This document shows, one piece after another, positions 1 through 64,000 of a stretch of DNA of 64,000 nt (the first letter of the stretch is position 1; the number at the start of each line of letters is the position of its first letter). The translations under genes were made by a program, and so were the position numbers. The stretch comes from an uncultured Alphaproteobacteria bacterium. GTDB taxonomy: Bacteria > Pseudomonadota > Alphaproteobacteria > RF32 > CAG-239. The notes below the pieces were generated by a model. That model was not told the DNA's origin. It did no database searches and was given only the letters and a program-made list of their open reading frames with translations. The stretch is from the NCBI GenBank assembly GCA_934254585.1, contig CAKQLF010000001.1:245250-309249 (forward strand), written 5' to 3'.

Positions 1-150
1 ACAATTACTTTCTATTTATAATACGTTTTTCAGTATAGTTCTAAAAACCTAAAACTTCAACATAAAAAAACATACGCTCTTGACTTGTTTATTATTACCT
101 ACTAAGTATCTATATAGGTATTTTTCTTAAAAATTGAAGAGGAAGCAAGA

Positions 151-735
151 ATGACTGATAAAAAAGAAAAAAAAGCTGTCGATGCGGAAAATGAAAAAGA
201 TGTGAAAACAACTGAAGACAGTTCTGAAAATGTGCAAAACTCAGAAGGTATAGATGAATTGGCGCAACTCAAAGAAGAAAATCAGAAGTTGAAAGATTCT
301 TTTTTGAGGGCGTATGCAGAAGCGGAAAATACTAAAAAACGCTGCCAACAGGAAATTGAAAAAAATTCTAAATTTGCTATTTCTTCATTTGCAAAAGAGT
401 TGTTGGGGGTTGCCGATAATTTACAAAGAGCTTTGAGCGCGGCCGATGAGGAAACAAAAGCTAAATGCGAAGCTTTTATAAAAGGTGTGGAATTGACGCA
501 AAATGAACTGACAAAGGTTTTCGGAAAATTCGGTATTAAAAAAATGGAAAGCTTAAATAAGGTTTTTAACCCGAATTTTGAACGAGTGGTTCAGGAAGTT
601 GAAGATAAGGAAAAGCCTGCAGGAACAATTATTGCCGAATTACAGGCCGGATATACTCTGAATGACAGAATTTTGCGCGAGGCAATGGTGATTGTGACCA
701 AAGGCGGAGCCGCAGCTGAAAAAGAAGATAAATAA
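151..735 (+). CDS. grpE: Nucleotide exchange factor GrpE
   Basis: 194 aa. Acidic N-terminus, then the GrpE coiled-coil and C-terminal beta domain pattern (LRA.AE.EN.KKR...). Hairpin plus T-run terminator follows at about 755-790. Confidence 0.85.
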   Translation: MTDKKEKKAVDAENEKDVKTTEDSSENVQNSEGIDELAQLKEENQKLKDSFLRAYAEAENTKKRCQQEIEKNSKFAISSFAKELLGVADNLQRALSAADEETKAKCEAFIKGVELTQNELTKVFGKFGIKKMESLNKVFNPNFERVVQEVEDKEKPAGTIIAELQAGYTLNDRILREAMVIVTKGGAAAEKEDK

Positions 736-754
736 AAAAAACAGATGTTTAAGA

Positions 755-790
755 AAATCCGTCTGATTAAAATGACGGATTTTTTTATTT
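755..790 (+). terminator. Rho-independent terminator after grpE
   Basis: Stem atccgtc ... gacggat followed by an 8-nt T run. Confidence 0.5.
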
Positions 791-863
791 GACGTTGTAA
801 AATATATGGTATATCTGATAAATTGTTATTTATAACTAAAAAAATGGCGTTATAATTCCGCGT

Positions 864-1991
864 ATGAAAATATTGAACGTTTATATTTTTAGGCAGATTT
901 TTATCGGATTTCTGCTGGTTTGTTTCTCCCTGCTGGCTATGCTATGGCTGACGCAGTCGTTAAGGTTTGTGGAAATGGTGACGCGGCAGGGATTGCCCGT
1001 GTATTTATTTGCTGAAATGACTTCGCTTTTGATGCCTCGTATCTTTAATATTTTATCACCGGTAGCCGCTTTTGTGGCGGTTATGTTTGTGTATAATCGT
1101 TTGATAGCCGATAGAGAACTGGTGGTTATGCAGTCGGCCGGTATAAGTCCGTGGCAAAATGCTAAGGCGGCAATGTTTTTGGGGCTGATATTGGTCGCTT
1201 TTAATGTTTTTGTGATGAATTGGGGGATTCCTTGGGCCGAGTCCAAATTCAGAGATTTGGAATGGCGCGTGAAAAATAATCTGACGCAAATGGTTTTTCG
1301 CGAGGGTGAATTTACTAATCTGAAAAATGGTATAACGGTGTTTATTGATAAGCACGAAGATGATGGTTCTGTAAGCGGCATTTTTGTCAGCGATGAAAGC
1401 AAGCCAAATGTTAAAGTTACGCTTACAGCCGAAAAAGGGCGTTTGATGCAAACTGAAAACGGACCGCGCATTTTGTTTATTAATGGTGTAAGGCAAGAGA
1501 TAAATACAAAAGATTATAAATTCAGCACGCTTTCTTTTTCGCGCTATTCGGCAGAATTTAATAATATGGAAAGTAAAAAGAAAAAAGAACAAACGGTGCG
1601 GGAAAAATCTATATTTGAATTATTAAATTCCGGACGCGACCCGTCGTTAGACAGCCATTTAGCGCGTAAGAATATTGTCGAGGGCAATAGACGTATTTTA
1701 TATCCTTTGTTTAATTTGGTTTTTGCTTTAATGGCCTGTGTCGGCTTGCTTGTCGGCACTTTTAATCGTCGCGGTCAGGGTAAAATTATCAGCATAGAAG
1801 TTTTGTGTATGATTATAGTTTTGGGCAGTGATTTGGCTTTAACTAATTTAGCGGGAAGATCGTTGTTTTTCCTGCCGGTGTTGTATATGAATTGTTTGGT
1901 GCCGCTGTTAGTTTGTTTTTATTTATTGCTGTTTTATAATCCGTTTTATTTCCGCCGTTTAAGGACAAAGGAGCGTGTTGATGAAAATTAG
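864..1991 (+). CDS. LPS export ABC permease, LptF/LptG (YjgP/YjgQ) family
   Basis: 375 aa with N-terminal TM helices, a large periplasmic loop and C-terminal TMs. Overlaps the start of the downstream lptD. Antisense ORFs inside it are spurious. Confidence 0.7.
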   Translation: MKILNVYIFRQIFIGFLLVCFSLLAMLWLTQSLRFVEMVTRQGLPVYLFAEMTSLLMPRIFNILSPVAAFVAVMFVYNRLIADRELVVMQSAGISPWQNAKAAMFLGLILVAFNVFVMNWGIPWAESKFRDLEWRVKNNLTQMVFREGEFTNLKNGITVFIDKHEDDGSVSGIFVSDESKPNVKVTLTAEKGRLMQTENGPRILFINGVRQEINTKDYKFSTLSFSRYSAEFNNMESKKKKEQTVREKSIFELLNSGRDPSLDSHLARKNIVEGNRRILYPLFNLVFALMACVGLLVGTFNRRGQGKIISIEVLCMIIVLGSDLALTNLAGRSLFFLPVLYMNCLVPLLVCFYLLLFYNPFYFRRLRTKERVDEN

Positions 1992-4257
1992 TCGTTTGCT
2001 GAAAGGAAGTATATTGATGGCGGCTCTATCATTTGCCGCCAATTCAGCGCAAGCAGTCAGCGAGGCCGGAGAAATTCAACGCAAGGAACAAACATCGCCA
2101 CATGCGGCTATGAATGTGTCGCACAATATTACCAATATCGAGTTTGCCGAAGACAGCAATATTAAGGGAGATGGTGCAATCAATTTTAGCGCGGACGAGT
2201 TGGTTAATGATGAAAACACCGGTTTGATTACGGCTAAAGGCGAAGTTGAGATTAATTATAACAAAATGCGTTTGAAAACCGATAAATTGGTATATGATCA
2301 AAATAATGACCTTGTTAAGGCAATCGGTAATGTCAGACTTTATACTGCAGATGGTTCGGTCGTGTATAGCGATAATGTTTCTTTATCCGAACAAATGACT
2401 GTTGGCGAAATGCACCACATAAAAGTGCTGTTGAAAGATGAGTCAAAGGTTTTTGCCGAAAGTTTTCGGAAGAAAAATAATCAGAAAAAGCAATTAACTT
2501 ACGCTACTTATACACCTTGTGATATGTGTGATACTCAATCTCCGTTGTGGTCTATCAGTGCCAGAAAAGTCCAACACGATGAAAAAAGTCAGAATGTGCA
2601 TTATAATGATGCGGTGGTGAAGATAAAAGATGTCCCGATTTTTTATACGCCGTTTTTTTCGCATCCGGATCCGAGTGTAAAACGCCGTTCCGGTTTGCTT
2701 GCGCCGACGATGGGAAGTTCAAACTATTTGGGCGCGATGTTTCAACCTCGTTATTTTTGGGCGGTTGATAATCAGACAAATGTTCTTATTTCTCCGATTT
2801 TTTCGTCGGATAAAGGAGTTATTTGGGACGGACAGTATCAAAAATATTTTTACAGCGCAAACACAAATATTTCGGGAAGTTATCTAAAAGATAATGAAGA
2901 AAATCGTCAGCAGAATCGTGGAAATTTGTTTGCTTCAGGGCGTTACGACATTAATGATAAATGGCGTATGAAATATGATTTGAAGTATGTGACCGACTAC
3001 ATCTATCTTAAAGAACTCAGTTTGCCGTATCAAGACGATGCGTGGCTTACGTCCAATTTGTCTTTTGAGCGTTTTAGCGGGCGTGATTACGCTTCGGTCG
3101 AGGCTTATTATTACAAAATTTTGAGTTATAATCTCAGAATGAGCAATGAAAGTCAATTTAGAGAAATTAACGGCCGCAAACCTTTGGTGGCACCATTGAT
3201 AGACGTGGAAACATATTCTGATCCGAGTTCTATCGGTTCATATTTCAAAAACGAGTTTAACAGCGCGTCTATTTATCACCAAAACGGAAGACAAACCCAA
3301 CGCCTGACATCTATCAACGCTTGGGAGCTGCCATTTACTTCTTCTTTTGGTGAAAAGTATCGTTTTGTGGCCTCATTAAAATCAGATGCTTATTATATTA
3401 ATAAGTATAATTATTTGCCGAATAAGCAATATACCGGTACAACAACGCGCTTTTTCCCGCAAACCGGTATTGAATGGCGTTTGCCGTTTGTAAGAGCAAA
3501 TGAAACTTCGCGGCAAATTATTGAACCGGTGGTGGTTGGCGTTTTGGCTCCGAACGGCGGTAATAAAATTGATAAAATTCCTAATGAAGATAGTGAAGAT
3601 GTGTATTTTGACGACACTAATGTGTTGGATTTAGACAGATATGCCGGTTATGACCGAAATGACACCGGTAGTCGTATCAGTTATGGATTACGCTGGAGCT
3701 CGTATGGAGATATTATCGGACGTACATCGGCGTTTTTGGCTCAAAGCTATGAAAAAAACCGTGATTCCAGTTTTGCCGAAAGTTTGGATAGCACGAAAAG
3801 TTCAAATTTCAGTGATTATGTGGGACGAATTAATGCCGAACCTAATGATTATTTGTCGCTGAACTATCGTTTTCGTCTGGATAGAAAATCGTTAGATGCT
3901 AAATATAGTGAATTGGGAGCCGGTGTCGGTCCGTCTTTTCTACGGGCTTACGCATCTTATATCTTTTTACAAGGAAATACCTATTACAATAAGTTGTATT
4001 CGGAACGAAAAGAATTATATACTTCTTTGAGCTCGGATTTTTCGCAGTATTGGTCGGTGAGTATTTATAATCTGCAAGACTTGACGCAAAATAGCCGCGG
4101 TTCGTTGGAACATGGTGGAAATCTGATTTATGAAGATGAATGTCTTAAATGGGTTACTAATGTTAAAAAGTATAACAGCAGCAATCCGGATTTGAAAAAT
4201 AGTTATGAATTTGGTATTACCTTTTATCTGAAAACAATCGGTAGTTTCGGTTCGTAA
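1981..4257 (+). CDS. lptD: LPS-assembly outer membrane protein LptD (OstA)
   Basis: About 758 aa with a signal peptide (LMAALSFAANSAQA). N-terminal OstA-like region, then a long beta-barrel region ending in an aromatic residue. ATG at 1981 is preceded by aaaggag; the ORF track began at GTG 1975. Confidence 0.75.
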   Translation: MKISRLLKGSILMAALSFAANSAQAVSEAGEIQRKEQTSPHAAMNVSHNITNIEFAEDSNIKGDGAINFSADELVNDENTGLITAKGEVEINYNKMRLKTDKLVYDQNNDLVKAIGNVRLYTADGSVVYSDNVSLSEQMTVGEMHHIKVLLKDESKVFAESFRKKNNQKKQLTYATYTPCDMCDTQSPLWSISARKVQHDEKSQNVHYNDAVVKIKDVPIFYTPFFSHPDPSVKRRSGLLAPTMGSSNYLGAMFQPRYFWAVDNQTNVLISPIFSSDKGVIWDGQYQKYFYSANTNISGSYLKDNEENRQQNRGNLFASGRYDINDKWRMKYDLKYVTDYIYLKELSLPYQDDAWLTSNLSFERFSGRDYASVEAYYYKILSYNLRMSNESQFREINGRKPLVAPLIDVETYSDPSSIGSYFKNEFNSASIYHQNGRQTQRLTSINAWELPFTSSFGEKYRFVASLKSDAYYINKYNYLPNKQYTGTTTRFFPQTGIEWRLPFVRANETSRQIIEPVVVGVLAPNGGNKIDKIPNEDSEDVYFDDTNVLDLDRYAGYDRNDTGSRISYGLRWSSYGDIIGRTSAFLAQSYEKNRDSSFAESLDSTKSSNFSDYVGRINAEPNDYLSLNYRFRLDRKSLDAKYSELGAGVGPSFLRAYASYIFLQGNTYYNKLYSERKELYTSLSSDFSQYWSVSIYNLQDLTQNSRGSLEHGGNLIYEDECLKWVTNVKKYNSSNPDLKNSYEFGITFYLKTIGSFGS

Positions 4258-4268
4258 GGGAGGATTAA

Positions 4269-5468
4269 ATGAAAAAATTTTTTTTGGCAGCGGGAGTGGC
4301 TTGGTTCGGGTTTATACCCGCTTGGGCGGAAAATGTTGATTTGCAGGAATTAGACAGTCAAGCGCGGATGGAACGCCCTAATACTAATTCTATTATGTTT
4401 CGCCGCAACGCCGAACAATATCGTCAGCTTAGCGAGGCCGAAAAAAAGGAAATTGAGGCTCGGCGTGAAGAAGACCGAAAAATGCGCTTGCAGCAAGAAG
4501 AATATGCTCGCCGTTTGGCAGAAGAAGAAATGCGTCGCCGCCAAATGGAAGAGGCGCAAAAGGAAGCTGAACGCCGTCGCGCCGAGGCTTTAAAGCCAAT
4601 TACTCTCTATGAAAATAAGTTGAAAATATATGCGTTGGTAAATGGTGAAGTTATTACCAGTAGCGATATGCAAAGCCGAATTAATGCTTTTATTTTGACC
4701 ACGGGTATTCCTTATAATCCGCAAACAAAAGCGATGATTATCGGTAAGGTTTTGCAGTCGGCCATTGATGAAAAATTAAAAATTCAAGAGGCGGAAAAAA
4801 ATAAAATAAAAGTCACAAAAAAAGAAATAAACAATGCGTTGCGCCAGTTTGAGAAAAATAATAATATGCCGGCCGGACAACTGCAAAAAATTTTGAATGA
4901 GGCTAAAGTAAGTCTTAAGGTCTGGAGTATGCAAATAGAAGCAGATTTGGCGTGGCATAAGCTTATTTCGCAAAAAGGATATAATGAGGTTAATATCAGT
5001 GAAAATGATATTAATAAAGCTATTGCCGAAATCAAAAAGGATCAGAAAAAAGAAAAATTTATGGTTTCGGAAATTGTGATTGATAAAAAAGATGCAAAAG
5101 ATTTAAATCAGTTGGTGGAAAACCTGCGGAATGACCAGCGTTTTGAATTGTATGCAATGCAGTTTTCTCAAAGTCCGAGTGCGGCTAACGGCGGCCATTT
5201 AGGGTGGGTTGGTAAAGGTAAACTGCCGACGGTTTTGGAAAATGCGGTTTTAAATATGAAAGACGGAGATGTTTCTGACCCGATTGCCTATGGTAAGGAT
5301 TTTTATATTTTGAAATTGGAAAAGATTTTTAATCCGGCAATTGATAAAGCGGAAACGCCATCACGAAAAGAAGTTAAAAACTTTTTAGAAAATAAAAAGT
5401 TGGAAGAATATTCTAACCGCTATATTAAGAATTTGCGTAGTCGCGCGTTGATAGAGAAAAAAGTATGA
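4269..5468 (+). CDS. surA: SurA-like periplasmic chaperone / parvulin-type peptidyl-prolyl isomerase
   Basis: Signal peptide, charged coiled region, and a C-terminal parvulin (PpiC) motif (GGHLGWVGKGKLP...). Conserved position between lptD and rsmA. Confidence 0.55.
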   Translation: MKKFFLAAGVAWFGFIPAWAENVDLQELDSQARMERPNTNSIMFRRNAEQYRQLSEAEKKEIEARREEDRKMRLQQEEYARRLAEEEMRRRQMEEAQKEAERRRAEALKPITLYENKLKIYALVNGEVITSSDMQSRINAFILTTGIPYNPQTKAMIIGKVLQSAIDEKLKIQEAEKNKIKVTKKEINNALRQFEKNNNMPAGQLQKILNEAKVSLKVWSMQIEADLAWHKLISQKGYNEVNISENDINKAIAEIKKDQKKEKFMVSEIVIDKKDAKDLNQLVENLRNDQRFELYAMQFSQSPSAANGGHLGWVGKGKLPTVLENAVLNMKDGDVSDPIAYGKDFYILKLEKIFNPAIDKAETPSRKEVKNFLENKKLEEYSNRYIKNLRSRALIEKKV

Positions 5469-6328
5469 CGACGGAATTGCTTTCATTACGCGAAACGGTG
5501 GAACAGCACGGCTTAATGGCTAAAAAGGCTTTAGGGCAGAATTTTTTGTTGGACCAAAACATTACCGATAAAATTATTCGCTCTTCTCTGACAGGCCGCG
5601 GGGTTGCCGATTTTTCCGGCGAAGATGTTTATGAAATCGGCCCGGGGCCGGGGGGATTGACCAGAGCAGTTTTGAAGGCGAATCCGCATAAACTTACGGT
5701 GATTGAAATGGATGAGCGTTGCATCGAGATTATGCGGGAATTGCAAAATTTTTATAGCGGCATTTTGGATATTGTCAACGGCGATGCTATGAAATTTGAC
5801 TTTGGGCAAAAAACGGTTTGTCCTAAAAGTGTGGTTAGCAATTTGCCATATCATATATCAGTACCACTTTTAATCGGCTTGCTGAAAAAAATGGCGGAAT
5901 TTAAAAGCTTGACTTTGATGTTTCAAAAAGAAGTTGCCGAGCGAATTTTGGCTGAACCAAACTGCAAAAATTACGGCAGAATATCTGTTTTGGCTCAATT
6001 GATTTGCAAGGTTAAACTTTTGTTTAATCTTAATCCGAATTGTTTTGTGCCGGCACCAAAAATTTGGTCGTCTGTTTTGTTGTTTACTCCTCAAGAAAAT
6101 TTGCCAACATCTGAAGAAATTTTTTGTTTGGAAAAAATAACCGAGGCTGCATTCGGACAAAGGCGGAAAATGATTCGCCAAAGTCTGAAAAATCTACCGG
6201 ATTTGGAAAATGCGTGCAAAGAGGCGGGCATTGCTTTGACGGATAGAGCAGAAAATATTTTACCGGAACAATATTTACTTTTAGCTCGCTACATCATACA
6301 GAAAAATAGCATTTTATCAAAATGTTAA
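5465..6328 (+). CDS. rsmA: 16S rRNA (adenine1518/1519-N6)-dimethyltransferase RsmA/KsgA
   Basis: GQNFL...D motif, SAM-binding EIGPGPGGLT and NLPY motif. 4-nt overlap with surA. Confidence 0.85.
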   Translation: MTTELLSLRETVEQHGLMAKKALGQNFLLDQNITDKIIRSSLTGRGVADFSGEDVYEIGPGPGGLTRAVLKANPHKLTVIEMDERCIEIMRELQNFYSGILDIVNGDAMKFDFGQKTVCPKSVVSNLPYHISVPLLIGLLKKMAEFKSLTLMFQKEVAERILAEPNCKNYGRISVLAQLICKVKLLFNLNPNCFVPAPKIWSSVLLFTPQENLPTSEEIFCLEKITEAAFGQRRKMIRQSLKNLPDLENACKEAGIALTDRAENILPEQYLLLARYIIQKNSILSKC

Positions 6329-6378
6329 TATTTTTCATCTAGTTTGAAAAAAATACTATTTTACTGCGGGAAAAACAA

Positions 6379-8292
6379 ATGCATAGCGTTCATACACTGA
6401 TTCTGGATTTGACTTTAATTACAATTTATGCGGCCATTGTTACTCTTTTGTTCAAAAAGCTGAAGCAACCGACAGTTTTAGGATATATTTTAGCCGGTAT
6501 TTTGGCCGGTCCGTATTTTGACTTTTTGCCAACTGTTAAAGATAGTGAGAATCTGGTGTTGTGGGCGGATATCGGAGTTATTTTTCTGTTGTTCGGTTTG
6601 GGGTTGGAATTTAGTTTCAAAAAGATGCTTAATGTAGGAAAAGCGGCAATGATTACCGCCAACGCCAATATATTATTTATGCTGTTTTTGGGCTATAATA
6701 CGGGGCTGCTCTTAGGTTGGAGCACAATGGACAGTTTCTTTTTAGGCAGTATGATTTCAATGTCATCAACCACGATTATTATTAAAGCTTTTGATGATTT
6801 GAATATTAAAAAGCAGCGATTTACGGATTTGGTTTTCGGCGTTTTGGTGGTCGAAGATTTGGTGGGAATCTTGTTGTTGGTGTTGCTGCCTACCATCGCG
6901 CTGGGTTCAACCATAGACGGACAAGCTTTGTTGCTGAGTACCGGAAAATTAATTCTGTTTTTGGTTTTGTGCTTTGTGACCGGTATTTATCTGGTTCCGA
7001 CATTTTTGAAAAAAATAGAAAGATTTTTGAATGATGAACAATTGTTGTTAGTTATGATTGCTTTGTGTTTTGGTATGGTTTGGTTGGCAAATTATTCCGG
7101 ATTTTCATCGGCCTTAGGTGCTTTTATTATGGGGTCTATTTTGGCAGAAACGCCATTGGTGGAACGAATTGAAAAAACATTAAAGCCTTTGAAAGACTTT
7201 TTTGGCGCGGTATTTTTTGTTTCTGTCGGTATGATGGTTAATCCGGCGATGTTTTTGGAATATGCTTTGCCGATAGTTGTGATAACTTTTATTGTGATGG
7301 CGGGGAAAATTGCATTTTCCTGCTTTGGATTTATTGTATCGGGACAACCGTTAAAAACCGCGGTATTAGGCGCGTTTTCGTTGGCGCAGGTCGGTGAATT
7401 TGCTTTTATTATCGCCAGTTTGGGTATGAGTCTGGGGGTTTTGCATAATCAGGTCTATCCGATTATTGTGGCAGTTTCGGTGATTACAACATTTTTCACG
7501 CCTATGATGATAAAATTTGCCGAACCGATGTTTATGATGATTAAGAGATATCTACCAGAAAAATGGCAGACATTTTTGGCTCAGCACACGACCGGACAAA
7601 AGGAAACAAAAAGCGAAGAACGTTTGTGGAATATGTTGTTTAAAAATTATCTGTCGCGGCTGATTTTATTTATAATCATAAATTTTGCGGTTATAGGACT
7701 ATCCAATTACATTATTGTGCCGTTTATACATCGTTATTTGCCGAATATGGCGGCGCGTGCGGTTGTAACTTTGGTAACATTATTATTAATGTCGCCGTTT
7801 TTGAAAGCCTTGATCGGTTGGGAAACAATATTACCGGTGGTTTTTGCGGAAAAAATACGTCCTTTATTTACATTTTTCCAAAAATATTTGCATATAAAAT
7901 TGAGTGATAACAAAATGGTGCAAAAATTTAAGGATACTCTGAACACCTGTGAAAACTCGGAAAATATTAAAAACTTGTTTGTTTCCAACAATCAGGTGGC
8001 CGCGGTTTATTATAAATTGTGGAAAGCTAAAAAAGCCAATCGTTTGCCTTTGTTGTTTTTGACCAGCTTCCGAATGTTGATTGTCTGCTTTTTTATTATG
8101 ACTGTTGTGCATCAGTTTTTAACCGAAAATACCAAAGTTATTTTGGGGTTGGTGATAATTTCTTTGGTGATGCTGACACAGTCGCGTTGGCTGTTTGAGC
8201 AATATATGAAAATTGAAAAACAATTTTTAGAAAATCTGAACGGAGCGGAAAAGAAAAATGTTTCCGACGAGGCTGAGGCTAAAAAAGAATAG
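6379..8292 (+). CDS. Cation:proton antiporter (CPA/Kef-NhaP type) with extra C-terminal membrane domain
   Basis: 637 aa polytopic protein. The N-terminus LGYILAGILAGPYF is typical of Na+/H+ exchanger family proteins. Confidence 0.6.
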   Translation: MHSVHTLILDLTLITIYAAIVTLLFKKLKQPTVLGYILAGILAGPYFDFLPTVKDSENLVLWADIGVIFLLFGLGLEFSFKKMLNVGKAAMITANANILFMLFLGYNTGLLLGWSTMDSFFLGSMISMSSTTIIIKAFDDLNIKKQRFTDLVFGVLVVEDLVGILLLVLLPTIALGSTIDGQALLLSTGKLILFLVLCFVTGIYLVPTFLKKIERFLNDEQLLLVMIALCFGMVWLANYSGFSSALGAFIMGSILAETPLVERIEKTLKPLKDFFGAVFFVSVGMMVNPAMFLEYALPIVVITFIVMAGKIAFSCFGFIVSGQPLKTAVLGAFSLAQVGEFAFIIASLGMSLGVLHNQVYPIIVAVSVITTFFTPMMIKFAEPMFMMIKRYLPEKWQTFLAQHTTGQKETKSEERLWNMLFKNYLSRLILFIIINFAVIGLSNYIIVPFIHRYLPNMAARAVVTLVTLLLMSPFLKALIGWETILPVVFAEKIRPLFTFFQKYLHIKLSDNKMVQKFKDTLNTCENSENIKNLFVSNNQVAAVYYKLWKAKKANRLPLLFLTSFRMLIVCFFIMTVVHQFLTENTKVILGLVIISLVMLTQSRWLFEQYMKIEKQFLENLNGAEKKNVSDEAEAKKE

Positions 8293-8331
8293 TCGTTTTT
8301 TGTGAAATCAGCCATAAAAACAAAGATAAGT

Positions 8332-10014
8332 TTATTTAGGAAGTTTTTGCCAATCAACTACATAAAGATAGGAGTTTGGGTAGTTCTTTTTAATCAGCCA
8401 TTCAGGATAATTTCCGCATTTCATAATCTGGCCATACAGTTTGTCACAATTCTTTTCCGGTTCTTTGTAGTAGTCGGAATCCATATTTTGCGGAATATAA
8501 ATACTACCGACTTTATGCTTGCGGATTAATTTTATAACTTTGTTCATATCAGAGGAGAAGAGAATTTGGTGGTTATCTAAAATTCCTTCGACATTGCGGT
8601 GATAAGGCGAGGCAATAACCGGCTTTTCGGTGTACCATATAACGTACGGAGCAATAAACACATCAGTGACCACGGCTCCCGATGGTAACAGGTTGGAATC
8701 CAAATTAATCTGTGTCGGAGTTTGCGGTTTAATATCTTCTATTTTGTTGGAAATTAAGGTATTTAGGGCAAAGGAGATAAAATCAATATTGTATAGAAGA
8801 AAAATTGCCACCAGAAAACTCAGATTTTTCCATTTGGTTTGATTCAGTTTTAAGGCCATAAGAAAAGCCGAAAACAATGCCGCTGAGGCTAAAAAACGCA
8901 TAGCATAAATCTGCAGGCAGGTATATAGCGCGAGATTCACTGTTAAATAAATTGTGAACAAAACCGATTGTTTTGAGAGCAGTTTCGCGGCGCAAATCAG
9001 GCCAATTAAGGGATAGGCAAGATAGTATATGTTGCCGCCGCTGTTGAGTTCGCTTATGCGTGAAGTAAAGGCTGTTTGCAGTGTTTTATCAAGCGGCGAT
9101 GACAATAAGCCGCCAAAGTAGGTCAGGGCAATGAGTAAAATTGCCGACAAAATCAGCAGGGTAGTTTGTTTTAATTTGCTTTTTAGAAAGTTTGATAAAT
9201 AAAAACTCAGGTTAACCCAAACGGCAATTAAAACATATAACAAAGAAAGTCGGCCGTTGTCGAAATATAAATATCCTTGATATGGAGGGTTGATTAAATA
9301 ATATATGGACGTAAAACAGACGTAGTAACCGGTGATTTTGACAATTGAGGACAGTTTGTTCTTTTGTAATAAATAACCAAGATAAAAAGAGCCTAAAATT
9401 CCAAGATATAAAAATATTCCCTCAGCTGAAACCCAAAGTGATGTGGCCGCGAACATTGCCGTAAATAAAAGGTGTTTTTCGCGCTTGTTTTCACTGAAAC
9501 ATCTGATTTGCCAAATAGTACCGGCCATCAGAAAAATTAAAAGCGAATGATGGTCCGGTCTATCAGCCAAAAAACTTTGCATAAAATGAATCTGGGCAAA
9601 TAAAATGACAAAAAATGCTATTCGCGAGCGAAAATTTAATAAATTTTTCACACCGAGCCAACAAACCAAAAACGTGGTAATCAATAAAAAAGGATTAAAT
9701 AACAATCCACCCGCAAAAGCCGCCTCTTTAAGTGGATAAAACGGCAAAAACGGCAGTATTAACAAGCTCATTAAAATATCCGGAAGCTTGGTCCAGTGGC
9801 TAATTTCACCAAACGGGTAGTTCGACCACATAAAACGATGTTCAAAAATACTGGGATTCTGCATAAAGTCGATTGTTCGTAAAACGTGAAAATAGTTGTC
9901 GGTATCAATGTAGGTTCCATTGTTGGTCAGAATTTGCTGTGCTGACCAATAGACAATTATAAAAATGTAGACAAGCGGTTCTAACCAATCGTAAAGATGA
10001 AACTTTTTAATCAT
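8332..10014 (-). CDS. Polytopic membrane protein, putative GT-C-fold glycosyltransferase (PMT/ArnT-like)
   Basis: 560 aa with more than 10 TM helices. DxD (YIDTDNY) in the first predicted extracytoplasmic loop and a C-terminal soluble domain. Start overlaps the stop of the upstream ArsR gene. Confidence 0.35.
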   Translation of the reverse strand: MIKKFHLYDWLEPLVYIFIIVYWSAQQILTNNGTYIDTDNYFHVLRTIDFMQNPSIFEHRFMWSNYPFGEISHWTKLPDILMSLLILPFLPFYPLKEAAFAGGLLFNPFLLITTFLVCWLGVKNLLNFRSRIAFFVILFAQIHFMQSFLADRPDHHSLLIFLMAGTIWQIRCFSENKREKHLLFTAMFAATSLWVSAEGIFLYLGILGSFYLGYLLQKNKLSSIVKITGYYVCFTSIYYLINPPYQGYLYFDNGRLSLLYVLIAVWVNLSFYLSNFLKSKLKQTTLLILSAILLIALTYFGGLLSSPLDKTLQTAFTSRISELNSGGNIYYLAYPLIGLICAAKLLSKQSVLFTIYLTVNLALYTCLQIYAMRFLASAALFSAFLMALKLNQTKWKNLSFLVAIFLLYNIDFISFALNTLISNKIEDIKPQTPTQINLDSNLLPSGAVVTDVFIAPYVIWYTEKPVIASPYHRNVEGILDNHQILFSSDMNKVIKLIRKHKVGSIYIPQNMDSDYYKEPEKNCDKLYGQIMKCGNYPEWLIKKNYPNSYLYVVDWQKLPK

Positions 10015-10289
10015 TAACTGAGTTTTCCTATGTTTTTATAGCGTTTATGGATACACTGTAATGACGTTTTGTGCACGCCTTTGGTTATGTTATAATAAAT
10101 AAAACGTCCATTACGGCGTTGAGTTTTAACCAGACCGGCATCACGCAGTTTTTGAAGATTTTGTGAAACAGAGTTTTCACCATAGATGTTAAGAAATTCT
10201 AAAATTCGCAAGCGCAAAGGGTGGGCAATAGAGCTTATTCCTTTTACGGCTTGTTTCATTAGGTCTAATGGCAGCTGTGTTTCTATCAT
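10014..10289 (-). CDS. ArsR/SmtB-family HTH transcriptional regulator
   Basis: 91 aa. HPLRLRILEFL helix-turn-helix signature of the ArsR family. Confidence 0.65.
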   Translation of the reverse strand: MIETQLPLDLMKQAVKGISSIAHPLRLRILEFLNIYGENSVSQNLQKLRDAGLVKTQRRNGRFIYYNITKGVHKTSLQCIHKRYKNIGKLS

Positions 10290-10317
10290 TTTTTCCTCAA
10301 TAAATTTTATTACATAT

Positions 10318-10352
10318 AATCAAAAAACAGCAACTCTGTCAAGAGATGCTGT
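10318..10352 (-). terminator. Hairpin terminator downstream of 10369..11211 gene
   Basis: acagca ... tgctgt stem with flanking T/A runs. Confidence 0.4.
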
Positions 10353-10368
10353 TTTTTGATTGTTAGAC

Positions 10369-11211
10369 TTAAAGCTTCCAGTGGCCATAACTTTCGCCGA
10401 CTTTAGCATAAAGTCCGGAAGAACTTTTTCTAAAATGTTCTTTTATCGTCGATAGTTCTTTTTCGTTGCCGTTAAAATAAACGTTATCAACGGGATTTTC
10501 GACAATGAGCTGAGAATCTTCATAAAACACGATTCCGTGGTCTTTGTTTCGACATTTTTGCGGGCAGTTGTTAAGTCGGCTTAAAATGCAAAAACAATTA
10601 CGGGCAATACTCTGCAACACCCAATAAGTGTCAGACGAAGATGTTCGAACAATAAGAACATCAGACCCGACATAAAGCGTTTTTCTTTCGGTTACCAGTC
10701 CGGAAATTTTATGGTTGTCAGAAGATATCGTACTGATATTTTCGGCCGTCTTGACAAGAAAAAAATGCCGCTTTTTTGTTGTTGAGCTGTGCCTGATGCT
10801 TTCTTGCGACCAAAAATCATCAGCAAATGTTTGAGCAAATTTAAATTGCGGCAAACCTATTTGGTTCAAACTGTTGTTGATTGCCAAAACAGCGTTGTTT
10901 ATAGCCTGAATGTCGTTTTCAGTCGGCAAGTCATCAATATCTCCTTGAAGAATATCAAATACTTCAATTTTGTTGTAAACTTTATCGGAAAGCGAAGATA
11001 ACTCAATGAACTTGTTATCTTTTCCAATAAATATTCCGCGCTCCTGCGCAAACTTTGTTGATGCGGAGAAGCGGCCGTTTTTCAAGATAAAATCTCCGGG
11101 GAGAATATCGGTTTTGAGATAAAACTTGCCGTCTAGGCATTCAAGGTACACACGATTTTGTTCGATAGGAATGTAGCGATTTACTCTTGTTAAAAATTTA
11201 GGAAAAGTCAT
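10369..11211 (-). CDS. Conserved hypothetical protein (Cys cluster CxC...CxxxC near C-terminus)
   Basis: 280 aa ORF with coding-like composition. No family recognised by eye. Confidence 0.4.
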   Translation of the reverse strand: MTFPKFLTRVNRYIPIEQNRVYLECLDGKFYLKTDILPGDFILKNGRFSASTKFAQERGIFIGKDNKFIELSSLSDKVYNKIEVFDILQGDIDDLPTENDIQAINNAVLAINNSLNQIGLPQFKFAQTFADDFWSQESIRHSSTTKKRHFFLVKTAENISTISSDNHKISGLVTERKTLYVGSDVLIVRTSSSDTYWVLQSIARNCFCILSRLNNCPQKCRNKDHGIVFYEDSQLIVENPVDNVYFNGNEKELSTIKEHFRKSSSGLYAKVGESYGHWKL

Positions 11212-11402
11212 AATTAAAAATATTTAAGTCAATAATAAAATTTACCTTGTTGTATATACATCTTAACGCCAACTTTGTCAATAGCGAGAATGGGCGAAAA
11301 ATTTATTTGTCTTGTGAGCACGGGCAATATAAAATAACTTTGTCTTAGCTATTGATTAAAAGAAAAAAATAAATTATCTTGGCGGCAAGAAAAGGAGATA
11401 AG

Positions 11403-13205
11403 ATGAACGATTTAAGTTTAATCCGCAATTTTGCTATTATTGCCCATATTGATCACGGAAAATCAACCATTGCCGACAGGTTGATTGAATATTGCGGCGG
11501 TTTGCAGCATCGTGAAATGACTGAACAAGTGTTGGACTCGATGGATATCGAAAAAGAACGCGGCATTACCATTAAGGCGCAAACAGTAAGATTGAACTAT
11601 CACGCTAAAGACGGAAAAACTTATCAGCTTAATTTAATTGACACCCCGGGACACGTTGATTTTACTTATGAGGTGTCGCGTTCGTTGGCCTCATGCGAGG
11701 GATCTGTTTTGGTGGTAGACGCCACTCAGGGAGTGGAAGCGCAAACTTTAGCAAATGTGTATTTGGCTTTAGATAATAATCACGAAATTGTTACGGCGTT
11801 AAATAAAATAGATTTACCTTCAGCCGAACCGGAAAAAGTAAAACAGCAAATTGAAGATGTTATCGGATTGGACGCTTCCGATGCCGTCGAGGTTTCCGGA
11901 AAAACAGGGATAGGTATTGATAATTTGTTGGAAGAAATAGTCCATAAACTTCCGGCTCCTGTCGGAGATGACAGTGCTCCGTTGAAAGCATTGTTAATTG
12001 ACAGTTGGTACGACTCTTATTTGGGGGTTATTATTTTAGTGCGGGTGAAAGACGGGATTTTGCGTAAGAAACAAAATATTCGAATGATGTCGCACGGCGC
12101 GGATTATGTTATTGACAGAATCGGAATTTTTACGCCGAAAATGAAAGAAGTTGAGGCTTTGTACGCCGGTGAAGTCGGGTTTATTACCGCAAGTATCAAA
12201 AGTGTGGAAGATTGCAAGGTCGGTGATACGATTACGGATAATAAATTCCCTTGCGCCGCGCCGTTGGCTGGTTTTAAACCATCGGTATCGGTTGTGTTTT
12301 GCTCAATCTTTCCGGTGGACAGCAGTCAATATGGCGCATTAAAAGATGCTTTGGCAAAATTAAAACTAAATGATGCCAGTATTAATTATCAGCCTGAAAA
12401 TTCAACGGCGTTAGGTTTAGGGTTTCGCTGTGGCTTTTTGGGCTTGTTACATATGGATATTATTCAGGAGCGAATCGGTCGTGAATTTGATTTGGATATT
12501 ATAACAACAGCTCCTTCCGTGGCATATAAAATTTATCTGACTAACGGCACGCAGATTATGTTGCATAATCCGGCTGATATGCCTGATATCTCAACAATAA
12601 GGCAAATCGAGGAGCCAATGGTGCAGGCAACGATTATGGTGCCGGACACTTATTTGGGGGCGGTGCTGAAACTTTGCACCGAACGACGCGGCGAACAAGT
12701 TGATTTGACATACGTTGGCAATCGGGCAATGGTGGTCTATAAAATTCCACTGAGCGAAATTGTTTTTGATTTTTATGACAGACTGAAATCAATTACCAGC
12801 GGTTATGCCAGTTTTAATTATGAACTCGTCGGATATGCCCAATCTGATTTGGTGAAAGTGCAAATTTTAATTAATGAAGAACCGGTAGACGCACTGTCGT
12901 TTTTGTGCCATCGTTCCGAGGCAGAATCTCGAGGACGACAAATTTGCGGCCGGCTGAAAGATTTGATTCCGAAACATTTGTTTAAGATTCCGTTGCAGGC
13001 GGCAATCGGCGGGCGAATCGTGGCGCGTGAAACAATTTCGGCTTTGCGTAAAGATGTTACGGCCAAGTGTTATGGCGGTGACATAACGCGTAAGCGTAAA
13101 TTGCTGGATAATCAAAAGAAAGGTAAACAGCGTATGCGGCAATTCGGTAAAGTTGAAGTACCGCAATCTGCTTTTATTGAAGCTTTGCGAATCGGTGATA
13201 ATTAG
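11403..13205 (+). CDS. lepA: Elongation factor 4 (LepA)
   Basis: GTP-binding motifs ([18 protein letters not shown]) and the LepA C-terminal domain. ATG at 11403 has an aaaggag RBS; the ORF track began at an upstream TTG. Confidence 0.9.
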
Positions 13206-13215
13206 TGTTTGCGCT

Positions 13216-13620
13216 CTATTCTTTTAAGGGAGAAGCATCGAGGATATGTTCTTCACCATCAAATTTGCTGAGAGTTTCCTGTAATTCGGAATTATTTATT
13301 TTCTCTCCTTGAGAAATGTTTTGCAAATCTTTTTGATATTGTTTCATACTGTCCGCGGCTTTTTGGGAATAGTAATCTTTTTCTAAGTCCGGTTTCGCAT
13401 TTTGAGGCAAAGAACGAGAATGTTTTTTTTCTGCTTGGATTGTGTATAAATGATTTTCTTGCTCTTGAATTTGCGGTGTCGTGTTTGAATTTAAGGTGTT
13501 TGTCAGCGCGGTTTGGGGAATGAAAAAGTTTGGTTGCTTTTGTTTGCGTCTATAGGCCGCATTTACGGTGGCAGCTCCGGTTAATAAACATATTATTAAA
13601 ATTACGATTAGTTTTTTCAC
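13216..13620 (-). CDS. Small secreted protein (signal peptide), unknown function
   Basis: 134 aa. N-terminal signal peptide MKKLIVILIICLLTGAATVNA. Confidence 0.4.
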   Translation of the reverse strand: MKKLIVILIICLLTGAATVNAAYRRKQKQPNFFIPQTALTNTLNSNTTPQIQEQENHLYTIQAEKKHSRSLPQNAKPDLEKDYYSQKAADSMKQYQKDLQNISQGEKINNSELQETLSKFDGEEHILDASPLKE

Positions 13621-13713
13621 TTTTCTTCTCCAAAGTTGATTGGTGATATTCTAAGCCAAAAATATTTTTTTTGTCTTAATACAGGCTTAATAAATGCGTG
13701 TTAATATTTTTGT

Positions 13714-14385
13714 ATGAAAAAATTGTTGCTGTTTATAGGAATATTTTTATCGCTGGATTTTGGCTGTGCTTGCGGGGCAACAACAAATCCGGAGGATTTA
13801 TGCCGAAAAATAGCTCAAGCTGATTTTAAAAAAGCGGAAATTATATCCCATCTGGGAAAAATTAATTATATCGGTGATTACAGTTCTAAGGAATTGGCCG
13901 AAAAGTTTCCCGAAAGAGCCGTGAAAAATCAAGATATGTTGGGGTTAACCGCAATCGCATTGGAATATTCGGTGATTTTGCACATAAATAAGTATAAAAT
14001 GTCTGATGGGTCTTTTTGTGTATATCCCAAAAATGTTCAGGTTGATATCGGCTATAGTAATCCGACGATTTATTTGTCTTCCGATTTAAAAAAAGGTAGC
14101 TGTGTTTATAAAAGAACTTTGCGTCACGAGTGGCAACATCTTGTTTTAATTTATATTTATTTTCAGCAATATATACATAGCATAAAGCGGAATTTAAGTT
14201 TAGGGCCGCAAATTTTGGTAACAAAAAAAACAGAAACGGCCGACAATTTATTGCAACAGAAATATTCTGAAACAATTGAAAAAATCCACTCCGCTAATAT
14301 GGAAAAATTAATGGAGTTTGAAAAGCAATTGGACTCGTTTGAAAATTATCAAAATGAAGGCAATTTGTGCAAGTCTGATGAATAG
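13714..14385 (+). CDS. Secreted/lipoprotein-like hypothetical protein
   Basis: 223 aa with a signal peptide. Confidence 0.4.
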   Translation: MKKLLLFIGIFLSLDFGCACGATTNPEDLCRKIAQADFKKAEIISHLGKINYIGDYSSKELAEKFPERAVKNQDMLGLTAIALEYSVILHINKYKMSDGSFCVYPKNVQVDIGYSNPTIYLSSDLKKGSCVYKRTLRHEWQHLVLIYIYFQQYIHSIKRNLSLGPQILVTKKTETADNLLQQKYSETIEKIHSANMEKLMEFEKQLDSFENYQNEGNLCKSDE

Positions 14386-14386
14386 G

Positions 14387-15058
14387 TCAGCAACAAAATT
14401 CTTTTTCCAGATACTGCAAACATTCATTAATGTTATCAACGGCAATATCAATATATTCGTTGCATTTATCATTCGGTTTTCCGTGGCATAAGCGCATTGT
14501 AACCATTCCGGCTTTTTTTGCAAATTCCAAATTTGAATAACTATCATCAATAAACAGGCAATTTTCGGCATTATGTTTTATTTTTTCGCATAATTTCAGA
14601 TAAACGTCAGGGCTTTCATTTTTTTTGTAGCAGTCAAAGTCTTCAACCGAATAGAATTTTCCGGCAAAAAAGTCATAAAGTCCGATGTGTTTCAAAATGG
14701 CCTCGCAAGCCGCGCGCGAACTGGTTGATAAAATATATTGTGAGCACTTCAGTTTTTCAATACGCTCCAAAAGTCCCTCATAAGGAACAATAGGATGAAG
14801 ATTATATTCTTTGCGTTTGTGATAGGCATCGAACATTTCTTTGGGAGAAATCCCGAATTTTTGCACAAAAATCTCGCCGCCGTCACGATATTTTCGATAT
14901 GACTCGGTAACCATTGCTTTAGCTGTTGGAAAATCCAACGGTAAGTTCAAATCTTCAATAGCCGCTTTAGCTGTTATTTCATCTAATAAGTCGTGAAATT
15001 CAGGTGTTTCACGGTATAAAGTGTTGTCTAAATCCCATACAATAACGTTCTGTTTCAT
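14387..15058 (-). CDS. HAD-superfamily hydrolase (DxDxT motif)
   Basis: WDLDNTLY motif I. Likely start MKQNV (15058) with an aaaagga RBS; the ORF track extends to 15112. Confidence 0.6.
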   Translation of the reverse strand: MKQNVIVWDLDNTLYRETPEFHDLLDEITAKAAIEDLNLPLDFPTAKAMVTESYRKYRDGGEIFVQKFGISPKEMFDAYHKRKEYNLHPIVPYEGLLERIEKLKCSQYILSTSSRAACEAILKHIGLYDFFAGKFYSVEDFDCYKKNESPDVYLKLCEKIKHNAENCLFIDDSYSNLEFAKKAGMVTMRLCHGKPNDKCNEYIDIAVDNINECLQYLEKEFCC

Positions 15059-15385
15059 AGTCATATCCTTTTCAAACTCATCTAAAAATATCATAATTTT
15101 AGGCGAGGTCAAGGTTTAAATCTGCTAACTAAACGCTATATTTGGGCTAAAGGAGAGAAAAATGAATAAATTGCAAAAATTTGTCGTAACGTTGTGTGTT
15201 TGGACTTCTGTTTCGGTCTTTTCAAATAACGATTTTTCCGCTCAAAATGTTTCGGTAAAAGAACACGATAACTTTTTATCTTTTTCAAAAACAAAAAAAG
15301 AGGACTTAAAAATAAAAAATTCCCCTAAAAAAGAAGAGGGGAAAAATATAAAAAATTTCAAATTTTTACCGGCAAAAACAAAAAA

Positions 15386-16060
15386 TTAGCGATTGTCAAG
15401 CTCGGATAATTTTTTATCAATCAAAGGTTCGATAACTTTTAGCGAATCGGCCAATTGTTTGTCTGAAGTATCTATCAATATTGCATCGTCAGCAGGTTTA
15501 AGCGGAGCGGTGCTACGATTCGAGTCACGCTCATCTCGGGCTTTCATATCATTATAAACTTGTTCAAACGAAGTACTGTGGCCGGCGGCTTTCAAATCAT
15601 TGTATCGGCGGCGAGCTCTTATTTCCAAGTCAGCAATAACATAAAATTTTAACTCAGCTTGAGGACAAATCACAGTTCCGGTGTCACGGCCGTCATAGAT
15701 TGCTCCCCGAGCCGGTGTTCCGTCCGAAAAGACAGGGTTTAGCGCAAAGTCTTTTTGCATAGTCAACAAGGCGGCGCGGACACGCGGTTGTGCCGAAACA
15801 ATGGACGCGGCTTTGCTGCCGATGTCGGAACGAAAATCTTTGTTTTTAGCTAAATTCATCATTTGCGGAAAAGTAAGGGTTTGCGCAATTTTTTCGGCTT
15901 TGTCTTCATCATTTAAATCATCACCATTTAAAACCATCTGCAAGCCAACGGCGCGATATACCATTCCGGTATCAAAGTAAGCCATTTTGTATTTTTCGGC
16001 TAATGCCGCCGCAATTGTGCCTTTGCCTGAACCGGCCGGACCATCAATAGTGATAATCAT
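15386..16060 (-). CDS. cmk: Cytidylate kinase
   Basis: ITIDGPAGSGKGT P-loop and cytidylate kinase layout, 224 aa. Confidence 0.85.
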   Translation of the reverse strand: MIITIDGPAGSGKGTIAAALAEKYKMAYFDTGMVYRAVGLQMVLNGDDLNDEDKAEKIAQTLTFPQMMNLAKNKDFRSDIGSKAASIVSAQPRVRAALLTMQKDFALNPVFSDGTPARGAIYDGRDTGTVICPQAELKFYVIADLEIRARRRYNDLKAAGHSTSFEQVYNDMKARDERDSNRSTAPLKPADDAILIDTSDKQLADSLKVIEPLIDKKLSELDNR

Positions 16061-16140
16061 TTTTTATATCCTTACAAAATAAAATACGTTATATTTTCCT
16101 TAACATATATAGTATATAATCACAAAATAAAAATGTTTTT

Positions 16141-16887
16141 ATGCAATGTTTTTTGAGTCTGGAAATGATTGTACGACTTTATTGTAATGAAAAGTTGAAA
16201 GAAATCGGGCAAACAGTTTGTTTAAACGATAAGCAAATTCATTATCTTGGCAATGTGCTGAGAATGAAAATCGGTGATGTGTTTTATTTGTTTGATGGTG
16301 AAAACGGTGAGTTTGAAGCACAAATTTCAGATATGTCAAAAAAATCAGGATTGGCCGTTTTGTTAAAGCAAACCCAAAAAATGCGCCGTTCCCCTGATGT
16401 GTGGTTGCTGTTTGCGCCGTTGAAAAAGGATAAGACCGATATGGTTTTACAAAAAGCTACGGAATTGGGAGTTAGAAAAATTATTCCCGTGCAAACTGAT
16501 TTTACAAATGCCGAAAAAGTTCGTTTGGAACGGTATGAAACTCAGGTGGAAGAAGCGGCAGAACAATGTCGACGCTTAGATGTTCCGGAATTAGAAAATA
16601 TCAGCACTTTGGATAAAGTTTTAGAAAACTGGCCCGAAGATAGAACTCTGTTTTTTATGAATGAAAAAGGAGCTGGCTCGCAAGTGCTTAACTTGTTGGC
16701 AAATGCACCTAAAGCGGCGATTTTAATCGGACCTGAAGGGGGCTTCAGTCAGCAAGAATGTAAAAAACTGTTGGAGCGACCATTTGTAAAAAGCATTTAT
16801 CTTAGAGGGCAAATTTTGCGAGCAGAAACGGCGGCAATTGCTGCGCTTTCATGTTGGCAGGCAGTTAATGGAGATTGGGCAAAATGA
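16141..16887 (+). CDS. rsmE: 16S rRNA (uracil1498-N3)-methyltransferase RsmE
   Basis: PUA-like N-terminus and SPOUT C-terminus (ILIGPEGGFS). Alternative start at M9 (16165). Confidence 0.7.
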   Translation: MQCFLSLEMIVRLYCNEKLKEIGQTVCLNDKQIHYLGNVLRMKIGDVFYLFDGENGEFEAQISDMSKKSGLAVLLKQTQKMRRSPDVWLLFAPLKKDKTDMVLQKATELGVRKIIPVQTDFTNAEKVRLERYETQVEEAAEQCRRLDVPELENISTLDKVLENWPEDRTLFFMNEKGAGSQVLNLLANAPKAAILIGPEGGFSQQECKKLLERPFVKSIYLRGQILRAETAAIAALSCWQAVNGDWAK

Positions 16888-17564
16888 AATTTTTAATAGC
16901 AGATGACCACGAATTGTTTTTACAAGGTTTAGAGTTTATTTTGCATAAACAATATCCGCAGGCGGAAATTGTTTTAACAAACAGCTATACCGGAATTTTT
17001 GAGATTTTGGCTAAACAAAAAAATTTTGATTTGATTGTGACTGATTTGGCGATGCCGGGTGTTAATTGGCAAGAAGCTCTCAGTCGGATTCACACTATGT
17101 GTCCTGATGTTCCGGTTATAATTATTTCTGCCGTATTTGATAAGGAAATTTTACAAAAGACCTTTGACATCGGGGTTGCCGGTTATGTTTCAAAATCTTT
17201 TCCAAACAGCATAATAATCAGTGCCATTAATCTGGTTCTGGCCGGTGGAATGTATATTCCTCCGGAGTTGCTTCGGAGTAATTTGCAAAATGCTTCTCTG
17301 CCAATCGGTGAGTTGATGAAAGATTTAGATGAAAAACCTAAGTCCGTACGCGAAAATAATATTTTAACACCTCGACAAACAGAAGTTTTGCAGTGTTTGG
17401 CCGAAGGGCTTTCAAATAAACAGATTGCATATCGTCTGGGGTTAAGCGAGGGAACAGTAAAAATACATATCACCTTGCTGATGCGGGCTTTAGATGTCAG
17501 TAACAGACTGCAGGCTGTGCGCGAGGCTCAGCACCGAGGTTTGTTAAAAGCTGATGAGGTTTAA
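16875..17564 (+). CDS. Two-component response regulator, NarL/FixJ (LuxR-HTH) family
   Basis: Receiver domain (LIADDHELF...D..MPG) plus a C-terminal LuxR HTH (LTPRQTEVLQCLAEGLSNKQIA). Confidence 0.75.
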   Translation: MGKMKFLIADDHELFLQGLEFILHKQYPQAEIVLTNSYTGIFEILAKQKNFDLIVTDLAMPGVNWQEALSRIHTMCPDVPVIIISAVFDKEILQKTFDIGVAGYVSKSFPNSIIISAINLVLAGGMYIPPELLRSNLQNASLPIGELMKDLDEKPKSVRENNILTPRQTEVLQCLAEGLSNKQIAYRLGLSEGTVKIHITLLMRALDVSNRLQAVREAQHRGLLKADEV

Positions 17565-18288
17565 AATGGTAAAAGGAAAAAAAACAAATCAACTTCCGCC
17601 CTATATGGGAATTTTTAGCAATTTAATCTATGAAAACAAAATTATTTCAGGGATTTTTGATGACTCGCGTATTGTCAGATTGCGTAGCTTGGGATTGCAG
17701 AAAAAAATTGTGTCGGAGTTGTTGCGCGATATTTCTAAAAACGCTCACGTCTTGCAAATAGGTTTGGTTTTCGGTGATGAAATTCTGAGAGTTTATGACA
17801 AAGTCAAAAAACAGGGAAAACTGGATATTTTTGATGTTTCTGATACGCAGATAGCTTTGGCAAAAGAAAAATATGCCCGTAAAAATATTGAAATAAGTAA
17901 CTATAATGCCGCAGTTGAATGGGACGAGAAATATGATGTGGTTATATGTTATAATTTGTTACACGAGCTTCCGCTTAAAACCAGACAAAAAGTGATGGAC
18001 AATGTTTTGACCAGTTTGGCTATGGGCGGAAAGGCCATATTCGTAGATTATGCCAAACCTGTTTGGTGGCAATTGTTTCGTTGGCCTCTGTGGGTGTTTA
18101 ATCGCCTGTATCAGCCTTTTGCCGAGAGTTTGTGGCAAAAACCATTGGAAAAGTTTTGCAGCAAAAAAGATGATTATCGTTGGCAGCACAGCTATTTTGG
18201 CGGCGGTTTGTGGCAAAAAACCATAGCGGTTAGAAAAATTTTAAGCAACGAAGATGTGCGAAAGTTGACAGCGTTATTTAGAAAATAA
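17554..18288 (+). CDS. Class I SAM-dependent methyltransferase
   Basis: Methyltransferase fold motifs (LQIGLVFGDE...DIFDVSD...VICYNLLHEL). Confidence 0.5.
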   Translation: MRFKMVKGKKTNQLPPYMGIFSNLIYENKIISGIFDDSRIVRLRSLGLQKKIVSELLRDISKNAHVLQIGLVFGDEILRVYDKVKKQGKLDIFDVSDTQIALAKEKYARKNIEISNYNAAVEWDEKYDVVICYNLLHELPLKTRQKVMDNVLTSLAMGGKAIFVDYAKPVWWQLFRWPLWVFNRLYQPFAESLWQKPLEKFCSKKDDYRWQHSYFGGGLWQKTIAVRKILSNEDVRKLTALFRK

Positions 18289-18289
18289 A

Positions 18290-18325
18290 AGAAACAGCGG
18301 TTATCTCCCGCTGTTTCTTTTTTGT
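18290..18325. terminator. Bidirectional hairpin terminator between convergent genes
   Basis: Perfect 10-bp stem gaaacagcgg/ccgctgtttc with T-runs on both sides. Overlaps the last codons of the minus-strand gene. Confidence 0.5.
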
Positions 18326-19551
18326 AAAAATTGTTGCAAATTAAGAGTTTTTTCTGTTCCGTCTTTTCTGATGATTGTTCCGTCAGAATTTGTTGCGGGA
18401 CGTTGCGTGCGCGTCATATCCACTTTTTGGGTTTCATCGGGAGTCAAAATTTTATCAACCATTTCTTTTATTTCTTGTTTGTCGTCTTTTACTTTTTGAT
18501 TGAATTGACTGTACATATCGTCAGCACCCTCATAGCCGGCAATGGCTAGCTGTCTAGCGGTTTCAAGTGTTATGTAGTTGCACCGATTACATTCTTTGGC
18601 TTTGTTTAACACTTTCGTTTCCGCCAGATTTCTTTCGGAATTACAACCGAAAGCAATTGAGGATGACAGATATACACCTGCATTGCCGACTGAAACGCAA
18701 GAAGCGTCACGAAGCCCGTTTTTTTGGGCGAAAAGTTTAGCTTTTTTGGCGGGAATATTTTTGCCGTTTTCAATCGGATAAAAAGCTATGGCATATTCTT
18801 TTTCCGCTTTCATCAATTCATCATAGTGTTCTGAGCTCAGCTTTTTTATGTCGTTTATAAAGGCATTTGAGAAACGGCGCGGGCTTTTAGGCGTCGCACC
18901 TCTTTCTGTTATTCCGACAACAGAAAGTTTGTTCATATCTCTCAAGGCTTTTTGTCGTTCTAAGACGCCGGAAACTCCGGTTTTCAGCTCTCCGTCTTCA
19001 GTGTAAAGCTGTTTTCGTGCTTTTTCAAGAATTTCCGCATTTTCAGGAGTGTTTTTTATGTATTTGGCCGCTATATTGTGTAGATTTTCATCGGGAGAGC
19101 AATATAAACTGCGAACAAAATTTTTAGCAATAACCTCATTACCCTGAAAAATAAACATTCTGGTTCGAGCCTTGTTTAAATTGACAATATCACCTTTTTG
19201 TCCTTCACGATTTTCCATAACACTGGTCACTTCGTGGTTATAGATTTCGCGAGAATCCACGCGTTTGACATTCATTAAACCATCGTTACGCCAATCATCA
19301 ACATTCATAATATATTCCGTGTGTCGGTTGATGGCGGCATATTCTTGAGGAAGTTCTTGGGCTTTTTCAAAAGAAATGGTTTTGCCTGATATTTCCGGAA
19401 CAGCCTCTATATTTACTTCTTTAGGGGTTGAAGTAATGGTCATTGTGGTTGTTTCGTTTTCTTTTTCAGAGGGAAGCACATTTTGCGCCGTCATTTGGGT
19501 GGAATAGCTGGAAACCGCACCGACAGCCGCAATTTTAAGATAAGTTTTCAT
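18301..19551 (-). CDS. Secreted hypothetical protein
   Basis: Signal peptide begins at [15 protein letters not shown] (start moved to 19551). No recognisable domain. Possible host-interaction protein. Confidence 0.4.
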
Positions 19552-19732
19552 TTTGTTGATTTTTTCGGACAATGTATTTTCTTTTGTGTTGACAACCATT
19601 TTATATCTTCCTCCATCTGTTACCATATTTATAATAACATATTTATGTTTGATAATCCAGTTTTTTATTGAAAAAAAAATTTGTCAAGGTTATAGTCACG
19701 TTAGTTTATTTTATTTATGTAGGACAATGAAA

Positions 19733-21205
19733 ATGGCAAATGAAACAAATATTCATAGAGAATCTCGATTGGCAAAATTAAATACTCTGCAAGAAAAGGG
19801 GTATAATCCTTATCCGTATAAATTTTCTCCGACAACTTTTGCAGCAGATTTGCAGGAAAAATATAAAGATTTGCCAGATGGAACCGATACGGAAGACCGC
19901 GTGACAATTGCCGGACGCGCTATGGCGGTTCGTAACAGCGGTATGTTTGTGGATATTAAAGACAAAAGCGGAAAAATTCAGGCTTTTTGTTATAAGAAAA
20001 TTTTGCCGGAAAATGATATGGAATTGCTGAAATGTCTTGATGTCGGGGATATTGTCGGTGTAAGCGGCTTTGTGCGCCGCACTCCGCGTGGTGAACTGAC
20101 TATTGCTGCCGAAAAATTTGATATCATTGCCAAATCGTTGCAGCCTCTGCCGGAAAAGTTTCACGGCTTGACCGATGTTGATGCCAGATATCGTCAAAGA
20201 TATGTCGATTTTATTATGAATGAAGACAGTAAGGAAATATTTAAAAAACGTTGCCGCATTACTTCGGCCGTGCGCCGCTATTTTGAACAGCACGAGTTTT
20301 TAGAAGTAGAAACTCCGATGTTGCATCCGATTATGGGCGGGGCAAATGCAAAGCCGTTTATTACTCATCACAATGCTTTGGATATGGATTTGTATTTGCG
20401 GATTGCTCCGGAGTTGTATTTGAAAAAACTTGTTGTCGGCGGATTTGACAGAGTGTTTGAAATCGGTCGCAACTTTAGAAATGAGGGTATTGATAAAAAT
20501 CATAATCCGGAATTTACAGGGTTGGAAGCTTATCAGGCTTATGCCGATTATAATGATATGGCCGATTTGATTCAAGACTTGCTGCGTTTTGTGGCTCAAG
20601 ATGTTTTGGGTACACAGGTTTTAACAATCGGCGATAAAGAAGTTGACTTAGCAAAACCTTTTGCGCGGAAATCTATTGTGGATTTGATTAAAGAAAAAAC
20701 GGGAATCGATTTGTTACAGGCAGAAACTTTGGAGCAGGCTAAAGAAATGGCTAAATCAATAGGAGTTGATGCCGGAGCTTGCAGCTGTTGGGGAAAAGTG
20801 GTGCAAGAAGTGTTTGATGAAAAAGTAGAAGCTTCGCTTATTGAACCGACTTTTGTGATGGATATGCCTCGAGATGTTTCGCCATTGGCTAAAACCCATC
20901 GCTCTAATCCAAGATTAGTGGAACACTTTGATGCTTATCTGGGGGGAATGGAAATCGGCTGTGCTTATTCTGAACTTTCTAATCCGCTGGAACAAAGAGA
21001 GCGTTTTGAGGCAGAAGTCGCCGCTCGTGAAAATGGTGATGATGAAGCTCAAATGCTTGATGAGGATTTTATCAACGCTCTGGAAAACGGTTTTCCTCCT
21101 TCCGGCGGTATGGGAATGGGAATTGACAGATTGGCAATATTGTTTACCGGTGCGGAAACAATTCGTGATGTTATTGCTTTTCCTACTTTGAGAAAGAAAG
21201 ATTAG
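19733..21205 (+). CDS. lysS: Lysyl-tRNA synthetase (class II)
   Basis: Class II aaRS motifs ([14 protein letters not shown]) and an N-terminal OB anticodon-binding domain. Start MANETN at 19733 has an agga RBS; the ORF track extended 180 nt upstream. Confidence 0.85.
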
Positions 21206-21209
21206 GTAA

Positions 21210-22277
21210 ATGAAAAAAATTAATAAAGTTTGGGTGTTAACCATTGTTTTGTCGGTTATTGCTGCCATCGAGGGACTGGTTGTCATTTATGATGTGCTGC
21301 GTTCGTCACCGGATAAATATCCGTTGGCAACGGCGAGCGTGGCTGTGCCAAGACAAATTGTTAAGATTCAGCCTTTCATTTTTGAAATGAATGTTGAAAA
21401 AGAGTTGTCTGAAAAATTGTCAGCCCTACGTTCTCAGATTAACAGACCTTTGTTAGAAAAAATGATTGAAGGGCAAGAAAAAGAACAAAATACGACTTCG
21501 GATAGCGCAAACGTCGAAATTTCGAAAGATTCAGAAAAAAAAACTAAAGTCGAAGATATGAACTCTTCGGCTTTAAAAACAGAAGGCGGCGCGGTTATGG
21601 TGGCCGTGGTGATAGACGATATGGGAGTGAGCGTTCCGCATACTCGGGATATTTTGAGCTTAGAAAAGCCTGTAACCGCCTCTTTCTTAACCTATGGAGC
21701 AGCTAACCGCAAACAAGTTATAACAGCCAAGGAAAAGGGGTTTGAAGTGATGCTTCATGTGCCGATGATGCCTCATTCTAAAGCTGATTTGGCTCCGGTT
21801 ACGCTGTCGCCTGATATGTCGGAAGATGAAATAAAAAATGATTTGGTGCAAATGTTGGACAGATATAAAGGGTTGGGTATGAAAGGAATAAACAACCATA
21901 TGGGGAGCTTGTTTACCGAAGATGAAAAAAGTTTGAGCTCTGTTATGCAAATTTTGAAGGAGCGCAATTTATTTTTTTTGGATTCTAAAACCACGGCAAA
22001 GTCAGTTGGGGCTAAAGTGGCGGCAGAATATGGTGTGCCGTATATAGCTCGTGATGTGTTTTTGGATAATGAAAACGATTATAACTATATTATGAAACAG
22101 TTGCGTCAAACTGAAAAAATTGCCCATATGCGTGGTTATGCGGTGGCGATAGGACATCCGCGTTCACAAACTTATTTAGCTTTACGCGACTGGATAAAAG
22201 AGTTGCCGGAGCGGAAAATCAGGTTAGTCCGCTTAGGAGATTTGGTGCGTGAGGTCAATAAAAAAACAAAAAATTAA
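21210..22277 (+). CDS. Divergent polysaccharide deacetylase family protein (YibQ-like)
   Basis: 355 aa with an N-terminal TM anchor. Motifs AVVIDDMG and HVPMMP are typical of DUF610/YibQ. Confidence 0.6.
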   Translation: MKKINKVWVLTIVLSVIAAIEGLVVIYDVLRSSPDKYPLATASVAVPRQIVKIQPFIFEMNVEKELSEKLSALRSQINRPLLEKMIEGQEKEQNTTSDSANVEISKDSEKKTKVEDMNSSALKTEGGAVMVAVVIDDMGVSVPHTRDILSLEKPVTASFLTYGAANRKQVITAKEKGFEVMLHVPMMPHSKADLAPVTLSPDMSEDEIKNDLVQMLDRYKGLGMKGINNHMGSLFTEDEKSLSSVMQILKERNLFFLDSKTTAKSVGAKVAAEYGVPYIARDVFLDNENDYNYIMKQLRQTEKIAHMRGYAVAIGHPRSQTYLALRDWIKELPERKIRLVRLGDLVREVNKKTKN

Positions 22278-22306
22278 AAAAAATTGATTTTATGTGAAAA
22301 AAGTTC

Positions 22307-22335
22307 TTGACCTTATGAAAAAATACAAGTATATA
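22307..22335 (+). promoter_or_regulatory. Sigma70-like promoter for tRNA-Glu
   Basis: TTGACC, 17-nt spacer, TATATA, about 20 nt upstream of the tRNA 5' end. Confidence 0.4.
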
Positions 22336-22355
22336 TGCGTATGTTCTTAATGAAT

Positions 22356-22430
22356 GGTCCCATCGTCTAATGGTTAGGACATCACCCTTTCACGGTGGCA
22401 ATATGGGTTCGAGTCCCGTTGGGATCACCA
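22356..22430 (+). tRNA. tRNA-Glu (anticodon UUC)
   Basis: 75-nt cloverleaf. Acceptor GGTCCCA/TGGGATC, anticodon loop CTTTCAC, T-loop GGTTCGAGTCC, encoded CCA. The overlapping ORF 22395..22805 is spurious. Confidence 0.85.
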
Positions 22431-22543
22431 ATACAAACGGCAGGCAGTAAAAAGCCTGCTTTTTCTTTTATTTCCAAGTACTTATGCGAGTTCGAATCTT
22501 TGTTTTTTGAAAACTGCGATTTTGGGAAGTTTTTCCGAACTCG
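22424..22543. repeat. Direct repeat copy 0 (tRNA 3' end plus flank; att-like), tRNA-proximal
   Basis: atcaccaatacaaacggcagg...ctttatttccaag...cgagttcgaa...tttgaaaactgcgattttggg...ccgaactcg. Contains a terminator hairpin (22436-22463) and a cgagttcg/cgaactcg inverted repeat. Confidence 0.7.
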
Positions 22544-22689
22544 CTTGCGCAAGTTTCTTTGTTTTTCAGTATATTACACAAGTTCACATCCGGTTAGGTC
22601 TTTGGGATACTTTTTTATCATCAATCAGATTAGAAGCCAGCTAACAAGAAAAGTTCTTGACCTTGACGACAAATTATTTTTTATACAAC

Positions 22690-22860
22690 CTCTGCAAATT
22701 TTAGCAGGGGTTCAGCTTCGAGCCACCATACCCAGCCCGCCATTCCGGTACTCTCCGGTCGGGATATGCCTACCTACCAGCCCACACTGGCTAGGCTTAA
22801 AATGACTAACAAAAGTTGGAAGAGGCCTTTACGTGCGAAGGCCTTAAAATGGCTTTGGCG
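22690..22860 (+). other. GC-rich structured segment downstream of a duplicated promoter-like element; candidate small RNA
   Basis: Local GC is far above the surrounding island. Hairpin-prone strings (ccggtactctccgg, ccagcc...ggctagg). Preceded by TTGACC/TTGACG promoter-like copy. Confidence 0.25.
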
Positions 22861-24398
22861 TTTTCAGTAGGATTTTATAACTTCTTTTCTTAAGCTAAAA
22901 AAATTGCTTGTTATGATTTAATGACATCGATGTCACTTAATGGATATTGATTAACCTTTAACATCCAAGTTTTAAAGGTTGGCTTTTTCTTTATAATACA
23001 TCTCAAAATATTAAAAGTAAGCAAAAAAAAATATACTATTTGGAAATTTATTTTATCAAATCTGAACAAGTAGACAATTCTAGAAATAAAAAGTTGGAGA
23101 ATTGCTCATGCGAAAAAAACAGAAAATAACCTCAAAAAAGAAGAGCCAACGCAGCTTCAGAGCTTTTATTTCCATAGTTAAATGGTATAAAAATAAATTT
23201 GATGTCGCACTCTATATTAGTAATATATATGGAAATGAGTGTTAAAAGAAAGAAGTCAACATTCGTAAATTACCTTTATGGAGAGATATAACAAATATTC
23301 AAAAACTGGCGTATTTTTTTTATTTTATGGCAGAAACAAAAAAATTCACAAATGTTAAACCATTTACATTAGACTTCAGTAAACAATTTAGAGATTGGTA
23401 TAACAAGTTAATATACAAAAAGCTAAAAGCAGTCATCATCAAAAGAATATATGGTAACCTTGATTATGTCATTCAATCACATAATAAACCTATGATGTCC
23501 TTTATACTTGAAAATAAACATAAGAATAAAAGAAAAGATATAAATGATAAATAGACTCATATACACGGGATTAGAGAAGTCTTTGATGAAGATATTGATA
23601 GTAAAGTCAGATTAGCATTAAAGACATCGGTTTGTAATGGTAAGAAAGAATATAAAGGAACCAAATACAAAAATATGCTCCAAACTAAAAAAGGATATGA
23701 TAAAAATGGTGCAAACGGTTGGTTATGGTATCTTAATAAAGGTGCTTGTTCCAATAATGGTTTGTATATATCTAAATCTCTTCTTGAAAAAATACGTGAT
23801 GACTACAACCTGCTTTATAAAGAATATAAATCAGACGTTAAAAATTTAAAAGATCATGGTATCAAGATTAAATACATCAATTTATAAGCTATATGACAGG
23901 AATCGTATATAAATTGTTTTTATCCATAAATGGTTTAATTCTGTAAATCTTAATCAAAACCCCCACATAAACAAGCCTAAATCAGCCCATAACAAGCCGC
24001 TTAATGAAAATCTGAGTAAACCTATACCAAATAAAACGGCTGAGTCCAGAAATCAAAAAACAAGATATTTAACCTTGTGCCCTTGAGGGCAAGAGGTTGC
24101 TTTAAAAGTTCGTGACGTTAATGACAAGTTATTTTTACAACCTTTGACATAAGCTTGTTAAAAGTTCTTCTTCGCAAATTAGAAACGGAAAAATAATTAA
24201 AAAAATGGTTTTACTTTGCCATAGAATCACGACATTAAGTATATATCAAAAGAAATTGATAGTTATAACACATTGTAAATAGGTATTATTATGTTTATTA
24301 GCTCATAAATAACCCGTGGACTCAAGAATTGCTTTTTCATAATAAACCTATACCAAAAGCAAAATCGTTATCCACTGGCCAAAATATGAGATTTATGG

Positions 24399-24749
24399 TT
24401 AGTATTCCTCTGCCAACATAATTGTCATAACTCTGTTGGTTATATTTGGATTGCTTGGATTCTCTGATAAGTATTGATAATTCTTGTCATAGTAATCTAT
24501 TTTGAAGTAAATTGTCTCGCCGTTATAATCAAAACTTCCGAAGTCATGTTCGCCATGAGGATCGTTAGCTTTAGTAAAATGATTAAACTGTCTGACTTCT
24601 GATAAGATTTTTGCAATATCATCTTGTGATTTAGCATTTATACCAGCAGTTAACATTACTCTTCCACCGGTAAAGGTTTGTCGGAAGTTGTCATTTAAGG
24701 TTTTAACATCTGTCATAACACACCTCTTAGGCAGACATTTCAGAAGCAA
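24399..24749 (-). CDS. DUF3768-family protein (plasmid/ICE-associated)
   Basis: Motifs NDNFRQTFTGGRVMLTAGI and DPHGEHDFGSFDYNGETIYFKIDYYD match the DUF3768 family seen on alphaproteobacterial plasmids. Probable start at the internal MTDV. Confidence 0.55.
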   Translation of the reverse strand: MLLKCLPKRCVMTDVKTLNDNFRQTFTGGRVMLTAGINAKSQDDIAKILSEVRQFNHFTKANDPHGEHDFGSFDYNGETIYFKIDYYDKNYQYLSENPSNPNITNRVMTIMLAEEY

Positions 24750-24984
24750 GAAACATTTTGAATTTTCTCAAAGCCTGACGAACAGAGGTATGGCTTCTTT
24801 TGCCATAGCTTGATTTTTCACTGGCTGTTTCATATTGAGGCAGGATAGAAGAAATGTTTTCAACTAGATAAGCAAGTGAAAATTTCTCTTTTCTACAAAG
24901 CCCTTCTATCCGCCCATGATAATCCAAAGCAGTTGTTGGTTTATAGTTTTGCTCCAAGAGCCAGTTTTCAAATTGTTTCAACAT
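24727..24984 (-). pseudogene. Possible truncated tyrosine-recombinase N-terminal (SAM-like core-binding) domain remnant
   Basis: 85 aa; F..WL...Y.PTT...Y...I and a C-terminal ALRKFKMFL pattern like integrase N-termini. No catalytic domain follows. Confidence 0.25.
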
Positions 24985-25287
24985 CTCGGCTCTCCTTATA
25001 AACTGACAATTTCAGTTATCACAGCGCAGCCGCGAGCCTTTTCAACCTCACAGGCATTCATCGCATCACGTAGATACCAATAAATCGTCGGCGTCAAGAT
25101 TCCATTCACTTTAATTTGATATATAATCAATCTCCTTTGGGTTATTAACTATGTATATTATGCCGTGAATTTTCCCATCCGCGAGCCCGTAAAACTCACC
25201 GCGTTGGTAACATTTTGCTACGATTGAGATATTTAACAAATCAAATAAAAATTTTAATAATGAAATACACAATTGATATGATTAATT

Positions 25288-26397
25288 TTAATCATTTTCA
25301 TAATCAATTTCTTCAAAACGCAAATTTGTATCATCAATATAATATGTGACATACTTAATCTTGCAAATATAAGTTTCATTAAATTTCTTTAAGGCTTCAA
25401 TACTTTTTAGGTATCTTTTTGTTTTCCTGTTTGTTTTTTTAACAATAATTGTAGGCTCTATTATATCTGGAATCGGCTGAAAATATTGTTTAATCCAACG
25501 TAAATATCTTCCGATTTGCTCTGTTATCTCGGGATAAATAGTTGTTGATTTCAATTCCATAGGTATTAATATTCTTTTATTAGTTTCTGCATTTGTAGCC
25601 ATTAACATAATATCAATCCGCCGCATACCAACGCCACACATTACTTCATTACCTAACCACTCCATTCTGCTATTATTTAAAAAGATTTCCTTCAACTCTG
25701 AATCAGCATCAATAGACTGAGTTATATATGTTTGCAAAAAAGCTTCATAAGCGTAACTGGTATATATCAATTTGCGTTTCACATTGATAGGGTGTGAAAA
25801 TTCTAAGTTATACTGGCTTCGCACACCCTCTATTATGGTTTTACTGTTTTGATCATATGAAAATTGCGAAAAAGCAAGAGGTATATTATCATTTTTAGAG
25901 CTAATCATATCAATTAATCGTTTTGACTCAGCTGGAGTTATCATTGTATTACCCCTATTACCATCTAGCTTTCTATAAATCAACGACCATAAAATATCAT
26001 TAGGTTTTTCAACTCCATCTAAATTATCCAAAGCTTCCCATTCAGTTACTCCTTTGGCGAAAACTATATCAGGCTCTAATAAAACACGAAAAGTAAGTTT
26101 TTTAGACAATTCTGGTGTTGCTTGGGATTTGGGATCAATAAAGCATCTATCTTTTGCTTGAAATACGCCATAAAAATGACCTTTACCCAATTCTCCAGTA
26201 CAATAGAAAATAATTTTATCTCCTTTGCGTATTCGCGCAGAATCCGCCATCATACCAACCAAATTTTGGGCAACCTTTTGATTTTCCGCTGTATCATTAA
26301 ATTCTACATCTAAATCTCTAGCTCCTGTGCCAGCAAACATATACTTTAAATGTAACGGGAAAGTTTTTTCATTTACAATAAAAACATGTGTGGTCAT
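25288..26397 (-). CDS. Putative restriction endonuclease (C-terminal PD-(D/E)xK-like motif) with N-terminal PUA/EVE-like barrel
   Basis: 369 aa, last gene of the MTase operon. RIDIML...IPMELK fits D...ExK. N-terminal GDKIIFY...GHFYGVFQ resembles PUA-like/EVE folds. Not recognisably DpnII/MboI-like. Confidence 0.4.
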   Translation of the reverse strand: MTTHVFIVNEKTFPLHLKYMFAGTGARDLDVEFNDTAENQKVAQNLVGMMADSARIRKGDKIIFYCTGELGKGHFYGVFQAKDRCFIDPKSQATPELSKKLTFRVLLEPDIVFAKGVTEWEALDNLDGVEKPNDILWSLIYRKLDGNRGNTMITPAESKRLIDMISSKNDNIPLAFSQFSYDQNSKTIIEGVRSQYNLEFSHPINVKRKLIYTSYAYEAFLQTYITQSIDADSELKEIFLNNSRMEWLGNEVMCGVGMRRIDIMLMATNAETNKRILIPMELKSTTIYPEITEQIGRYLRWIKQYFQPIPDIIEPTIIVKKTNRKTKRYLKSIEALKKFNETYICKIKYVTYYIDDTNLRFEEIDYEND

Positions 26398-26408
26398 AGT
26401 CTATATGC

Positions 26409-27209
26409 TCATTTCCTAAATAAAAATATATACTCGTGCTTAAACAAATACAAACCATTAGATAATGCTCTATACCGCCATAAAGCTTGCTGATTTTGTT
26501 TACCTTTAGTTGTGTCAAAATTTTTAACAATTATTGATTTAAGTTTCAGTTTTTCTCTCTGTGCTGCTTGCATTGCGTAAAAACCTAATGGAACAATTTC
26601 ACCATTAGCATACTTATCACCAATGACAATTACAAGGTATCTCCCTTTTGCTAAAACCTCTACACTTTTCTTTATTATTAGCTGAAACCTCTCAATAAAA
26701 TCTACCAATGTTTTGGAATTACTAAGGTTATCCTCATCTTGTCCAAATTTTATAATATCCCAATAAGGAGGATGCAAGATAACGAGCTGCACCTCTTTAA
26801 GATTATGATTATTTAATTCTTGCATATAGTTAATCTTTAAACTATCGCCACATACAAGAGAGGCTTCTGCTTTACAACCTTCATCTAAAAATCTTGCAGC
26901 ATTATCAAGTGCTTGTTGAGTTTGAAGACATGTATCTTGATTTATTTCAAAACCAAGAGCATTACGATTAAGTCGCCTTGCTTCAATTAAGGTTGTTCCT
27001 CCTCCTGCAAATGGATCTAAAACCCAATCCCCAGCTTTTGTATATCTCATAATAAACTGGTAAGGAATCTGAGGAACAAAATTTCCCCAAAAACCATTTT
27101 TATGTCCATGCTCATTATCTCTTTTATCAATAAGCCATAATGAATCAGTCCAGATATCTGTTAGATTTTTCCAATTATGTAAATCAAGCTCATTTATCTT
27201 ATTCATCAA
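26409..27209 (-). CDS. DNA N6-adenine/N4-cytosine methyltransferase (N6_N4_Mtase family), second MTase of the locus
   Basis: Motif I DPFAGGGTT and motif IV HPPY. Its start overlaps the Dam-like MTase stop by 4 nt. Confidence 0.7.
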   Translation of the reverse strand: MMNKINELDLHNWKNLTDIWTDSLWLIDKRDNEHGHKNGFWGNFVPQIPYQFIMRYTKAGDWVLDPFAGGGTTLIEARRLNRNALGFEINQDTCLQTQQALDNAARFLDEGCKAEASLVCGDSLKINYMQELNNHNLKEVQLVILHPPYWDIIKFGQDEDNLSNSKTLVDFIERFQLIIKKSVEVLAKGRYLVIVIGDKYANGEIVPLGFYAMQAAQREKLKLKSIIVKNFDTTKGKQNQQALWRYRALSNGLYLFKHEYIFLFRK

Positions 27210-28195
27210 TTTTTCTTCAGTATATGTAAATACTCAATAGTTTTATCAGCTAAATAACTCCTATTAGCATCAGCTTTAAAGCGTTGATAATCTTTTGTTG
27301 CTAAGGAATATTCACCATATTTGTTCATTGTAGATTTTATATCATCAACAGACATCAAACCTTCATTATTATAACTTAAAAAAATATATTTAAATTTGGC
27401 ATTTTTTATCAAATCATCAAAACTATCTAAAACTTTATCTCTTTTACAATATAATGAACGACTATAATCTCTGAGCCCTGTTTTACCTTTAGGCTGAAAT
27501 TTATCATACAAAGCTATTGTATTAAGTAAATGATAATTGGCTCCATATTGTCGTTCATTATACGGAGGATCCAGATACAAAATATCACCTTGAATATGTT
27601 TAATAAGTTGATTGGCATCCTCGCAATATACTTGGTGGTCATGGTCATTTATCTGATATAAAGCAGGCTCCAAATTTAATGATTTTTGAGCAGATTTCTT
27701 TAATTTTTTCAAGAATGCACCATATACAGATGCCGTATTTGCAACTCTATCTGCGCTTTCCAATAATGATGCAAGTAAAAAGTAATATTGATTATCTGAA
27801 ATTTTGGCTGTATCTTTCCATACTTGTATTTTATTTCTTATTGCATCAATTTTTTTGCCATTTTCATCAGAAAAATATTGCCGCCCAGAACCACTTCCTA
27901 AACAATAATTATTAAAGATAAAACCTTCTACACCTTCAAGGCTCATCAAATCAGATATTAACTTCTGGTAATCCATAGCCAAATGATTGCCTATATAGTT
28001 ACGATTTAATATATAGCTATATCGTTCAATATCATTAGAAATTATCTGTTTTGTTTTTAATTTGAAATAACGACCAACGATACCTGTTCCTGCAAATAAA
28101 TCACAAAAAACACATGATTTAATATCATTTACGACACGAGATATATTATCATCTAAAAAAGAAAGTAATTTATATTTTGATCCGATATAGTTCAT
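27206..28195 (-). CDS. Dam-family (D12 class, alpha) N6-adenine DNA methyltransferase
   Basis: MNYIGSKYKLL (Dam N-terminal), FAGTG motif I and LDPPY motif IV. Arrangement is like DpnM/MboIA. Confidence 0.8.
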   Translation of the reverse strand: MNYIGSKYKLLSFLDDNISRVVNDIKSCVFCDLFAGTGIVGRYFKLKTKQIISNDIERYSYILNRNYIGNHLAMDYQKLISDLMSLEGVEGFIFNNYCLGSGSGRQYFSDENGKKIDAIRNKIQVWKDTAKISDNQYYFLLASLLESADRVANTASVYGAFLKKLKKSAQKSLNLEPALYQINDHDHQVYCEDANQLIKHIQGDILYLDPPYNERQYGANYHLLNTIALYDKFQPKGKTGLRDYSRSLYCKRDKVLDSFDDLIKNAKFKYIFLSYNNEGLMSVDDIKSTMNKYGEYSLATKDYQRFKADANRSYLADKTIEYLHILKKN

Positions 28196-28258
28196 TGTTT
28201 ACCTTAATTTAAAATTCGATTTAATTTACATATAACGCATAAAAAAATCATTTGTAAA

Positions 28259-28897
28259 TCAAATTTCTCCTTTTCGAGCTTTTTTAATCACTTCTTTTCT
28301 GTATTCTACGGGATCATATTGATAGCATCCTTCACATCCGTAGTCATGCAACGATTTTCCACCTTTATAATAAGCCATTGGATTTCCGTCTAAGTTACGA
28401 GCATCCCAACGCTCTCCAGTTTCCATGCATTTTTTACAAATTTGCCTTTTGGCATCATTTGCAGCTTTTGTAAGAGGCTGAAAGTCATCAATTGTTTGGG
28501 TGCTTAAATCCGAAACGCGAAAATTGTTCTTTCTACCATCTTTGTGATCAATTTCAATTTTGATATTTTCAGAATTACCCCTAATTCCAAGCATTACGCA
28601 GTTTTTATCTTTATAATATTCTTTTATATCTGAACGAATTGTTTGATTAAATGACGCATCAGTATTAAGACCGATTGTTCTAACGGCATCAATAGAATTC
28701 CCCGACGTTTGAGTTTTATCAAATTCCAGCTTATACCTTTTAGCCAAAGTAGACTCTTTACGACACCAACTTCCTCCATTGCCAAGTTTTAATTCCCTGT
28801 ATTCTCCAACGAATTCTGCAACAGAAACCCAGCGGCTATATCCCTGTTCATTTGGTGATGCCAATTCTAAAAATAGTTCAGTTTTTGTTTTTTTCAT
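28259..28897 (-). CDS. Putative HNH/zinc-finger nuclease (candidate restriction or nicking endonuclease)
   Basis: 212 aa. EIDHKDGRKNN (HNH-like D-H...N-N) plus CxxC...CxxC pairs (ICKKC, GCEGC). First gene of the apparent R-M operon. Confidence 0.35.
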   Translation of the reverse strand: MKKTKTELFLELASPNEQGYSRWVSVAEFVGEYRELKLGNGGSWCRKESTLAKRYKLEFDKTQTSGNSIDAVRTIGLNTDASFNQTIRSDIKEYYKDKNCVMLGIRGNSENIKIEIDHKDGRKNNFRVSDLSTQTIDDFQPLTKAANDAKRQICKKCMETGERWDARNLDGNPMAYYKGGKSLHDYGCEGCYQYDPVEYRKEVIKKARKGEI

Positions 28898-29420
28898 AAA
28901 ATGACTCCTTTATTGAAAAGCTTATGTAAATAAAAACAAAAAAACAAGAAATCTTATTTTGTTATCTGCAACTTTTATCGTTTCAACCTTTAACTTGGCA
29001 ATGTCAAAGGTTACAAAATTTCATTTTTAATAAAATTTTTCAAATAATCTCAAAAAACTTTAGTAGAAATTCGCAAGCTTCATATTCTATAAAATATGAC
29101 AAATGCGTATAATCAACTCAAAAATGAGTTATCAATTCTCTATCCCGATGTTACGGATATTGAATTAAAAGAAATGGCAAGCAATCTGATTGATTTTTAT
29201 ACAACGGCTGTAAAAGCCGTTTTAGAAGATGATACAAAAGAATTTGTTACTGATGACAAAAACTCTTCTTCATAACCTTATTTATTTTGTAAATTAGGTT
29301 AATTGTTTGAAAAATCAGCAAAATATTAGCAATAAAGTCGTCAGAAACAGAAAATAACCGCTTACATTCCCAAAATAACGCGACATAATATTATTATGTA
29401 AAAACAAAGGAGTAATGAAT

Positions 29421-31004
29421 ATGGCTAAGAAATACAGATATGCTAAAGCTGCACCATGCGTTCAGGCTGTCATTTTTGCACGCGTATCTACCAAGGAACA
29501 AGAACCAGGGGGTTCTCTAAAGGCTCAGAAAGAAGCAATGGAAGATTATTGTAACAAAAAGGGACTTCCTATTGTTCAGAAATATAAAGCGGTTGAAAGT
29601 TCCACCAATGGCAAACGTACAAAATTCAATGAAATGTTAGACTTTGTAAAAAAGCAGAAACGCAAAACCGCGATTGTTGTCCATTGTATTGACCGTTTTC
29701 AAAGACGCTTCAATGAATGTGTGGAAGTTGAAGAAATATTATTAGATGACAAAACTGACCTGCATTTTTGCAAAGAAAGGTTAATTCTCACTAAAAATAG
29801 TCCGTCTTCTGATATTATGCGTTGGGATATGGGCATTTTATCCGGCAAAATGTATGTGGCAAATCTGCGAGATAATGTTAACAGAGGTATGAATTATAAC
29901 TGGTCGATTGGAAAATATCAGACAAAGGCTCCGGTTGGGTATTTGAATATTAACAAAGACATTATTGTTGATTCAGAACGTGCACCTTTAGTTAAAAAGA
30001 TGTTTGAGATGTATGCGACCGGACAATATTCCGTAAAACGCTTGCAAGAATTTGCCTCGGAAATGAATTTATGTTCTTCTCATTCTAAAACAAATAAACC
30101 ATTAGGACGAGAAACCATATATGCGATGTTAAAAAATCCGTTTTATTATGGTGAAATGGTAATCCGTGGTGAAATTATGCCACATGCTTATGAACCTCTT
30201 ATTTCAAAATCATTATATGATAAAGTTCAAGAAGTGCGTTCTGGTGGTAAAATACATACAAAAATGCGAGAATATGCCGGAATTCCTTTTGTGTTTCGCG
30301 GATTGATAAAATGTGCGGAATGTGACGGCACCATCTCATCAGAACAGCATTTTAAGAAAAGTGGCAGAAAATATACTTATTTGCGTTGTACACACTCAAA
30401 CGGTTGTTGTCATCAAGGTCTGGTTAGCGAAAACCTTTTATTACAACAACTTGATGATGAAGTTTTTAGTAAACTAAGACTTAGCAAGAATATTTTAGAG
30501 CCTCTGAAAAAATGCGTGCAGAAAAAATTGATTGAAGAATCCGAAGCAAATACCATTGTAAAACGCAAGATCTCCGTGGAATTAAACAATCTTGAAGCTA
30601 AAGAGAGACGGGTTAAGGATTCATTTTTTGACGGAGACATAACCAGAGAGGAATGGCAGGAAGAAAAAGCTATTATTGCCACCAAGAGGGAAGAATTACA
30701 ACGGACAGCTAAAAAATATGCCGATATTAGCAAAGATATTCAAGTAACTGTTAATGAAATTTTAGATATTGCGGCAACTGTTTCCGATATTATGAAAAAA
30801 GCTGATTCTACTCAGCAAAATAAATTGTTAAGTCTTATGCTCTCAGAATGTTATCTTGACGGTCAGAGACTAATTTATACGTTGAGAAAACCTTTTGACA
30901 AGCTGATTAACCTCAAAAATGCCAGTACCTGGTTTGATTTTGATAAATCAGACATCAAGGAATACAAAAACAGGACAGATAAAGTGGAGAGGTATAAGAA
31001 TTGA
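29421..31004 (+). CDS. Large serine recombinase (resolvase catalytic domain, recombinase domain, zinc ribbon, coiled coil)
   Basis: AVIFARVSTKEQE catalytic-serine motif. Cys-rich zinc ribbon (CAECDG...CTHSNGCC) and a C-terminal coiled coil. Opposite strand to the rest of the island. Start at 29421 has an aaggag RBS. Confidence 0.8.
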   Translation: MAKKYRYAKAAPCVQAVIFARVSTKEQEPGGSLKAQKEAMEDYCNKKGLPIVQKYKAVESSTNGKRTKFNEMLDFVKKQKRKTAIVVHCIDRFQRRFNECVEVEEILLDDKTDLHFCKERLILTKNSPSSDIMRWDMGILSGKMYVANLRDNVNRGMNYNWSIGKYQTKAPVGYLNINKDIIVDSERAPLVKKMFEMYATGQYSVKRLQEFASEMNLCSSHSKTNKPLGRETIYAMLKNPFYYGEMVIRGEIMPHAYEPLISKSLYDKVQEVRSGGKIHTKMREYAGIPFVFRGLIKCAECDGTISSEQHFKKSGRKYTYLRCTHSNGCCHQGLVSENLLLQQLDDEVFSKLRLSKNILEPLKKCVQKKLIEESEANTIVKRKISVELNNLEAKERRVKDSFFDGDITREEWQEEKAIIATKREELQRTAKKYADISKDIQVTVNEILDIAATVSDIMKKADSTQQNKLLSLMLSECYLDGQRLIYTLRKPFDKLINLKNASTWFDFDKSDIKEYKNRTDKVERYKN

Positions 31005-31101
31005 ACCAATACAGGTTACGCAAAATTTCAAAGCTAATGACGCTATGAAAATCAATTGTGCAAAAACGATAAGAATTTTCTATGTTAAGGAGTATGCAAA
31101 A

Positions 31102-32475
31102 TTAGTTTTCAATTAGATATGAAGAAATCACGCGTATCCAAGATGACAAATACAAGATTTCAATACCTAATTTTTCTTCTAATGTATCTTTAGCTTGTTG
31201 TAATTGCTTCATGATGTCATTAATATTATGCTCTTTTATGAAGTTATATTCTTTTTCTTTATTATATAAATAATGTCTCAAGCACAGTTCTTTGGCTTCA
31301 GTTGTAGGATATGACATCATTACACTATACTCTTGTCCATTTTTACTTTTTCGTATATTGGTCACAGTATTTATAATGCCAAATTCTTGAATATCGCTTT
31401 CAGGGTCATTTTTTATTATTTCTTTACACTGAGGACAATCACAAACTTTTTCAAAATATATACTTTTGCTATTAAGCCATCCTTCATCTAATAACAGCTG
31501 AATTATATTTCTAAAATGAAAGCGTTTGTGAGCTATAGGTAAATAAAATTTAGAAATAGGGACGCCTCCTCCTACGGGGAAAACACTTCTAGATTCTCCA
31601 TATTCCATACCGTGACAACAAGCCTGCAACAATCCCAAATTAATAAGTATTAGTGAAAAATAACTGCCGTATAATTGTGAAACTGGAATGTTTTTTTCTT
31701 TAAATTTTACTAACAAGTATAAATAATTGTTTAGTAAAACATCTCCAGCATCTTTTTCATCAAACGCATCAATCCACAATAAAATTTCACAGGGATTAAC
31801 TTTTGAGTATTCATCAACTAAAAGGTTAAGCTTGTCCTTATCCAACAAAATGCTTGAATTAATAACAAGTTGTGCAGAAATAGAAGGATGATAAGTTTTA
31901 GACAATTCAATCGCTTTAGTATTAATATGTAACCAGTGATTGAAATTATTATCAGATAAATAAAAATAAGGAGCTATTAAACAGCAAGGAGCTACGCATA
32001 AACTGTTTTCATCATTTCCTAAAATATACTCTATGTATTCTTTATATTCATTTTTTTCTTCTAATACTTCTTTTTTTATAGTATTTTGCTGAAATTCAAT
32101 AACTTTTTGACATAGTTCTTTTAAAAAGGTGTCATTATCATCGAAGTCTGTTAACTCAATTGACCGCTTTTTACATGAAATTATATCTTTTAATGTGTCA
32201 CCGTAAAAGCTGAGAAGCTTTTCAATAGATTTTTTCAAATTACCATCAGATCCAATCAAACCTTGATAGTATTGGAATGCATACGTTTGAGGGTCAATTA
32301 TGAAATCTTTTTTACATAATTCATTGCTTATAAATTTGGAAATAGAATTAGTACAATGTGCAAAGATATTTGCATTTAGTATTAAAACATCATATGAATC
32401 ATTAAAACTTGAAACATATTTTTTTTCTGCATTGGTACCAAAGCGTAATAAATGTGTTCCTTTAATCATACCCAA
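31102..32475 (-). CDS. Cys-rich protein with tRNA-guanine transglycosylase (TGT/DpdA)-like motifs; 4th gene of candidate defence operon
   Basis: 457 aa. LNANIFAH (compare TGT LGNTFHL), DPQTYAFQ (compare DSGGFQ), IDAFDE, VGGGVP, a CDCPQC zinc knuckle (compare E. coli Tgt CDCYTC) and a downstream RHYL. Assignment is by motif only. Confidence 0.3.
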   Translation of the reverse strand: MGMIKGTHLLRFGTNAEKKYVSSFNDSYDVLILNANIFAHCTNSISKFISNELCKKDFIIDPQTYAFQYYQGLIGSDGNLKKSIEKLLSFYGDTLKDIISCKKRSIELTDFDDNDTFLKELCQKVIEFQQNTIKKEVLEEKNEYKEYIEYILGNDENSLCVAPCCLIAPYFYLSDNNFNHWLHINTKAIELSKTYHPSISAQLVINSSILLDKDKLNLLVDEYSKVNPCEILLWIDAFDEKDAGDVLLNNYLYLLVKFKEKNIPVSQLYGSYFSLILINLGLLQACCHGMEYGESRSVFPVGGGVPISKFYLPIAHKRFHFRNIIQLLLDEGWLNSKSIYFEKVCDCPQCKEIIKNDPESDIQEFGIINTVTNIRKSKNGQEYSVMMSYPTTEAKELCLRHYLYNKEKEYNFIKEHNINDIMKQLQQAKDTLEEKLGIEILYLSSWIRVISSYLIEN

Positions 32476-32885
32476 ACTCCATTGATTCTGTTTTTAAAAG
32501 CTTCATTTAACCAAATTTTTCCAACCTTCCATACTTTTCTATTATGTTTTGCAGGGTAAATGGTTTCTATTAATTTGTCACTATCCTTATCAAAGAAAAC
32601 AAGACCAACATCAGTTTTTTCCATTGCTTTTGATAATTTTTCGGGTATTTTTTTCTTAGGTTTAGGGATACATATATATACTTCATTTGTGCCTAAAAAA
32701 TGACTCGATGCTTGCTCTATGGCTCGTTTCCAATTATCAATTTTAAATTCAATAGCAATTAATTGGTTTTTTTTAAGGTAAACAAGATCTATAGACTGTT
32801 GCATAAAAGGAACCTCCGTTACAACTTGAATTCCTTTTTTTCTTAAATAATCTTGAACTTTATTTACCATCTCAATTTCGTACAT
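32466..32885 (-). CDS. Small PD-(D/E)xK-like nuclease-fold protein; 3rd gene of operon
   Basis: 139 aa. TEVPF...IDLVYL...IAIEFK gives an E-P...D...ExK pattern like restriction-endonuclease/Hjc-like folds. Confidence 0.35.
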   Translation of the reverse strand: MYEIEMVNKVQDYLRKKGIQVVTEVPFMQQSIDLVYLKKNQLIAIEFKIDNWKRAIEQASSHFLGTNEVYICIPKPKKKIPEKLSKAMEKTDVGLVFFDKDSDKLIETIYPAKHNRKVWKVGKIWLNEAFKNRINGVWV

Positions 32886-32895
32886 AATCCAGTCC

Positions 32896-33423
32896 TTATA
32901 TTATGAAATCTGCTTGTCTTTTTATTTCAGTAGATAAATGCCTAAATCCCATATATGTACCCCATATTCTACAAATGCAGTATAGTAAATAAAGAAAAAT
33001 TATAATTATTAACCCATTAAAGATATCTAAATATTTTTCTTGCGCAAAGACTTTTCCATATTTACTGCATAAGAGCCAAGCATTTTTTATAGCTGCAGTA
33101 CCAAAAATTAAGATAGCGGAAACTATTAACCTTGAAGTGTATTTTGCATATTTATTGATATGTTTCTTTAAATTTATTTTATTCTCAAAAGCTACAGACA
33201 TTTGCTTGATGAATAAAGAGAAGGATGTGCTCATACTATCGTCATATACTAGATTATTGTGTATTTTATTTTCTATTTTTTCAATAAATTCGGCAAGAAG
33301 CGAAGTTTTCGTCAATAAAAGTGAATTTAAAATTTGATTAGCTTTATCATCAAATTTAGTAAATATAGGGAAAATAATTCCCAGTAGAACACCTGCAACT
33401 GCTAAAATATCCTCAAATCCCAT
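32896..33423 (-). CDS. Small multi-pass membrane protein (candidate toxin/effector); 2nd gene of operon
   Basis: 175 aa with 3-4 hydrophobic helices. Sits 3 nt downstream of the Panacea-domain gene. Confidence 0.4.
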   Translation of the reverse strand: MGFEDILAVAGVLLGIIFPIFTKFDDKANQILNSLLLTKTSLLAEFIEKIENKIHNNLVYDDSMSTSFSLFIKQMSVAFENKINLKKHINKYAKYTSRLIVSAILIFGTAAIKNAWLLCSKYGKVFAQEKYLDIFNGLIIIIFLYLLYCICRIWGTYMGFRHLSTEIKRQADFII

Positions 33424-33426
33424 TAT

Positions 33427-34014
33427 TTAATAACCTTTCAATACTTTTTCTTTTATTTTTGATTTCTCAGTAAATTCCGGGTATTTAGTATATACATATC
33501 GCAAAATATCACGCAACTTTGCCTTATTGTATCTGGCTTTAAATGCTGATAAAATTTCTTTTTGATTATTAGACAAGCTTTCATATTTATTCTTTTGCTG
33601 AATGAACTGAACTCCTTTGTCACTGATTTCAAAGCGTTCTAATGCATATTCAACAGGTTTTACATCTAATTCTTTTTCCGCATAATCATTAAATTCTGAA
33701 ATTTCTTCATAAGTTAAAATATCACTACTATTTGAATATGAAGTTGAGATAAAATCTATATTTTTTAAGAAATCAATATCTTTAAATGCTTTAATAGACA
33801 TTGGACCAAAATTCCAAGCGGTAAAGAAAAACAAATCATCACTATATTCCAGTGTATCTTCAGTAAATTTTTTTAAAATTTCTTTTTCAAAAATAAAAAG
33901 GAGTTTTGTTAATTTTGTCCGACCTTCTATAGCTTCGCGGAATTCTTTTGTATAACCGGGAGAATACAAAAGCAACATGATTATATCAACAGATGTTAAT
34001 TTTATTTTGGACAT
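33427..34014 (-). CDS. Panacea-domain (DUF4065/GepA-like) protein, candidate antitoxin; 1st gene of operon
   Basis: 195 aa. TKLTKLLFIF...FTAWNFGPMSIKAF matches the Panacea hallmark (T/N)KLQKLLY...AWxxGPV. Confidence 0.45.
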   Translation of the reverse strand: MSKIKLTSVDIIMLLLYSPGYTKEFREAIEGRTKLTKLLFIFEKEILKKFTEDTLEYSDDLFFFTAWNFGPMSIKAFKDIDFLKNIDFISTSYSNSSDILTYEEISEFNDYAEKELDVKPVEYALERFEISDKGVQFIQQKNKYESLSNNQKEILSAFKARYNKAKLRDILRYVYTKYPEFTEKSKIKEKVLKGY

Positions 34015-34123
34015 TGTAAAACCTTTACGAACTACTCTAATATATTATAATACAATTTATTCCTATCAAGTTAAGAAATAATAAATTAATTTGCACAGCT
34101 TTTAATCTTTTTAGCTCGGAAAC

Positions 34124-34245
34124 TGTGAGGTAAGCATCACCAATACAAACGGCAGGCATAAAAACCTGCCGTTTTGCTTTATTTTCCAAGCCTTTCAGCG
34201 AGTTCGAATGTTGTAAATTTGAAAATTGCGTTTTCGGTTTTTTGT
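34124..34245. repeat. Direct repeat copy 1 (att-like, tRNA 3' end plus terminator hairpin)
   Basis: gtgaggtaagcatcaccaatacaaacggcaggcataaaaacctgccgtttt...ctttattttccaagcctttcagcgagttcgaa...tttgaaaattgcgttttcgg. Near-identical to copies 0 and 2. Confidence 0.7.
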
Positions 34246-34264
34246 TAATAAAGGTTAAATTTTA

Positions 34265-35080
34265 TCAACGTCGTATTCCTATGTCTCTTAAAGTTTGATT
34301 AACGATTTTATTAACATTATTTTGTTGTCTTTCCTTAGCAAAAAATCTATTTCCAGCTTTTACGCAATCCGGGCAAATCGGAGATAAGCCTTCTCTTTTG
34401 CAAGCTAATCTGGCTCTTGTTATATCGCTGAAATCTCCATCAACTCTTTGTTGCATAATACAAAGACCATCTTCGTCCGTACAATGAGTTCCATAAATAT
34501 CGGCAGAATTTTCCCTTCCTTCATAGGTGAGGCCTATTACATGGCCAAATTCATGCATTAATACAGTTTTGAAATTTTCACAATCAATGATGTTGCCAGA
34601 GTCGTCTGAAAATCTGCGGGCAGAAACGACACATCCAATTCCTTCATCTCCCAACCCGAAACAATAATTCATTTCTTGATTGGGATATAAATCATCTTTG
34701 GTAAGTAAAATTGTAAATTGCGGAATTTCTTTATTTGTTGGATCGGTCTGCATGGTTTGAAATAATGTGCTTGCATTTAATTGATTAGGACGACCGTCTA
34801 GGATAGCATCTCTTTTGGCATTTTCAATGTGCCAGCGTGTACTTTTATATGGAGCCAGATAAAGCTTGCCGTTTTCCGGATATATATATCCAGTGTCTTT
34901 CCATGCACCTAAATTCGTGATTGGATAATCATTTTTATATTGAGGAAAGCAAGCCATCAATTCTTTTATGGCTTCAACGGCTATTTGGTTTGCCTGAGGA
35001 TTGAGACCGTCTTGGCTGACAATAAATATATCTTTTTGCTTCATAAACGTTATCCCCCTCCTTAGTATAGAATATACCAT
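34265..35080 (-). CDS. Archaemetzincin-like zinc metalloprotease (peptidase M54-like)
   Basis: HEFGHVIGLTYE...HCTDEDGLCIM...CPDC fits the archaemetzincin signature HExxHxxGxxH + CxxxxCxM + CxxC. Confidence 0.6.
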   Translation of the reverse strand: MVYSILRRGITFMKQKDIFIVSQDGLNPQANQIAVEAIKELMACFPQYKNDYPITNLGAWKDTGYIYPENGKLYLAPYKSTRWHIENAKRDAILDGRPNQLNASTLFQTMQTDPTNKEIPQFTILLTKDDLYPNQEMNYCFGLGDEGIGCVVSARRFSDDSGNIIDCENFKTVLMHEFGHVIGLTYEGRENSADIYGTHCTDEDGLCIMQQRVDGDFSDITRARLACKREGLSPICPDCVKAGNRFFAKERQQNNVNKIVNQTLRDIGIRR

Positions 35081-35124
35081 AATTTTATGTAAAAAAAAAG
35101 AAGTTTCAGCTTGTGAAACATAAA

Positions 35125-35249
35125 TTAAGCATCACCAATACAAACGGCAGGTATAAAAAACTGCCGTTTTTCTTTATTTTCCAAGCCTTTCAGCGAGTTC
35201 GAAAGTCGTATTTTCGAAAACCGCTTTTTGGGAAGTTTTTACGAACTCG
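35125..35249. repeat. Direct repeat copy 2 (att-like)
   Basis: ttaagcatcaccaatacaaacggcaggtataaaaaactgccgttttt ctttattttccaagcctttcagcgagttcgaaag...ttttgggaagtttttacgaactcg. Overlaps the last ~22 codons of the 35190..35843 gene. Confidence 0.7.
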
Positions 35250-35843
35250 TTTATGTTGATTTTTTTGTTTATAACAAATTGTTACCAATACATCATTGTT
35301 TGGATAACCATATAAATTGGAATCATATTGCGGATTACTCACTTTGATGTATTTTGTTTCTCCGTAATTAATTTTTCCCAGCGCATGCGAAACATATCCA
35401 CTTCCGTCTCTAGGGGCATAATAAGGAATTGAACCTTTGATAGCAAACATTCTCACATATCCTCCCTTTTTATCTTTAGCTTCTTCTCCTGTCCAAAAAT
35501 AGATGTGACTATCGTTTTCCCAAATATTCATAGCTTTCATAAGTGAATCGTTTCTATTACCATAAATGCTTGTTTCTGTTGTTTCCTTATTATATATTTT
35601 TTTTGCTAATTTATGTAGATCATTTCCTGTAGGTAGATTCTCAATGTGCCCGCAAGCTTTGGCTGCACCAGCTAGGTAATCATTGTCATAAGGACAATAT
35701 TTTAAGCCGAGAGTTTCTTTATAAGAGAGGCATTCTTTTTGACTTAATGGAGTATATTCTACTTTTATGAAGTCTTTTGCATAAGCATGATTGATTAGGC
35801 CTATACTGATAATGCTTAGTATTTTTATGCTATTTTTAATCAA
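35190..35843 (-). CDS. Secreted protein of unknown function (signal peptide)
   Basis: 217 aa. Signal peptide MIKNSIKILSIISIGLINHAYA. C-terminal tail (RKNFPKSGFRKYDFRTR) is encoded inside repeat copy 2. Confidence 0.5.
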   Translation of the reverse strand: MIKNSIKILSIISIGLINHAYAKDFIKVEYTPLSQKECLSYKETLGLKYCPYDNDYLAGAAKACGHIENLPTGNDLHKLAKKIYNKETTETSIYGNRNDSLMKAMNIWENDSHIYFWTGEEAKDKKGGYVRMFAIKGSIPYYAPRDGSGYVSHALGKINYGETKYIKVSNPQYDSNLYGYPNNDVLVTICYKQKNQHKRVRKNFPKSGFRKYDFRTR

Positions 35844-35925
35844 AGTAGTCTCCTAGTGATAATTATGATGCCTTTTGAACATATTATTTATTCATTAATA
35901 TATCATTAAACAGTAGCTCGTAATT

Positions 35926-35979
35926 TGTGAGTTAAGCATCACCAATACAAGCGGCAGGTATAAAAACCTGCCGTTTTTT
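35926..35979. repeat. Direct repeat copy 3 (truncated, att-like), followed by a strong GC hairpin 35992-36013
   Basis: tgtgagttaagcatcaccaatacaagcggcaggtataaaaacctgccgtttttt, then aaaaccccgcg ttaga cgcgggg ttt. Confidence 0.65.
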
Positions 35980-36114
35980 GTATAAAGAAAACCCCGCGTT
36001 AGACGCGGGGTTTAGTGTAGTTTATAGCGGTGAGTTTGACAAAGTGCTTCTAGTAATTACTTTAACACAAACTTTTTAGAAACTTAAAGCATAACCCCAC
36101 AAAATGCTACAGAC

Positions 36115-36723
36115 TCAAAATTTACTTTTTATATAGCGATGTATTGTTATCCAACTGCAGTCCATCAATCTGGCCATTTCGGCTTTTGATATGCCTTTAT
36201 TTATCAGTTCGACAATTTTATTATGTTTTTTCTCAAGTTTTTGATATGAAAGTCCTCGTGGTCGTCCAAGCCGTTTTCCCTCATCTTTTAGGCGTTTTAG
36301 CGAGTTTTTTGTTCGCTCGGAAATCAACTGGCGTTCCAACTCTCCGACTAATGAAAAGGCAAAGGCTAAAATTTTACTTTGAATATCAGCACCTAAGCGG
36401 TAATTTTCTTTCAATGTCCAGATTTGGCAACCTTTTTCCAAACAATGTTGCAAAATTCCCATAACTTCAAGCAAATTTCTTCCTAAACGGCTTAATTCGG
36501 TTGCAATTAAAATATCTCCTTTTTTAAGCTTTTTCAATAATTTACCAAGTTTTCGTTCGGTGAGCAATTTGCGTGAAGAAATTGTTTCTGAAATCCATTT
36601 ATCAATAGGGATATTGTGTTGTTGCGTATAAGTTAGAATTTCGTGTTGTTGGTTTTGGGTGTTTTGATGGTCGGTGCTAACCCGAATATAAGCGTAGTAC
36701 ATAAAAAAAGTCCTTATAGTCAT
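36115..36723 (-). CDS. Small serine recombinase (resolvase/invertase family) with C-terminal HTH
   Basis: YAYIRVSTDHQNTQNQ catalytic-serine motif, ELSRLGRN and C-terminal HTH (ISKAEMARLMDCSWITIHRYI). Probable start at MYYAY (36702). Confidence 0.8.
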   Translation of the reverse strand: MTIRTFFMYYAYIRVSTDHQNTQNQQHEILTYTQQHNIPIDKWISETISSRKLLTERKLGKLLKKLKKGDILIATELSRLGRNLLEVMGILQHCLEKGCQIWTLKENYRLGADIQSKILAFAFSLVGELERQLISERTKNSLKRLKDEGKRLGRPRGLSYQKLEKKHNKIVELINKGISKAEMARLMDCSWITIHRYIKSKF

Positions 36724-36867
36724 TAATCCAGATTATGAAAGTTAGCAGAAAACAGCATCTTTTAGGCGTGATAAAATAGAGGATTTTGGGAAAAGTTATT
36801 GACAATTTAGGCTAAAAAAGGTTACTTGATATTTAGTATATCTAATTATTAATTAATAATTATTATT

Positions 36868-37371
36868 ATGGAAAAGGAAAAAGCTTTAATGAAAATTGTT
36901 AGGATTATGCAAGATAATAATCTTGACAGTAAAGAGGTGATAGATTTTGTTAAAAAACAAAATTCTCAGCTTCCGGAGTTTGATTTGCTTTGTTCGGTAA
37001 ATGGTGTTTTAACCCGTCTTTCTTTTGCAGAGGGAAAAGATAAAAATCCGTGTGGATTATATCCGTTTGAGAAGGATAACCGATATTTGGAGCTTAAAGA
37101 ATCGGAAGTTACTTTGCGTAAATTTGCTAAGGAAAATTTGTTGCCGGATGAAGATTTTTGTGAGCTGATTTACTTTATACTTCATCAAATAAATTTCGCT
37201 TTGAGTATATTGGAGCGGCCGTTGCTGAAAGGTGCTTATTTTGTCCGCGGAAAAACGTATGAAGATTTAAATTGGATAATCAGTTTTGATGATAACTCAA
37301 CGGGGCGAATGTCCAGTGATTATTATGATGATAATGAACCGGCAAAGATTCGTTATTGCGGCGTTTTGTAA
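36868..37371 (+). CDS. Hypothetical protein
   Basis: 167 aa ORF followed by a 10-bp-stem terminator (37372-37410). No family recognised. Confidence 0.35.
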   Translation: MEKEKALMKIVRIMQDNNLDSKEVIDFVKKQNSQLPEFDLLCSVNGVLTRLSFAEGKDKNPCGLYPFEKDNRYLELKESEVTLRKFAKENLLPDEDFCELIYFILHQINFALSILERPLLKGAYFVRGKTYEDLNWIISFDDNSTGRMSSDYYDDNEPAKIRYCGVL

Positions 37372-37445
37372 AATAAAGCGATAGTCTTGGGGCTATCGCT
37401 TTATTGTTGACTTTAAATAAGGTCTTTTTAATAACTTAATTAAAT

Positions 37446-40274
37446 TTAATCAACTCCGATGACTTCGCGGCGGCCAACACGATCAGGGGCTGTCACCACT
37501 CCTTCATCTTCCATTCTTTCAATTAAAATGGCGGCACGGTTATAGCCAATCCGCAATTTGCGTTGAATATAGCTTATGGAAGCTTTTTTATCGGTGCGGA
37601 CAATTTCAACCGCTTGGTTATATAAATCATCATCACCGCCGTTGCTGCCGCTCATTTCGCCTTTGTCAAACACCGGAGTGTCTTTGCCGGAGTTTAATTC
37701 TCCTTCCGTTACGTCTGCCACATATTTAGGCTCGCCTTCTGATTTTATAAATTCAACAACGCCTTCAACTTCAGCATCGGTGACAAAGCAGCCGTGAACT
37801 CGTATCGGGCGCAGGCCTGACGGCATATAAAGCATATCACCCATACCAAGCAATTGTTCGGCACCTTTTTCGTTTAAGATGGTTTTACTGTCTATGCCGG
37901 TAGTGACGTGAAAGCTGATACGGCTTGGAAAATTGGCTTTGATGGTACCGGTAATCACATCAACAGACGGACGTTGCGTTGACATAATCAAGTGAATACC
38001 CGCAGCGCGAGCCATTTGCGCCAAACGTTGAATCGCCGCTTCTACTTCTTTGCCGGCTACCAGCATTAAGTCTGCCATTTCATCTACCACAATTACAATA
38101 TAGGGCATTGGGGAAGTATCTATCAGCTGTTCTTCATAAAGCGGTCGACCGGTTTCTTTATCAAAACCGACTTGAATTGTTTTTTTGATTTCTTTGCCTG
38201 AGGCGCGCATATCTGCAACTTTTTGGTTATATCCGGCTATGTTGCGGACATTTAATAAAGCCATTGCACGATAGCGGTCTTCCATTTCTCTTACTGCCCA
38301 TTTCAGGCCGACAACCGCTTTAGCCGGATCGGTGATAACCGGTGTTAATAAATGTGGAATTCCGTTGTACATTGAAAATTCAAGTTGTTTCGGGTCAATC
38401 ATAATTAATTTGCATTGGTCCGGAGTCAGACGGAAAAGCAGGGACAAAATCATTGAGTTGACGCCGACGGATTTTCCGGAACCGGTTGTACCTGCCACCA
38501 AAAGGTGAGGCATTTTGGCCAAATCGGCGTAAACGTGTTGACCGCCAATGTCTTTACCAAGTGATACGTTCAGAATGTTTTTGCTGTTTTTAAATTCAGC
38601 ATCTTCAAGTAATTCGCGCAGCCAAACGGTTTGACGTTTTTCATTCGGTAATTCGATACCAATGGTGTTATGACCGCTGACTACGGCCATACGAACCGAG
38701 GCTACAGCCATAGAGCGGGCAATGTCATCGGACAAACCAATCACGCGAGCCGTTCGTGTACCAGGAGCCGGTTCAAGTTCGTATAAAGTCACTACCGGAC
38801 CGGGGCGTACTTTGACAATTTTGCCTTTTATGCCAAAATCTTGCAAAACAGTTTCCAATTTGGCGGCGTTTTCTTTGAGCAAGTTTTCATCGTATTCTAT
38901 ATCGCCGGAATCTTTGGGTATAGATAGAAGATTGATGTCCGGAAGATGATATGTTTTTTTCTCGTCAGTTTTGTTTATAGCCTCTGTTTTTGCGGTTTTA
39001 TCGGTCAGAGAAGCTGATTTCGTTGTTGTTTTTTCGGTTGGTGCAAATGTCGGAACAGGGGTTGGTTCAATTCGATTGCTTGCAGTTTGTTGCACTTGTT
39101 TCGTGACCGGTTGTTGAGCTTGTAAACTTGAAGTTTCAGCGATGTTTGTCGGTTTTAAGCTGAGTAATTCTTCTTGTTGAGGCAGCGGAGACAAGGCAGA
39201 TGTAGAATTTTTAGCCGGAACAGAGCGGCTTCCTTCGGTTTGGTAGATGTCTTCCGGAGTAATTTTTTTAGATGGTTTTTTGGTGTTCTGGTTGGCAAAG
39301 TCACCTTCTTTAATAAAGTCAAAAGTCGGATTATAACTGTTTCCAGAGGCAAAAGCAGGCTCACTGCCGGTAGTTTCAACAGCAAGATTTCCATAGTCGG
39401 AAGTGGCTGATTTGGGTAACTCGATGGTCAAATTGCCGCTTTGAGTTGCGGCGGAAACTGGTGAGATGTTATTTTGACTACGCATAAATTGCGGGGTGAC
39501 AAGATTTTCTTTTTGCTCGAAACTCGGTTCAACTCGTTTTTGCGGAGTAAGTTGTTTTTTGCTGTGCAGCTTATTTTGCAAATAACTCGGATTGATTTCT
39601 TTAAATTCTTTGAAGTTTTTAATATTTGCAAGATGTTTTGCAATATTGACGACCATACTGCTGAAAGTTTGTAACATTCGGAACAGACGTTCGCTCAAAC
39701 GCAGCCATAAAGTGAAGGTTATGCCGGCGGCAAAGTTAAAGGACAAGACGCTGACAAATAAAACAATTCCTTCTAATAAGAGTGTATTATATGAGAAATT
39801 GAGCATATTTATATAGTTGTTAAGCGGTCGGCTGATGACGCGACTCCATTCGCCTGTAAGGTTGTAAGGCAGGTTAAAACGCCCTAAAAAAGAACTGCTG
39901 GTCAAATCCAGAAAAGCTGAAAAACATAACATTCCGACTAACCAAGCAAAAATACGCATTTTATATTCGGCAAAAGCTTGATAGCGAACTAATCCTAATC
40001 CCCATATCACGGGAACAATAAGATAAATTATCAGCGAAAGGCCAAAAGAACTTAGCACAAAGTCCGCGCTATTTGCGCCAAACTGTCCCAACCAATTTTT
40101 TACGGCAACACCCGTTGCGGCGGCTTTGTTAAACGAAGGGTCGTCGGCGTGATATCCCAAAAGGCTGATATAAACGAGCAGCGGAAAGATTATGAAACCT
40201 AATCCGATAACTTCACACAACAGTTTTTTCCACCAGCTTTTCGGCTGTTCTTTGGTTGTTTTTTTCTTTGCCAT
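37446..40274 (-). CDS. ftsK: DNA translocase FtsK
   Basis: N-terminal TM helices, a Pro/Ser/Thr-rich linker, the motor domain Walker A GTTGSGKSVGVN and a C-terminal gamma domain. 942 aa. Confidence 0.9.
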   Translation of the reverse strand: MAKKKTTKEQPKSWWKKLLCEVIGLGFIIFPLLVYISLLGYHADDPSFNKAAATGVAVKNWLGQFGANSADFVLSSFGLSLIIYLIVPVIWGLGLVRYQAFAEYKMRIFAWLVGMLCFSAFLDLTSSSFLGRFNLPYNLTGEWSRVISRPLNNYINMLNFSYNTLLLEGIVLFVSVLSFNFAAGITFTLWLRLSERLFRMLQTFSSMVVNIAKHLANIKNFKEFKEINPSYLQNKLHSKKQLTPQKRVEPSFEQKENLVTPQFMRSQNNISPVSAATQSGNLTIELPKSATSDYGNLAVETTGSEPAFASGNSYNPTFDFIKEGDFANQNTKKPSKKITPEDIYQTEGSRSVPAKNSTSALSPLPQQEELLSLKPTNIAETSSLQAQQPVTKQVQQTASNRIEPTPVPTFAPTEKTTTKSASLTDKTAKTEAINKTDEKKTYHLPDINLLSIPKDSGDIEYDENLLKENAAKLETVLQDFGIKGKIVKVRPGPVVTLYELEPAPGTRTARVIGLSDDIARSMAVASVRMAVVSGHNTIGIELPNEKRQTVWLRELLEDAEFKNSKNILNVSLGKDIGGQHVYADLAKMPHLLVAGTTGSGKSVGVNSMILSLLFRLTPDQCKLIMIDPKQLEFSMYNGIPHLLTPVITDPAKAVVGLKWAVREMEDRYRAMALLNVRNIAGYNQKVADMRASGKEIKKTIQVGFDKETGRPLYEEQLIDTSPMPYIVIVVDEMADLMLVAGKEVEAAIQRLAQMARAAGIHLIMSTQRPSVDVITGTIKANFPSRISFHVTTGIDSKTILNEKGAEQLLGMGDMLYMPSGLRPIRVHGCFVTDAEVEGVVEFIKSEGEPKYVADVTEGELNSGKDTPVFDKGEMSGSNGGDDDLYNQAVEIVRTDKKASISYIQRKLRIGYNRAAILIERMEDEGVVTAPDRVGRREVIGVD

Positions 40275-40445
40275 AACTACCTCAAATTTTTATGCAGACG
40301 TATGGTTTACATTGTAGTTTGAAATGTTCAAAAAATTATTAAAATGTTCTTCAAACAAAATAACTATGTTAATAAAAATTTTTGAAAAACTTGACATTTA
40401 ATTAAAGAAATATACACTCAGCGCAGAATAGAGGAGAATATTTTA

Positions 40446-41390
40446 ATGAAATATGCTTTTGTTTTCCCTGGTCAGGGTTCTCAGTTTGTGGGAATGGGAC
40501 GGGAATTGGCCGATAATTTTGTTTCGGCGCGTGAAGTTTTCCAAGAAGTTAACGAAGCGTTATCTCAAGACCTGTTTAAAGTTATGGTTGACGGGCCGGA
40601 GAGTGAATTGACGATGACTGCTAATACACAGCCGGCGTTGATGGCTTTTTCGATGGCGGTTGTGCGCGTTTTGGAAAAAGATTTCGGTATTAAGTTGAAA
40701 GACAAAGCGGCGTTTGTTGCCGGACATTCTCTCGGAGAATATTCAGCGGCTTGCAGTGCCGGAGTCTTTTCGCTAAGTGATACGGCTAAGCTGTTGCGAA
40801 TCCGCGGAAACGCTATGCAAAATGCAGTTCCGTTCGGAGTTGGCGGTATGGCTGCCGTTTTGGGATTGTCTTATAAAGATGTCGGAGCATTGGTGGAAGC
40901 TTGCTCAAATGGTAAAGATATTTGTGTGGCGGCTAATGATAACTCCGATGGTCAGGTCGTTTTATCCGGCGCAATGTCGGCAATAGACCGCGCTGTGGAA
41001 ATTGCTTCGGAATTTGGAGCGAGAAAATGTGTGAAATTGGCGGTTAGCGCGCCGTTCCACAGTCCGTTTATGCAACCGGCGGCCGAGGCAATGGCTCGTG
41101 CATTTATGAACGTTGAAGCAAATAATGCGGAGATTCCGCTGATAGCCAATGTGTTGGCTGCTCCAATAACGAATCATAAGGAAATTATTAAACATTTAAT
41201 AGAACAAGTGACCGGTACAGTGCGGTGGCGTGAAACAATGGCTTATCTGCAAGAACAAGGGGTTACGGATTTTGTGGAACTTGGTGCCGGAAAGGTTTTG
41301 TCCGGTATAGCCAAGCGTAGCCACAAAGAAATGAATGCTTTTTCTGTTGGTTCAGTTGAAGATATTGAAGAACTGGCGAAAAATTTATAA
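40446..41390 (+). CDS. fabD: Malonyl-CoA:ACP transacylase FabD
   Basis: FPGQGSQ and GHSLGE active-site motifs. Confidence 0.85.
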   Translation: MKYAFVFPGQGSQFVGMGRELADNFVSAREVFQEVNEALSQDLFKVMVDGPESELTMTANTQPALMAFSMAVVRVLEKDFGIKLKDKAAFVAGHSLGEYSAACSAGVFSLSDTAKLLRIRGNAMQNAVPFGVGGMAAVLGLSYKDVGALVEACSNGKDICVAANDNSDGQVVLSGAMSAIDRAVEIASEFGARKCVKLAVSAPFHSPFMQPAAEAMARAFMNVEANNAEIPLIANVLAAPITNHKEIIKHLIEQVTGTVRWRETMAYLQEQGVTDFVELGAGKVLSGIAKRSHKEMNAFSVGSVEDIEELAKNL

Positions 41391-41406
41391 TGAAAGGAAT
41401 TTAAAT

Positions 41407-42144
41407 ATGTTTAGATTAGATGGCAAAGTTGCATTAATTACCGGTGCGGCCGGCGGTTTGGGACACAAAATTGCAAACACTTTGCACGCACAAGGTGCAA
41501 TTTTGGCTTTGACAGATAGAAATGCCGAGGCTTTGGCGGCAATGAAAGCTGAATTGGGCGAAAATGTTGAATGTTTTGTGGCAAATTTGACCGATGGCGA
41601 AGCTATCATTCAATTGGTAAAAGATATTGAGGAAAAACTTGGTCGTATTGATATTTTGGTAAATAACGCCGGTATGACTCGGGACAATTTGTTTATCAGA
41701 ATGAGTGATGAAGATTGGCAGATGGTGCTTGATGTTAATTTGACTGCCGGTTTCAAATTGGCAAAGGCTGCAGTTCGCGGTATGATGAAACGTCGTTTCG
41801 GCCGTATTATCGGTATTGCTTCAGTGGTTGGCGTTATGGGAAATGCTGGTCAAGCTAACTATTCCGCTTCTAAAGCCGGTATGATTGCAATGAATAAATG
41901 TTTGGCTCAAGAAGTTGGTTCTCGCGGTATTACCGTAAATTCAATTGCGCCGGGATTTATCAGAACTCCGATGACAGATGTTTTATCTGATGATGTAAAG
42001 GCTGCTTTGTTGTCTAAGATTCCGGAAGCTAAATTGGGCGAAGCTCAAGATATTGCCAACGTTGTTGCTTTCTTGGCTTCTGATGAAGCTCAATATATTA
42101 CAGGTCAAACCATTCACGTTAATGGCGGTATGGCTATGATTTAA
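41407..42144 (+). CDS. fabG: 3-oxoacyl-ACP reductase FabG
   Basis: SDR motifs TGAAGGLG, NNAG and YSASKAG. Start MFRLDGK at 41407; the ORF track started upstream inside fabD. Confidence 0.85.
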   Translation: MFRLDGKVALITGAAGGLGHKIANTLHAQGAILALTDRNAEALAAMKAELGENVECFVANLTDGEAIIQLVKDIEEKLGRIDILVNNAGMTRDNLFIRMSDEDWQMVLDVNLTAGFKLAKAAVRGMMKRRFGRIIGIASVVGVMGNAGQANYSASKAGMIAMNKCLAQEVGSRGITVNSIAPGFIRTPMTDVLSDDVKAALLSKIPEAKLGEAQDIANVVAFLASDEAQYITGQTIHVNGGMAMI

Positions 42145-42377
42145 TCACTTTGATGATTGTATTTCAAAGGCGTCGAGTTTTTTCGGCGTCTTTTTTTTAT
42201 GTTTTGCTACATATTGGCGATATTTTTATATAAAATTGCCAAACAGTGGTTTGTATTTGTTTTAGAATATAAATGTAACGGATTTTTTCATAAAAATAAA
42301 AGCTTAACATCTTGACAAAAATTAAAAATTGTACTTTATAAGGGCTGTTTAGAATTATATAAAAAGAATCTGAGGAA

Positions 42378-44117
42378 ATGATGTTGAAAAGAATATGGGA
42401 AAGATTTAGGTCTGACTACACGCCTAAATCTGTAGAAATTTTACGGAAAGGTTATAGTTTATCGCTATTCAAACGCGATTGTATTTCGGGTCTGACGGTT
42501 AGTATTGTATCGTTGCCGTTAGCTATGGCATTGGCAATTGCCAGCGGTTTAACTCCGGCACAGGGTTTGTATACGGCAATTGTCGCCGGTTTTGTGATTG
42601 CCTTGATGGGCGGCTCCCGTTTTCAAATCGGCGGTCCGACAGGCGCGTTCGCTATTGTAGTTTTAGAAGTTTTACATAACTATGGATATAATGGTTTAAT
42701 TGCCTCAATGATTTTGACCGGAGTTTTGTTGTTGATTGCCGGTTTTATGAAATTAGGCAGCTATATTAAATATATTCCATATCCGGTGATTGTCGGCTTT
42801 ACCGCTGGTATCGGTTTAATCCTTATCACTTCACAGATGAAAGATTTTTTGGGGTTGACCAGAGAAGATATTCCGAGTGACTTTTTGCAACGTTGGTATA
42901 CATATATCATCAGCTTACCGCAAGCCAATTGGGCAGCTACATTTATTGGATTTTTGTCTTTAGGCTTGTATTTGGGTATTAAGAAATTTACGCCGAAAAT
43001 TCCGGTTTATTTAGCTATTTTGGTTGTTACAACCTTAGTTACCTGTATATTTAATTTGCCGGTGGAAACGATTGGCAGTAAATATGGTGATTTACCGAAG
43101 ATGTTGCCGGCTCCTTCTTTTCCGGAGATGAACTTAGCCTTGTTTAAGCAGGTTTTTCCGAGCGCGTTGACAGTGGCGTTTTTGGCGGCGGTGGAATCAT
43201 TGCTGAGTGCCAAGGTTGTAGACAGTATGAGCGGTGATGTCCATAATCCTAACGCCGAGTTGATGGGGGAGGGATTGGCTAATATTGCGGCGGCAGCTTT
43301 CTTCGGCTTGCCGGCAACAGGCGCAATTGCTCGAACAGCGACAAATTATAAGGCTAATGCTTATTCTCCGGTTTCGGGAATGATGCAGTCCGTATTTTTG
43401 TTGACGTTTATGTTCTTTTTATCTCCGTTGGTTAAATATATTCCGCTTGCCAGTTTGGCTTTGATTTTGATTATGATTGGTTGGAATATGCTTAATCTGG
43501 ATAAAATGTATGGCTTGATTAAACTGCTTCCGGGAGATAGGTACACTTTGTTGGTGACTGTGGTCTTAACTGTTGTTGTAAACTTGAGCGCGGCTATTGC
43601 CGTTGGCTTTATTATGGCTGCAGTAATCTTTATGCATCGTATGAGCAAGGAGATTGAATTGGCCAATATGGATGAAGTTTTGCCCGATGTTGAAAGTGAA
43701 GTGGCGCAAGATTTGCACGACAAAGGTATTGTGGTGGTAAGAGTAGCCGGTCCGCTTTTTTTTGGTGTGGTTACACAAATTTCTGAATTTTTCCGCCAGT
43801 TGGGTAAAAAACCGAATGTTGTAATTATCCGTATGGGACACGTTTCAATGATTGATGCCAGTGGAGCAAATTTGATTGTGGAATTTATTCAAAAAATGCA
43901 TCAAACGCAAACTAAGGTGATTATTTCAAACATAAAAACACAGCCAAAACGGGTTTTACACCAAGCTTTTGCCAATGCTCACATTCGCTTGTCCGATATT
44001 TCTACGGCCTCAAATTATGACAACGCCGTGAAAATGGCAAAACGTTATGTAAGCCGCAAAAATAAGGAAAAAGCTGCAAAAGAAGTAGCTGCAGCGGCAA
44101 ATATGGCGGCAGAATAA
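42378..44117 (+). CDS. SulP-family anion transporter with C-terminal STAS domain
   Basis: 579 aa polytopic protein plus a STAS-like C-terminus. Terminator at about 44135-44170. Confidence 0.7.
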   Translation: MMLKRIWERFRSDYTPKSVEILRKGYSLSLFKRDCISGLTVSIVSLPLAMALAIASGLTPAQGLYTAIVAGFVIALMGGSRFQIGGPTGAFAIVVLEVLHNYGYNGLIASMILTGVLLLIAGFMKLGSYIKYIPYPVIVGFTAGIGLILITSQMKDFLGLTREDIPSDFLQRWYTYIISLPQANWAATFIGFLSLGLYLGIKKFTPKIPVYLAILVVTTLVTCIFNLPVETIGSKYGDLPKMLPAPSFPEMNLALFKQVFPSALTVAFLAAVESLLSAKVVDSMSGDVHNPNAELMGEGLANIAAAAFFGLPATGAIARTATNYKANAYSPVSGMMQSVFLLTFMFFLSPLVKYIPLASLALILIMIGWNMLNLDKMYGLIKLLPGDRYTLLVTVVLTVVVNLSAAIAVGFIMAAVIFMHRMSKEIELANMDEVLPDVESEVAQDLHDKGIVVVRVAGPLFFGVVTQISEFFRQLGKKPNVVIIRMGHVSMIDASGANLIVEFIQKMHQTQTKVIISNIKTQPKRVLHQAFANAHIRLSDISTASNYDNAVKMAKRYVSRKNKEKAAKEVAAAANMAAE

Positions 44118-44398
44118 ATTATTTGTTGCGCTTAGAAAAAGAGAGGCTCGCGGCTTCTCTTTTTTTATTGCCAAAATAGAAAAAATATTGTATAATGAAG
44201 CTGTATTTATAAGTATTTTATTTAAAATTTTGTTTATTATTTGAGCCTTTTTCATAGTTTAACTGAGTTTACTCTTTTAACTTTGATTGCTTTTATAATT
44301 TTCAGAAATTCTAAATATTGTACTATATTTAATTTTTTTGAGTATTAATTTAAGGAGGATTAGTTTAAGGAGCGAACCTCATTAAAAAAAGTTATATT

Positions 44399-45109
44399 AT
44401 GAAAAAGTTTTTTGCAACATTCGTAATGATGATGGTATGTGTACTTTCTGTTATGGCTACTGATGTTTATAAAGTCAGATTTGTAAAGATTGGTACAGGT
44501 GATAGAGGGACGGAAGTCATTTGTGAGGGAAGTAAAACATTTTATGCTCCTTTACGAGATTTACGACTGAGATCTTTTTTTAACACTCTTCGCGCAGGCG
44601 ATATTGTTGAGGTTGAAGAGTATGAAAACAGAATCTTAGCCATTCGCAAGATTGGTCATGAGGCTCCTTCTGGTATGACTAACGGTGTTATCGTTGACAA
44701 TGCTAACAACTATGGCGGTTATTATGGTGGCGGTTACTATGGTGGCGGTTATGCTTCTGTAGAAACTAAGAATGTTGGTGTAGGTTATGACCCTTATACC
44801 GGTGTTCATGTACGCGTTAATGGTACTTATGTTAATCTTCCTATTCGTTTCAAGAATAAGAGAGCTAACAATAGTGGTAATTATACTGTTGAAAACAACG
44901 GTGGTATGGTTACTGCAAATCCTGCAACACGTCCAGCTGTAAAGACTGTCAAGACTGTTAAGGCCAGCGATTTATATGGTTATTCAAATCAGACTGTTCG
45001 CACATCATCAACTGTTTCGACTTCTTCTGTTTCTGCTCCGGCAAAGGCAAAGAAAGTTTCAAGAACAACCGGTTGTGGCTATGACTTGTCTAGTCTTGCC
45101 GGTATGTAG
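44399..45109 (+). CDS. Secreted Gly/Tyr-rich repeat protein
   Basis: Signal peptide, then a YGGYYGGGYYGGGYA tract encoded by a 15-nt tandem repeat x3 (about 44714-44758). Bidirectional terminator at 45120-45160. Confidence 0.45.
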   Translation: MKKFFATFVMMMVCVLSVMATDVYKVRFVKIGTGDRGTEVICEGSKTFYAPLRDLRLRSFFNTLRAGDIVEVEEYENRILAIRKIGHEAPSGMTNGVIVDNANNYGGYYGGGYYGGGYASVETKNVGVGYDPYTGVHVRVNGTYVNLPIRFKNKRANNSGNYTVENNGGMVTANPATRPAVKTVKTVKASDLYGYSNQTVRTSSTVSTSSVSAPAKAKKVSRTTGCGYDLSSLAGM

Positions 45110-45166
45110 TAAAAAAGAAAGCACTTTAACTGTAAGGTTAAAGTGCTTTTGCGTTTTTAGAATAAA

Positions 45167-45736
45167 TTATTTAATGTTTTTTCTAATCACTTTTTTCTTG
45201 TCGTCTTTTTGTTTGTTGTGAACGGCAGAAATGGCCAAGGCGTTTTCCAAATCTTTTTCGTTGCACAAGCCGATGGCAACCGGATTCATTGGTTTCAAAT
45301 TAATCATATCGGCATATTCACCGTTGCGAATTTTAGCAATGGTTGGTTTTGTTGTTCCGACAAGTTTACAAATTTGCGAGTCCATAATTTCCGGACAATG
45401 TTTCAAAATCCATAAAATAGCGGCCGGTTTGCTGTTACGTTGTGACGGAGAAAGAACTTTTTTCGCTTTGGCGTTGCGTTCTTTAACATTTTTTTCCAAA
45501 ATATTGGCTTTTAAGTCGGCGGTAGGGTCTTTTTCGCAACGGCGAATTTCTTCCCAGTCCAACTGACCATTGTTAATTGGGCTTAAACCCTGAATATTAT
45601 AAGCAATATCACCATCGGCAATTGCTTGAATTTCCAGTTCGTGAATTTCACAAAATTTGGCAATTTGGCGGAAGGTTAAAGAAGTGTTGTCAACCAACCA
45701 TACCGCAGTGGCTTTTGGCATTAAAGGAGCCGTCAT
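45167..45736 (-). CDS. DUF1013-family protein (alphaproteobacterial)
   Basis: 189 aa with repeated HTH-like segments. Family is typical of Alphaproteobacteria. Confidence 0.5.
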   Translation of the reverse strand: MTAPLMPKATAVWLVDNTSLTFRQIAKFCEIHELEIQAIADGDIAYNIQGLSPINNGQLDWEEIRRCEKDPTADLKANILEKNVKERNAKAKKVLSPSQRNSKPAAILWILKHCPEIMDSQICKLVGTTKPTIAKIRNGEYADMINLKPMNPVAIGLCNEKDLENALAISAVHNKQKDDKKKVIRKNIK

Positions 45737-45866
45737 TATTTTTTCCTTTCATAAAAAACTTTATATTGTCCATACAATAGACATTGTTTTTGCAAGATAC
45801 AAGATATTTTTTTCTTTATAAACGCAAAAACCCGCTCAAAGGCGGGCTTTTATTCTAAAATTCAAA

Positions 45867-46109
45867 TTAGTTGCTAGATTTCAAACCAAAAGCACCAAAT
45901 TTGCTGTTGAAACGACCAACGCGACCGCCGGTATCAACAACACGACGAATACCAGTCCAAGCTGGATGTGACTTAGGGTCGATTTCGAGCAACATTTTTT
46001 CGCCGGCTTTGCCCCAAGTAGATTTGGTTTTAACTTCAGTTCCATCTGTCATCACATAAGTAATTTCGTGATAATCAGGGTGAATTCCTTTTTTCATTTT
46101 TATCTCCAA
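45867..46109 (-). CDS. rpmE: 50S ribosomal protein L31
   Basis: [12 protein letters not shown]...GRFNSKF, 80 aa. Minus-strand terminator at 45836-45862. Confidence 0.85.
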
Positions 46110-46198
46110 ATAAAATACTTTATATAGTTTTTACGCTTTTATACATTAAGCAAACAAAATACGCAAGTATTATTTTTACTGTTTTTTAAATTTTTTTA

Positions 46199-46981
46199 TC
46201 ATTTTGCCAAAGTATTGGCTGCTTTTTGACGCAAAGCTTCATTGGTGGCAATTAGAGCTCCGCCGAATAAAACTTTGGTAAAGTCTTCGGAACGCACATC
46301 GGTTTCGCCCAAAGCCACAATATAGCCTCCGGATTCTTTTACCAACAGCATACCGGCGGCAATGGTTTGCGGCAAATTATCAGCCGAAACAACAATATCC
46401 AATTTTCCGGCGGCTAAATAGGCTAAATCCAAAGAAGACGTGCCTTTCACCAACACGTTTTTGCTCAAGCTTAAAGATTTGCGGAATAGTTCAGCACTGG
46501 TTCCGCAACCGATGAGTGCCTGTTCTGTCATTTTGGTGCCGGCTACGCGCAAACGCTCGTGACTACGGAAACCTTCTTTAAATGCGCCGCAACCTTTTTC
46601 GGCAAAAAACAATTCATCATAAACCGGATTATAAACCACGGCGTCGACTACCACGTTGTTTTCCACCATAGCAACCGAAACGGCAAAACTTCCATTACCG
46701 TGGGCAAAGTTGGCAAAACCGTCAATAGGGGTAACCAAAAAATAGTTGCCGTCAGCCGGAATAACATCGTCTTTTTTGCTGACAAAAGCATAAGTCGGTT
46801 TTAATTTAGCCAATTCTTCCTGAAGTGTTTTTTCCACTTTTTCATAAGAACGTTGGGCAAAGCGGCCATCGTTGTGGCCGGATTGCAAGTGTTCCAATTC
46901 ATTAAAGTCGCGCGACAGGGCTACAGAGGCCTTTTTGACGGCATTAGCTATCGCGGTTAAAGCAGTTGAAATATAAGCCAT
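46199..46981 (-). CDS. suhB: Inositol monophosphatase family protein (SuhB-like)
   Basis: TPIDGF (DPIDGT-like) and LAYLAAGKLD (WDxAAG-like) motifs. Confidence 0.65.
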   Translation of the reverse strand: MAYISTALTAIANAVKKASVALSRDFNELEHLQSGHNDGRFAQRSYEKVEKTLQEELAKLKPTYAFVSKKDDVIPADGNYFLVTPIDGFANFAHGNGSFAVSVAMVENNVVVDAVVYNPVYDELFFAEKGCGAFKEGFRSHERLRVAGTKMTEQALIGCGTSAELFRKSLSLSKNVLVKGTSSLDLAYLAAGKLDIVVSADNLPQTIAAGMLLVKESGGYIVALGETDVRSEDFTKVLFGGALIATNEALRQKAANTLAK

Positions 46982-47544
46982 TATTTTGCTCTTTCAACAT
47001 AGTTGGCTTCAGAAGTGCCGACAACGATTTTGTCGCCTACACCGATAAACGGAGGAACGGTTGTGCGCACGCCATTGTCCAAAATAGCCGGTTTGTATGA
47101 AGAAGAAACGGTTTGACCTTTAATCACCGGTTCGGTTTCAACAACTTCGCAAACAACCTGCAGAGGTAAATCAACAGAAATCGGACGACCGTCAATGTAA
47201 GAAACTTTCACGCTCATACCATCTGTCAAAAACGGACGAGAATCGCCAAGCAAATCGGCAGGCATAGTGAATTGTTCAAAAGTTTCGGATTCCATAAAGG
47301 TTAAACCGGTGGAGTCTTCAAACAAAAATTGGCAGTCTTTATCTTCAACCATCAATTTTTCTACAGTGTCTTCAGTTCTGAAACGTTCGTTAGTTTTGGT
47401 TCCGGCTTCAACTTCTTTCATTTCCACCTGCATAAAAGCACCGCCTTTACCCGGTTTAATGTGTACGGCTTTGGTAATAGTCCAAGGTTTGCCTTTATAT
47501 TCAATAACCCAACCAATTCTAATTGCTCCGGCAAGTTGTTTCAT
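46981..47544 (-). CDS. efp: Elongation factor P
   Basis: 187 aa, KPGKGGAF motif, three OB-like domains. Confidence 0.85.
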   Translation of the reverse strand: MKQLAGAIRIGWVIEYKGKPWTITKAVHIKPGKGGAFMQVEMKEVEAGTKTNERFRTEDTVEKLMVEDKDCQFLFEDSTGLTFMESETFEQFTMPADLLGDSRPFLTDGMSVKVSYIDGRPISVDLPLQVVCEVVETEPVIKGQTVSSSYKPAILDNGVRTTVPPFIGVGDKIVVGTSEANYVERAK

Positions 47545-47616
47545 ATTTTTATCTCCTATTTACAATGTTAAAAATGATTATTTAATTTTGATGTTCGCAA
47601 CATAAACCAACATTTT

Positions 47617-48141
47617 TTATTTCGCAACAAAAATCGTATAGGCTGTGTCGTTTAAAATGACAAAATCCGCCGGTATTTTGCGGGTATCAATTTCATCTTC
47701 AGGCAAAACGGCGTTTTGAATTAAAAAAAGGTCACTATACCATTTTAGAAGTTCGATGTTGTGGTCAAGACCGTCTTTCCAAATACGAAAGATAATAAAG
47801 TCCGGCTCGCATTCACTGACTAACATCGCTTCGTGCCGGCGGTTTCGGCAAATAACGCCTAACAGGGCTTTTTTGCATTTTGCTTTAATCTCTTTGATTT
47901 GTTTTGCGGGATTTTCATTTTTTGACGTGTCGATAATCAATCCATCGCCAAGATTTTGCAAATATAAATCGGCGGCTTTTTCTCCAGACAACAATACTAA
48001 TTTTTTTGCCGCCTGTGCTTTGGCGTAAAAATCGGCAATAAAACTTTGCGGCAGCGAATCGGAAAGAATAAAGCAACCGAGTTGCGAATCGTTAAGCAGA
48101 TTTGTATTTTCTTGCGTAATATTAATGATTAAGTTTTGCAT
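47617..48141 (-). CDS. Hypothetical protein
   Basis: 174 aa ORF, not classified. Confidence 0.3.
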   Translation of the reverse strand: MQNLIINITQENTNLLNDSQLGCFILSDSLPQSFIADFYAKAQAAKKLVLLSGEKAADLYLQNLGDGLIIDTSKNENPAKQIKEIKAKCKKALLGVICRNRRHEAMLVSECEPDFIIFRIWKDGLDHNIELLKWYSDLFLIQNAVLPEDEIDTRKIPADFVILNDTAYTIFVAK

Positions 48142-48210
48142 TTTAATATTCTTTGTGTTAGCTATAAATTAAGTTAGTGAAAGTATATAAACAATTTGTG
48201 TTAAAGGAAA

Positions 48211-48861
48211 GTGTTTTTTACGATGGATATGCAAAAAATGGAACAAAGCCAAAATTCTTTGGAACGCTTGAGAAAATCAGTTGATGAACTGATTGAGGTT
48301 ATTCATAAACAGCAAGCCGATTTTGAACAAAAGCTTAAAGCAGAGCAGGATAAAACCGCGTTGGAAAGTGCAAAAGCCGAGGTTTTAAGTGCGGATAACG
48401 CAAAGTTAAAGTCTGAACTGGCGGCGGCTCAGAACAATTCGGAAAATGAAGCTCGTCTGCAACAGCTGCAAAATGAAATTGAAAATAAAACAGCTAAAAT
48501 AAGCAATTTGCAAAATGAAGTGCAGAACTTGAACAATGCTTTGACGAATCGCAAAAATCAGTTGGAAGAACTGGAGGCTAAAAATAAGCAATTTGCCGAG
48601 CAGTTGGAAGAGGCTAACGGTAGAGTTTTAACCTTGGAACAAACAAGTTCGGCCGGTAGCAGCGAGTTGGAAGAACTGAAAGAGCAATTGGCGGCGGAAA
48701 CGTTGCAAAAAGAGGATTTAGCGCAAAAATGTCAGGATTTTGAAACAAAACTGGCCGAAATGCAAACAACAATCAGCCAAACCTCGGAAAATATTGACGA
48801 TGTGGTGGCCAGACTGGAAAAGGTGTTAGAAGAAAATGGGGCAAGTTACAATAACAATTGA
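48211..48861 (+). CDS. Coiled-coil protein upstream of zapA (ZauP/ZapB-like candidate)
   Basis: 216 aa, nearly all heptad-like Q/E/L/K/N-rich coiled coil. Overlaps the zapA start. Confidence 0.4.
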   Translation: MFFTMDMQKMEQSQNSLERLRKSVDELIEVIHKQQADFEQKLKAEQDKTALESAKAEVLSADNAKLKSELAAAQNNSENEARLQQLQNEIENKTAKISNLQNEVQNLNNALTNRKNQLEELEAKNKQFAEQLEEANGRVLTLEQTSSAGSSELEELKEQLAAETLQKEDLAQKCQDFETKLAEMQTTISQTSENIDDVVARLEKVLEENGASYNNN

Positions 48862-49156
48862 CAAGCGCGAATACGCCATAACTTGTGAAGACGGCGAAGA
48901 GGCGCACATTATTAAATTATCGCGGATTTTGGACGGCAAAGCAAAATTGCTGTCGCAAAGCATCGGCTTGGTGAATGAAAATATGATGTTAGCAATGGTT
49001 GGTTTGTTGTTGGCTGATGAAAACGCCGAATTGCAAAAGAAAAACGGCGGGGTTTCTGATGAAAATATAAAACAAATAGACGAAGCCGTTGCCAAATCCA
49101 TAGACAGCGAATCGCAGCGAATTCATTCGCTTGTGCAAAATATAAAACCTTTGTGA
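48836..49156 (+). CDS. zapA: Cell division protein ZapA
   Basis: 106 aa. VTITIDKREYAITCEDGEEAHI is typical of ZapA. Confidence 0.7.
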   Translation: MGQVTITIDKREYAITCEDGEEAHIIKLSRILDGKAKLLSQSIGLVNENMMLAMVGLLLADENAELQKKNGGVSDENIKQIDEAVAKSIDSESQRIHSLVQNIKPL

Positions 49157-49234
49157 TTTTGTGGTGGAAAAGTAAGAAAAATTTGCTTTTTTCCGCTTGA
49201 AATACATTTGATTTTACGCTAGTATATTTATATA

Positions 49235-49425
49235 AATAAAGACTGTCTGATGCGTCATCACCGCATGTCTTTCCGGCCAACATTATTATTTAGGGAGCTG
49301 TCTCTGTCTAAATCGTGGTTTAGTTATATGGCACCCACCTTGTACAAGCGGTTCGGTAGAGAATGTTCTCGGATACGGTCAGACGGTCGCAGTTTTAACG
49401 TCGCCCCAGGTTGGGCGGCGTTTTT
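49235..49425 (+). ncRNA. ssrS: 6S RNA (SsrS) candidate
   Basis: Conserved zapA-ssrS synteny. TTGAAA-17-TAGTAT promoter at about 49196-49224. 5' gactgtctga pairs with 3' tcagacggtc as the closing stem, with a U-G wobble valid only on the plus strand. Terminator-like hairpin plus T-run at 49399-49426. Confidence 0.5.
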
Positions 49426-49649
49426 ATATTTTTTTCAACAAATAGTATCCACAGCGCGGTGAATTTTAAAATAAATTAACTTGACTTTTTTGCGGGGGGG
49501 TAACCTATTTTTTGCAAGTAAAAAGTGTGTTGTGTTTTTAAGAATGACAAATTCAGGGGTTAGAAATAAAATGCTCTTAGTAGTCAATAATATATATTTC
49601 GCAAATGTGTATTTGACTTAGTTTTAATTCGCAAAGAAAGGAAATAAGC

Positions 49650-52244
49650 ATGAGGAAAAGTTTGTTATTATCAACAGCATTGGTGGCGGTTTTCGCAGCT
49701 ACACAGACGTTTGCAGCAGGTGATATTATTACAGGCGAGGTTAATATTTCAAATATTGAAAACAAAACAGAAGAAAGTTTTGATAGCTATTATGGTATTG
49801 TTTATTCGGTTACATCAACAGGAACTTTGAATATTGAAAATTCTTATTTTGCCAACAAAACAAATAAAATAGGTGTTGGAGTAATTTATAGTGAAAGTAA
49901 GTCCTTAAAAATAGAGGGAACTTCTTTCGTAGAAAACAGCGCAAAAACTGAAGGTGGAGCTATATCTTTATACGGAGAAGACAATTATACATCTGATAAA
50001 GACTTGGCAGTCGCAAATATTAATAATTCCACATTTAAAAATAATAAAATTACGGCTGCTGATGTTGGTGGGGCAATTTCTGTTGGGCGCAATACTAAAG
50101 CAATTATTTCAAATTCTATTTTTGAAGGTAATACAGCCGATAATGGATGGAGCGGTGCAATTAATTCTTATGCATCGTCGAAAGATACATATGGTTTATC
50201 AAAAGGTGGTATCTTAGATATTTCCAACTCTAAATTTATAAATAATTCGGCATTGGGAAATGGTGCTATAGGAGCTTTTTCTGAAACAAAATTAGATTCG
50301 GTTGATTTTATTGGTAATAAAGCAACTGGCACAGAAGCAGATGAAGAAGGTGCCGGAGCTCTCTTTTTAGGCGCAGTATCTAAAACACAAGCAAATAATT
50401 TGAATTTTGAAGCTAACACATCCGTCTCAAATGGTGGTGCTATAGCTACTCGTACCGGACAATTAGCAAATAACAGCAATGCAGAGTTGAGTTTGGTAAA
50501 TTCTGTTTTGAGAGCAAATTCAGCTGAAAAAAATGGTGGTGCTGTTTATAACACTTTTTATAAAAGTAGTATTGGTGATTATGTTAACATATCTTCCACA
50601 ATTTTTGAGGAAAATAAAGCCGGTATAAATGGTGGTGCTGTTTATAATAATGGTGAAAAAGATAAAGGTGGAAAGGTAGCTTCTATATTATTTGCGGATT
50701 CAACATTTACAAATAACGTTGCCGGTTCAGAAGGCGGTGCCGTGTATAATATGAAAAATGCGGCTATCAAATTTAGCGGCAATAACGTATTTTCCGGCAA
50801 TACAGCCGGCGGTAAGGCAAATGATATTCACAATGAAGGCGCAATCAATGTCGCCGGCGACTTTACTTTGGATGGTGGTATAAGCGGCGATGGCACAATC
50901 ACTTTCGCCAAAGATTCCAACTTGTCGGTTAAAGTTAATAAAACCGCAATCGCCAACAATGTGGTTAATAACGGCGCAACCTTAAATATGATTTTTGATA
51001 CCGGATTTGAGGGCGAATATCAGCTTGTTACCGGCTCTTTGGATAAAGAATTTGACGGCTACAACAATAACGCTTTGTACAACATTGAGTCATCTAAAAA
51101 CGGCACTTATCAGATTAGCAAAAAAACAGCTCAAGAAATTTCTGATGCGGTGGCGGCTACGCAAAACGAGGCTAATGTTATTGCCGCTTTAACGGCCAAC
51201 GAATCTACAGGTCACGCAAAATCAGACTTGATTGCCAATTCGGTAAATGAGGCTTTGCAAAGCGGGGACGCTGCTAAAATTACTGCTGCCAAAGAGGCCG
51301 CTTCAGCGTTGGCTCCGGAAGTGGTGCCTGTAGTTCCACAAACCGAAACTATGGTGGCCAAACAGGTTTATAACGCAATCGGAACTCGCTTGAGCGGTGG
51401 AATCAATAGCGCAAATCAAGGTATTTCTTCCGGTGATATGTTAGACGATGCGGCGGTTTGGGTGCAAGGTTTGTATAACAAATCTAAGCTGAACAACACT
51501 TCAAAAGCTTATGGCTATGACGCTGACACTTATGGAACAGCTTTCGGTTTGGAAAAATTTGTTACCAAATCTGTTAAACTCGGTGCCGGTTATGCTTATA
51601 ACTATACCGACATTGATGGCCATAATCGTGATACAGATGTTCATACAAGCACTTTGTTTGCATACGGCGAATATAAGCCGAACAATTGGTTTGTAAACGG
51701 TATTGCTTCGTATGGTTGGTCTGATTATTCCGAAACAAAACATTCTACTGTTGATGTAAAATCTAAGTACGATGTTAATACATTCGGTTTGCAAGCTATG
51801 ACCGGTTATGATTTCAATTTGCCGCAAGCCTTTACTTTGACGCCGGAAGCCGGTGTGCGTTATGCGCGTGTCGAGCAAGACGGATATGTTGATGATGCAG
51901 GACAAAGCGTAAAAAGTCATAACAGCGATATTTGGACAGGCGTTGCCGGTGCTAAATTAAGCAAAGCTTTCGCCGCTGATAATGGTATGATTTTCAAGCC
52001 TGAATTGCGTTTGGCCGCAACTTATGATTTGAAAAACGATAAGTCTAATTCTTTTGTAACTTTGGCCAACGGCACATCTTATGCAGTGCAAAACACCTCT
52101 TTGAAACGTTTTGGCGTTGAAGTAGGTGCAGGTGTAACTGCAAATTTGAACGACAATGTTGAACTTTCTTTGGGATACGAAGGTCGTTTTCGTGAGCACT
52201 ATCAAGACCATACCGGTTTGATTAACGCCAAATACAAATTCTAG
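49650..52244 (+). CDS. Autotransporter with PMP-type (GGA[IV]) passenger repeats
   Basis: Signal peptide, about ten GGA(I/V) repeats and a C-terminal beta-barrel ending in KYKF. Terminator hairpin at about 52265-52300. Confidence 0.7.
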   Translation: MRKSLLLSTALVAVFAATQTFAAGDIITGEVNISNIENKTEESFDSYYGIVYSVTSTGTLNIENSYFANKTNKIGVGVIYSESKSLKIEGTSFVENSAKTEGGAISLYGEDNYTSDKDLAVANINNSTFKNNKITAADVGGAISVGRNTKAIISNSIFEGNTADNGWSGAINSYASSKDTYGLSKGGILDISNSKFINNSALGNGAIGAFSETKLDSVDFIGNKATGTEADEEGAGALFLGAVSKTQANNLNFEANTSVSNGGAIATRTGQLANNSNAELSLVNSVLRANSAEKNGGAVYNTFYKSSIGDYVNISSTIFEENKAGINGGAVYNNGEKDKGGKVASILFADSTFTNNVAGSEGGAVYNMKNAAIKFSGNNVFSGNTAGGKANDIHNEGAINVAGDFTLDGGISGDGTITFAKDSNLSVKVNKTAIANNVVNNGATLNMIFDTGFEGEYQLVTGSLDKEFDGYNNNALYNIESSKNGTYQISKKTAQEISDAVAATQNEANVIAALTANESTGHAKSDLIANSVNEALQSGDAAKITAAKEAASALAPEVVPVVPQTETMVAKQVYNAIGTRLSGGINSANQGISSGDMLDDAAVWVQGLYNKSKLNNTSKAYGYDADTYGTAFGLEKFVTKSVKLGAGYAYNYTDIDGHNRDTDVHTSTLFAYGEYKPNNWFVNGIASYGWSDYSETKHSTVDVKSKYDVNTFGLQAMTGYDFNLPQAFTLTPEAGVRYARVEQDGYVDDAGQSVKSHNSDIWTGVAGAKLSKAFAADNGMIFKPELRLAATYDLKNDKSNSFVTLANGTSYAVQNTSLKRFGVEVGAGVTANLNDNVELSLGYEGRFREHYQDHTGLINAKYKF

Positions 52245-52316
52245 TTTTTAACCTCTAAATACTCAAAACCCACCGTTCTTTTCAGGGCGGTGGGTTTGTT
52301 GTGAGAAACGGTAATT

Positions 52317-53717
52317 CTATCTTGCGCCGATTAAAGAAACAGAAGAAATTGTGTCGCCCATACCGACCAGAGTTAAGGGTTTTTCGATAATAATGGTTGG
52401 AACGGCTATAATGTCATAGTTTTCATATTGACAGATTCCGCTTTCAATCAGTTCGGGTTTTTGCAAATACTCGGACAATTCTTGCAGATTGTTAAGACTG
52501 ATTTCGGAAACTTCTTTGCCGTGCGCCCATAACAGTTGCGCGTGGTCTTCTATTTTTCCGGTGCCGGCTTTGGTGGCGGCAACAGTAGAAGCAAGCATCA
52601 TACCGCGCAGGTTTTGTTCCGCCGAAAGACGAAAGCCTTTATCTTGCAAAGTCAAATACAAGCCGAACATATGCAGTTGAATCCGCGGTGCTTGCGTTTT
52701 TTCTTTTATAAGGCGCACAATTTCAAACAGGCGCGGAGAGGTTAAGTCTTCGTGAGCCAATTCTTGATATTTTTGCGGATTGACAACTTCCAAGGCATCC
52801 AAAGCTTCCCGCTCATTCAAGCCGAGCGAATCGGCAAGCGGAGCAATTTTTTCGATGATGGCGGTGCGCACTTTTTTATCTTGGGTAGAAGCCAACTCCA
52901 AGTGGATAACTCCTTGCGGATTGTGTTTTTTCCAATCTTTAATTAAAGCTATGGAGTTGTTGACCAATTCTACGCCATTACGCTTAGAAGTCAAATTGTG
53001 ATAGCCGGAAAGCACCAAGTAATCATAGCCGTTTTGCGACAAGTGTTTCACAAAATCCGGATTGATAACCAAATCAATGTTGGCGGGGTCATAGGTGGCA
53101 ATAAAACGATTAGACTTTGGACAGGTAAATTCTTTGCCCCAAGCCGTAAACGAATCGCCGATGTCAAATTCAATAATCCAATGGATAAGCGGTGTTTCGG
53201 CGGCGCGGTCAATATCTGCGGCGCGGCAGACTTTTCCGTTTTCATCAATACCGAAAAGGTTTTCTAAGGGCAAAAATTGTTGGGCTTGCAGTTTGGGGTG
53301 AGAATTGGTATGAACAAAAACATTTTGCACACCCAAAACGGCTAAGGCATTGGCAACAATTCCACCTTGTCCACCCATTTGCAGATGGTCGTAACCTAAA
53401 TTTTGTCTCATCCATTCATAAACCGATTTATCATCGGTAATCCATTCTTCGGCAATGCCGCGGCTAAAACATTTGGCTATGCCGTGCACCACGTCTTGCG
53501 GATTTTCCAATAAAGTGCGCGGACTGTCAAACTCTTTTTCGGTCAGATTGGTCGTTTTTAGCAATTCGGCAATTTTTTTCCCGCTGATTTTTAAAACCGC
53601 GTCAATATTGGTGTTAAAAGCTGTGGCGGCGGAATGTACCTCTTTTACTTTTTCCAACTGAGCGGGAACAGCGGCGTATTTTTTTAACCAAAGTTTTTGC
53701 AAGGCGGCAATCGTCAT
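52317..53717 (-). CDS. ADP-dependent sugar kinase (ADP-glucokinase/phosphofructokinase family, archaeal type)
   Basis: MGGQGGIVANALAVLG (compare GGQAGIMAN) and C-terminal VGMGDTISSVSL (compare GDTISAG), 466 aa. Confidence 0.6.
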   Translation of the reverse strand: MTIAALQKLWLKKYAAVPAQLEKVKEVHSAATAFNTNIDAVLKISGKKIAELLKTTNLTEKEFDSPRTLLENPQDVVHGIAKCFSRGIAEEWITDDKSVYEWMRQNLGYDHLQMGGQGGIVANALAVLGVQNVFVHTNSHPKLQAQQFLPLENLFGIDENGKVCRAADIDRAAETPLIHWIIEFDIGDSFTAWGKEFTCPKSNRFIATYDPANIDLVINPDFVKHLSQNGYDYLVLSGYHNLTSKRNGVELVNNSIALIKDWKKHNPQGVIHLELASTQDKKVRTAIIEKIAPLADSLGLNEREALDALEVVNPQKYQELAHEDLTSPRLFEIVRLIKEKTQAPRIQLHMFGLYLTLQDKGFRLSAEQNLRGMMLASTVAATKAGTGKIEDHAQLLWAHGKEVSEISLNNLQELSEYLQKPELIESGICQYENYDIIAVPTIIIEKPLTLVGMGDTISSVSLIGAR

Positions 53718-54739
53718 TTTGTTCTCTCCATTTCTTTTAGATGTAAGTTGGCTAGCGAATTCATAATCAATCCATTAACGGAATGTTCAAATTCAAGATA
53801 GTCACGAGTTTGCAAAATCCAAGCGTTGAGTTCGGCAGAATTTATGTCACCATATTTGCGGTCGGTTTGGATTTTGTTCAAAGCCTCGGCAAAATCACCA
53901 TTGTTAACCAATTGATAAATTTCGTCCGGTGTCTTTGGAAAAACCAGAGTCGGTTTATTTTCTCTTTTTTTCAAAACAACCAACTCTTTTAATTTGCGTA
54001 TAAGAGCTTCATTCCAAGTTTCTTGAATTTCCGGTTCAGTTGTTTTGTTGATTTGCGGGCGGCTTAAATCAGTGTAAACTTTATGAAATTCACTGATAAG
54101 CATGGCTCGACCTTTGATACCGGAAACAGCATATTTTTTGAGAGCCGAAATATAATTCAAAGCGGTGGCGTTGCCTTCGGCCAGAATTTGCAACACTTCG
54201 GTTTCATAGTCAAACGGCAGGCCGTCTTCCGCCAAGCCTTTTACGGTGAGTGCCCCGGCGGCAAGCAAAACTTCCGGAGCTGTTACAGCGGCGGAAACAT
54301 TGGTGGAAACATTGGTGGAAACGATTGGTGCGTTATCGTAAACTTTTTCGGTTTGCGGTAAAAGCGGAATAATTTTAGCGGCAAGTTGTTGCAAATCTTC
54401 TTCGGACAGCGGAGAAGATTTAGTTAAGTTTTCCGAAGATGGCTGTTGTAGCTGATTGATTAAAGTTTCTTGTTGCTGTAACTGTTTTTTGAGATTGTTT
54501 ATTTTTTTATTGTAATCGGCCGCGAGCTGAGACGCCAAGTCGGTGTTCAGCGTTTTGGTCAATTCAATGTTATAGGCAACAAAGCCGGCACAGCAAAGCA
54601 ATAATACAAAACAAACGATAGCGGAATAATTTTTTTGACGAGGTTGCTTTTTTTTGCTTTCAACATTCTCTGCCGCAACAGGGGTAACTTCTTCTTTTTT
54701 TTCGATTTTAGCCATTTTCTGTATCCTTTTTCTTGACAA
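53714..54739 (-). CDS. Membrane-anchored coiled-coil protein
   Basis: Single N-terminal TM, then a coiled coil with a tandem STNVSTNV. 341 aa. Confidence 0.4.
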   Translation of the reverse strand: MSRKRIQKMAKIEKKEEVTPVAAENVESKKKQPRQKNYSAIVCFVLLLCCAGFVAYNIELTKTLNTDLASQLAADYNKKINNLKKQLQQQETLINQLQQPSSENLTKSSPLSEEDLQQLAAKIIPLLPQTEKVYDNAPIVSTNVSTNVSAAVTAPEVLLAAGALTVKGLAEDGLPFDYETEVLQILAEGNATALNYISALKKYAVSGIKGRAMLISEFHKVYTDLSRPQINKTTEPEIQETWNEALIRKLKELVVLKKRENKPTLVFPKTPDEIYQLVNNGDFAEALNKIQTDRKYGDINSAELNAWILQTRDYLEFEHSVNGLIMNSLANLHLKEMERTK

Positions 54740-54820
54740 ATTGTCGGATTATATTTCATATAGTTATAACGAAAAAAAGTTTACAGATAATAAACAAAAA
54801 AAAGATAGTGGAATAAATAA

Positions 54821-55897
54821 ATGATTGTCTTGGGAATTGAAAGCAGCTGTGACGATACCGGCGCGGCGTTGGTAACCGATGAAAAAGAAATATTGGGTGA
54901 GGCGTTGCAATCGCAGGAAGAACATAAGCGTTATGGCGGTGTTGTACCGGAAATTGCCGCCCGCGCTCATTTGGAACACGTTGATGAAATTGTCAGTGCT
55001 TGTGTGGAACGCGCTAAAATATCGCTTAATGATATTGATGCCGTGGCGGCTTCTTCCGGTCCGGGGTTGATTGGGGGCGTGGTTGTCGGCGTGATGACGG
55101 CAAAAGCCTTGGCCTTGGCCTTAAACAAACCTTTTGTGGCCGTTAATCATTTGGAAGGTCACGCTTTGTGCGCTCGTTTGGCTAATCCGGTGGAATTTCC
55201 GTATTTGCTTTTATTGGTTTCTGGCGGACATTGCCAAATTTTAGTGGTTAAAAATGTTGGTGAATACGAGCGGCTGGGTACAACAATTGATGACGCCGCC
55301 GGCGAAGCCTTTGATAAAGTGGCAAAAATGCTGGGCTTGGGATATCCCGGGGGGCCGATGATTGAAAAATTGGCGGCAATGGGAAATGGTTCGCGTTTTA
55401 CGTTGCCTCGTCCTTTACTTAATTCCGGCGATTGTAATCTATCCTTTTCCGGTCTAAAAACAGCGGTGCGGAAGATTATTGAATCTTATTCTCCCGATGG
55501 AGAAGTTGAACACGCTATTTTACCAAAGCAAGATGTGGCTGATGTTTGCGCTTGTTTCCAAATGACCGCGACCGATTGTTTGGTTCGCAAGTTGGAAAAA
55601 GCAATTGCCTATTTTAAACAGAAATATCCAAACGGACAGCATTTGGTGGTTTCCGGAGGGGTGGCTTCAAACACATATTTACGCGGCAAACTAAACCAAT
55701 TGGCTCAAAAAAATGGTTTGGAATTTGCCGCTCCGCCAATTCGTTTTTGCACGGATAATGGTGTGATGGTGGCTTGGGCAGGTTTGGAGCGTTTTCGCAA
55801 AGGTTTTGTTAATTCGCTTGATTTTAAACCTCGTCCGCGTTGGCCGTTAGATGAAAACGCGCCTAAAGCCGCCGGAGCCGGCGGAGTAAAAGCTTAA
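54821..55897 (+). CDS. tsaD: tRNA N6-adenosine threonylcarbamoyltransferase TsaD
   Basis: MIVLGIESSCDDTGAAL start and Kae1/TsaD architecture. Confidence 0.85.
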   Translation: MIVLGIESSCDDTGAALVTDEKEILGEALQSQEEHKRYGGVVPEIAARAHLEHVDEIVSACVERAKISLNDIDAVAASSGPGLIGGVVVGVMTAKALALALNKPFVAVNHLEGHALCARLANPVEFPYLLLLVSGGHCQILVVKNVGEYERLGTTIDDAAGEAFDKVAKMLGLGYPGGPMIEKLAAMGNGSRFTLPRPLLNSGDCNLSFSGLKTAVRKIIESYSPDGEVEHAILPKQDVADVCACFQMTATDCLVRKLEKAIAYFKQKYPNGQHLVVSGGVASNTYLRGKLNQLAQKNGLEFAAPPIRFCTDNGVMVAWAGLERFRKGFVNSLDFKPRPRWPLDENAPKAAGAGGVKA

Positions 55898-56532
55898 TGC
55901 GTTCGGCAAAAGAAATTTTAGAAATTATGCGGATTTTTGAGCGGGAAAATCCAAATCCGCAATGTGAACTGCATTTTCATAATCCATATACGCTGTTGGT
56001 CGCGGTTATGCTTTCGGCTCAAAGTACGGATAAAGGTGTTAATAAGGCAACGGAAGCTTTGTTTCGGGTCGCTGATTCTCCGCAAAAAATGCTTGATTTA
56101 GGAATTGATAATCTCAAAAAATATATCAAAACCATCGGACTTTATAATAACAAAGCCAAAAATATTTTGACAATGAGTCAACAGTTGGTTGCGGATTTTG
56201 GCGGAGAAGTTCCTGCTGACAGAGATGTTTTGACCACTTTGGCGGGTGTGGGGCGTAAAACGGCTAATGTGGTTATGAATGTTTGGTATCATAGACCGAC
56301 ATTGGCTGTGGATACCCATGTTATGCGGATTTCGCATCGGCTGGATTTCAGTCAAGGAAAAACGCCGCTGGACGTGGAAAAAGATTTGATGGCGGTTTTG
56401 CCAGAAAAATATGTGATAAACGCCAATCATTGGTTGGTGTTGTTTGGGCGATATATCTGCAAGGCGCAGCGTCCGTTATGCGAAAAATGTCCGATATCGG
56501 CTTATTGTCATTGTGATGACAAAAAAGTTTAG
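55897..56532 (+). CDS. nth: Endonuclease III
   Basis: HhH-GPD motif (LAGVGRKTANVV) and a C-terminal 4Cys cluster (CxxxxxxCxxCxxxxxC). Confidence 0.85.
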   Translation: MRSAKEILEIMRIFERENPNPQCELHFHNPYTLLVAVMLSAQSTDKGVNKATEALFRVADSPQKMLDLGIDNLKKYIKTIGLYNNKAKNILTMSQQLVADFGGEVPADRDVLTTLAGVGRKTANVVMNVWYHRPTLAVDTHVMRISHRLDFSQGKTPLDVEKDLMAVLPEKYVINANHWLVLFGRYICKAQRPLCEKCPISAYCHCDDKKV

Positions 56533-57099
56533 TCACATTTTAGCTAAAGTTTGAGCAATGTCCTGACTCAGCAAATGTACGGCGTTGTTTTCAGCTTTGA
56601 CCAATTCGGCAATGCTTTCACCTTGAACTGGCGTTTCATAACTGGTTTGGCGGCGTTTCAAAATAGTTCCGTCAACATTGGAAATATTCCACCAAACAGA
56701 TAACTTTACTTTTTCGCCGCGGTAAGCCTCAATTTTATTAATCTCTATCTTAACATTATAAGACAGGGTTTCGGTGTCGTAGCGCGCGCTCTTGACGTAG
56801 GATTTAGGTAAATAAGCAATCAAATCGTTGGTTACGGTGTTTTGCAACACGGCCGGTAAAGCTTCGCCCCAGCGGCTGAATTCCAACATATTTACTTTTT
56901 GATTGGCCGAATTATAGGTTATAAGTTGAGGTCTGTCCAACAAATCCGGAACATTAATCGTTTGCACCGAAATACTTAATTGTTTATCGGAAATTTTATT
57001 TAAGCCGCGACTGTCCATCATATAAAAAGACGCATCGGGAGAACGCCAACAACAGGCGGATATTGAAAGCAGGGCGCAAAGCGTTATAAAAATTTTCAT
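56533..57099 (-). CDS. ABC-transport auxiliary lipoprotein (PqiC/YmbA-like)
   Basis: Lipobox-like signal (LLSISACC). Last gene of the Mla/Mce operon. Confidence 0.5.
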   Translation of the reverse strand: MKIFITLCALLSISACCWRSPDASFYMMDSRGLNKISDKQLSISVQTINVPDLLDRPQLITYNSANQKVNMLEFSRWGEALPAVLQNTVTNDLIAYLPKSYVKSARYDTETLSYNVKIEINKIEAYRGEKVKLSVWWNISNVDGTILKRRQTSYETPVQGESIAELVKAENNAVHLLSQDIAQTLAKM

Positions 57100-57878
57100 T
57101 TTGGTCTCCTTTTTCCTTGTAACATTGCTTCAGGGTGGCGTTCGAGATAGTCGGCCAAATTTTGAACCGAACGTCCGGCGCGGGTCATTTGATTTATCAT
57201 TGCATTGAAATTTGTAATGGTTTTTGAGGCTTCATTGGCTTTGCTATCCAAAAGTTTATCGGTTTTATCGGTGATTTTATATAAGTTTTCCATAATCGGC
57301 GGCAAACTTTCATCAAGTTCTTTCAATAAATTACCGAGTTGCATCATATTTTCGCGGAATGGAATTTCCTGTAAATCTTTAGATATCATTCCAATAGAGG
57401 AAATGACAGTCGGAATTTCCAAATGCTCACCGGTGCCTCGCAAAATGGCCGGTGTGCTCGGGTCCATATCCAACTCAATCATCAATTGTCCGGTTAAGTA
57501 GTTGGCACTGATTAAACGTGCCCGCAAACCTTTTTCTATTAAAGTATGTAAAATTTCTTGCGCGGTGGCATCTTTTCCATCTTTCATTTTGAAAGAGCGA
57601 TTTTGCTTAAAGGTGATGAATACCGGCATTTTGAATGTCCCGTTTTGCAAGTTGGTGATAAGGCTTATTTTAGCGACCTGACCGACTTCAACTCCTTTGA
57701 AAACCACAGAAGAACCTACATTCAGTCCTTGTATGGATTCTTCAAAGTACAAAACGACATATTGCGAATCATCGGAAGAAAACTTTTTACCGACATAATG
57801 AAAAATAATGGCGGCAAAAACTAAAAAACCGGTTAAAACAAAAAGTCCTACCATTTTATATGTGGTGTTTTTCTGCAT
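57096..57878 (-). CDS. mlaD: MCE-domain protein MlaD-like
   Basis: N-terminal TM plus an MCE domain. An alternative start at MVGLFV (57854) would abut the mlaF stop. Confidence 0.65.
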   Translation of the reverse strand: MQKNTTYKMVGLFVLTGFLVFAAIIFHYVGKKFSSDDSQYVVLYFEESIQGLNVGSSVVFKGVEVGQVAKISLITNLQNGTFKMPVFITFKQNRSFKMKDGKDATAQEILHTLIEKGLRARLISANYLTGQLMIELDMDPSTPAILRGTGEHLEIPTVISSIGMISKDLQEIPFRENMMQLGNLLKELDESLPPIMENLYKITDKTDKLLDSKANEASKTITNFNAMINQMTRAGRSVQNLADYLERHPEAMLQGKRRPK

Positions 57879-58623
57879 TTTTATTTCCTCTGGTTAAAAA
57901 TTCAAAAACTTCGTCATTCGGCGGATTTTTAAGAATATCCTGCGGGTTTCCTCGCGCTAAAATACTTTTACTGCTCGGGTCCAAAAAAATGGAATTGGTG
58001 CCAATGGCAAAGATAGAAGCCAGTTCGTGCGTGACAACCACAATAGTGGTGCCCAAGCTTTGATTAATTTCTATAATCAGATTGTCTAAATTGCGGGAAC
58101 TTATCGGGTCTAATCCGGCCGAGGGTTCATCAAAATAAACAATTTCCGGATCAAGAGCCAGGGCGCGGGCTAAGCCGGCGCGTTTTTTCATTCCGCCGCT
58201 AATTTCCGACGGATAAAAATCATCGAATCCGGTTAGTCCGACCAACGATAATTTCAGTGAGGCCAGTTCTTTTATTTCCGCTTCGGAATAGGTTGAATAT
58301 TGCTGTAAGGGAAGAGCGATGTTTTCAGCCAAAGTCATAGAACTGAAAAGGGCTCCGCTTTGATAGAGAATCCCTGATTTTTGGCGAATTTTTTCAAGTT
58401 GTTTCGGGGTGGTTTTATAGAGGTTTTCACCGTCAATGATTACATCGCCCGCCAGCGGCGGCAATAAGCCGGTCAACACGCGGAGCATACTGCTTTTTCC
58501 GCAACCGCTACCGCCCATTATAATAAAAATATCACCTTTGTTTACCACAAAATCGGCATTTTTCTGTAAAATGAAATTGCCGTATCCCATTGTCAGATTA
58601 TTTGCTTCAATGATTGTTGTCAT
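57856..58623 (-). CDS. mlaF: ABC transporter ATP-binding protein MlaF-like
   Basis: Walker A GGSGCGKSS, signature LSGGMKKR and Walker B. Start MTTIIEANNL at 58623 abuts the upstream stop. Confidence 0.8.
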   Translation of the reverse strand: MTTIIEANNLTMGYGNFILQKNADFVVNKGDIFIIMGGSGCGKSSMLRVLTGLLPPLAGDVIIDGENLYKTTPKQLEKIRQKSGILYQSGALFSSMTLAENIALPLQQYSTYSEAEIKELASLKLSLVGLTGFDDFYPSEISGGMKKRAGLARALALDPEIVYFDEPSAGLDPISSRNLDNLIIEINQSLGTTIVVVTHELASIFAIGTNSIFLDPSSKSILARGNPQDILKNPPNDEVFEFLTRGNKNAEKHHI

Positions 58624-59834
58624 ATATCCAACTCCTGACAAATTACCGTGATAATTCCAGTGACCACAATCATCCAGACAATGGCGCAAACCACAGAACG
58701 AGTAGTGGCTAATCCAACGCTATCAGAGTTGCGTCCGCAGTTTATTCCCTGATAACAACCACACAAAGCAATGATAACGCCAAAACACAAACTGTGAAAC
58801 AGACCGACCAAAAAGTTGTTTAAATGAAAGGCATTAAAGGCATATTTCCAATATTCCTGATAAGGTAAACCAATCAGAACCACTCCGACAAATGCTCCGC
58901 CGACCATTCCCATAAAATCGGACAGCATTGTGAGAATAGGCATGGCAATAACCAAAGCCAATAAACGCGGCAACACTAAAAAATCTATGCGCGACAGTCC
59001 CATTGTTTCCAACGCGTCGAGTTCCTCGTTTACCTGCATTGTGCCAAGAGCGGCGGCGTAAGAAGAACCGGTGCGGCCGGCCATAATAATCCCCACCATA
59101 ATTGCTCCCATAATGCGACACATTCCAATGGTAACTAAACTGGCAATATAAATTTGCGCGCCAAATTCTTGTAGTTGAACGCCACCGACAAAGGCAAGAA
59201 TCAATCCCACTAAAAAGCTGATGAGTGAAACAATGGCTAAAGCTTGCGGCCCGCAATCATTCAGAGCGGTTAAAAAGTCCTTTTTCCGCATAACCGTGGC
59301 AGCGGCAAACAAGCGACCGATTGCGCCAAAAGTTTGGAGGCAAAAATGGATAACTTTAGCTGAAATACGGCAAAGATTTATGGTGTGAAAACCAAGATTT
59401 TCAATAAATCCTAAATGAGATTCCGACGATTTATCAGGTGAGCGGTTAACTTCAAAAGCTAAATTTATTAAATCTTGGATATTATTTGGCAAGCTTTTCA
59501 AATCAGTCGCAATTTTTTGTTGTCGGGCTAATTTTACAGTTTCAAAAATAATTAAAAGCAGTGAAGAATCCCATTCACCCAATTGCGAAGAGTTAAAGCA
59601 AATTTGAGCCGGATTTTTTTTAACGGAACTACGGATTTTTGCTAAATCCGCTGTTCCGTCAAATTGCTTAAAGCTTCCGGCAAAACAAACTGCCAAACAA
59701 TTATTATCGGTGTGTAAGGTTATTTCCGGAGTTTGTTTATTCGCCGCTTTGGTCATTGTGTTGCTCCAATGCTTCATACAGCTCTTCTGTTTCCATTTCA
59801 TCAAGAGTTTCAAGCGGAACGGAATAGTCGCCAT
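58620..59834 (-). CDS. mlaE: MlaE-like ABC permease with N-terminal STAS (MlaB-like) extension
   Basis: C-terminal 250 aa is the MlaE permease. N-terminal ~140 aa is STAS-like (LAVCFAGSF...). Confidence 0.65.
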   Translation of the reverse strand: MATIPFRLKLLMKWKQKSCMKHWSNTMTKAANKQTPEITLHTDNNCLAVCFAGSFKQFDGTADLAKIRSSVKKNPAQICFNSSQLGEWDSSLLLIIFETVKLARQQKIATDLKSLPNNIQDLINLAFEVNRSPDKSSESHLGFIENLGFHTINLCRISAKVIHFCLQTFGAIGRLFAAATVMRKKDFLTALNDCGPQALAIVSLISFLVGLILAFVGGVQLQEFGAQIYIASLVTIGMCRIMGAIMVGIIMAGRTGSSYAAALGTMQVNEELDALETMGLSRIDFLVLPRLLALVIAMPILTMLSDFMGMVGGAFVGVVLIGLPYQEYWKYAFNAFHLNNFLVGLFHSLCFGVIIALCGCYQGINCGRNSDSVGLATTRSVVCAIVWMIVVTGIITVICQELDI

Positions 59835-59952
59835 TGAACCAACGTCCTAAATCAATGTCGGCACAGCGTTTGGAACAAAACGGAGCATATTTGTCATCGG
59901 CGCACAGTTTGTGACAAATCGGACATTTATGTGTTTTGATGACATTTTCCAT
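59737..59952 (-). CDS. yacG: DNA gyrase inhibitor YacG (zinc finger)
   Basis: CPICHK...CSKRCADIDLGRWF. Confidence 0.75.
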   Translation of the reverse strand: MENVIKTHKCPICHKLCADDKYAPFCSKRCADIDLGRWFNGDYSVPLETLDEMETEELYEALEQHNDQSGE

Positions 59953-59955
59953 TGT

Positions 59956-61119
59956 TTAAGGCTCCACTCTTCCGGTTCCGTTGCAAGTCGGACATTCAAC
60001 CGTGTATAAATCTCTCAGGCTCGGACGACGGCGTTGGCGCAAAATTTCAATATTTCCGCCGCGGCTCAGTCCCAAAACTCTGCTATGACATATATCATCG
60101 GCAAGCTCTTCTTCCAAGGTTTCAATAACTTTTTTCATAAAACGATATTCAGAAGAACCGGCAAAGTCTATGATGATTTTTCCGGATAAGTTGCGCAATC
60201 TGATTTGACGGGAGATTTCTTTAGCGGCCTCAATGTTCAGGCTGTCAATTTCACCGACATTTTTTTTACCCGCGCTATCAACATCAATTGCCACAAATGC
60301 TCGTGTTTCTTCAATATGGATATTGCCGCCGTGTTTTAATTTCACCGTGCGGTTTAAGGCTTCAATAATGGCATCGTCTATTCCAAACGTTTCAAAGGCT
60401 TCTTTTTGTAAAGTAACAGTGCCGTTAAAAACACTTTCAACCTGTTCTTTCAGTTTGGGCGAATCGACAACAATTTCTCTCAAACTGTCTTTGTAACGGC
60501 GAATATATTCAAACAGCGGGTTTTCTTTGGTGTACAAAACAGCCGGAGCAGTTAAGGTGCGAGCTTTTTTGCGAATGTTTTCGTAGGCGTCACGCAGTGA
60601 GGTCATTTCTTCCAACAACTGAGCTTCGGTGGCTTCGACTGCCGCTGTGCGTAAAATCCACCCCTCTTGACCCAAGCAACGTTCTTGAACTGTTTTTCGG
60701 TAAGCGTTTGCTTTTTCAACGTCTTCTATTTTAGAAGAAACATCAACATCAAATTTGAACGGACAATAAACCAGATAAGTGCCGGCAAGCTGAATGTTGC
60801 GGACAACTTTCGCCCCTTTTTCGGCTCTTTTTTCTTGAGCAACTTGGACAACAACGCTTTGTCCTTCATTCATATTTGCTTCTTTTAGTGCGGGTTCGTA
60901 TGAATTTAAGAAAGCTTCGTGTCCGTCGCCTATGTTGACCATAAAACCGGTACGATCATTAGCTAAGCTTATTTTTTTGCTGATGCGGCCGAGATAAACA
61001 TTGCCTTCCAAAGCGCGGTTTTCATTATAAATATCAATTTCCATCAGTCCTGTTTCGTCAAAAACGGCAATTCCGGACGCTTCATCGTTACGGTCAAATA
61101 TGATTTTTTCTGCTTTCAT
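59956..61119 (-). CDS. rng: Ribonuclease E/G family protein
   Basis: S1 domain (GNVYLGRISK) and a CPTCNGTGRV Zn-link motif. 387 aa is short for full-length RNase G. Confidence 0.6.
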   Translation of the reverse strand: MKAEKIIFDRNDEASGIAVFDETGLMEIDIYNENRALEGNVYLGRISKKISLANDRTGFMVNIGDGHEAFLNSYEPALKEANMNEGQSVVVQVAQEKRAEKGAKVVRNIQLAGTYLVYCPFKFDVDVSSKIEDVEKANAYRKTVQERCLGQEGWILRTAAVEATEAQLLEEMTSLRDAYENIRKKARTLTAPAVLYTKENPLFEYIRRYKDSLREIVVDSPKLKEQVESVFNGTVTLQKEAFETFGIDDAIIEALNRTVKLKHGGNIHIEETRAFVAIDVDSAGKKNVGEIDSLNIEAAKEISRQIRLRNLSGKIIIDFAGSSEYRFMKKVIETLEEELADDICHSRVLGLSRGGNIEILRQRRRPSLRDLYTVECPTCNGTGRVEP

Positions 61120-61691
61120 CGTATATTCTCCCCTTTTAATAAGTTTAGTGTTTCGTAGAGCGGCAATCCAATAATTCCGCTGTAAGAGCCCAAAATGCGG
61201 CAGACATAACCGGCTAAAGTTCCGTCAATGCGATAGCCGCAAACTCCGTGCCATTCGTCGCCGTCAACATAGCTTTTTATTTCGTCCGGTGTTAAAGTTT
61301 TCATTGAAACTTTAGAACTTACGGTTCTTTGTGAAATTTTGCCGTGCTTATTGATTAGACACACCGCACTGATAACGCGGTGTGTTTTTCCCGATAGCAA
61401 ATTCATTACTTTTGTTTGTTCTTCGGCATTTTGTGATTTATGCAAAATTCTTTTGCCAACCGCAACAATAGTGTCACAAGCCAAAATGTTTTCATTCGGA
61501 TTGTCTTGAGCCACTTTCCGCGCTTTTTCAAGAGCCATACGTCGAACATAGGGTAAAGGGTCTTCGTGAGGCAAACAATCTTCGCAAATGGCCGCCGGTA
61601 CAATTTTTTTGGGCTCATAAGCAATTTGCCGCAACAAAGCAATGCGTTGCGGCGAACCGGAGGCTAAGATAAAATCTTTTGTTTCAACCAT
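61116..61691 (-). CDS. maf: Maf-like nucleoside triphosphate pyrophosphatase
   Basis: ILASGSPQR N-terminus, 191 aa. Confidence 0.8.
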   Translation of the reverse strand: MVETKDFILASGSPQRIALLRQIAYEPKKIVPAAICEDCLPHEDPLPYVRRMALEKARKVAQDNPNENILACDTIVAVGKRILHKSQNAEEQTKVMNLLSGKTHRVISAVCLINKHGKISQRTVSSKVSMKTLTPDEIKSYVDGDEWHGVCGYRIDGTLAGYVCRILGSYSGIIGLPLYETLNLLKGENIR

Positions 61692-61697
61692 TGGGCG

Positions 61698-62123
61698 TTA
61701 CGCCTCATCATCATAAGTTTTTTCCATACGTTCGTGACGTTCTTGCGCTTCAATAGAAAGTGTGGCAACCGGACGTGCTTCCAATCTGTCCAAACCGATA
61801 GGTTCGCCGGTTTCTTCGCAATAGCCGTAAGTTCCGTCTTCAATACGGTCAAGAGCATCATCAATTTTAGAAATAAGCTTGCGGATACGATCTTTTGTAC
61901 GCAAATCAAGTGATTTATCGGTTTCTAAAGAAGCTCTGTCAATTTCATCAGGCTGATTCAGCCCGCCTTGCCGCAGGTCTTCCAGAGTGTCAACAGATTG
62001 AGAAATAATAGATTTCTTCCAATTTTCGAGCTTCTGTCGGAAATATTCAAGCTGCATATCATTCATATATTCTTCATTTGCAGACGGTTTGTAATCCGGC
62101 GGTAAAACAATAGAAGCTGTCAT
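61698..62123 (-). CDS. dksA: RNA polymerase-binding regulator DksA
   Basis: Coiled coil plus a C-terminal zinc-finger region (YGYCEETGEPIGLDRLEARPVATLSIEAQERHE). Confidence 0.8.
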   Translation of the reverse strand: MTASIVLPPDYKPSANEEYMNDMQLEYFRQKLENWKKSIISQSVDTLEDLRQGGLNQPDEIDRASLETDKSLDLRTKDRIRKLISKIDDALDRIEDGTYGYCEETGEPIGLDRLEARPVATLSIEAQERHERMEKTYDDEA

Positions 62124-62213
62124 TTGTTATCTCCTTTTAAAATTATTTTTATAATAGTTAGCAAAAATGGGGTGAAACTTCAAGTCTTTTTGTGATTTAA
62201 TAACACAAAAGGC

Positions 62214-62855
62214 TTAGTTAAATACCCACATAATTTGGTTGGTGTTTCTCGGTTTATTGCATTGGCCGTTATCATCAGCTGAAACACCGGTCAAAGCCGA
62301 CCGTTTTGTAGGCAAAGTAAAGTCCTCGGAGCTGATAACGGTATATATCGGCCAGAACCAATGATATTGATTGTTTATAACAATTGAATATAAATCGGAA
62401 ATGGTGTTTCTTTCCCAATTTTTCATTCCAAGCTCAATACACTGATCGCGGGTTAATCCTTCAAAAGTTATGGCAAATTGGTTGGAATCGGCGTCATCCG
62501 GAACGCTGATGTTTACTCTGCCGCCAAAAGCGTGATAGATGCTGTTACCTGATGAGCCTTTTACTACGCGAAAACTTGAAGGAATAATCTTCAAACCTTC
62601 TTTGTTTAGGGTGTCATTTTCTGATTTGCCGTTAATCATATCCACGGTTTCGACATAACTCGCACTTACGGCCGAAGCTTTAACAATGGCTCCGGATAAA
62701 TCTGAAATTTGGATTACGGACTGACTTAATTTATATTCGTTATATGCACCGGATATAATTTTGCTGACACCGGCAACAATCGCCATTACCGCTCCCATAT
62801 AGCCGATAACTTCAATCATAGAACGACCGGATTGTGTGTTTTTGTAGTCTGACAT
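62214..62855 (-). CDS. Type IV pilin/pseudopilin-like protein
   Basis: N-terminal G|RSMIEV followed by a hydrophobic helix, matching a prepilin peptidase site (G, then E at +5). Confidence 0.4.
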   Translation of the reverse strand: MSDYKNTQSGRSMIEVIGYMGAVMAIVAGVSKIISGAYNEYKLSQSVIQISDLSGAIVKASAVSASYVETVDMINGKSENDTLNKEGLKIIPSSFRVVKGSSGNSIYHAFGGRVNISVPDDADSNQFAITFEGLTRDQCIELGMKNWERNTISDLYSIVINNQYHWFWPIYTVISSEDFTLPTKRSALTGVSADDNGQCNKPRNTNQIMWVFN

Positions 62856-62976
62856 TTTTTACACCTCTTATAAAAGATATCACAAAAAAATTATTTTAAC
62901 AATAAAATAGCTTTATTTTTGAGATAATTTTACTATAATACCCATATTAAGCGTTTTCTATTTGGGATAAGAATAA

Positions 62977-63531
62977 ATGAAAAAGATTACATTTGTTTTA
63001 ATATTTGGAGCAATCTTCATAAATTTAAACAACGCCGCGGCGGACAACTATAAGTATGTTCCGTATATTGGCGGCGGATATCAATTTGATAAAGCTCAGT
63101 TGGCAGAAGTCAGACCGCAATATCATTCCGTTTATTTATATGTTGGGTCGGATTACAGTTCATATTTCGGAACGGAATTGTTTTTCAGTCAAAGTGCTTC
63201 AGAAAATAACAAACTTGGCAATAAAAAACTAAAAAGTTCATATCGCGCCTATGGTTTAGATGTGTTGGGATATTTGCCGGTAGATTGTCAGAAGAAATTT
63301 TCATTGGCAGCAACCGCCGGATTTGGCGAGTATACTTTTAATTTGAAAAAAACGACTGCGGTCAAACATCACAATGAACACGGATACGGCTATCGCTTGG
63401 GCGGTGGATTTAAATATGTGTTAGATGCTCATTGGCAAGCTCGTTTGTTGGCGCGTTATGTCAGATTTGATAAAGTTGATGATGTGAATCAATCGTTGGA
63501 ATATACATTGAGTGCGGAATATCATTTTTAG
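62977..63531 (+). CDS. Outer-membrane beta-barrel protein (OmpA-like/porin family)
   Basis: Signal peptide, alternating amphipathic strands, C-terminal YHF. Confidence 0.55.
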   Translation: MKKITFVLIFGAIFINLNNAAADNYKYVPYIGGGYQFDKAQLAEVRPQYHSVYLYVGSDYSSYFGTELFFSQSASENNKLGNKKLKSSYRAYGLDVLGYLPVDCQKKFSLAATAGFGEYTFNLKKTTAVKHHNEHGYGYRLGGGFKYVLDAHWQARLLARYVRFDKVDDVNQSLEYTLSAEYHF

Positions 63532-63546
63532 AGGGAGTAAGTATAA

Positions 63547-64000
63547 ATGTTGAAAAAAATTATAGTCATAACAGCTCTTTTGTTGTTAGTCGGATTTAGT
63601 GTTTCTTTGGTATATAAAACAAATAATGCAAGAGTTAAAGAAAATCAGAACGAGCCGGTTAAAGAAGCTGAACTTCCGGATACGGTGTTTGTGTTTAGCA
63701 AAGATACGCTGACAGAAGGCTGTTCTCAAAATGATGAACAGTTTTGTGCTGTGGAAAAGGCGGTGAAATGTACAATTAATCCCGACTTGAATGGTTGCAG
63801 CGAGGCTAATCTGCCAAAATTTATTTTTATGCAAGATCCGGGATTGGATAGACCGACTGAAATTCGCTATAAAATAGTTAACAAGCGCGTATTGGTGAAC
63901 AACAATGTGGAAATTCACACCGAAAGTTCTTGCAACGGCGGTTGGTTCGGACTTTGTCAGGGTACGGTTATTTATGTTTTATCCGAACCTGAAGGCGGAA
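63547..64000 (+). CDS. Secreted/membrane-anchored Cys-rich hypothetical protein (3'-partial at window end)
   Basis: ATG at 63547 (MLKKIIVITALLLLVGFSV...). Open to the window end, so absent from the ORF track. The antisense ORF 63586..63918 is rejected. Confidence 0.4.
   Translation, partial: MLKKIIVITALLLLVGFSVSLVYKTNNARVKENQNEPVKEAELPDTVFVFSKDTLTEGCSQNDEQFCAVEKAVKCTINPDLNGCSEANLPKFIFMQDPGLDRPTEIRYKIVNKRVLVNNNVEIHTESSCNGGWFGLCQGTVIYVLSEPEGG

Follow-up and report, generated by a model that had tools for sequence, protein, structure and literature searches.

A candidate four-gene anti-phage cassette built around a TIM-barrel protein with a zinc module like that of tRNA-guanine transglycosylases

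The protein at the centre of this study, here called D, is specified by a mobile cassette in which three genes (A, C and D) stay together across many bacterial phyla and the fourth gene encodes either a membrane protein (B) or a SIR2 protein (E). The strict conservation of this cassette and its swappable, putatively toxic effectors are the decisive feature of the locus, and one that was missed in the initial annotation, which had proposed a highly divergent enzyme related to tRNA-guanine transglycosylases (TGT). Based on the conservation of the cassette, the swapping of effectors, the co-evolution of the core proteins and the mobile context, we see about an even chance that D is a conserved core subunit of an anti-phage system of the abortive-infection or toxin-antitoxin type.

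The operon and its mobile islet

In the window (the whole stretch of 64,000 nt that was analysed), the cassette forms an operon within an 11.7-kb, low-GC islet at a tRNA-Glu gene, where the GC content falls from 37–43% to 27–34%. The features discussed below are:

22356..22525, plus strand: tRNA-Glu gene and, at 22397-22525, the left att-like repeat; the islet is integrated here (ARAGORN, repeat search)
29415..31004, plus strand: large serine recombinase, convergent with gene D (Pfam Resolvase, Recombinase, Zn_ribbon_recom)
31102..32469, minus strand: gene D, TIM-barrel protein of 455 aa bearing CxCxxC...H in its C-terminal module (ATG start, ORF list)
32466..32885, minus strand: gene C, product of 139 aa resembling a minimal PD-(D/E)xK nuclease, its translation coupled to that of D (Pfam, PADLOC)
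32896..33423, minus strand: gene B, product of 175 aa predicted to cross the membrane three times, with TM segments 6-24, 99-117 and 132-150 (hydropathy)
33427..34014, minus strand: gene A, 195-aa Panacea/SocA-like protein, first in the operon (Pfam, PADLOC)
34109..34237, no strand: att-like direct repeat at the right end of the islet, repeat family D1, aligning with the 3' end of tRNA-Glu

The serine recombinase is likely to be the integrase of the islet, and the cargo also includes an IceA-type restriction-modification system. The right repeat, which holds a G+C-rich terminator-like hairpin (34147-34174), lies just upstream of the promoter region of the operon, with promoter-like sites at 34105-34042. 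The mobile-island context that had been proposed for D is well borne out by the att-like repeats at tRNA-Glu, the recombinase, the restriction-modification genes and the low GC content. The ORF of D, earlier given as a 457-aa protein at 31102-32475, is real and lies on the minus strand, but its length needs revision. The TTG at 32475, which gives the 457-aa form (31102..32475, minus strand), is a less likely start than the ATG at 32469, which gives 455 aa; the stop codon of the preceding gene and this ATG share the letters ATGA, and GGAG lies 8 nt upstream of the start. Residue numbers of D refer to the 455-aa form.

Linkage and co-evolution of the cassette genes

The neighbourhoods of 87 D loci from many phyla were surveyed by clustering all surrounding ORFs. 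The only recurring families were A, C, B-like proteins, SIR2 proteins and a recombinase. A homologue of C was present at 86 of the 87 loci and one of A at about 84–85, with A, C and D occurring together at about 84–85. The fourth gene was B in 46 loci, and in 33 a SIR2 gene (E) was found in its place. Gene orders were A-(B)-C-D (50 loci), A-C-D-E (15) and D-E-A-C (15). As is the case for Panacea antitoxins, A has an interchangeable partner adjoining it: it is followed by B in 46 loci and directly preceded by the SIR2 gene in 15. D, A and C show correlated pairwise distances (r = 0.76–0.87, Mantel p<=0.001), and these three proteins co-evolve.

Panacea antitoxins are normally found in two-gene pairs with very diverse toxins, TM toxins included (PMC8832971), and B lies directly after A in the window. 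The locus could then be read as an ordinary PanAT pair, A-B or A-E, joined by a hitch-hiking C-D module of unrelated function. We consider this quite improbable in view of the linkage of A, C and D in about 84–85 of the 87 loci, across phyla and in three orders that include a cyclic permutation, the strong correlation of their distances, and the A-C-D-E form, in which A does not adjoin the effector.

Twenty genes were sampled beside the cassette. Eight of them specify restriction-modification, recombinase, transposase, NERD or NTase proteins, and housekeeping genes make up about a third of the sample. As raw counts, these figures are no more than suggestive of an enrichment in defence islands. 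Several hallmarks of abortive-infection systems are seen together: a conserved cassette, swappable putative toxic effectors, a patchy spread, and defence or mobile neighbours (the last again as raw counts). No description of the cassette was found in literature searches for a Panacea-SIR2 system, for TGT-like defence components or for PDC-M19.

Products of the partner genes

Panacea domains neutralize many unrelated toxins by direct binding. The A protein of the window matches Pfam SocA_Panacea (PF13274) at an E-value of 8.4e-4 and 20.7 bits, below the gathering cut-off of 25.7, and several of its homologues at 40–41% identity bear PF13274 or the name 'SocA family protein'. It also matches the PADLOC model PDC-M19A at 7.7e-11 (7.7e-11 to 5e-10 among the A proteins), over part of the 294-position model only. 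A fold search with its predicted structure (pLDDT 91.5) returned only weak matches to winged-helix, PadR and DarTG entries.

C matches Pfam MTES_1575 (2.2e-5) and CoiA_nuc, the nuclease region of PADLOC Csx1 (5.7e-5) and, further, PDDEXK_4 and the CARF_PDDEXK nuclease region. Its E...D...ExK motif (E4, D34, E47, K49) is 99% conserved in 79 homologues, which indicates membership of the PD-(D/E)xK nuclease superfamily with the active-site motif intact.

The product of gene B is a putative variable, toxic effector; sequences of this family evolve fast, and 44 of the 46 products score two to four TM segments. Its replacement, E, matches PF13289 and the PADLOC SIR2 models and is probably a SIR2 NADase with its catalytic residues intact, as the GAGxS motif, N163, H222 and the four-Cys ribbon are each at least 90% conserved. 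Neither B nor E has an obvious ligand-sensing domain, so any route of activation leading to the effector is a guess.

The D family and its conserved residues

The family of D comprised 119 homologues at first and then 1135 representative clusters at 50% identity. Members are stand-alone proteins of about 440–470 aa; domain fusions were sought as hints to function, and two longer members had only unrelated or mis-started extensions. The distribution is patchy (Planctomycetota, CPR, Bacillota, Pseudomonas, Bacteroidota and others), and homologues were not found in collections of phages, plasmids and complete E. coli genomes. Cultured bacteria with the operon include Pseudomonas cuatrocienegasensis CIP 109853 (NZ_FOFP01000018.1), which has the membrane-protein form, and Moorella mulderi DSM 14980 (NZ_LTBC01000003.1), which has the SIR2 form. 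D had no match among Pfam, NCBIfam, PADLOC or PHROG models; for PF01702, the TGT family, this holds at E<=10 for the window protein and 41 homologues, and no member of the D family matched the NCBIfam and PADLOC models for TGT, DpdA or Cap10.

The initial annotation had based its proposal on six motifs collinear with those of E. coli Tgt: LNANIFAH (31-38), DPQTYAFQ (59-66), IDAFDE (233-238), VGGGVP (299-304), CDCPQC (343-348) and RHYL (398-401). All are present in D, and their columns are among the most conserved across 244 family members, so that chance in a single sequence does not explain them. The most strongly retained positions include N32 (90%), D59 (99%), P60 (100%), W232 (100%), E238 (96%) and, in the Gly-rich motif, P298, G300-302 and P304 (93–99%), together with the zinc-ligand columns C343 (99%), C345 (95%), C348 (99%) and H399 (100%). 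Between residues 260 and 320, H286, Y290, E292, R294, Y309, H314 and R316 are also conserved. In the predicted structure, polar conserved residues follow seven of the eight barrel strands, as expected of a barrel active site.

A second metal site formed by extra Cys pairs (APCC, ACCHG) had also been suggested. In the 244 sequences C162 is replaced by K, E or A, C163 by F, A or L, and C284 by V, and C285 is a Cys in just 99 of them; this lack of conservation leaves no basis for such a site, and the suggestion is rejected.

Predicted fold and relationship to TGT

The AlphaFold model of D (pLDDT 92.6) is a TIM barrel of eight beta-alpha units, followed by a hairpin (307-318) and a C-terminal module with the Cys/His ligands in a helical tail. 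The model thus has a (beta/alpha)8 barrel plus a C-terminal zinc-binding subdomain, as in TGT. The barrel expected of a TGT-like enzyme is therefore predicted, and among the listed PDB matches TGT structures gave the widest coverage: Foldseek returned TMq values of 0.43–0.47 for TGT and archaeosine TGT (ArcTGT), other listed matches being at or below 0.36, and TMt values of 0.52–0.55 for Thermotoga maritima TGT (2ASH). However, with E-values of 1e-2 to 4e-2, TGT does no better than generic TIM barrels. Ranked by E-value, GH10 xylanases come first, above TGT, and other top matches are dehydroquinase, aldolases and KGPDC-type phosphate-binding barrels. The large insertion that had been noticed between the second and third motifs appears in the model as a helical segment of about 100 residues (62-160) after strand 3.

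Sequence comparisons used an alignment of E. coli Tgt (reference sequence checked against PDB 10FA, 884 bits), its close homologues, and TGTs of phages and viral contigs at 36–68% identity. Against D, the zinc knuckle alone was aligned, and adding more TGTs brought no improvement. Profile-profile comparison at full length failed to support the relationship, with an hhalign probability of about 4.7–7%, and the barrel on its own scored below the mean of the null (12.1 against 15.4 +/- 3.2 for shuffled columns, with 145 of 160 shuffles reaching the score). The C-terminal part reached 23–52% probability, and the CxCxxC...H region scored 27.2, compared with 10.9 +/- 2.3 for the shuffled null; none of 400 shuffles attained 27.2. 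Here C343/C345/C348/H399 of D align to C302/C304/C307/H333 of E. coli (P=1.4e-4), the counterparts in Zymomonas mobilis TGT being C318/C320/C323/H349. PDB searches with the D protein, its full profile and its C-terminal profile did not find TGT, and no tgt gene was found in the window or in the loci fetched around D homologues.

Taken at the level of sequence, then, the zinc module is the only part of D that supports a relationship to TGT; its four ligands are near-invariant in the 244 sequences and their alignment beats 400 of 400 column shuffles, which is consistent with the TGT-like zinc site that had been proposed. The collinearity of the six motifs stands for this region but not for the barrel, where two pairings were mis-registered by strand order. 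IDAFDE follows strand 6 of the model, whereas MIFDE of TGT follows strand 4, and VGGGVP lies in the loop after strand 8, whereas GVGKP is on strand 7. Nor does RHYL correspond to YLHHL: the E. coli residue opposite H399 is the zinc ligand H333, not one of the YLHHL histidines.

The active site gives a different picture. The TGT nucleophile is Z. mobilis D280 (E. coli D264), after strand 8; in the Z. mobilis enzyme D102 follows strand 3 and the base-binding D156 strand 4. The catalytic Asp that the initial annotation had named for comparison did not emerge at the nucleophile position, nor did an Asp at that of D156: across the 244 sequences there is no Asp conserved at 90% or more in residues 260-320, where the nucleophile would be expected, and strand 4 of D is followed by A-P-Y-F, with no Asp at the place of D156. 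An hhalign alignment of low confidence sets E. coli D264 opposite Y309. D59, 99% conserved and located after strand 3, was aligned with E. coli D89 in one hhalign run.

These results bear on two other interpretations of D. One is that it is a genuine DpdA-like transglycosylase that inserts or removes a modified base in DNA or RNA, in which case C would be a cognate restriction nuclease sparing the modified self DNA, C and D would make up a pair of the restriction-modification kind, and A with B or E would be an addiction or back-up module. The predicted TGT-like fold and retained zinc module would fit such an enzyme, as would D59, whose setting ('IIDPxTHAFQ') resembles that of the Asp in TGT 'TDSGGFQ' and which was aligned with it in the one run; translation of C and D is coupled in the window, the PD-(D/E)xK active-site motif of C is intact, and restriction-modification genes often adjoin the cassette. 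Nevertheless, the base-inserting role put forward earlier is rather disfavoured and, in our view, improbable, given the missing Asp residues, the absence of matches to TGT, DpdA or Cap10 models, and the conserved neighbours of the 87 D loci, which include neither a DpdB-like ATPase nor genes of 7-deazaguanine (preQ0) synthesis (QueC/D/E, FolE). The swapping of TM and SIR2 effectors is, moreover, typical of abortive infection and not of restriction-modification, and in the D-E-A-C form C adjoins A rather than D.

The other interpretation keeps the four-gene system but sees D as a TIM-barrel enzyme unrelated to TGT, with an independently acquired CxCxxC...H knuckle, that makes, destroys or senses a metabolite signal. 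Its substrate would be a small molecule; the PVGGGxP loop might bind, for instance, a phosphorylated sugar or nucleotide. This would account for the lack of sequence signal between the barrels of D and TGT and for the xylanases, dehydroquinase, aldolases and KGPDC-type barrels that lead the Foldseek E-value ranking. The Gly-rich loop that follows the last strand is conserved and may also recall the standard phosphate-binding site of many barrels, and in PADLOC C is best matched by the nuclease domain of CARF effectors, proteins that nucleotide ligands activate. On the other hand, query coverage is clearly higher for TGTs than for any other listed barrel, the score of the zinc module exceeds that of every shuffle, the order of elements in D (barrel, hairpin, CxCxxC, helix, His, helices) is that of TGT, and no genes of sugar or nucleotide metabolism are linked to the D loci. 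We regard an unrelated barrel as somewhat unlikely.

A TGT-like fold and zinc site are plausible for D. The same order of elements is found in Z. mobilis TGT, and in TGTs the zinc module supports nucleic-acid binding. Judged from the predicted structure and the short zinc motif, D most likely descended from the TGT fold and has kept the barrel together with the hairpin behind it and the CxCxxC...H module.

A possible mechanism

If the cassette is indeed an anti-phage system, it would consist of three constant parts, the Panacea/SocA-like A, the minimal nuclease C and the zinc-knuckle TIM barrel D, and one swappable killer, the three-pass membrane protein B (as in the window) or the SIR2 NADase E. 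D would be the TGT-derived ligand-sensing or enzymatic core, with a rebuilt site in which D59, Y168, E238, H286, E292, R294, Y309, H314 and R316 may replace the Asp nucleophile and base-binding residues of TGT. Together with C, it could recognize a nucleobase-bearing ligand that arises on infection, which might be a nucleotide or else nucleic acid that is foreign or modified. The effector would thereby be freed from the hold of A and would then depolarize the membrane or destroy NAD+, stopping the infected cell. The TGT ancestry, the identity of the ligand, the formation of a complex, the order of events and the anti-phage phenotype are all inferred in this scheme.

It could also be speculated that D is an active descendant of the TGT fold in which a Glu/His/Tyr site stands in for the Asp nucleophile, and that chemistry at N-glycosidic bonds serves as the means of immune sensing. 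Phages use 7-deazaguanine and other hypermodified bases to evade restriction, and D might excise or exchange such bases in phage nucleic acid; alternatively, it might produce a signal derived from a nucleobase. In both versions the output, acting with nuclease C, would set free the membrane or SIR2 toxin held by the Panacea protein. We think this unlikely, but if true it would represent a new principle of immune sensing and, for the TGT superfamily, a new catalytic solution, spread over more than 1000 clusters across bacteria.

Comparison with known systems

TGTs (bacterial Tgt/QTRT1 and archaeosine TGT; PF01702) share with D the predicted order of barrel, hairpin and CxCxxC...His, and possibly an Asp after strand 3 (D59 of D, D102 of Z. 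mobilis). Unlike them, D carries the helical insertion of about 100 residues behind strand 3, its Cys knuckle is separated from the His by a variable hairpin, and it is without the N-terminal three-stranded sheet; neither an Asp nucleophile nor the base-binding Asp/Gln is conserved in it. TGT is a housekeeping gene, whereas D belongs to a mobile four-gene cassette. In this respect D resembles DpdA, the DNA-guanine transglycosylase of the Dpd 7-deazaguanine system (PDB 7UI4), a TGT-fold protein on a mobile island that is linked to a conflict system. The partners of DpdA, however, are the DpdB ATPase and the genes of preQ0 synthesis, neither of which is linked to D.

An instance of a TGT-family barrel repurposed for anti-phage defence is Cap10 of type IV CBASS (bioRxiv 10.1101/2025.04.06.647259). 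Like the role proposed for D, that of Cap10 lies outside tRNA modification and goes with remodelled surfaces, but Cap10 is a recognizable QTRT1 homologue that has lost the zinc site, whereas D keeps the zinc ligands; its partners, a QueC-like enzyme and a CD-NTase, are entirely different from those of D (bioRxiv 10.1101/2025.04.06.647259). If our reading, with the ancestry suggested here, is true, D would be a second, independent recruitment of queuosine-pathway machinery to antiviral defence, after Cap10.

In PanAT modules (Panacea/DUF4065), PanA neutralizes membrane-depolarizing TM toxins, and the small TM protein after A and the interchangeable partners of the cassette are similar (PMC8832971). 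These are two-gene modules, however, whereas A of the cassette is locked to C and D, and the SIR2 partner found in one third of the cassette loci is not mentioned for PanAT (PMC8832971). The cassette, if our reading holds, would serve as a natural experiment for studying the connection of Panacea domains to sensing modules. The combination of a conserved sensing core with a SIR2 NADase or membrane effector, and the patchy, mobile distribution, are also seen in Thoeris ThsA, DSR, SIR2-HerA, SPARSA and CBASS systems with TM effectors, but the core of the cassette matches none of them and has no TIR, HerA, Argonaute, CD-NTase or STAND component. The PADLOC candidate PDC-M19, of which no mention was found in the literature search, resembles the cassette in A, which matches part of PDC-M19A; B, C and D match no other PDC-M19 model.

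Should the preferred reading hold, the cassette would be a widespread four-gene bacterial immune system, undescribed in the libraries searched. Its core joins a minimal nuclease to the Panacea domain, the 'universal antitoxin', and to a zinc-knuckle barrel seemingly derived from a tRNA-modifying enzyme, three elements not previously seen together. Should the TGT ancestry be wrong, the cassette would still be a clearly defined defence candidate that can be tested. The D proteins themselves, with at least 1135 clusters at 50% identity from many phyla, human-gut bacteria included, constitute a large protein family in need of a Pfam entry and a function.

Gene D and its protein family

The studied gene, gene D, lies in a genuine open reading frame on the minus strand (31102..32475; 5' end ...GGAGTTTGGGTATGATT...) that specifies 457 aa when counted from a TTG codon. 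Because an ATG at 32469 overlaps, as ATGA, the TGA that ends the preceding gene, and GGAG lies 8 nt before it, the product is likely to be a 455-aa protein whose translation is coupled to that of the gene before it. The six motifs listed in the initial annotation are all found in this product, and they are among the best-conserved columns of a 244-sequence alignment. The additional Cys residues, for which a second metal site had been suggested, vary across the family, and that proposal is abandoned.

Columns of the gene D product conserved in at least 90% of 244 sequences (455-aa numbering)
N-terminal part: N32, D59-P60, T62, F65, K79, Q127, P161
Middle: P167-Y168-F169, W179, N183, W232, E238
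After W232/E238: G268, S272, H286, Y290-G291-E292, R294
Gly-rich and hairpin part: P298, G300-302, P304, Y309, H314, R316
C-terminal part: C343, C345, C348, H399, E407, W444

Among 5.8 billion proteins, a word-indexed search returned homologues in 119 clusters, with identities down to 24%, all named 'hypothetical' and none with a Pfam domain. In an exhaustive HMMER search of 1.84 billion representatives, the D profile detected 1135 clusters (E<=1e-3), 593 of them at E<=1e-30, nearly all members being stand-alone proteins of 430-480 aa. No model for D is present in Pfam, NCBIfam, PADLOC or PHROGs. The window gene is 99% identical to its counterpart in a Hadza-gut alphaproteobacterial MAG.

A conserved gene cassette

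The strongest evidence on D is its genomic context. Loci were taken from GTDB species representatives (80) and metagenomes (six), and all surrounding ORFs were clustered. Two partners recur, gene C (~144 aa) in 86 of 87 loci and gene A (~198 aa) in 84 of 87. HMM-based mapping gave three gene orders, A-(B)-C-D (50 loci), A-C-D-E (15) and D-E-A-C (15), the last a cyclic permutation of the cassette; exceptions are mainly contig ends.

From its matches (MTES_1575, CoiA_nuc, PDDEXK_4 and the Csx1/CARF nuclease region), gene C is a predicted minimal PD-(D/E)xK nuclease, with 99% conservation of its E...D...ExK motif. Gene A is a putative Panacea/SocA-like protein: the window copy matches the Panacea/SocA model at 8.4e-4, under the gathering cut-off, and PADLOC PDC-M19A at 7.7e-11, and some homologues are annotated with PF13274 or named 'SocA family protein' or YwgA. 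Its structural model is confident (pLDDT 91.5); a fold search with it was not diagnostic. The fast-evolving gene B (~175 aa) occurs in 46 loci, and 2-4 TM segments were scored for 44 of the 46 products (6-24, 99-117 and 132-150 in the window). In 33 loci its place is taken by gene E, a SIR2 protein matching PF13289 and the PADLOC SIR2 models, in which GAGxS, the catalytic Asn and His, and a four-Cys ribbon are at least 90% conserved.

Hosts are very patchy, including Planctomycetota, Omnitrophota, CPR, Bacillota, Spirochaetota, Pseudomonas, Bacteroidota and Campylobacterota, among others. Despite this, D, A and C track one another closely in pairwise distance (r = 0.87, 0.82 and 0.76; Mantel p<=0.001), which argues that the three are inherited as a unit. 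Given these correlations, two independent modules rather than one system seem very improbable. Among genes directly adjacent to the cassette (20 sampled), eight have mobile or conflict functions (type I S subunit, MmeI-type restriction-modification enzyme, C5 methyltransferase, serine recombinases, transposase, NERD nuclease, Pol-beta NTase), seven are housekeeping genes, and the rest are unknown.

Some loci depart from the common form. One (L037) carries gene A twice in tandem (A-A-C-D), and in Moorella mulderi DSM 14980 (L030) a second SIR2-family ORF of 831 aa lies upstream of the cassette; either could be a duplicated or nested form of the system. A D-E-A-C form (L068, 5992-9400), with its SIR2 gene broken into ORFs of 207 aa and 283 aa and two adjoining Dcm-type methyltransferases, lies on a contig binned as Escherichia coli, probably wrongly, since the contig has no match among 5,426 complete E. 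coli genomes.

The island in the window

The window is from a Gram-negative chromosome (Lpt, SurA, Mla and FtsK genes). The mobile-island context suggested in the initial annotation is borne out by tRNA-Glu repeats, low GC and a serine recombinase within the islet. GC around the operon is 27-34%, against 37-43% in the flanks, and the low-GC stretch lies directly downstream of tRNA-Glu.

Features of the island
22356-22525: tRNA-Glu gene with the first 3'-end repeat
25288-28897, minus strand: restriction-modification cluster, in the same islet as the cassette
29415-31004, plus strand: large serine recombinase, 529 aa, convergent with gene D
34014 to 31102, minus strand: operon A-B-C-D
34109-34237: tRNA-Glu 3'-end repeat
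34265-35080, minus strand: mini-islet ORF, 271 aa
35104-35232: tRNA-Glu 3'-end repeat
35190-35843, minus strand: mini-islet ORF, 217 aa
35911-36039: tRNA-Glu 3'-end repeat
36115-36723, minus strand: small resolvase or invertase (serine recombinase), 202 aa, after the last att-like repeat and adjoining ftsK

The four direct repeats (roughly 130 nt, 62-83% identity) consist of the tRNA-Glu 3' end ('ATCACCA') and the downstream terminator hairpin. They bound one 11.7-kb islet (22.4-34.1 kb) and two mini-islets of ~1 kb, which looks like the signature of tandem integrations, one after another, into a single tRNA attachment site. The larger islet carries two DNA methyltransferases, an IceA/NlaIII-type endonuclease, the large serine recombinase and the cassette; its restriction-modification cluster comprises the endonuclease (PF05315, 1.6e-100), a D12-class N6-adenine methyltransferase, an N6_N4 methyltransferase and a 369-aa ORF without a Pfam match. 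The two mini-islet ORFs have no Pfam or PHROG match, and may be single-gene cargo of decayed integrative elements, possibly defence genes. Outside the island, ORFs at 53714-54739 (minus strand, 341 aa) and 18301-19626 (minus strand, 441 aa) match nothing in Pfam at E<=1e-5.

Possible relationship of gene D to tRNA-guanine transglycosylase (TGT)

The AlphaFold2 model of D, built from a 42-sequence alignment (pLDDT 92.6, pTM 0.91), has eight beta-alpha units (strands 6-10, 28-32, 55-59, 163-165, 197-204, 229-234, 263-265 and 283-287) and a helical insertion of roughly 100 residues after strand 3. The barrel leads into a Gly-rich loop that is conserved (EYGExRxVxPVGGGxP) and a hairpin (307-318); C343/C345/C348 sit on the short helices that follow, and H399 on the first of two long helices beyond a second, variable hairpin (366-388). 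After seven of the eight strands come conserved polar residues, at the place where barrel active sites usually sit. Foldseek E-values against PDB were weak, the best (5.6e-4) being a GH10 xylanase and TGTs falling at 1e-2 to 4e-2, but much more of the model is covered by chains of the TGT family (TMq 0.47 for 1IQ8, 0.46 for 2ASH, with TMt 0.55, and 0.44 for 1J2B, against at most 0.36 for all non-TGT matches listed).

For sequence comparison, the TGT alignment combined E. coli Tgt (confirmed against PDB 10FA, 884 bits), close homologues, and more distant TGTs (36-68% identity) taken from viral contigs and phage records. With hhalign, the D family aligned only over the CxCxxC segment (Prob 4.7%, P=0.0085). 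A relaxed alignment of the 244-sequence profile (P=0.0049) paired C343/C345/C348 with C302/C304/C307 of E. coli Tgt, H399 with H333 and D59 with D89, and placed the E. coli nucleophile D264 opposite Y309. The C-terminal third alone gave Prob 52%, P=1.4e-4 (separate run: Prob 23%, P=9e-4), and its score of 27.2 exceeded all 400 column shuffles (10.9 +/- 2.3, maximum 21.5), whereas the barrel alone scored 12.1 against shuffles of 15.4 +/- 3.2, a value reached by 145 of 160. The only sequence similarity between D and TGT to survive these controls is that of the putative zinc module.

Of the collinear TGT motifs originally proposed, the CxCxxC one stands, but two pairings fail because strand order differs: IDAFDE follows strand 6 of D and TGT MIFDE belongs to strand 4, and VGGGVP follows strand 8 and GVGKP belongs to strand 7. 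In their order and spacing, the first three units of the model (strand 1 followed by ...GT, strand 2 by N, strand 3 by D...FQ) appear to parallel TGT, a likeness inferred from the predicted structure. No conserved Asp occupies the TGT nucleophile or base-binding position in the 244-sequence alignment.

The suggested TGT/DpdA-like enzyme is thus retained in part: D resembles both proteins in predicted fold and putative metal site, but is not filed as either because the sequence-defined TGT tests failed and the nucleophile is missing. Derivation of D from the TGT fold is rather likely. If D were instead a barrel of other descent that acts on a small molecule and gained its zinc knuckle by convergence, this would fit the barrel's failure against shuffles, less so the coverage by TGT-family chains; we think it unlikely. 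A true DpdA-like restriction-modification pair of D and C would suit the nuclease prediction for C and the shared fold, but with the nucleophile absent it is improbable.

Proposed function

A conserved three-protein core with alternative predicted killers, membrane or NADase, in a mobile and patchy setting matches the pattern of abortive-infection immune systems. That the cassette is a four-gene conflict system is quite probable; for this together with an origin of D from the TGT fold, we see an even chance. Among PADLOC v2 systems the cassette has no match except a partial one, of gene A to candidate PDC-M19A, and a literature search of incomplete coverage found no published description. As judged through PADLOC v2, we rate the cassette as a candidate abortive-infection system with an undescribed core, around a new, large protein family.

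We infer its trigger, chemistry and order of events. Since Panacea domains bind unrelated toxins directly and neutralise them, including membrane-depolarising TM toxins (PMC8832971), A would be the likely keeper of B or E. The zinc module of TGTs helps to stabilise the binding of nucleic acid. The TGT relative Cap10 lost this module on conversion to a protein-binding role (bioRxiv 10.1101/2025.04.06.647259). Because D has a densely conserved pocket in its model and retains the ligand residues of the zinc module, it would be the strongest contender for ligand recognition or catalysis, probably together with nuclease C.

Follow-up and report, generated by a model that had tools for sequence, protein, structure and literature searches.

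What are the repeats of about 120 nt that separate single genes at positions 34,124 to 36,723 of this alphaproteobacterial DNA, and which enzyme placed them there? A preliminary description of the window (the whole stretch of 64,000 nucleotides analysed here) had seen an array of single-gene cassettes, separated by repeats and capped by a small serine recombinase. That layout was confirmed: repeat copies lie at 34136, 35131 and 35938, each interval has one minus-strand gene as its sole substantial ORF (34265–35044/35080 between copies 1 and 2, and 35190–35843 between copies 2 and 3), and a small serine recombinase gene (36115–36702, minus strand) follows the truncated last copy. The strong GC hairpin described beyond the last repeat was also found (35989–36013; 11 bp, 7 GC); it is terminator-like for the minus-strand recombinase gene, and it is kept in the related locus L030 after that locus's own terminal site (loci of related genomes are given as L numbers). 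According to the repeat search, the repeats extend over 129 nt, at 34109–34237, 35104–35232 (83% identical) and 35911–36039 (62% identical, truncated). Their 21-nt core ATCACCAATACAARCGGCAGG occurs four times in the window and zero times in 100 shuffles.

The fourth copy, at 22424, is 11.7 kb upstream and overlaps the 3' end of a tRNA-Glu(UUC) gene (22356–22430, plus strand; ARAGORN, Rfam and sequence), so the earlier wording that the att repeats are tRNA-derived was correct. All four core copies of the array are co-oriented, the first being fused to the tRNA, and every repeat begins with ATCACCAAT, i.e. the last 7 nt of tRNA-Glu plus AT. These 7 nt (ATCACCA) make up the left portion of a 9-bp crossover core, and the tRNA end is the attB side of the array. 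Given the copy at the tRNA and the shared ATCACCAAT start, the region is the outer end of a series of elements integrated in tandem at the 3' end of the tRNA. We consider it likely that this is the distal part of an array of integrative elements of the SCC or ssrA-island type at the 3' end of tRNA-Glu(UUC), and the repeats appear to be attachment-site scars of elements inserted successively at the end of the tRNA gene.

Across the related loci, a putative attP consists of a 23-nt left arm (p-arm, consensus AGCTCGTAAAYYGYGAGKTAAGC, with a conservation logo built from 89 junctions), the 9-bp core ATCACCAAT, a replacement tRNA terminator hairpin and a right arm of about 90 nt (d-arm). The plus-strand copies in the window keep these parts to different degrees. 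R0 (22424–22544), the attL of an 11.7-kb island, has the core, the hairpin and a conserved d-arm with the motifs d1 (GAGTTCGAAT) and d2 (CCGAACTCG). R1 (34136–34232; core 34136–34144, hairpin 34147–34174) is part of the first, metalloprotease cassette (cassette M), and its d-arm has d1 only, while R2 (35131–35252; core 35131–35139, hairpin 35142–35170) is part of the second cassette (cassette S) and has the full d-arm with d1 and d2. The terminal site R3 (35915–35978) lacks a d-arm and keeps only the p-arm of cassette S (35915–35937), the core (35938–35946) and the hairpin (35949–35976). The p-arm of the island (TAGCTCGGAAACTGTGAGGTAAGC, 34112–34135, plus strand) follows the conservation logo, and that of cassette M (CAGCTTGTGAAACATAAATTAAGC, 35108–35130, plus strand) is degenerate and fails the p-arm match; since its GCTCGTA motif is mutated, the junction between cassettes M and S is probably inactive. 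The hairpins had been described as bidirectional terminators: each does resemble a plus-strand intrinsic terminator, but only the third copy scores on the minus strand as well.

Part of this anatomy resembles a serine integrase site. The motif GYTCGWR is found at −17 in attB, where it falls in the tRNA T-loop, and in the p-arm at −22; serine integrases are known to have a zinc-ribbon-domain motif shifted by 5 bp between attB and attP (PMC3783163). The spacing is suggestive of the same outward shift in attP, for the left half-sites only; the right half-sites are not symmetrical to the left ones. From this motif geometry the crossover is predicted close to positions 2–4 of ATCACCAAT. Counting the 9-bp core and about 110 nt of similar flank, the direct repeats are longer than expected of a large serine recombinase site, and the known site requirements of these enzymes do not account for the d-arm. 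One motif is common to the p-arm, d1 and d2. As single strands, the repeats fold into a plain terminator hairpin and a separate d1/d2 inverted repeat, which has little true covariation except for the GAGTTCGAA / AAGTTCGGA pairing; RNAalifold gave no consensus structure for 76 core and d-arm sequences, and Rfam had no match in the repeats or the left end of the island, at the gathering threshold or with E-values up to 1. Other candidates were rejected. A XerCD/dif-like reading of the 28-bp hairpin (11+6+11) does not hold, since the hairpin varies in sequence by compensatory changes and homology breaks off at ATCACCAAT, not within the hairpin. For the sites with other upstream sequences, tmRNA or a different tRNA was considered, and ARAGORN and Rfam found tRNA-Glu alone, 180–480 nt further upstream, so that these sequences are separate non-coding mini-units. 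As for phage carriage, the two IMG/VR matches to the p-arm and core pattern were chance matches inside phage structural genes.

The DNA between R0 and R1 is a low-GC integrated element of 11.7 kb (island A; 22433–34135, plus strand), delimited by composition, ORFs with Pfam matches and comparison with empty sites. It contains a conserved non-coding region at its left end, a DUF3768 gene, an IceA/NlaIII-like restriction-modification system, a large serine recombinase and further cargo, some of it SocA-like. In the window, genes of the island show degradation. The large recombinase (29415–31004, plus strand; 529 aa) has the Pfam domains Resolvase, Recombinase and Zn_ribbon_recom, an architecture also seen in the homologues of L126 and L109; it matches a PHROG integrase family (E = 3e-63) and, weakly, the NCBIfam CcrA model (61 bits, cut-off 700). 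All homologues at least 74% identical to it, in loci with enough flank, have a tRNA-Glu junction with core and d-arm 5–9 kb upstream, in loci long enough to include it, and a p-arm–core junction 0.9–4 kb downstream, in one orientation. Recombinase-bearing islands have shared ends and a fixed orientation, and by this association we infer that the large recombinase, which is encoded in the first element of the array and beyond the coordinates of the preliminary description, is the integrase for all elements of the array.

The two cassettes carry one gene each. The gene of cassette M (34265–35044, minus strand) encodes a 259-aa metzincin-type Zn protease with the motif HEFGHVIGL and, downstream of it, C...C.M...CPDC. 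Its resemblance to archaemetzincins is weak (NCBIfam archmetzin 48 bits with a cut-off of 145, E = 1e-12; Pfam Reprolysin E = 0.006; PDB archaemetzincin E = 0.24), and a promoter-like site lies at 35093–35064 on the minus strand. The gene of cassette S (35190–35843, minus strand; from the ORF list) encodes a 217-aa protein with a signal-like sequence at its N-terminus and no family match in the Pfam and NCBIfam profile searches. Repeat 2 had been described as encoding the last codons of this protein, as if the cassette boundary cut into the gene. About 21 codons do run into repeat 2, but the last ~25 residues are a read-through tail into the d-arm that arose by stop loss (TAA to CAA) in the lineage of the window, and the copies in L030, L100, L036 and L034 finish at ...ICYK*; the gene is uncut, because the recombination boundary is 51 nt past this stop codon.

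A survey of related genomes, as the preliminary description had proposed, found variable cassette content between att repeats. Among related strains and species, elements are present or absent precisely at the 9-bp core: L002, L004 and L006 lack island A, the tRNA abutting R1 directly (tRNA, core, cassette M), and in L003 this point is occupied by a different island. In a trio from one locus, L159 has the tRNA followed by a 3-kb element, L126 has the same plus a 9.4-kb recombinase-bearing island, and a further island is present in L153. Insertion is precise: ATCACCAAT is duplicated, and the flanks diverge as soon as it ends. Altogether, 222 sites were found in 123 loci, 67 of which have at least two sites, all co-oriented. 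One-ORF units account for 22 of the 29 repeat-bounded units in species-representative loci (other species). With a looser core match, 76 closed units fall into 49 clusters, 13 of which recur, many in different contexts. Gene orientation within the units is mixed, and the cargo includes GNAT and hexapeptide acetyltransferases, HAD and alpha/beta hydrolases, methyltransferases and DUFs.

Cassette S (807 bp) was compared across six genomes. Its copies in the window, L002, L030, L100, L036 and L034 are 98.3–99.4% identical and occupy at least four array contexts among the six genomes (directly after the tRNA, after cassette M, or behind other p-arms), and at both ends the homology stops exactly at ATCACCAAT. 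The upstream housekeeping DNA of these genomes is about 85–87% identical, where alignable. In L107, cassette S is found between the tRNA and a recombinase-bearing island. Could the single-gene units nonetheless be immobile, decayed remnants of large islands, with array differences produced by internal deletions and, once DNA has been taken up, by homologous recombination of the ~120-nt repeats? Some units of 2–3 kb do hold C-terminal fragments of the large recombinase and form a decay series (L158–L161, L126, L159), the p-arm of cassette M is degenerate, and the island genes in the window are degraded; moreover, the d1 segment is mosaic among the cassette S copies, which indicates that homologous recombination between repeats also acts. 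We regard this explanation as unlikely, since cassette S keeps both arms and loses homology precisely at the 9-bp core, also in cases where its right flank has no more than p-arm and core (32 nt) in common with other arrays; cassettes S, c10, c11 and others occur singly or combined, and on either side of recombinase-bearing islands; cassette identity is far above that of the flanking genome; and one-gene units are the majority class.

The likeness to an integron, noted in the preliminary description, holds for the single-gene units between repeats but not for the enzyme or the sites. Integron cassettes are mostly single-ORF, promoterless and in one orientation, read from Pc, and attC sites are imperfect palindromes (R''-L''...L'-R') whose structure, not sequence, is conserved. 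A classical integron or CALIN, in which a tyrosine IntI encoded elsewhere recombines attC cassettes, would agree with the single-ORF cassettes, the VCR-like repeat length and the integron-like cargo (acetyltransferases, hydrolases, methyltransferases, DUFs). It is contradicted by the sequence features tested and seems to us highly improbable: the repeats are anchored at a tRNA 3' end and conserved in sequence, without the R''/L''/L'/R' structure of attC; genes lie in both orientations; and cassette M includes its own promoter-like site. A crude motif scan of about 100 related loci gave no tyrosine recombinase match, and Resolvase was the only recombinase family among the Pfam families listed for 67 non-redundant within-unit proteins. 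The neighbouring ORFs of the window likewise include serine recombinases and no other recombinase type by Pfam, and the recombinases found inside repeat-bounded units of other species are of two types only, the ~530-aa large serine recombinase and its small partner. The earlier statement that the linked recombinases are serine rather than tyrosine enzymes is borne out.

Is the small serine recombinase then the enzyme that captures and excises the repeat-flanked cassettes, as in an integron run by a small serine recombinase? The ORF at 36115–36723 has a Resolvase domain (E = 2.4e-32) and HTH_7 by Pfam, and homologues suggest a true start at 36702 (M8), giving 195 aa (36115–36702, minus strand; Pfam, PDB, NCBIfam and homologues). 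Such a role would fit its position next to the terminal repeat in the window and in L001, and L040, where a homologue is directly upstream of a non-tRNA site (CTCACCAAT plus d-arm) followed by cassettes; small recombinases are also a conserved component of the island module, and the motif common to the p-arm, d1 and d2 could represent multiple, res-like binding sites. A partner of this kind, a second and smaller serine recombinase, is either required or proposed in SCC and in the ssrA islands of Dehalococcoides (PMC3146451). Against this role, island A and the island of L107, with the same att ends, have no small recombinase of their own, and it is not nearby in L002, L004 and L030, which have the same cassettes. 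Nor does it cap such arrays in general: the L002 and L004 arrays have the same two cassettes without it, and L030 has an IS200-like gene past the same GC hairpin.

The family matches of the small recombinase point to a DNA invertase: it matches the NCBIfam Mpi family over its full length, just below the threshold (259.2 bits, cut-off 272), its best PDB relatives are Gin (E = 9e-15), and invertases outscore resolvases. DNA invertases act on inverted sites within one molecule; all 222 sites are direct repeats. No resolvase- or invertase-type small serine recombinase is known to us to catalyse intermolecular integration. Capture by the small recombinase is, in our judgement, quite unlikely. Inversion of att segments by such an enzyme was rejected as well, with no inverted copy among the 222 sites in 123 loci, and a Tn3-type resolvase/res system was rejected on the missing transposase, the repeats without recombinase in most loci and the higher invertase scores. 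In the window, the surroundings of the gene contain no convincing inverted repeat; in L120, a perfect inverted repeat of 13 bp (at 7614–7773 of that locus) lies upstream of the invertase. The nearest relatives (82–84% amino acid identity; L112, L120) lie just upstream of a large serine recombinase in 9–12 kb islands with the same att ends; the gene is an orphan copy of the small partner that normally precedes the large one. A synteny test of the recombinase–ORF167 segment as an island remnant found the right flank unconserved in related loci, and an exact-protein look-up found no record. The small recombinase most likely acts as an invertase or accessory partner, not as cassette integrase, and the elements of the array were most likely inserted by the large serine integrase encoded in the neighbouring island.

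On this preferred reading of successive insertion at the tRNA, recombination between attP and the tRNA end would insert an element and regenerate the target, and later elements would be inserted afterwards, apparently often beside the tRNA. The autonomous members would be the 9–12 kb islands with a large serine recombinase and usually a small one just upstream, island A being such a member though without the small partner. The island module also has an ORF of 62–68 aa, a candidate directionality factor. The metalloprotease and secreted-protein units would be single-gene mini-elements that have the same ends but are not autonomous; presumably the large recombinase integrated them in trans, or they travelled with a neighbouring island. 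Most arrays in 8-kb loci have no recombinase close by, so trans-action has to be assumed. The sequences show the anatomy of the repeats, the precise insertion polymorphisms, the cassettes in varied contexts and species, and the common ends of the islands; we infer the catalysing enzyme, the trans-mobilisation of the cassettes and the roles of the small recombinase and the d-arm.

A further-reaching proposal, which we put forward tentatively and at a little under even odds, is a "serine integron" in uncultured gut and rumen Alphaproteobacteria: the tRNA-Glu 3' end would be the fixed capture site, and a large serine recombinase supplied by occasional islands of 9–12 kb would insert and excise independently mobile single-gene cassettes of 0.7–1.5 kb from a shared pool, each with its own attP of about 150 nt and replacement tRNA terminator. 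If so, the capture logic of integrons would have been invented independently, with a different recombinase and double-stranded att sites; mobilisation of single genes by the large enzyme would mean that integron-like capture evolved on a second, unrelated recombinase chassis. It would also explain how, within an abundant but uncultured clade of gut Alphaproteobacteria, accessory genes (hydrolases, acetyltransferases, proteases, restriction-modification and other defence-like genes) pass from species to species at 98–99% identity. The system is also a candidate tool: it offers a natural serine integrase whose 9-bp core is clearly delimited and whose attB and attP arms are defined, and enzymes of this sort are in demand for genome engineering. 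For metagenomics, repeats near tRNA-Glu in these genomes should be read as att sites that may break or mis-join assemblies.

Among known systems, the ssrA genomic islands of Dehalococcoides are close: they use a large (~540 aa) and a small (~200 aa) serine recombinase, DsiB/DsiA, and some of them lack integrases and were proposed to be cis-mobilisable (McMurdie et al. 2011, PMC3146451). In both systems, the islands stand in tandem behind a gene for a small stable RNA; a short direct repeat of that gene's 3' end delimits each island, a conserved motif lies just upstream of the repeat (compare the p-arm), and the integration module pairs a large with a small serine recombinase. The two differ in target (the extreme 3' end of tRNA-Glu here, the T-loop of tmRNA there), in the small partner, which here has an HTH domain and is Mpi/Gin-like, and in that single-gene cassettes of 0.7–1.5 kb dominate here and have a long conserved right arm. 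Dehalococcoides ssrA islands are about 10–30 kb long.

The composite SCCmec/SCC islands and the Enterococcus cassette chromosome, with their Ccr recombinases (PMC6222049), are similar in using large serine recombinases, in inserting at the 3' end of one conserved gene, and in regenerating the site, so that tandem composites separated by direct repeats arise. They differ in target, the protein-coding rlmH, where two large Ccr proteins act, and in size, SCC elements measuring from kilobases to tens of kilobases; the match of our large recombinase to CcrA is weak. Some SCC members lack ccr genes and depend on recombinases in trans, which is the counterpart of array members without their own recombinase. 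The tycheposons of Prochlorococcus are mostly tyrosine-recombinase elements with replication modules, a minority using large serine recombinases (Hackl et al., bioRxiv 10.1101/2020.12.28.424599); like the elements here, they insert at tRNA genes, each new integration displaces older elements outwards, and partial tRNAs separate the remnants, but intact single-gene cassettes arrayed with conserved arms on both sides are not described for them. With the Vibrio superintegrons (~120-bp VCR/attC repeats) the array has in common mostly single-gene cassettes with repeats of about 120 nt between them, and with integrons in general the addition at one fixed site, the cassettes common to several genomes and a similar small-enzyme cargo. 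Unlike integrons, it has no tyrosine IntI, attI or folded-strand attC architecture and is anchored at a tRNA gene, with sequence-conserved repeats, mixed orientation and a promoter-like site in cassette M. Seen beside these systems, the array appears to be an accretion system of the SCC or ssrA-island type, with a putative catalyst, that has been reduced to integron-like single-gene cassettes.

A repeat search of the window returned a direct repeat of ~129 nt in three copies (34109, 35104 and 35911), and the window has four matches to its 21-nt core, ATCACCAATACAARCGGCAGG, vs 0 in 100 shuffles. The extra core copy, at 22424, overlaps the final 7 nt of tRNA-Glu(UUC) (22356–22430), in keeping with the tRNA-derived repeats proposed in the preliminary description; we refer to the four copies as R0 (core at 22424), R1 (34136), R2 (35131) and R3 (35938). 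As that description also stated, there is exactly one gene per interval, both on the minus strand: a 259-aa metzincin-type protease (34265–35044) is the sole ORF between R1 and R2 (cassette M), and a 217-aa signal-peptide protein (35190–35843) the sole ORF between R2 and R3 (cassette S). R3 is truncated, ending after its own hairpin, and beyond it and a GC hairpin (35989–36013) lies, again as described, a small resolvase/invertase-type serine recombinase gene (36115–36702, minus strand; Pfam Resolvase E 2.4e-32, plus HTH_7). The entire stretch from tRNA-Glu to ftsK (37446–40274) looks acquired, since GC content falls from ~0.40 to ~0.30 between 22.4 kb and 37.4 kb. The original observation is confirmed, and its interpretation is supported in part. 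A 6S RNA gene at 49237–49393 (Rfam, 58.8 bits) has no relation to the array.

All four copies carry the 9-bp sequence ATCACCAAT (hereafter the core) followed by a terminator-like hairpin, whose sequence varies across the sites of our species survey with its pairing kept, as would be expected of a terminator. After the hairpin, R0, R1 and R2 have in common a right arm of ~90 nt (d-arm) with motifs d1 (GAGTTCGAAT) and, in inverted orientation, d2 (CGAACTCG; missing from R1). Left of the core, R1, R2 and R3 have a 23-nt p-arm, AGCTCGnAAnnTGTGAGnTAAGC, in place of tRNA sequence; in a logo of 89 non-identical p-arm junctions, conservation begins ~25 nt left of the core, with none further out. Relative to the core, the motif GYTCGWR is found at −17 in attB, the tRNA-Glu 3' end (where it is the T-loop, GTTCGAG), and at −22 in the p-arm, the left arm of attP (GCTCGTA); the d-arm repeats this T-loop-like motif twice more, at fixed spacing. 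In serine integrases the zinc-ribbon-domain motif is shifted 5 bp outward in attP relative to attB (PMC3783163), and the 5-bp outward shift seen here would be the same rule, with the predicted central dinucleotide falling within the core. In two loci the d-arm is interrupted directly after GAGTTCGAA (L005, ~270–340, at a contig end; L083, from ~2274), where a new sequence, ATCGCAAAAACGGC..., begins; in L005 it runs on into the first part of a further large serine recombinase gene. A different recombinase-bearing element seems to target the T-loop-like d1.

Scanning one genome per species for the core pattern yielded 100 stretches in which the core is preceded by tRNA-Glu (UUC or CUC), a p-arm or other short non-coding units; almost all of these stretches belong to uncultured Alphaproteobacteria of the gut or rumen. 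The loci fetched from related genomes and metagenome contigs (L001 onwards) contain 222 sites in 123 loci, 67 of them with at least two sites, and mixed orientation within one locus was never found among these. Successive sites are mostly 0.7–1.5 kb apart, and 22 of the 29 bounded units in species-representative loci contain just one ORF (two or three in a few); the largest bounded unit is island A, between R0 and R1 of the window. Cassette cargo includes HAD and alpha/beta hydrolases, GNAT and hexapeptide acetyltransferases, methyltransferases and DUFs, and larger units carry defence-like genes.

GC-rich non-coding units of ~180–480 nt, sometimes tandem, were also seen between tRNA-Glu and cassette arrays (L008 3699–4109, L020 2540–3030, L109 12509–12690, and in L013, L077, L078, L044, L087, L105 and L046). 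They start with ATCACCAAT and a terminator, end with a true tRNA 3' fragment (..AATCCCGTTGGG), and look like a second mini-element family with its crossover in the T-loop; ARAGORN and Rfam called neither tRNA nor tmRNA in them. Another array start, TCCTG followed by CTCACCAAT and a d-arm, is not at a tRNA (L040 99–909, 186 nt downstream of a small-recombinase gene; L094 ~4860–4923, oriented coordinates), and could represent either a rearranged island or a secondary site of attachment.

Variable cassette content in related genomes, proposed as a check in the preliminary description, was indeed observed. Gut-metagenome contigs encode a protein identical to the cassette M protease, and in L002, L004 and L006 R1 and the protease gene directly adjoin tRNA-Glu, from which we infer that island A (the 11.7-kb segment 22433–34135) is an insertion; L003 has a different island at the same point. 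Cassette S (807 bp) is 98.3–99.4% identical across six genomes, four of which are different species representatives, against only ~85–87% for housekeeping DNA on the upstream side of the tRNA where it aligns. It is found directly after the tRNA (L030, L100), after the protease cassette (the window, L002–L004), after other p-arms (L034, L036), and between the tRNA and a recombinase-bearing island (L107), and on both sides its homology ends exactly at ATCACCAAT. Other cassettes show the same behaviour: L101, for instance, has both c10 and c11, and L077 and L098 have one of the two each. Three strains differ at one chromosomal locus by insertion at ATCACCAAT, which argues that the crossover falls inside the 9-bp core: L159 has tRNA, ATCACCAAT and an old element, L126 has a new 9.4-kb island, ending in a p-arm and a second ATCACCAAT, between the tRNA and that old element, and L153 shows a third arrangement. 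Each element provides the tRNA with its final bases and a replacement terminator. We saw neither transfer genes nor phage genes, and no phage carriage: the two IMG/VR matches to the p-arm and core pattern fall by chance within phage structural genes.

The cassette boundary had been proposed to cut into the secreted-protein gene. The ORF does enter R2, but the gene is uncut: compared with four other species it has 25 additional codons (tail at 35190–35262) because a TAA stop became CAA in the window lineage, and the extra tail is encoded by the d-arm, which is part of cassette S.

Island A encodes a large serine recombinase (29415–31004, plus strand; 529 aa) with Resolvase, Recombinase and zinc-ribbon domains and a match to a PHROG integrase family. 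When metagenomes were scanned with this protein, 77 loci were recovered, in which homologues of at least 74% identity with enough flank all lie in islands of one fixed layout, with tRNA-Glu, core and d-arm 5–9 kb upstream (where the locus extends so far), p-arm and core 0.9–4 kb downstream, and constant orientation; att sites are absent around homologues of at most 58% identity. The canonical order (L126, L109) is a ~260-aa gene, DUF3768, an 85-aa gene, cargo (often an autotransporter or restriction-modification system), a ~198-aa small serine recombinase, a 62–68-aa ORF, the large recombinase, one gene and the p-arm. Units of 2–3 kb form a decay series in which only a C-terminal piece of the large recombinase is left. 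No tyrosine recombinase turned up in a motif scan of the loci, and Resolvase is the only recombinase family among the Pfam matches listed for 67 non-redundant within-unit proteins, both being imperfect screens. Its domains, the fixed layout, the decay series, the site geometry and the lack of a tyrosine recombinase in the scan make the large recombinase the best candidate enzyme for array recombination.

Several other features of the islands were observed. Island A carries a restriction-modification module as cargo (26409–28897), with an IceA/NlaIII-like endonuclease gene (Pfam ICEA, E 1.6e-100) beside two DNA methyltransferase genes. The ~260-aa left-end gene (MRKKQKI...), conserved in related islands, is reduced to short ORF fragments at 23327–23887, so island A is partly decayed though it still encodes a full-length large recombinase. 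Fragments of a second large serine recombinase, each a lone Resolvase or Recombinase domain, lie between the small and large genes in L120 (8903–9391) and L109 (8870–9319), hinting at an ancestral two-large-recombinase module. Just inside island A (22640–22880) is a copy of the promoter-like sequence of tRNA-Glu (AAAAGTTCTTGACCTT...TATACA), followed by a ~160-nt GC-rich stretch ending in a terminator (GAGGCCTTTACGTGCGAAGGCC). This region is conserved at 78–90% among islands of the large-recombinase family (L126 2040–2290, L109 1500–1760, L014 366–606, L031 4411–4653) and is a candidate island-borne small RNA; it has no Rfam match, and covariation among five sequences is weak.

The small recombinase had been described as capping the array. 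It does not do so generally: in L002 and L004 no such gene follows the arrays built of these two cassettes, and L030 has an IS200-like gene beyond the same GC hairpin. The protein shares 82–84% identity with the small recombinases that precede the large one in islands L112 and L120, and nucleotide homology stops ~35 nt beyond the gene; it matches the NCBIfam 'master DNA invertase Mpi family' model over its full length (259 bits, cut-off 272), and its closest solved structures are Gin invertase. Island A and the L107 island also lack such a gene. From all this we take the small recombinase gene of the window to be an orphan derived from the island module. A helper role is possible, because Dehalococcoides ssrA islands and SCC have a smaller second serine recombinase beside the large one, as a needed or proposed partner (PMC3146451). 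Promoter inversion is another possible role, because in most mapped islands the gene points away from a neighbouring large gene for a surface or secreted protein, and one relative has an inverted repeat. In that relative (L120), a perfect 13-bp inverted repeat (CACCGTCTATTTG; 7614–7637 and 7750–7773) flanks ~112 nt between the divergent operon and the Mpi-like small recombinase gene, upstream of the latter, a candidate invertible promoter; inverted sites were not found in the window.

Our literature search found no description of this tRNA-Glu single-gene cassette system. The integron-like layout suggested initially holds, and the recombinases found with it are serine enzymes. In function the array resembles integrons, with a fixed capture site, mostly single-gene cassettes, ~120-nt repeats and cassettes common to several genomes, but it lacks IntI and attC, the defining integron features. 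Its layout and proposed mechanism match tandem accretion by large serine recombinases, as in SCC and the Enterococcus cassette chromosome (PMC6222049). The closest match is the Dehalococcoides ssrA islands (PMC3146451), with paired large and small serine recombinases, short direct repeats copying the 3' end of an RNA gene, a motif conserved upstream of every repeat, and some members without an integrase. In tycheposons, too, successive tRNA insertions push older elements outwards (bioRxiv 10.1101/2020.12.28.424599). Apparently new here are the degree of miniaturisation, most units holding a single gene, the long attP conserved on both sides of the core, and the host clade.
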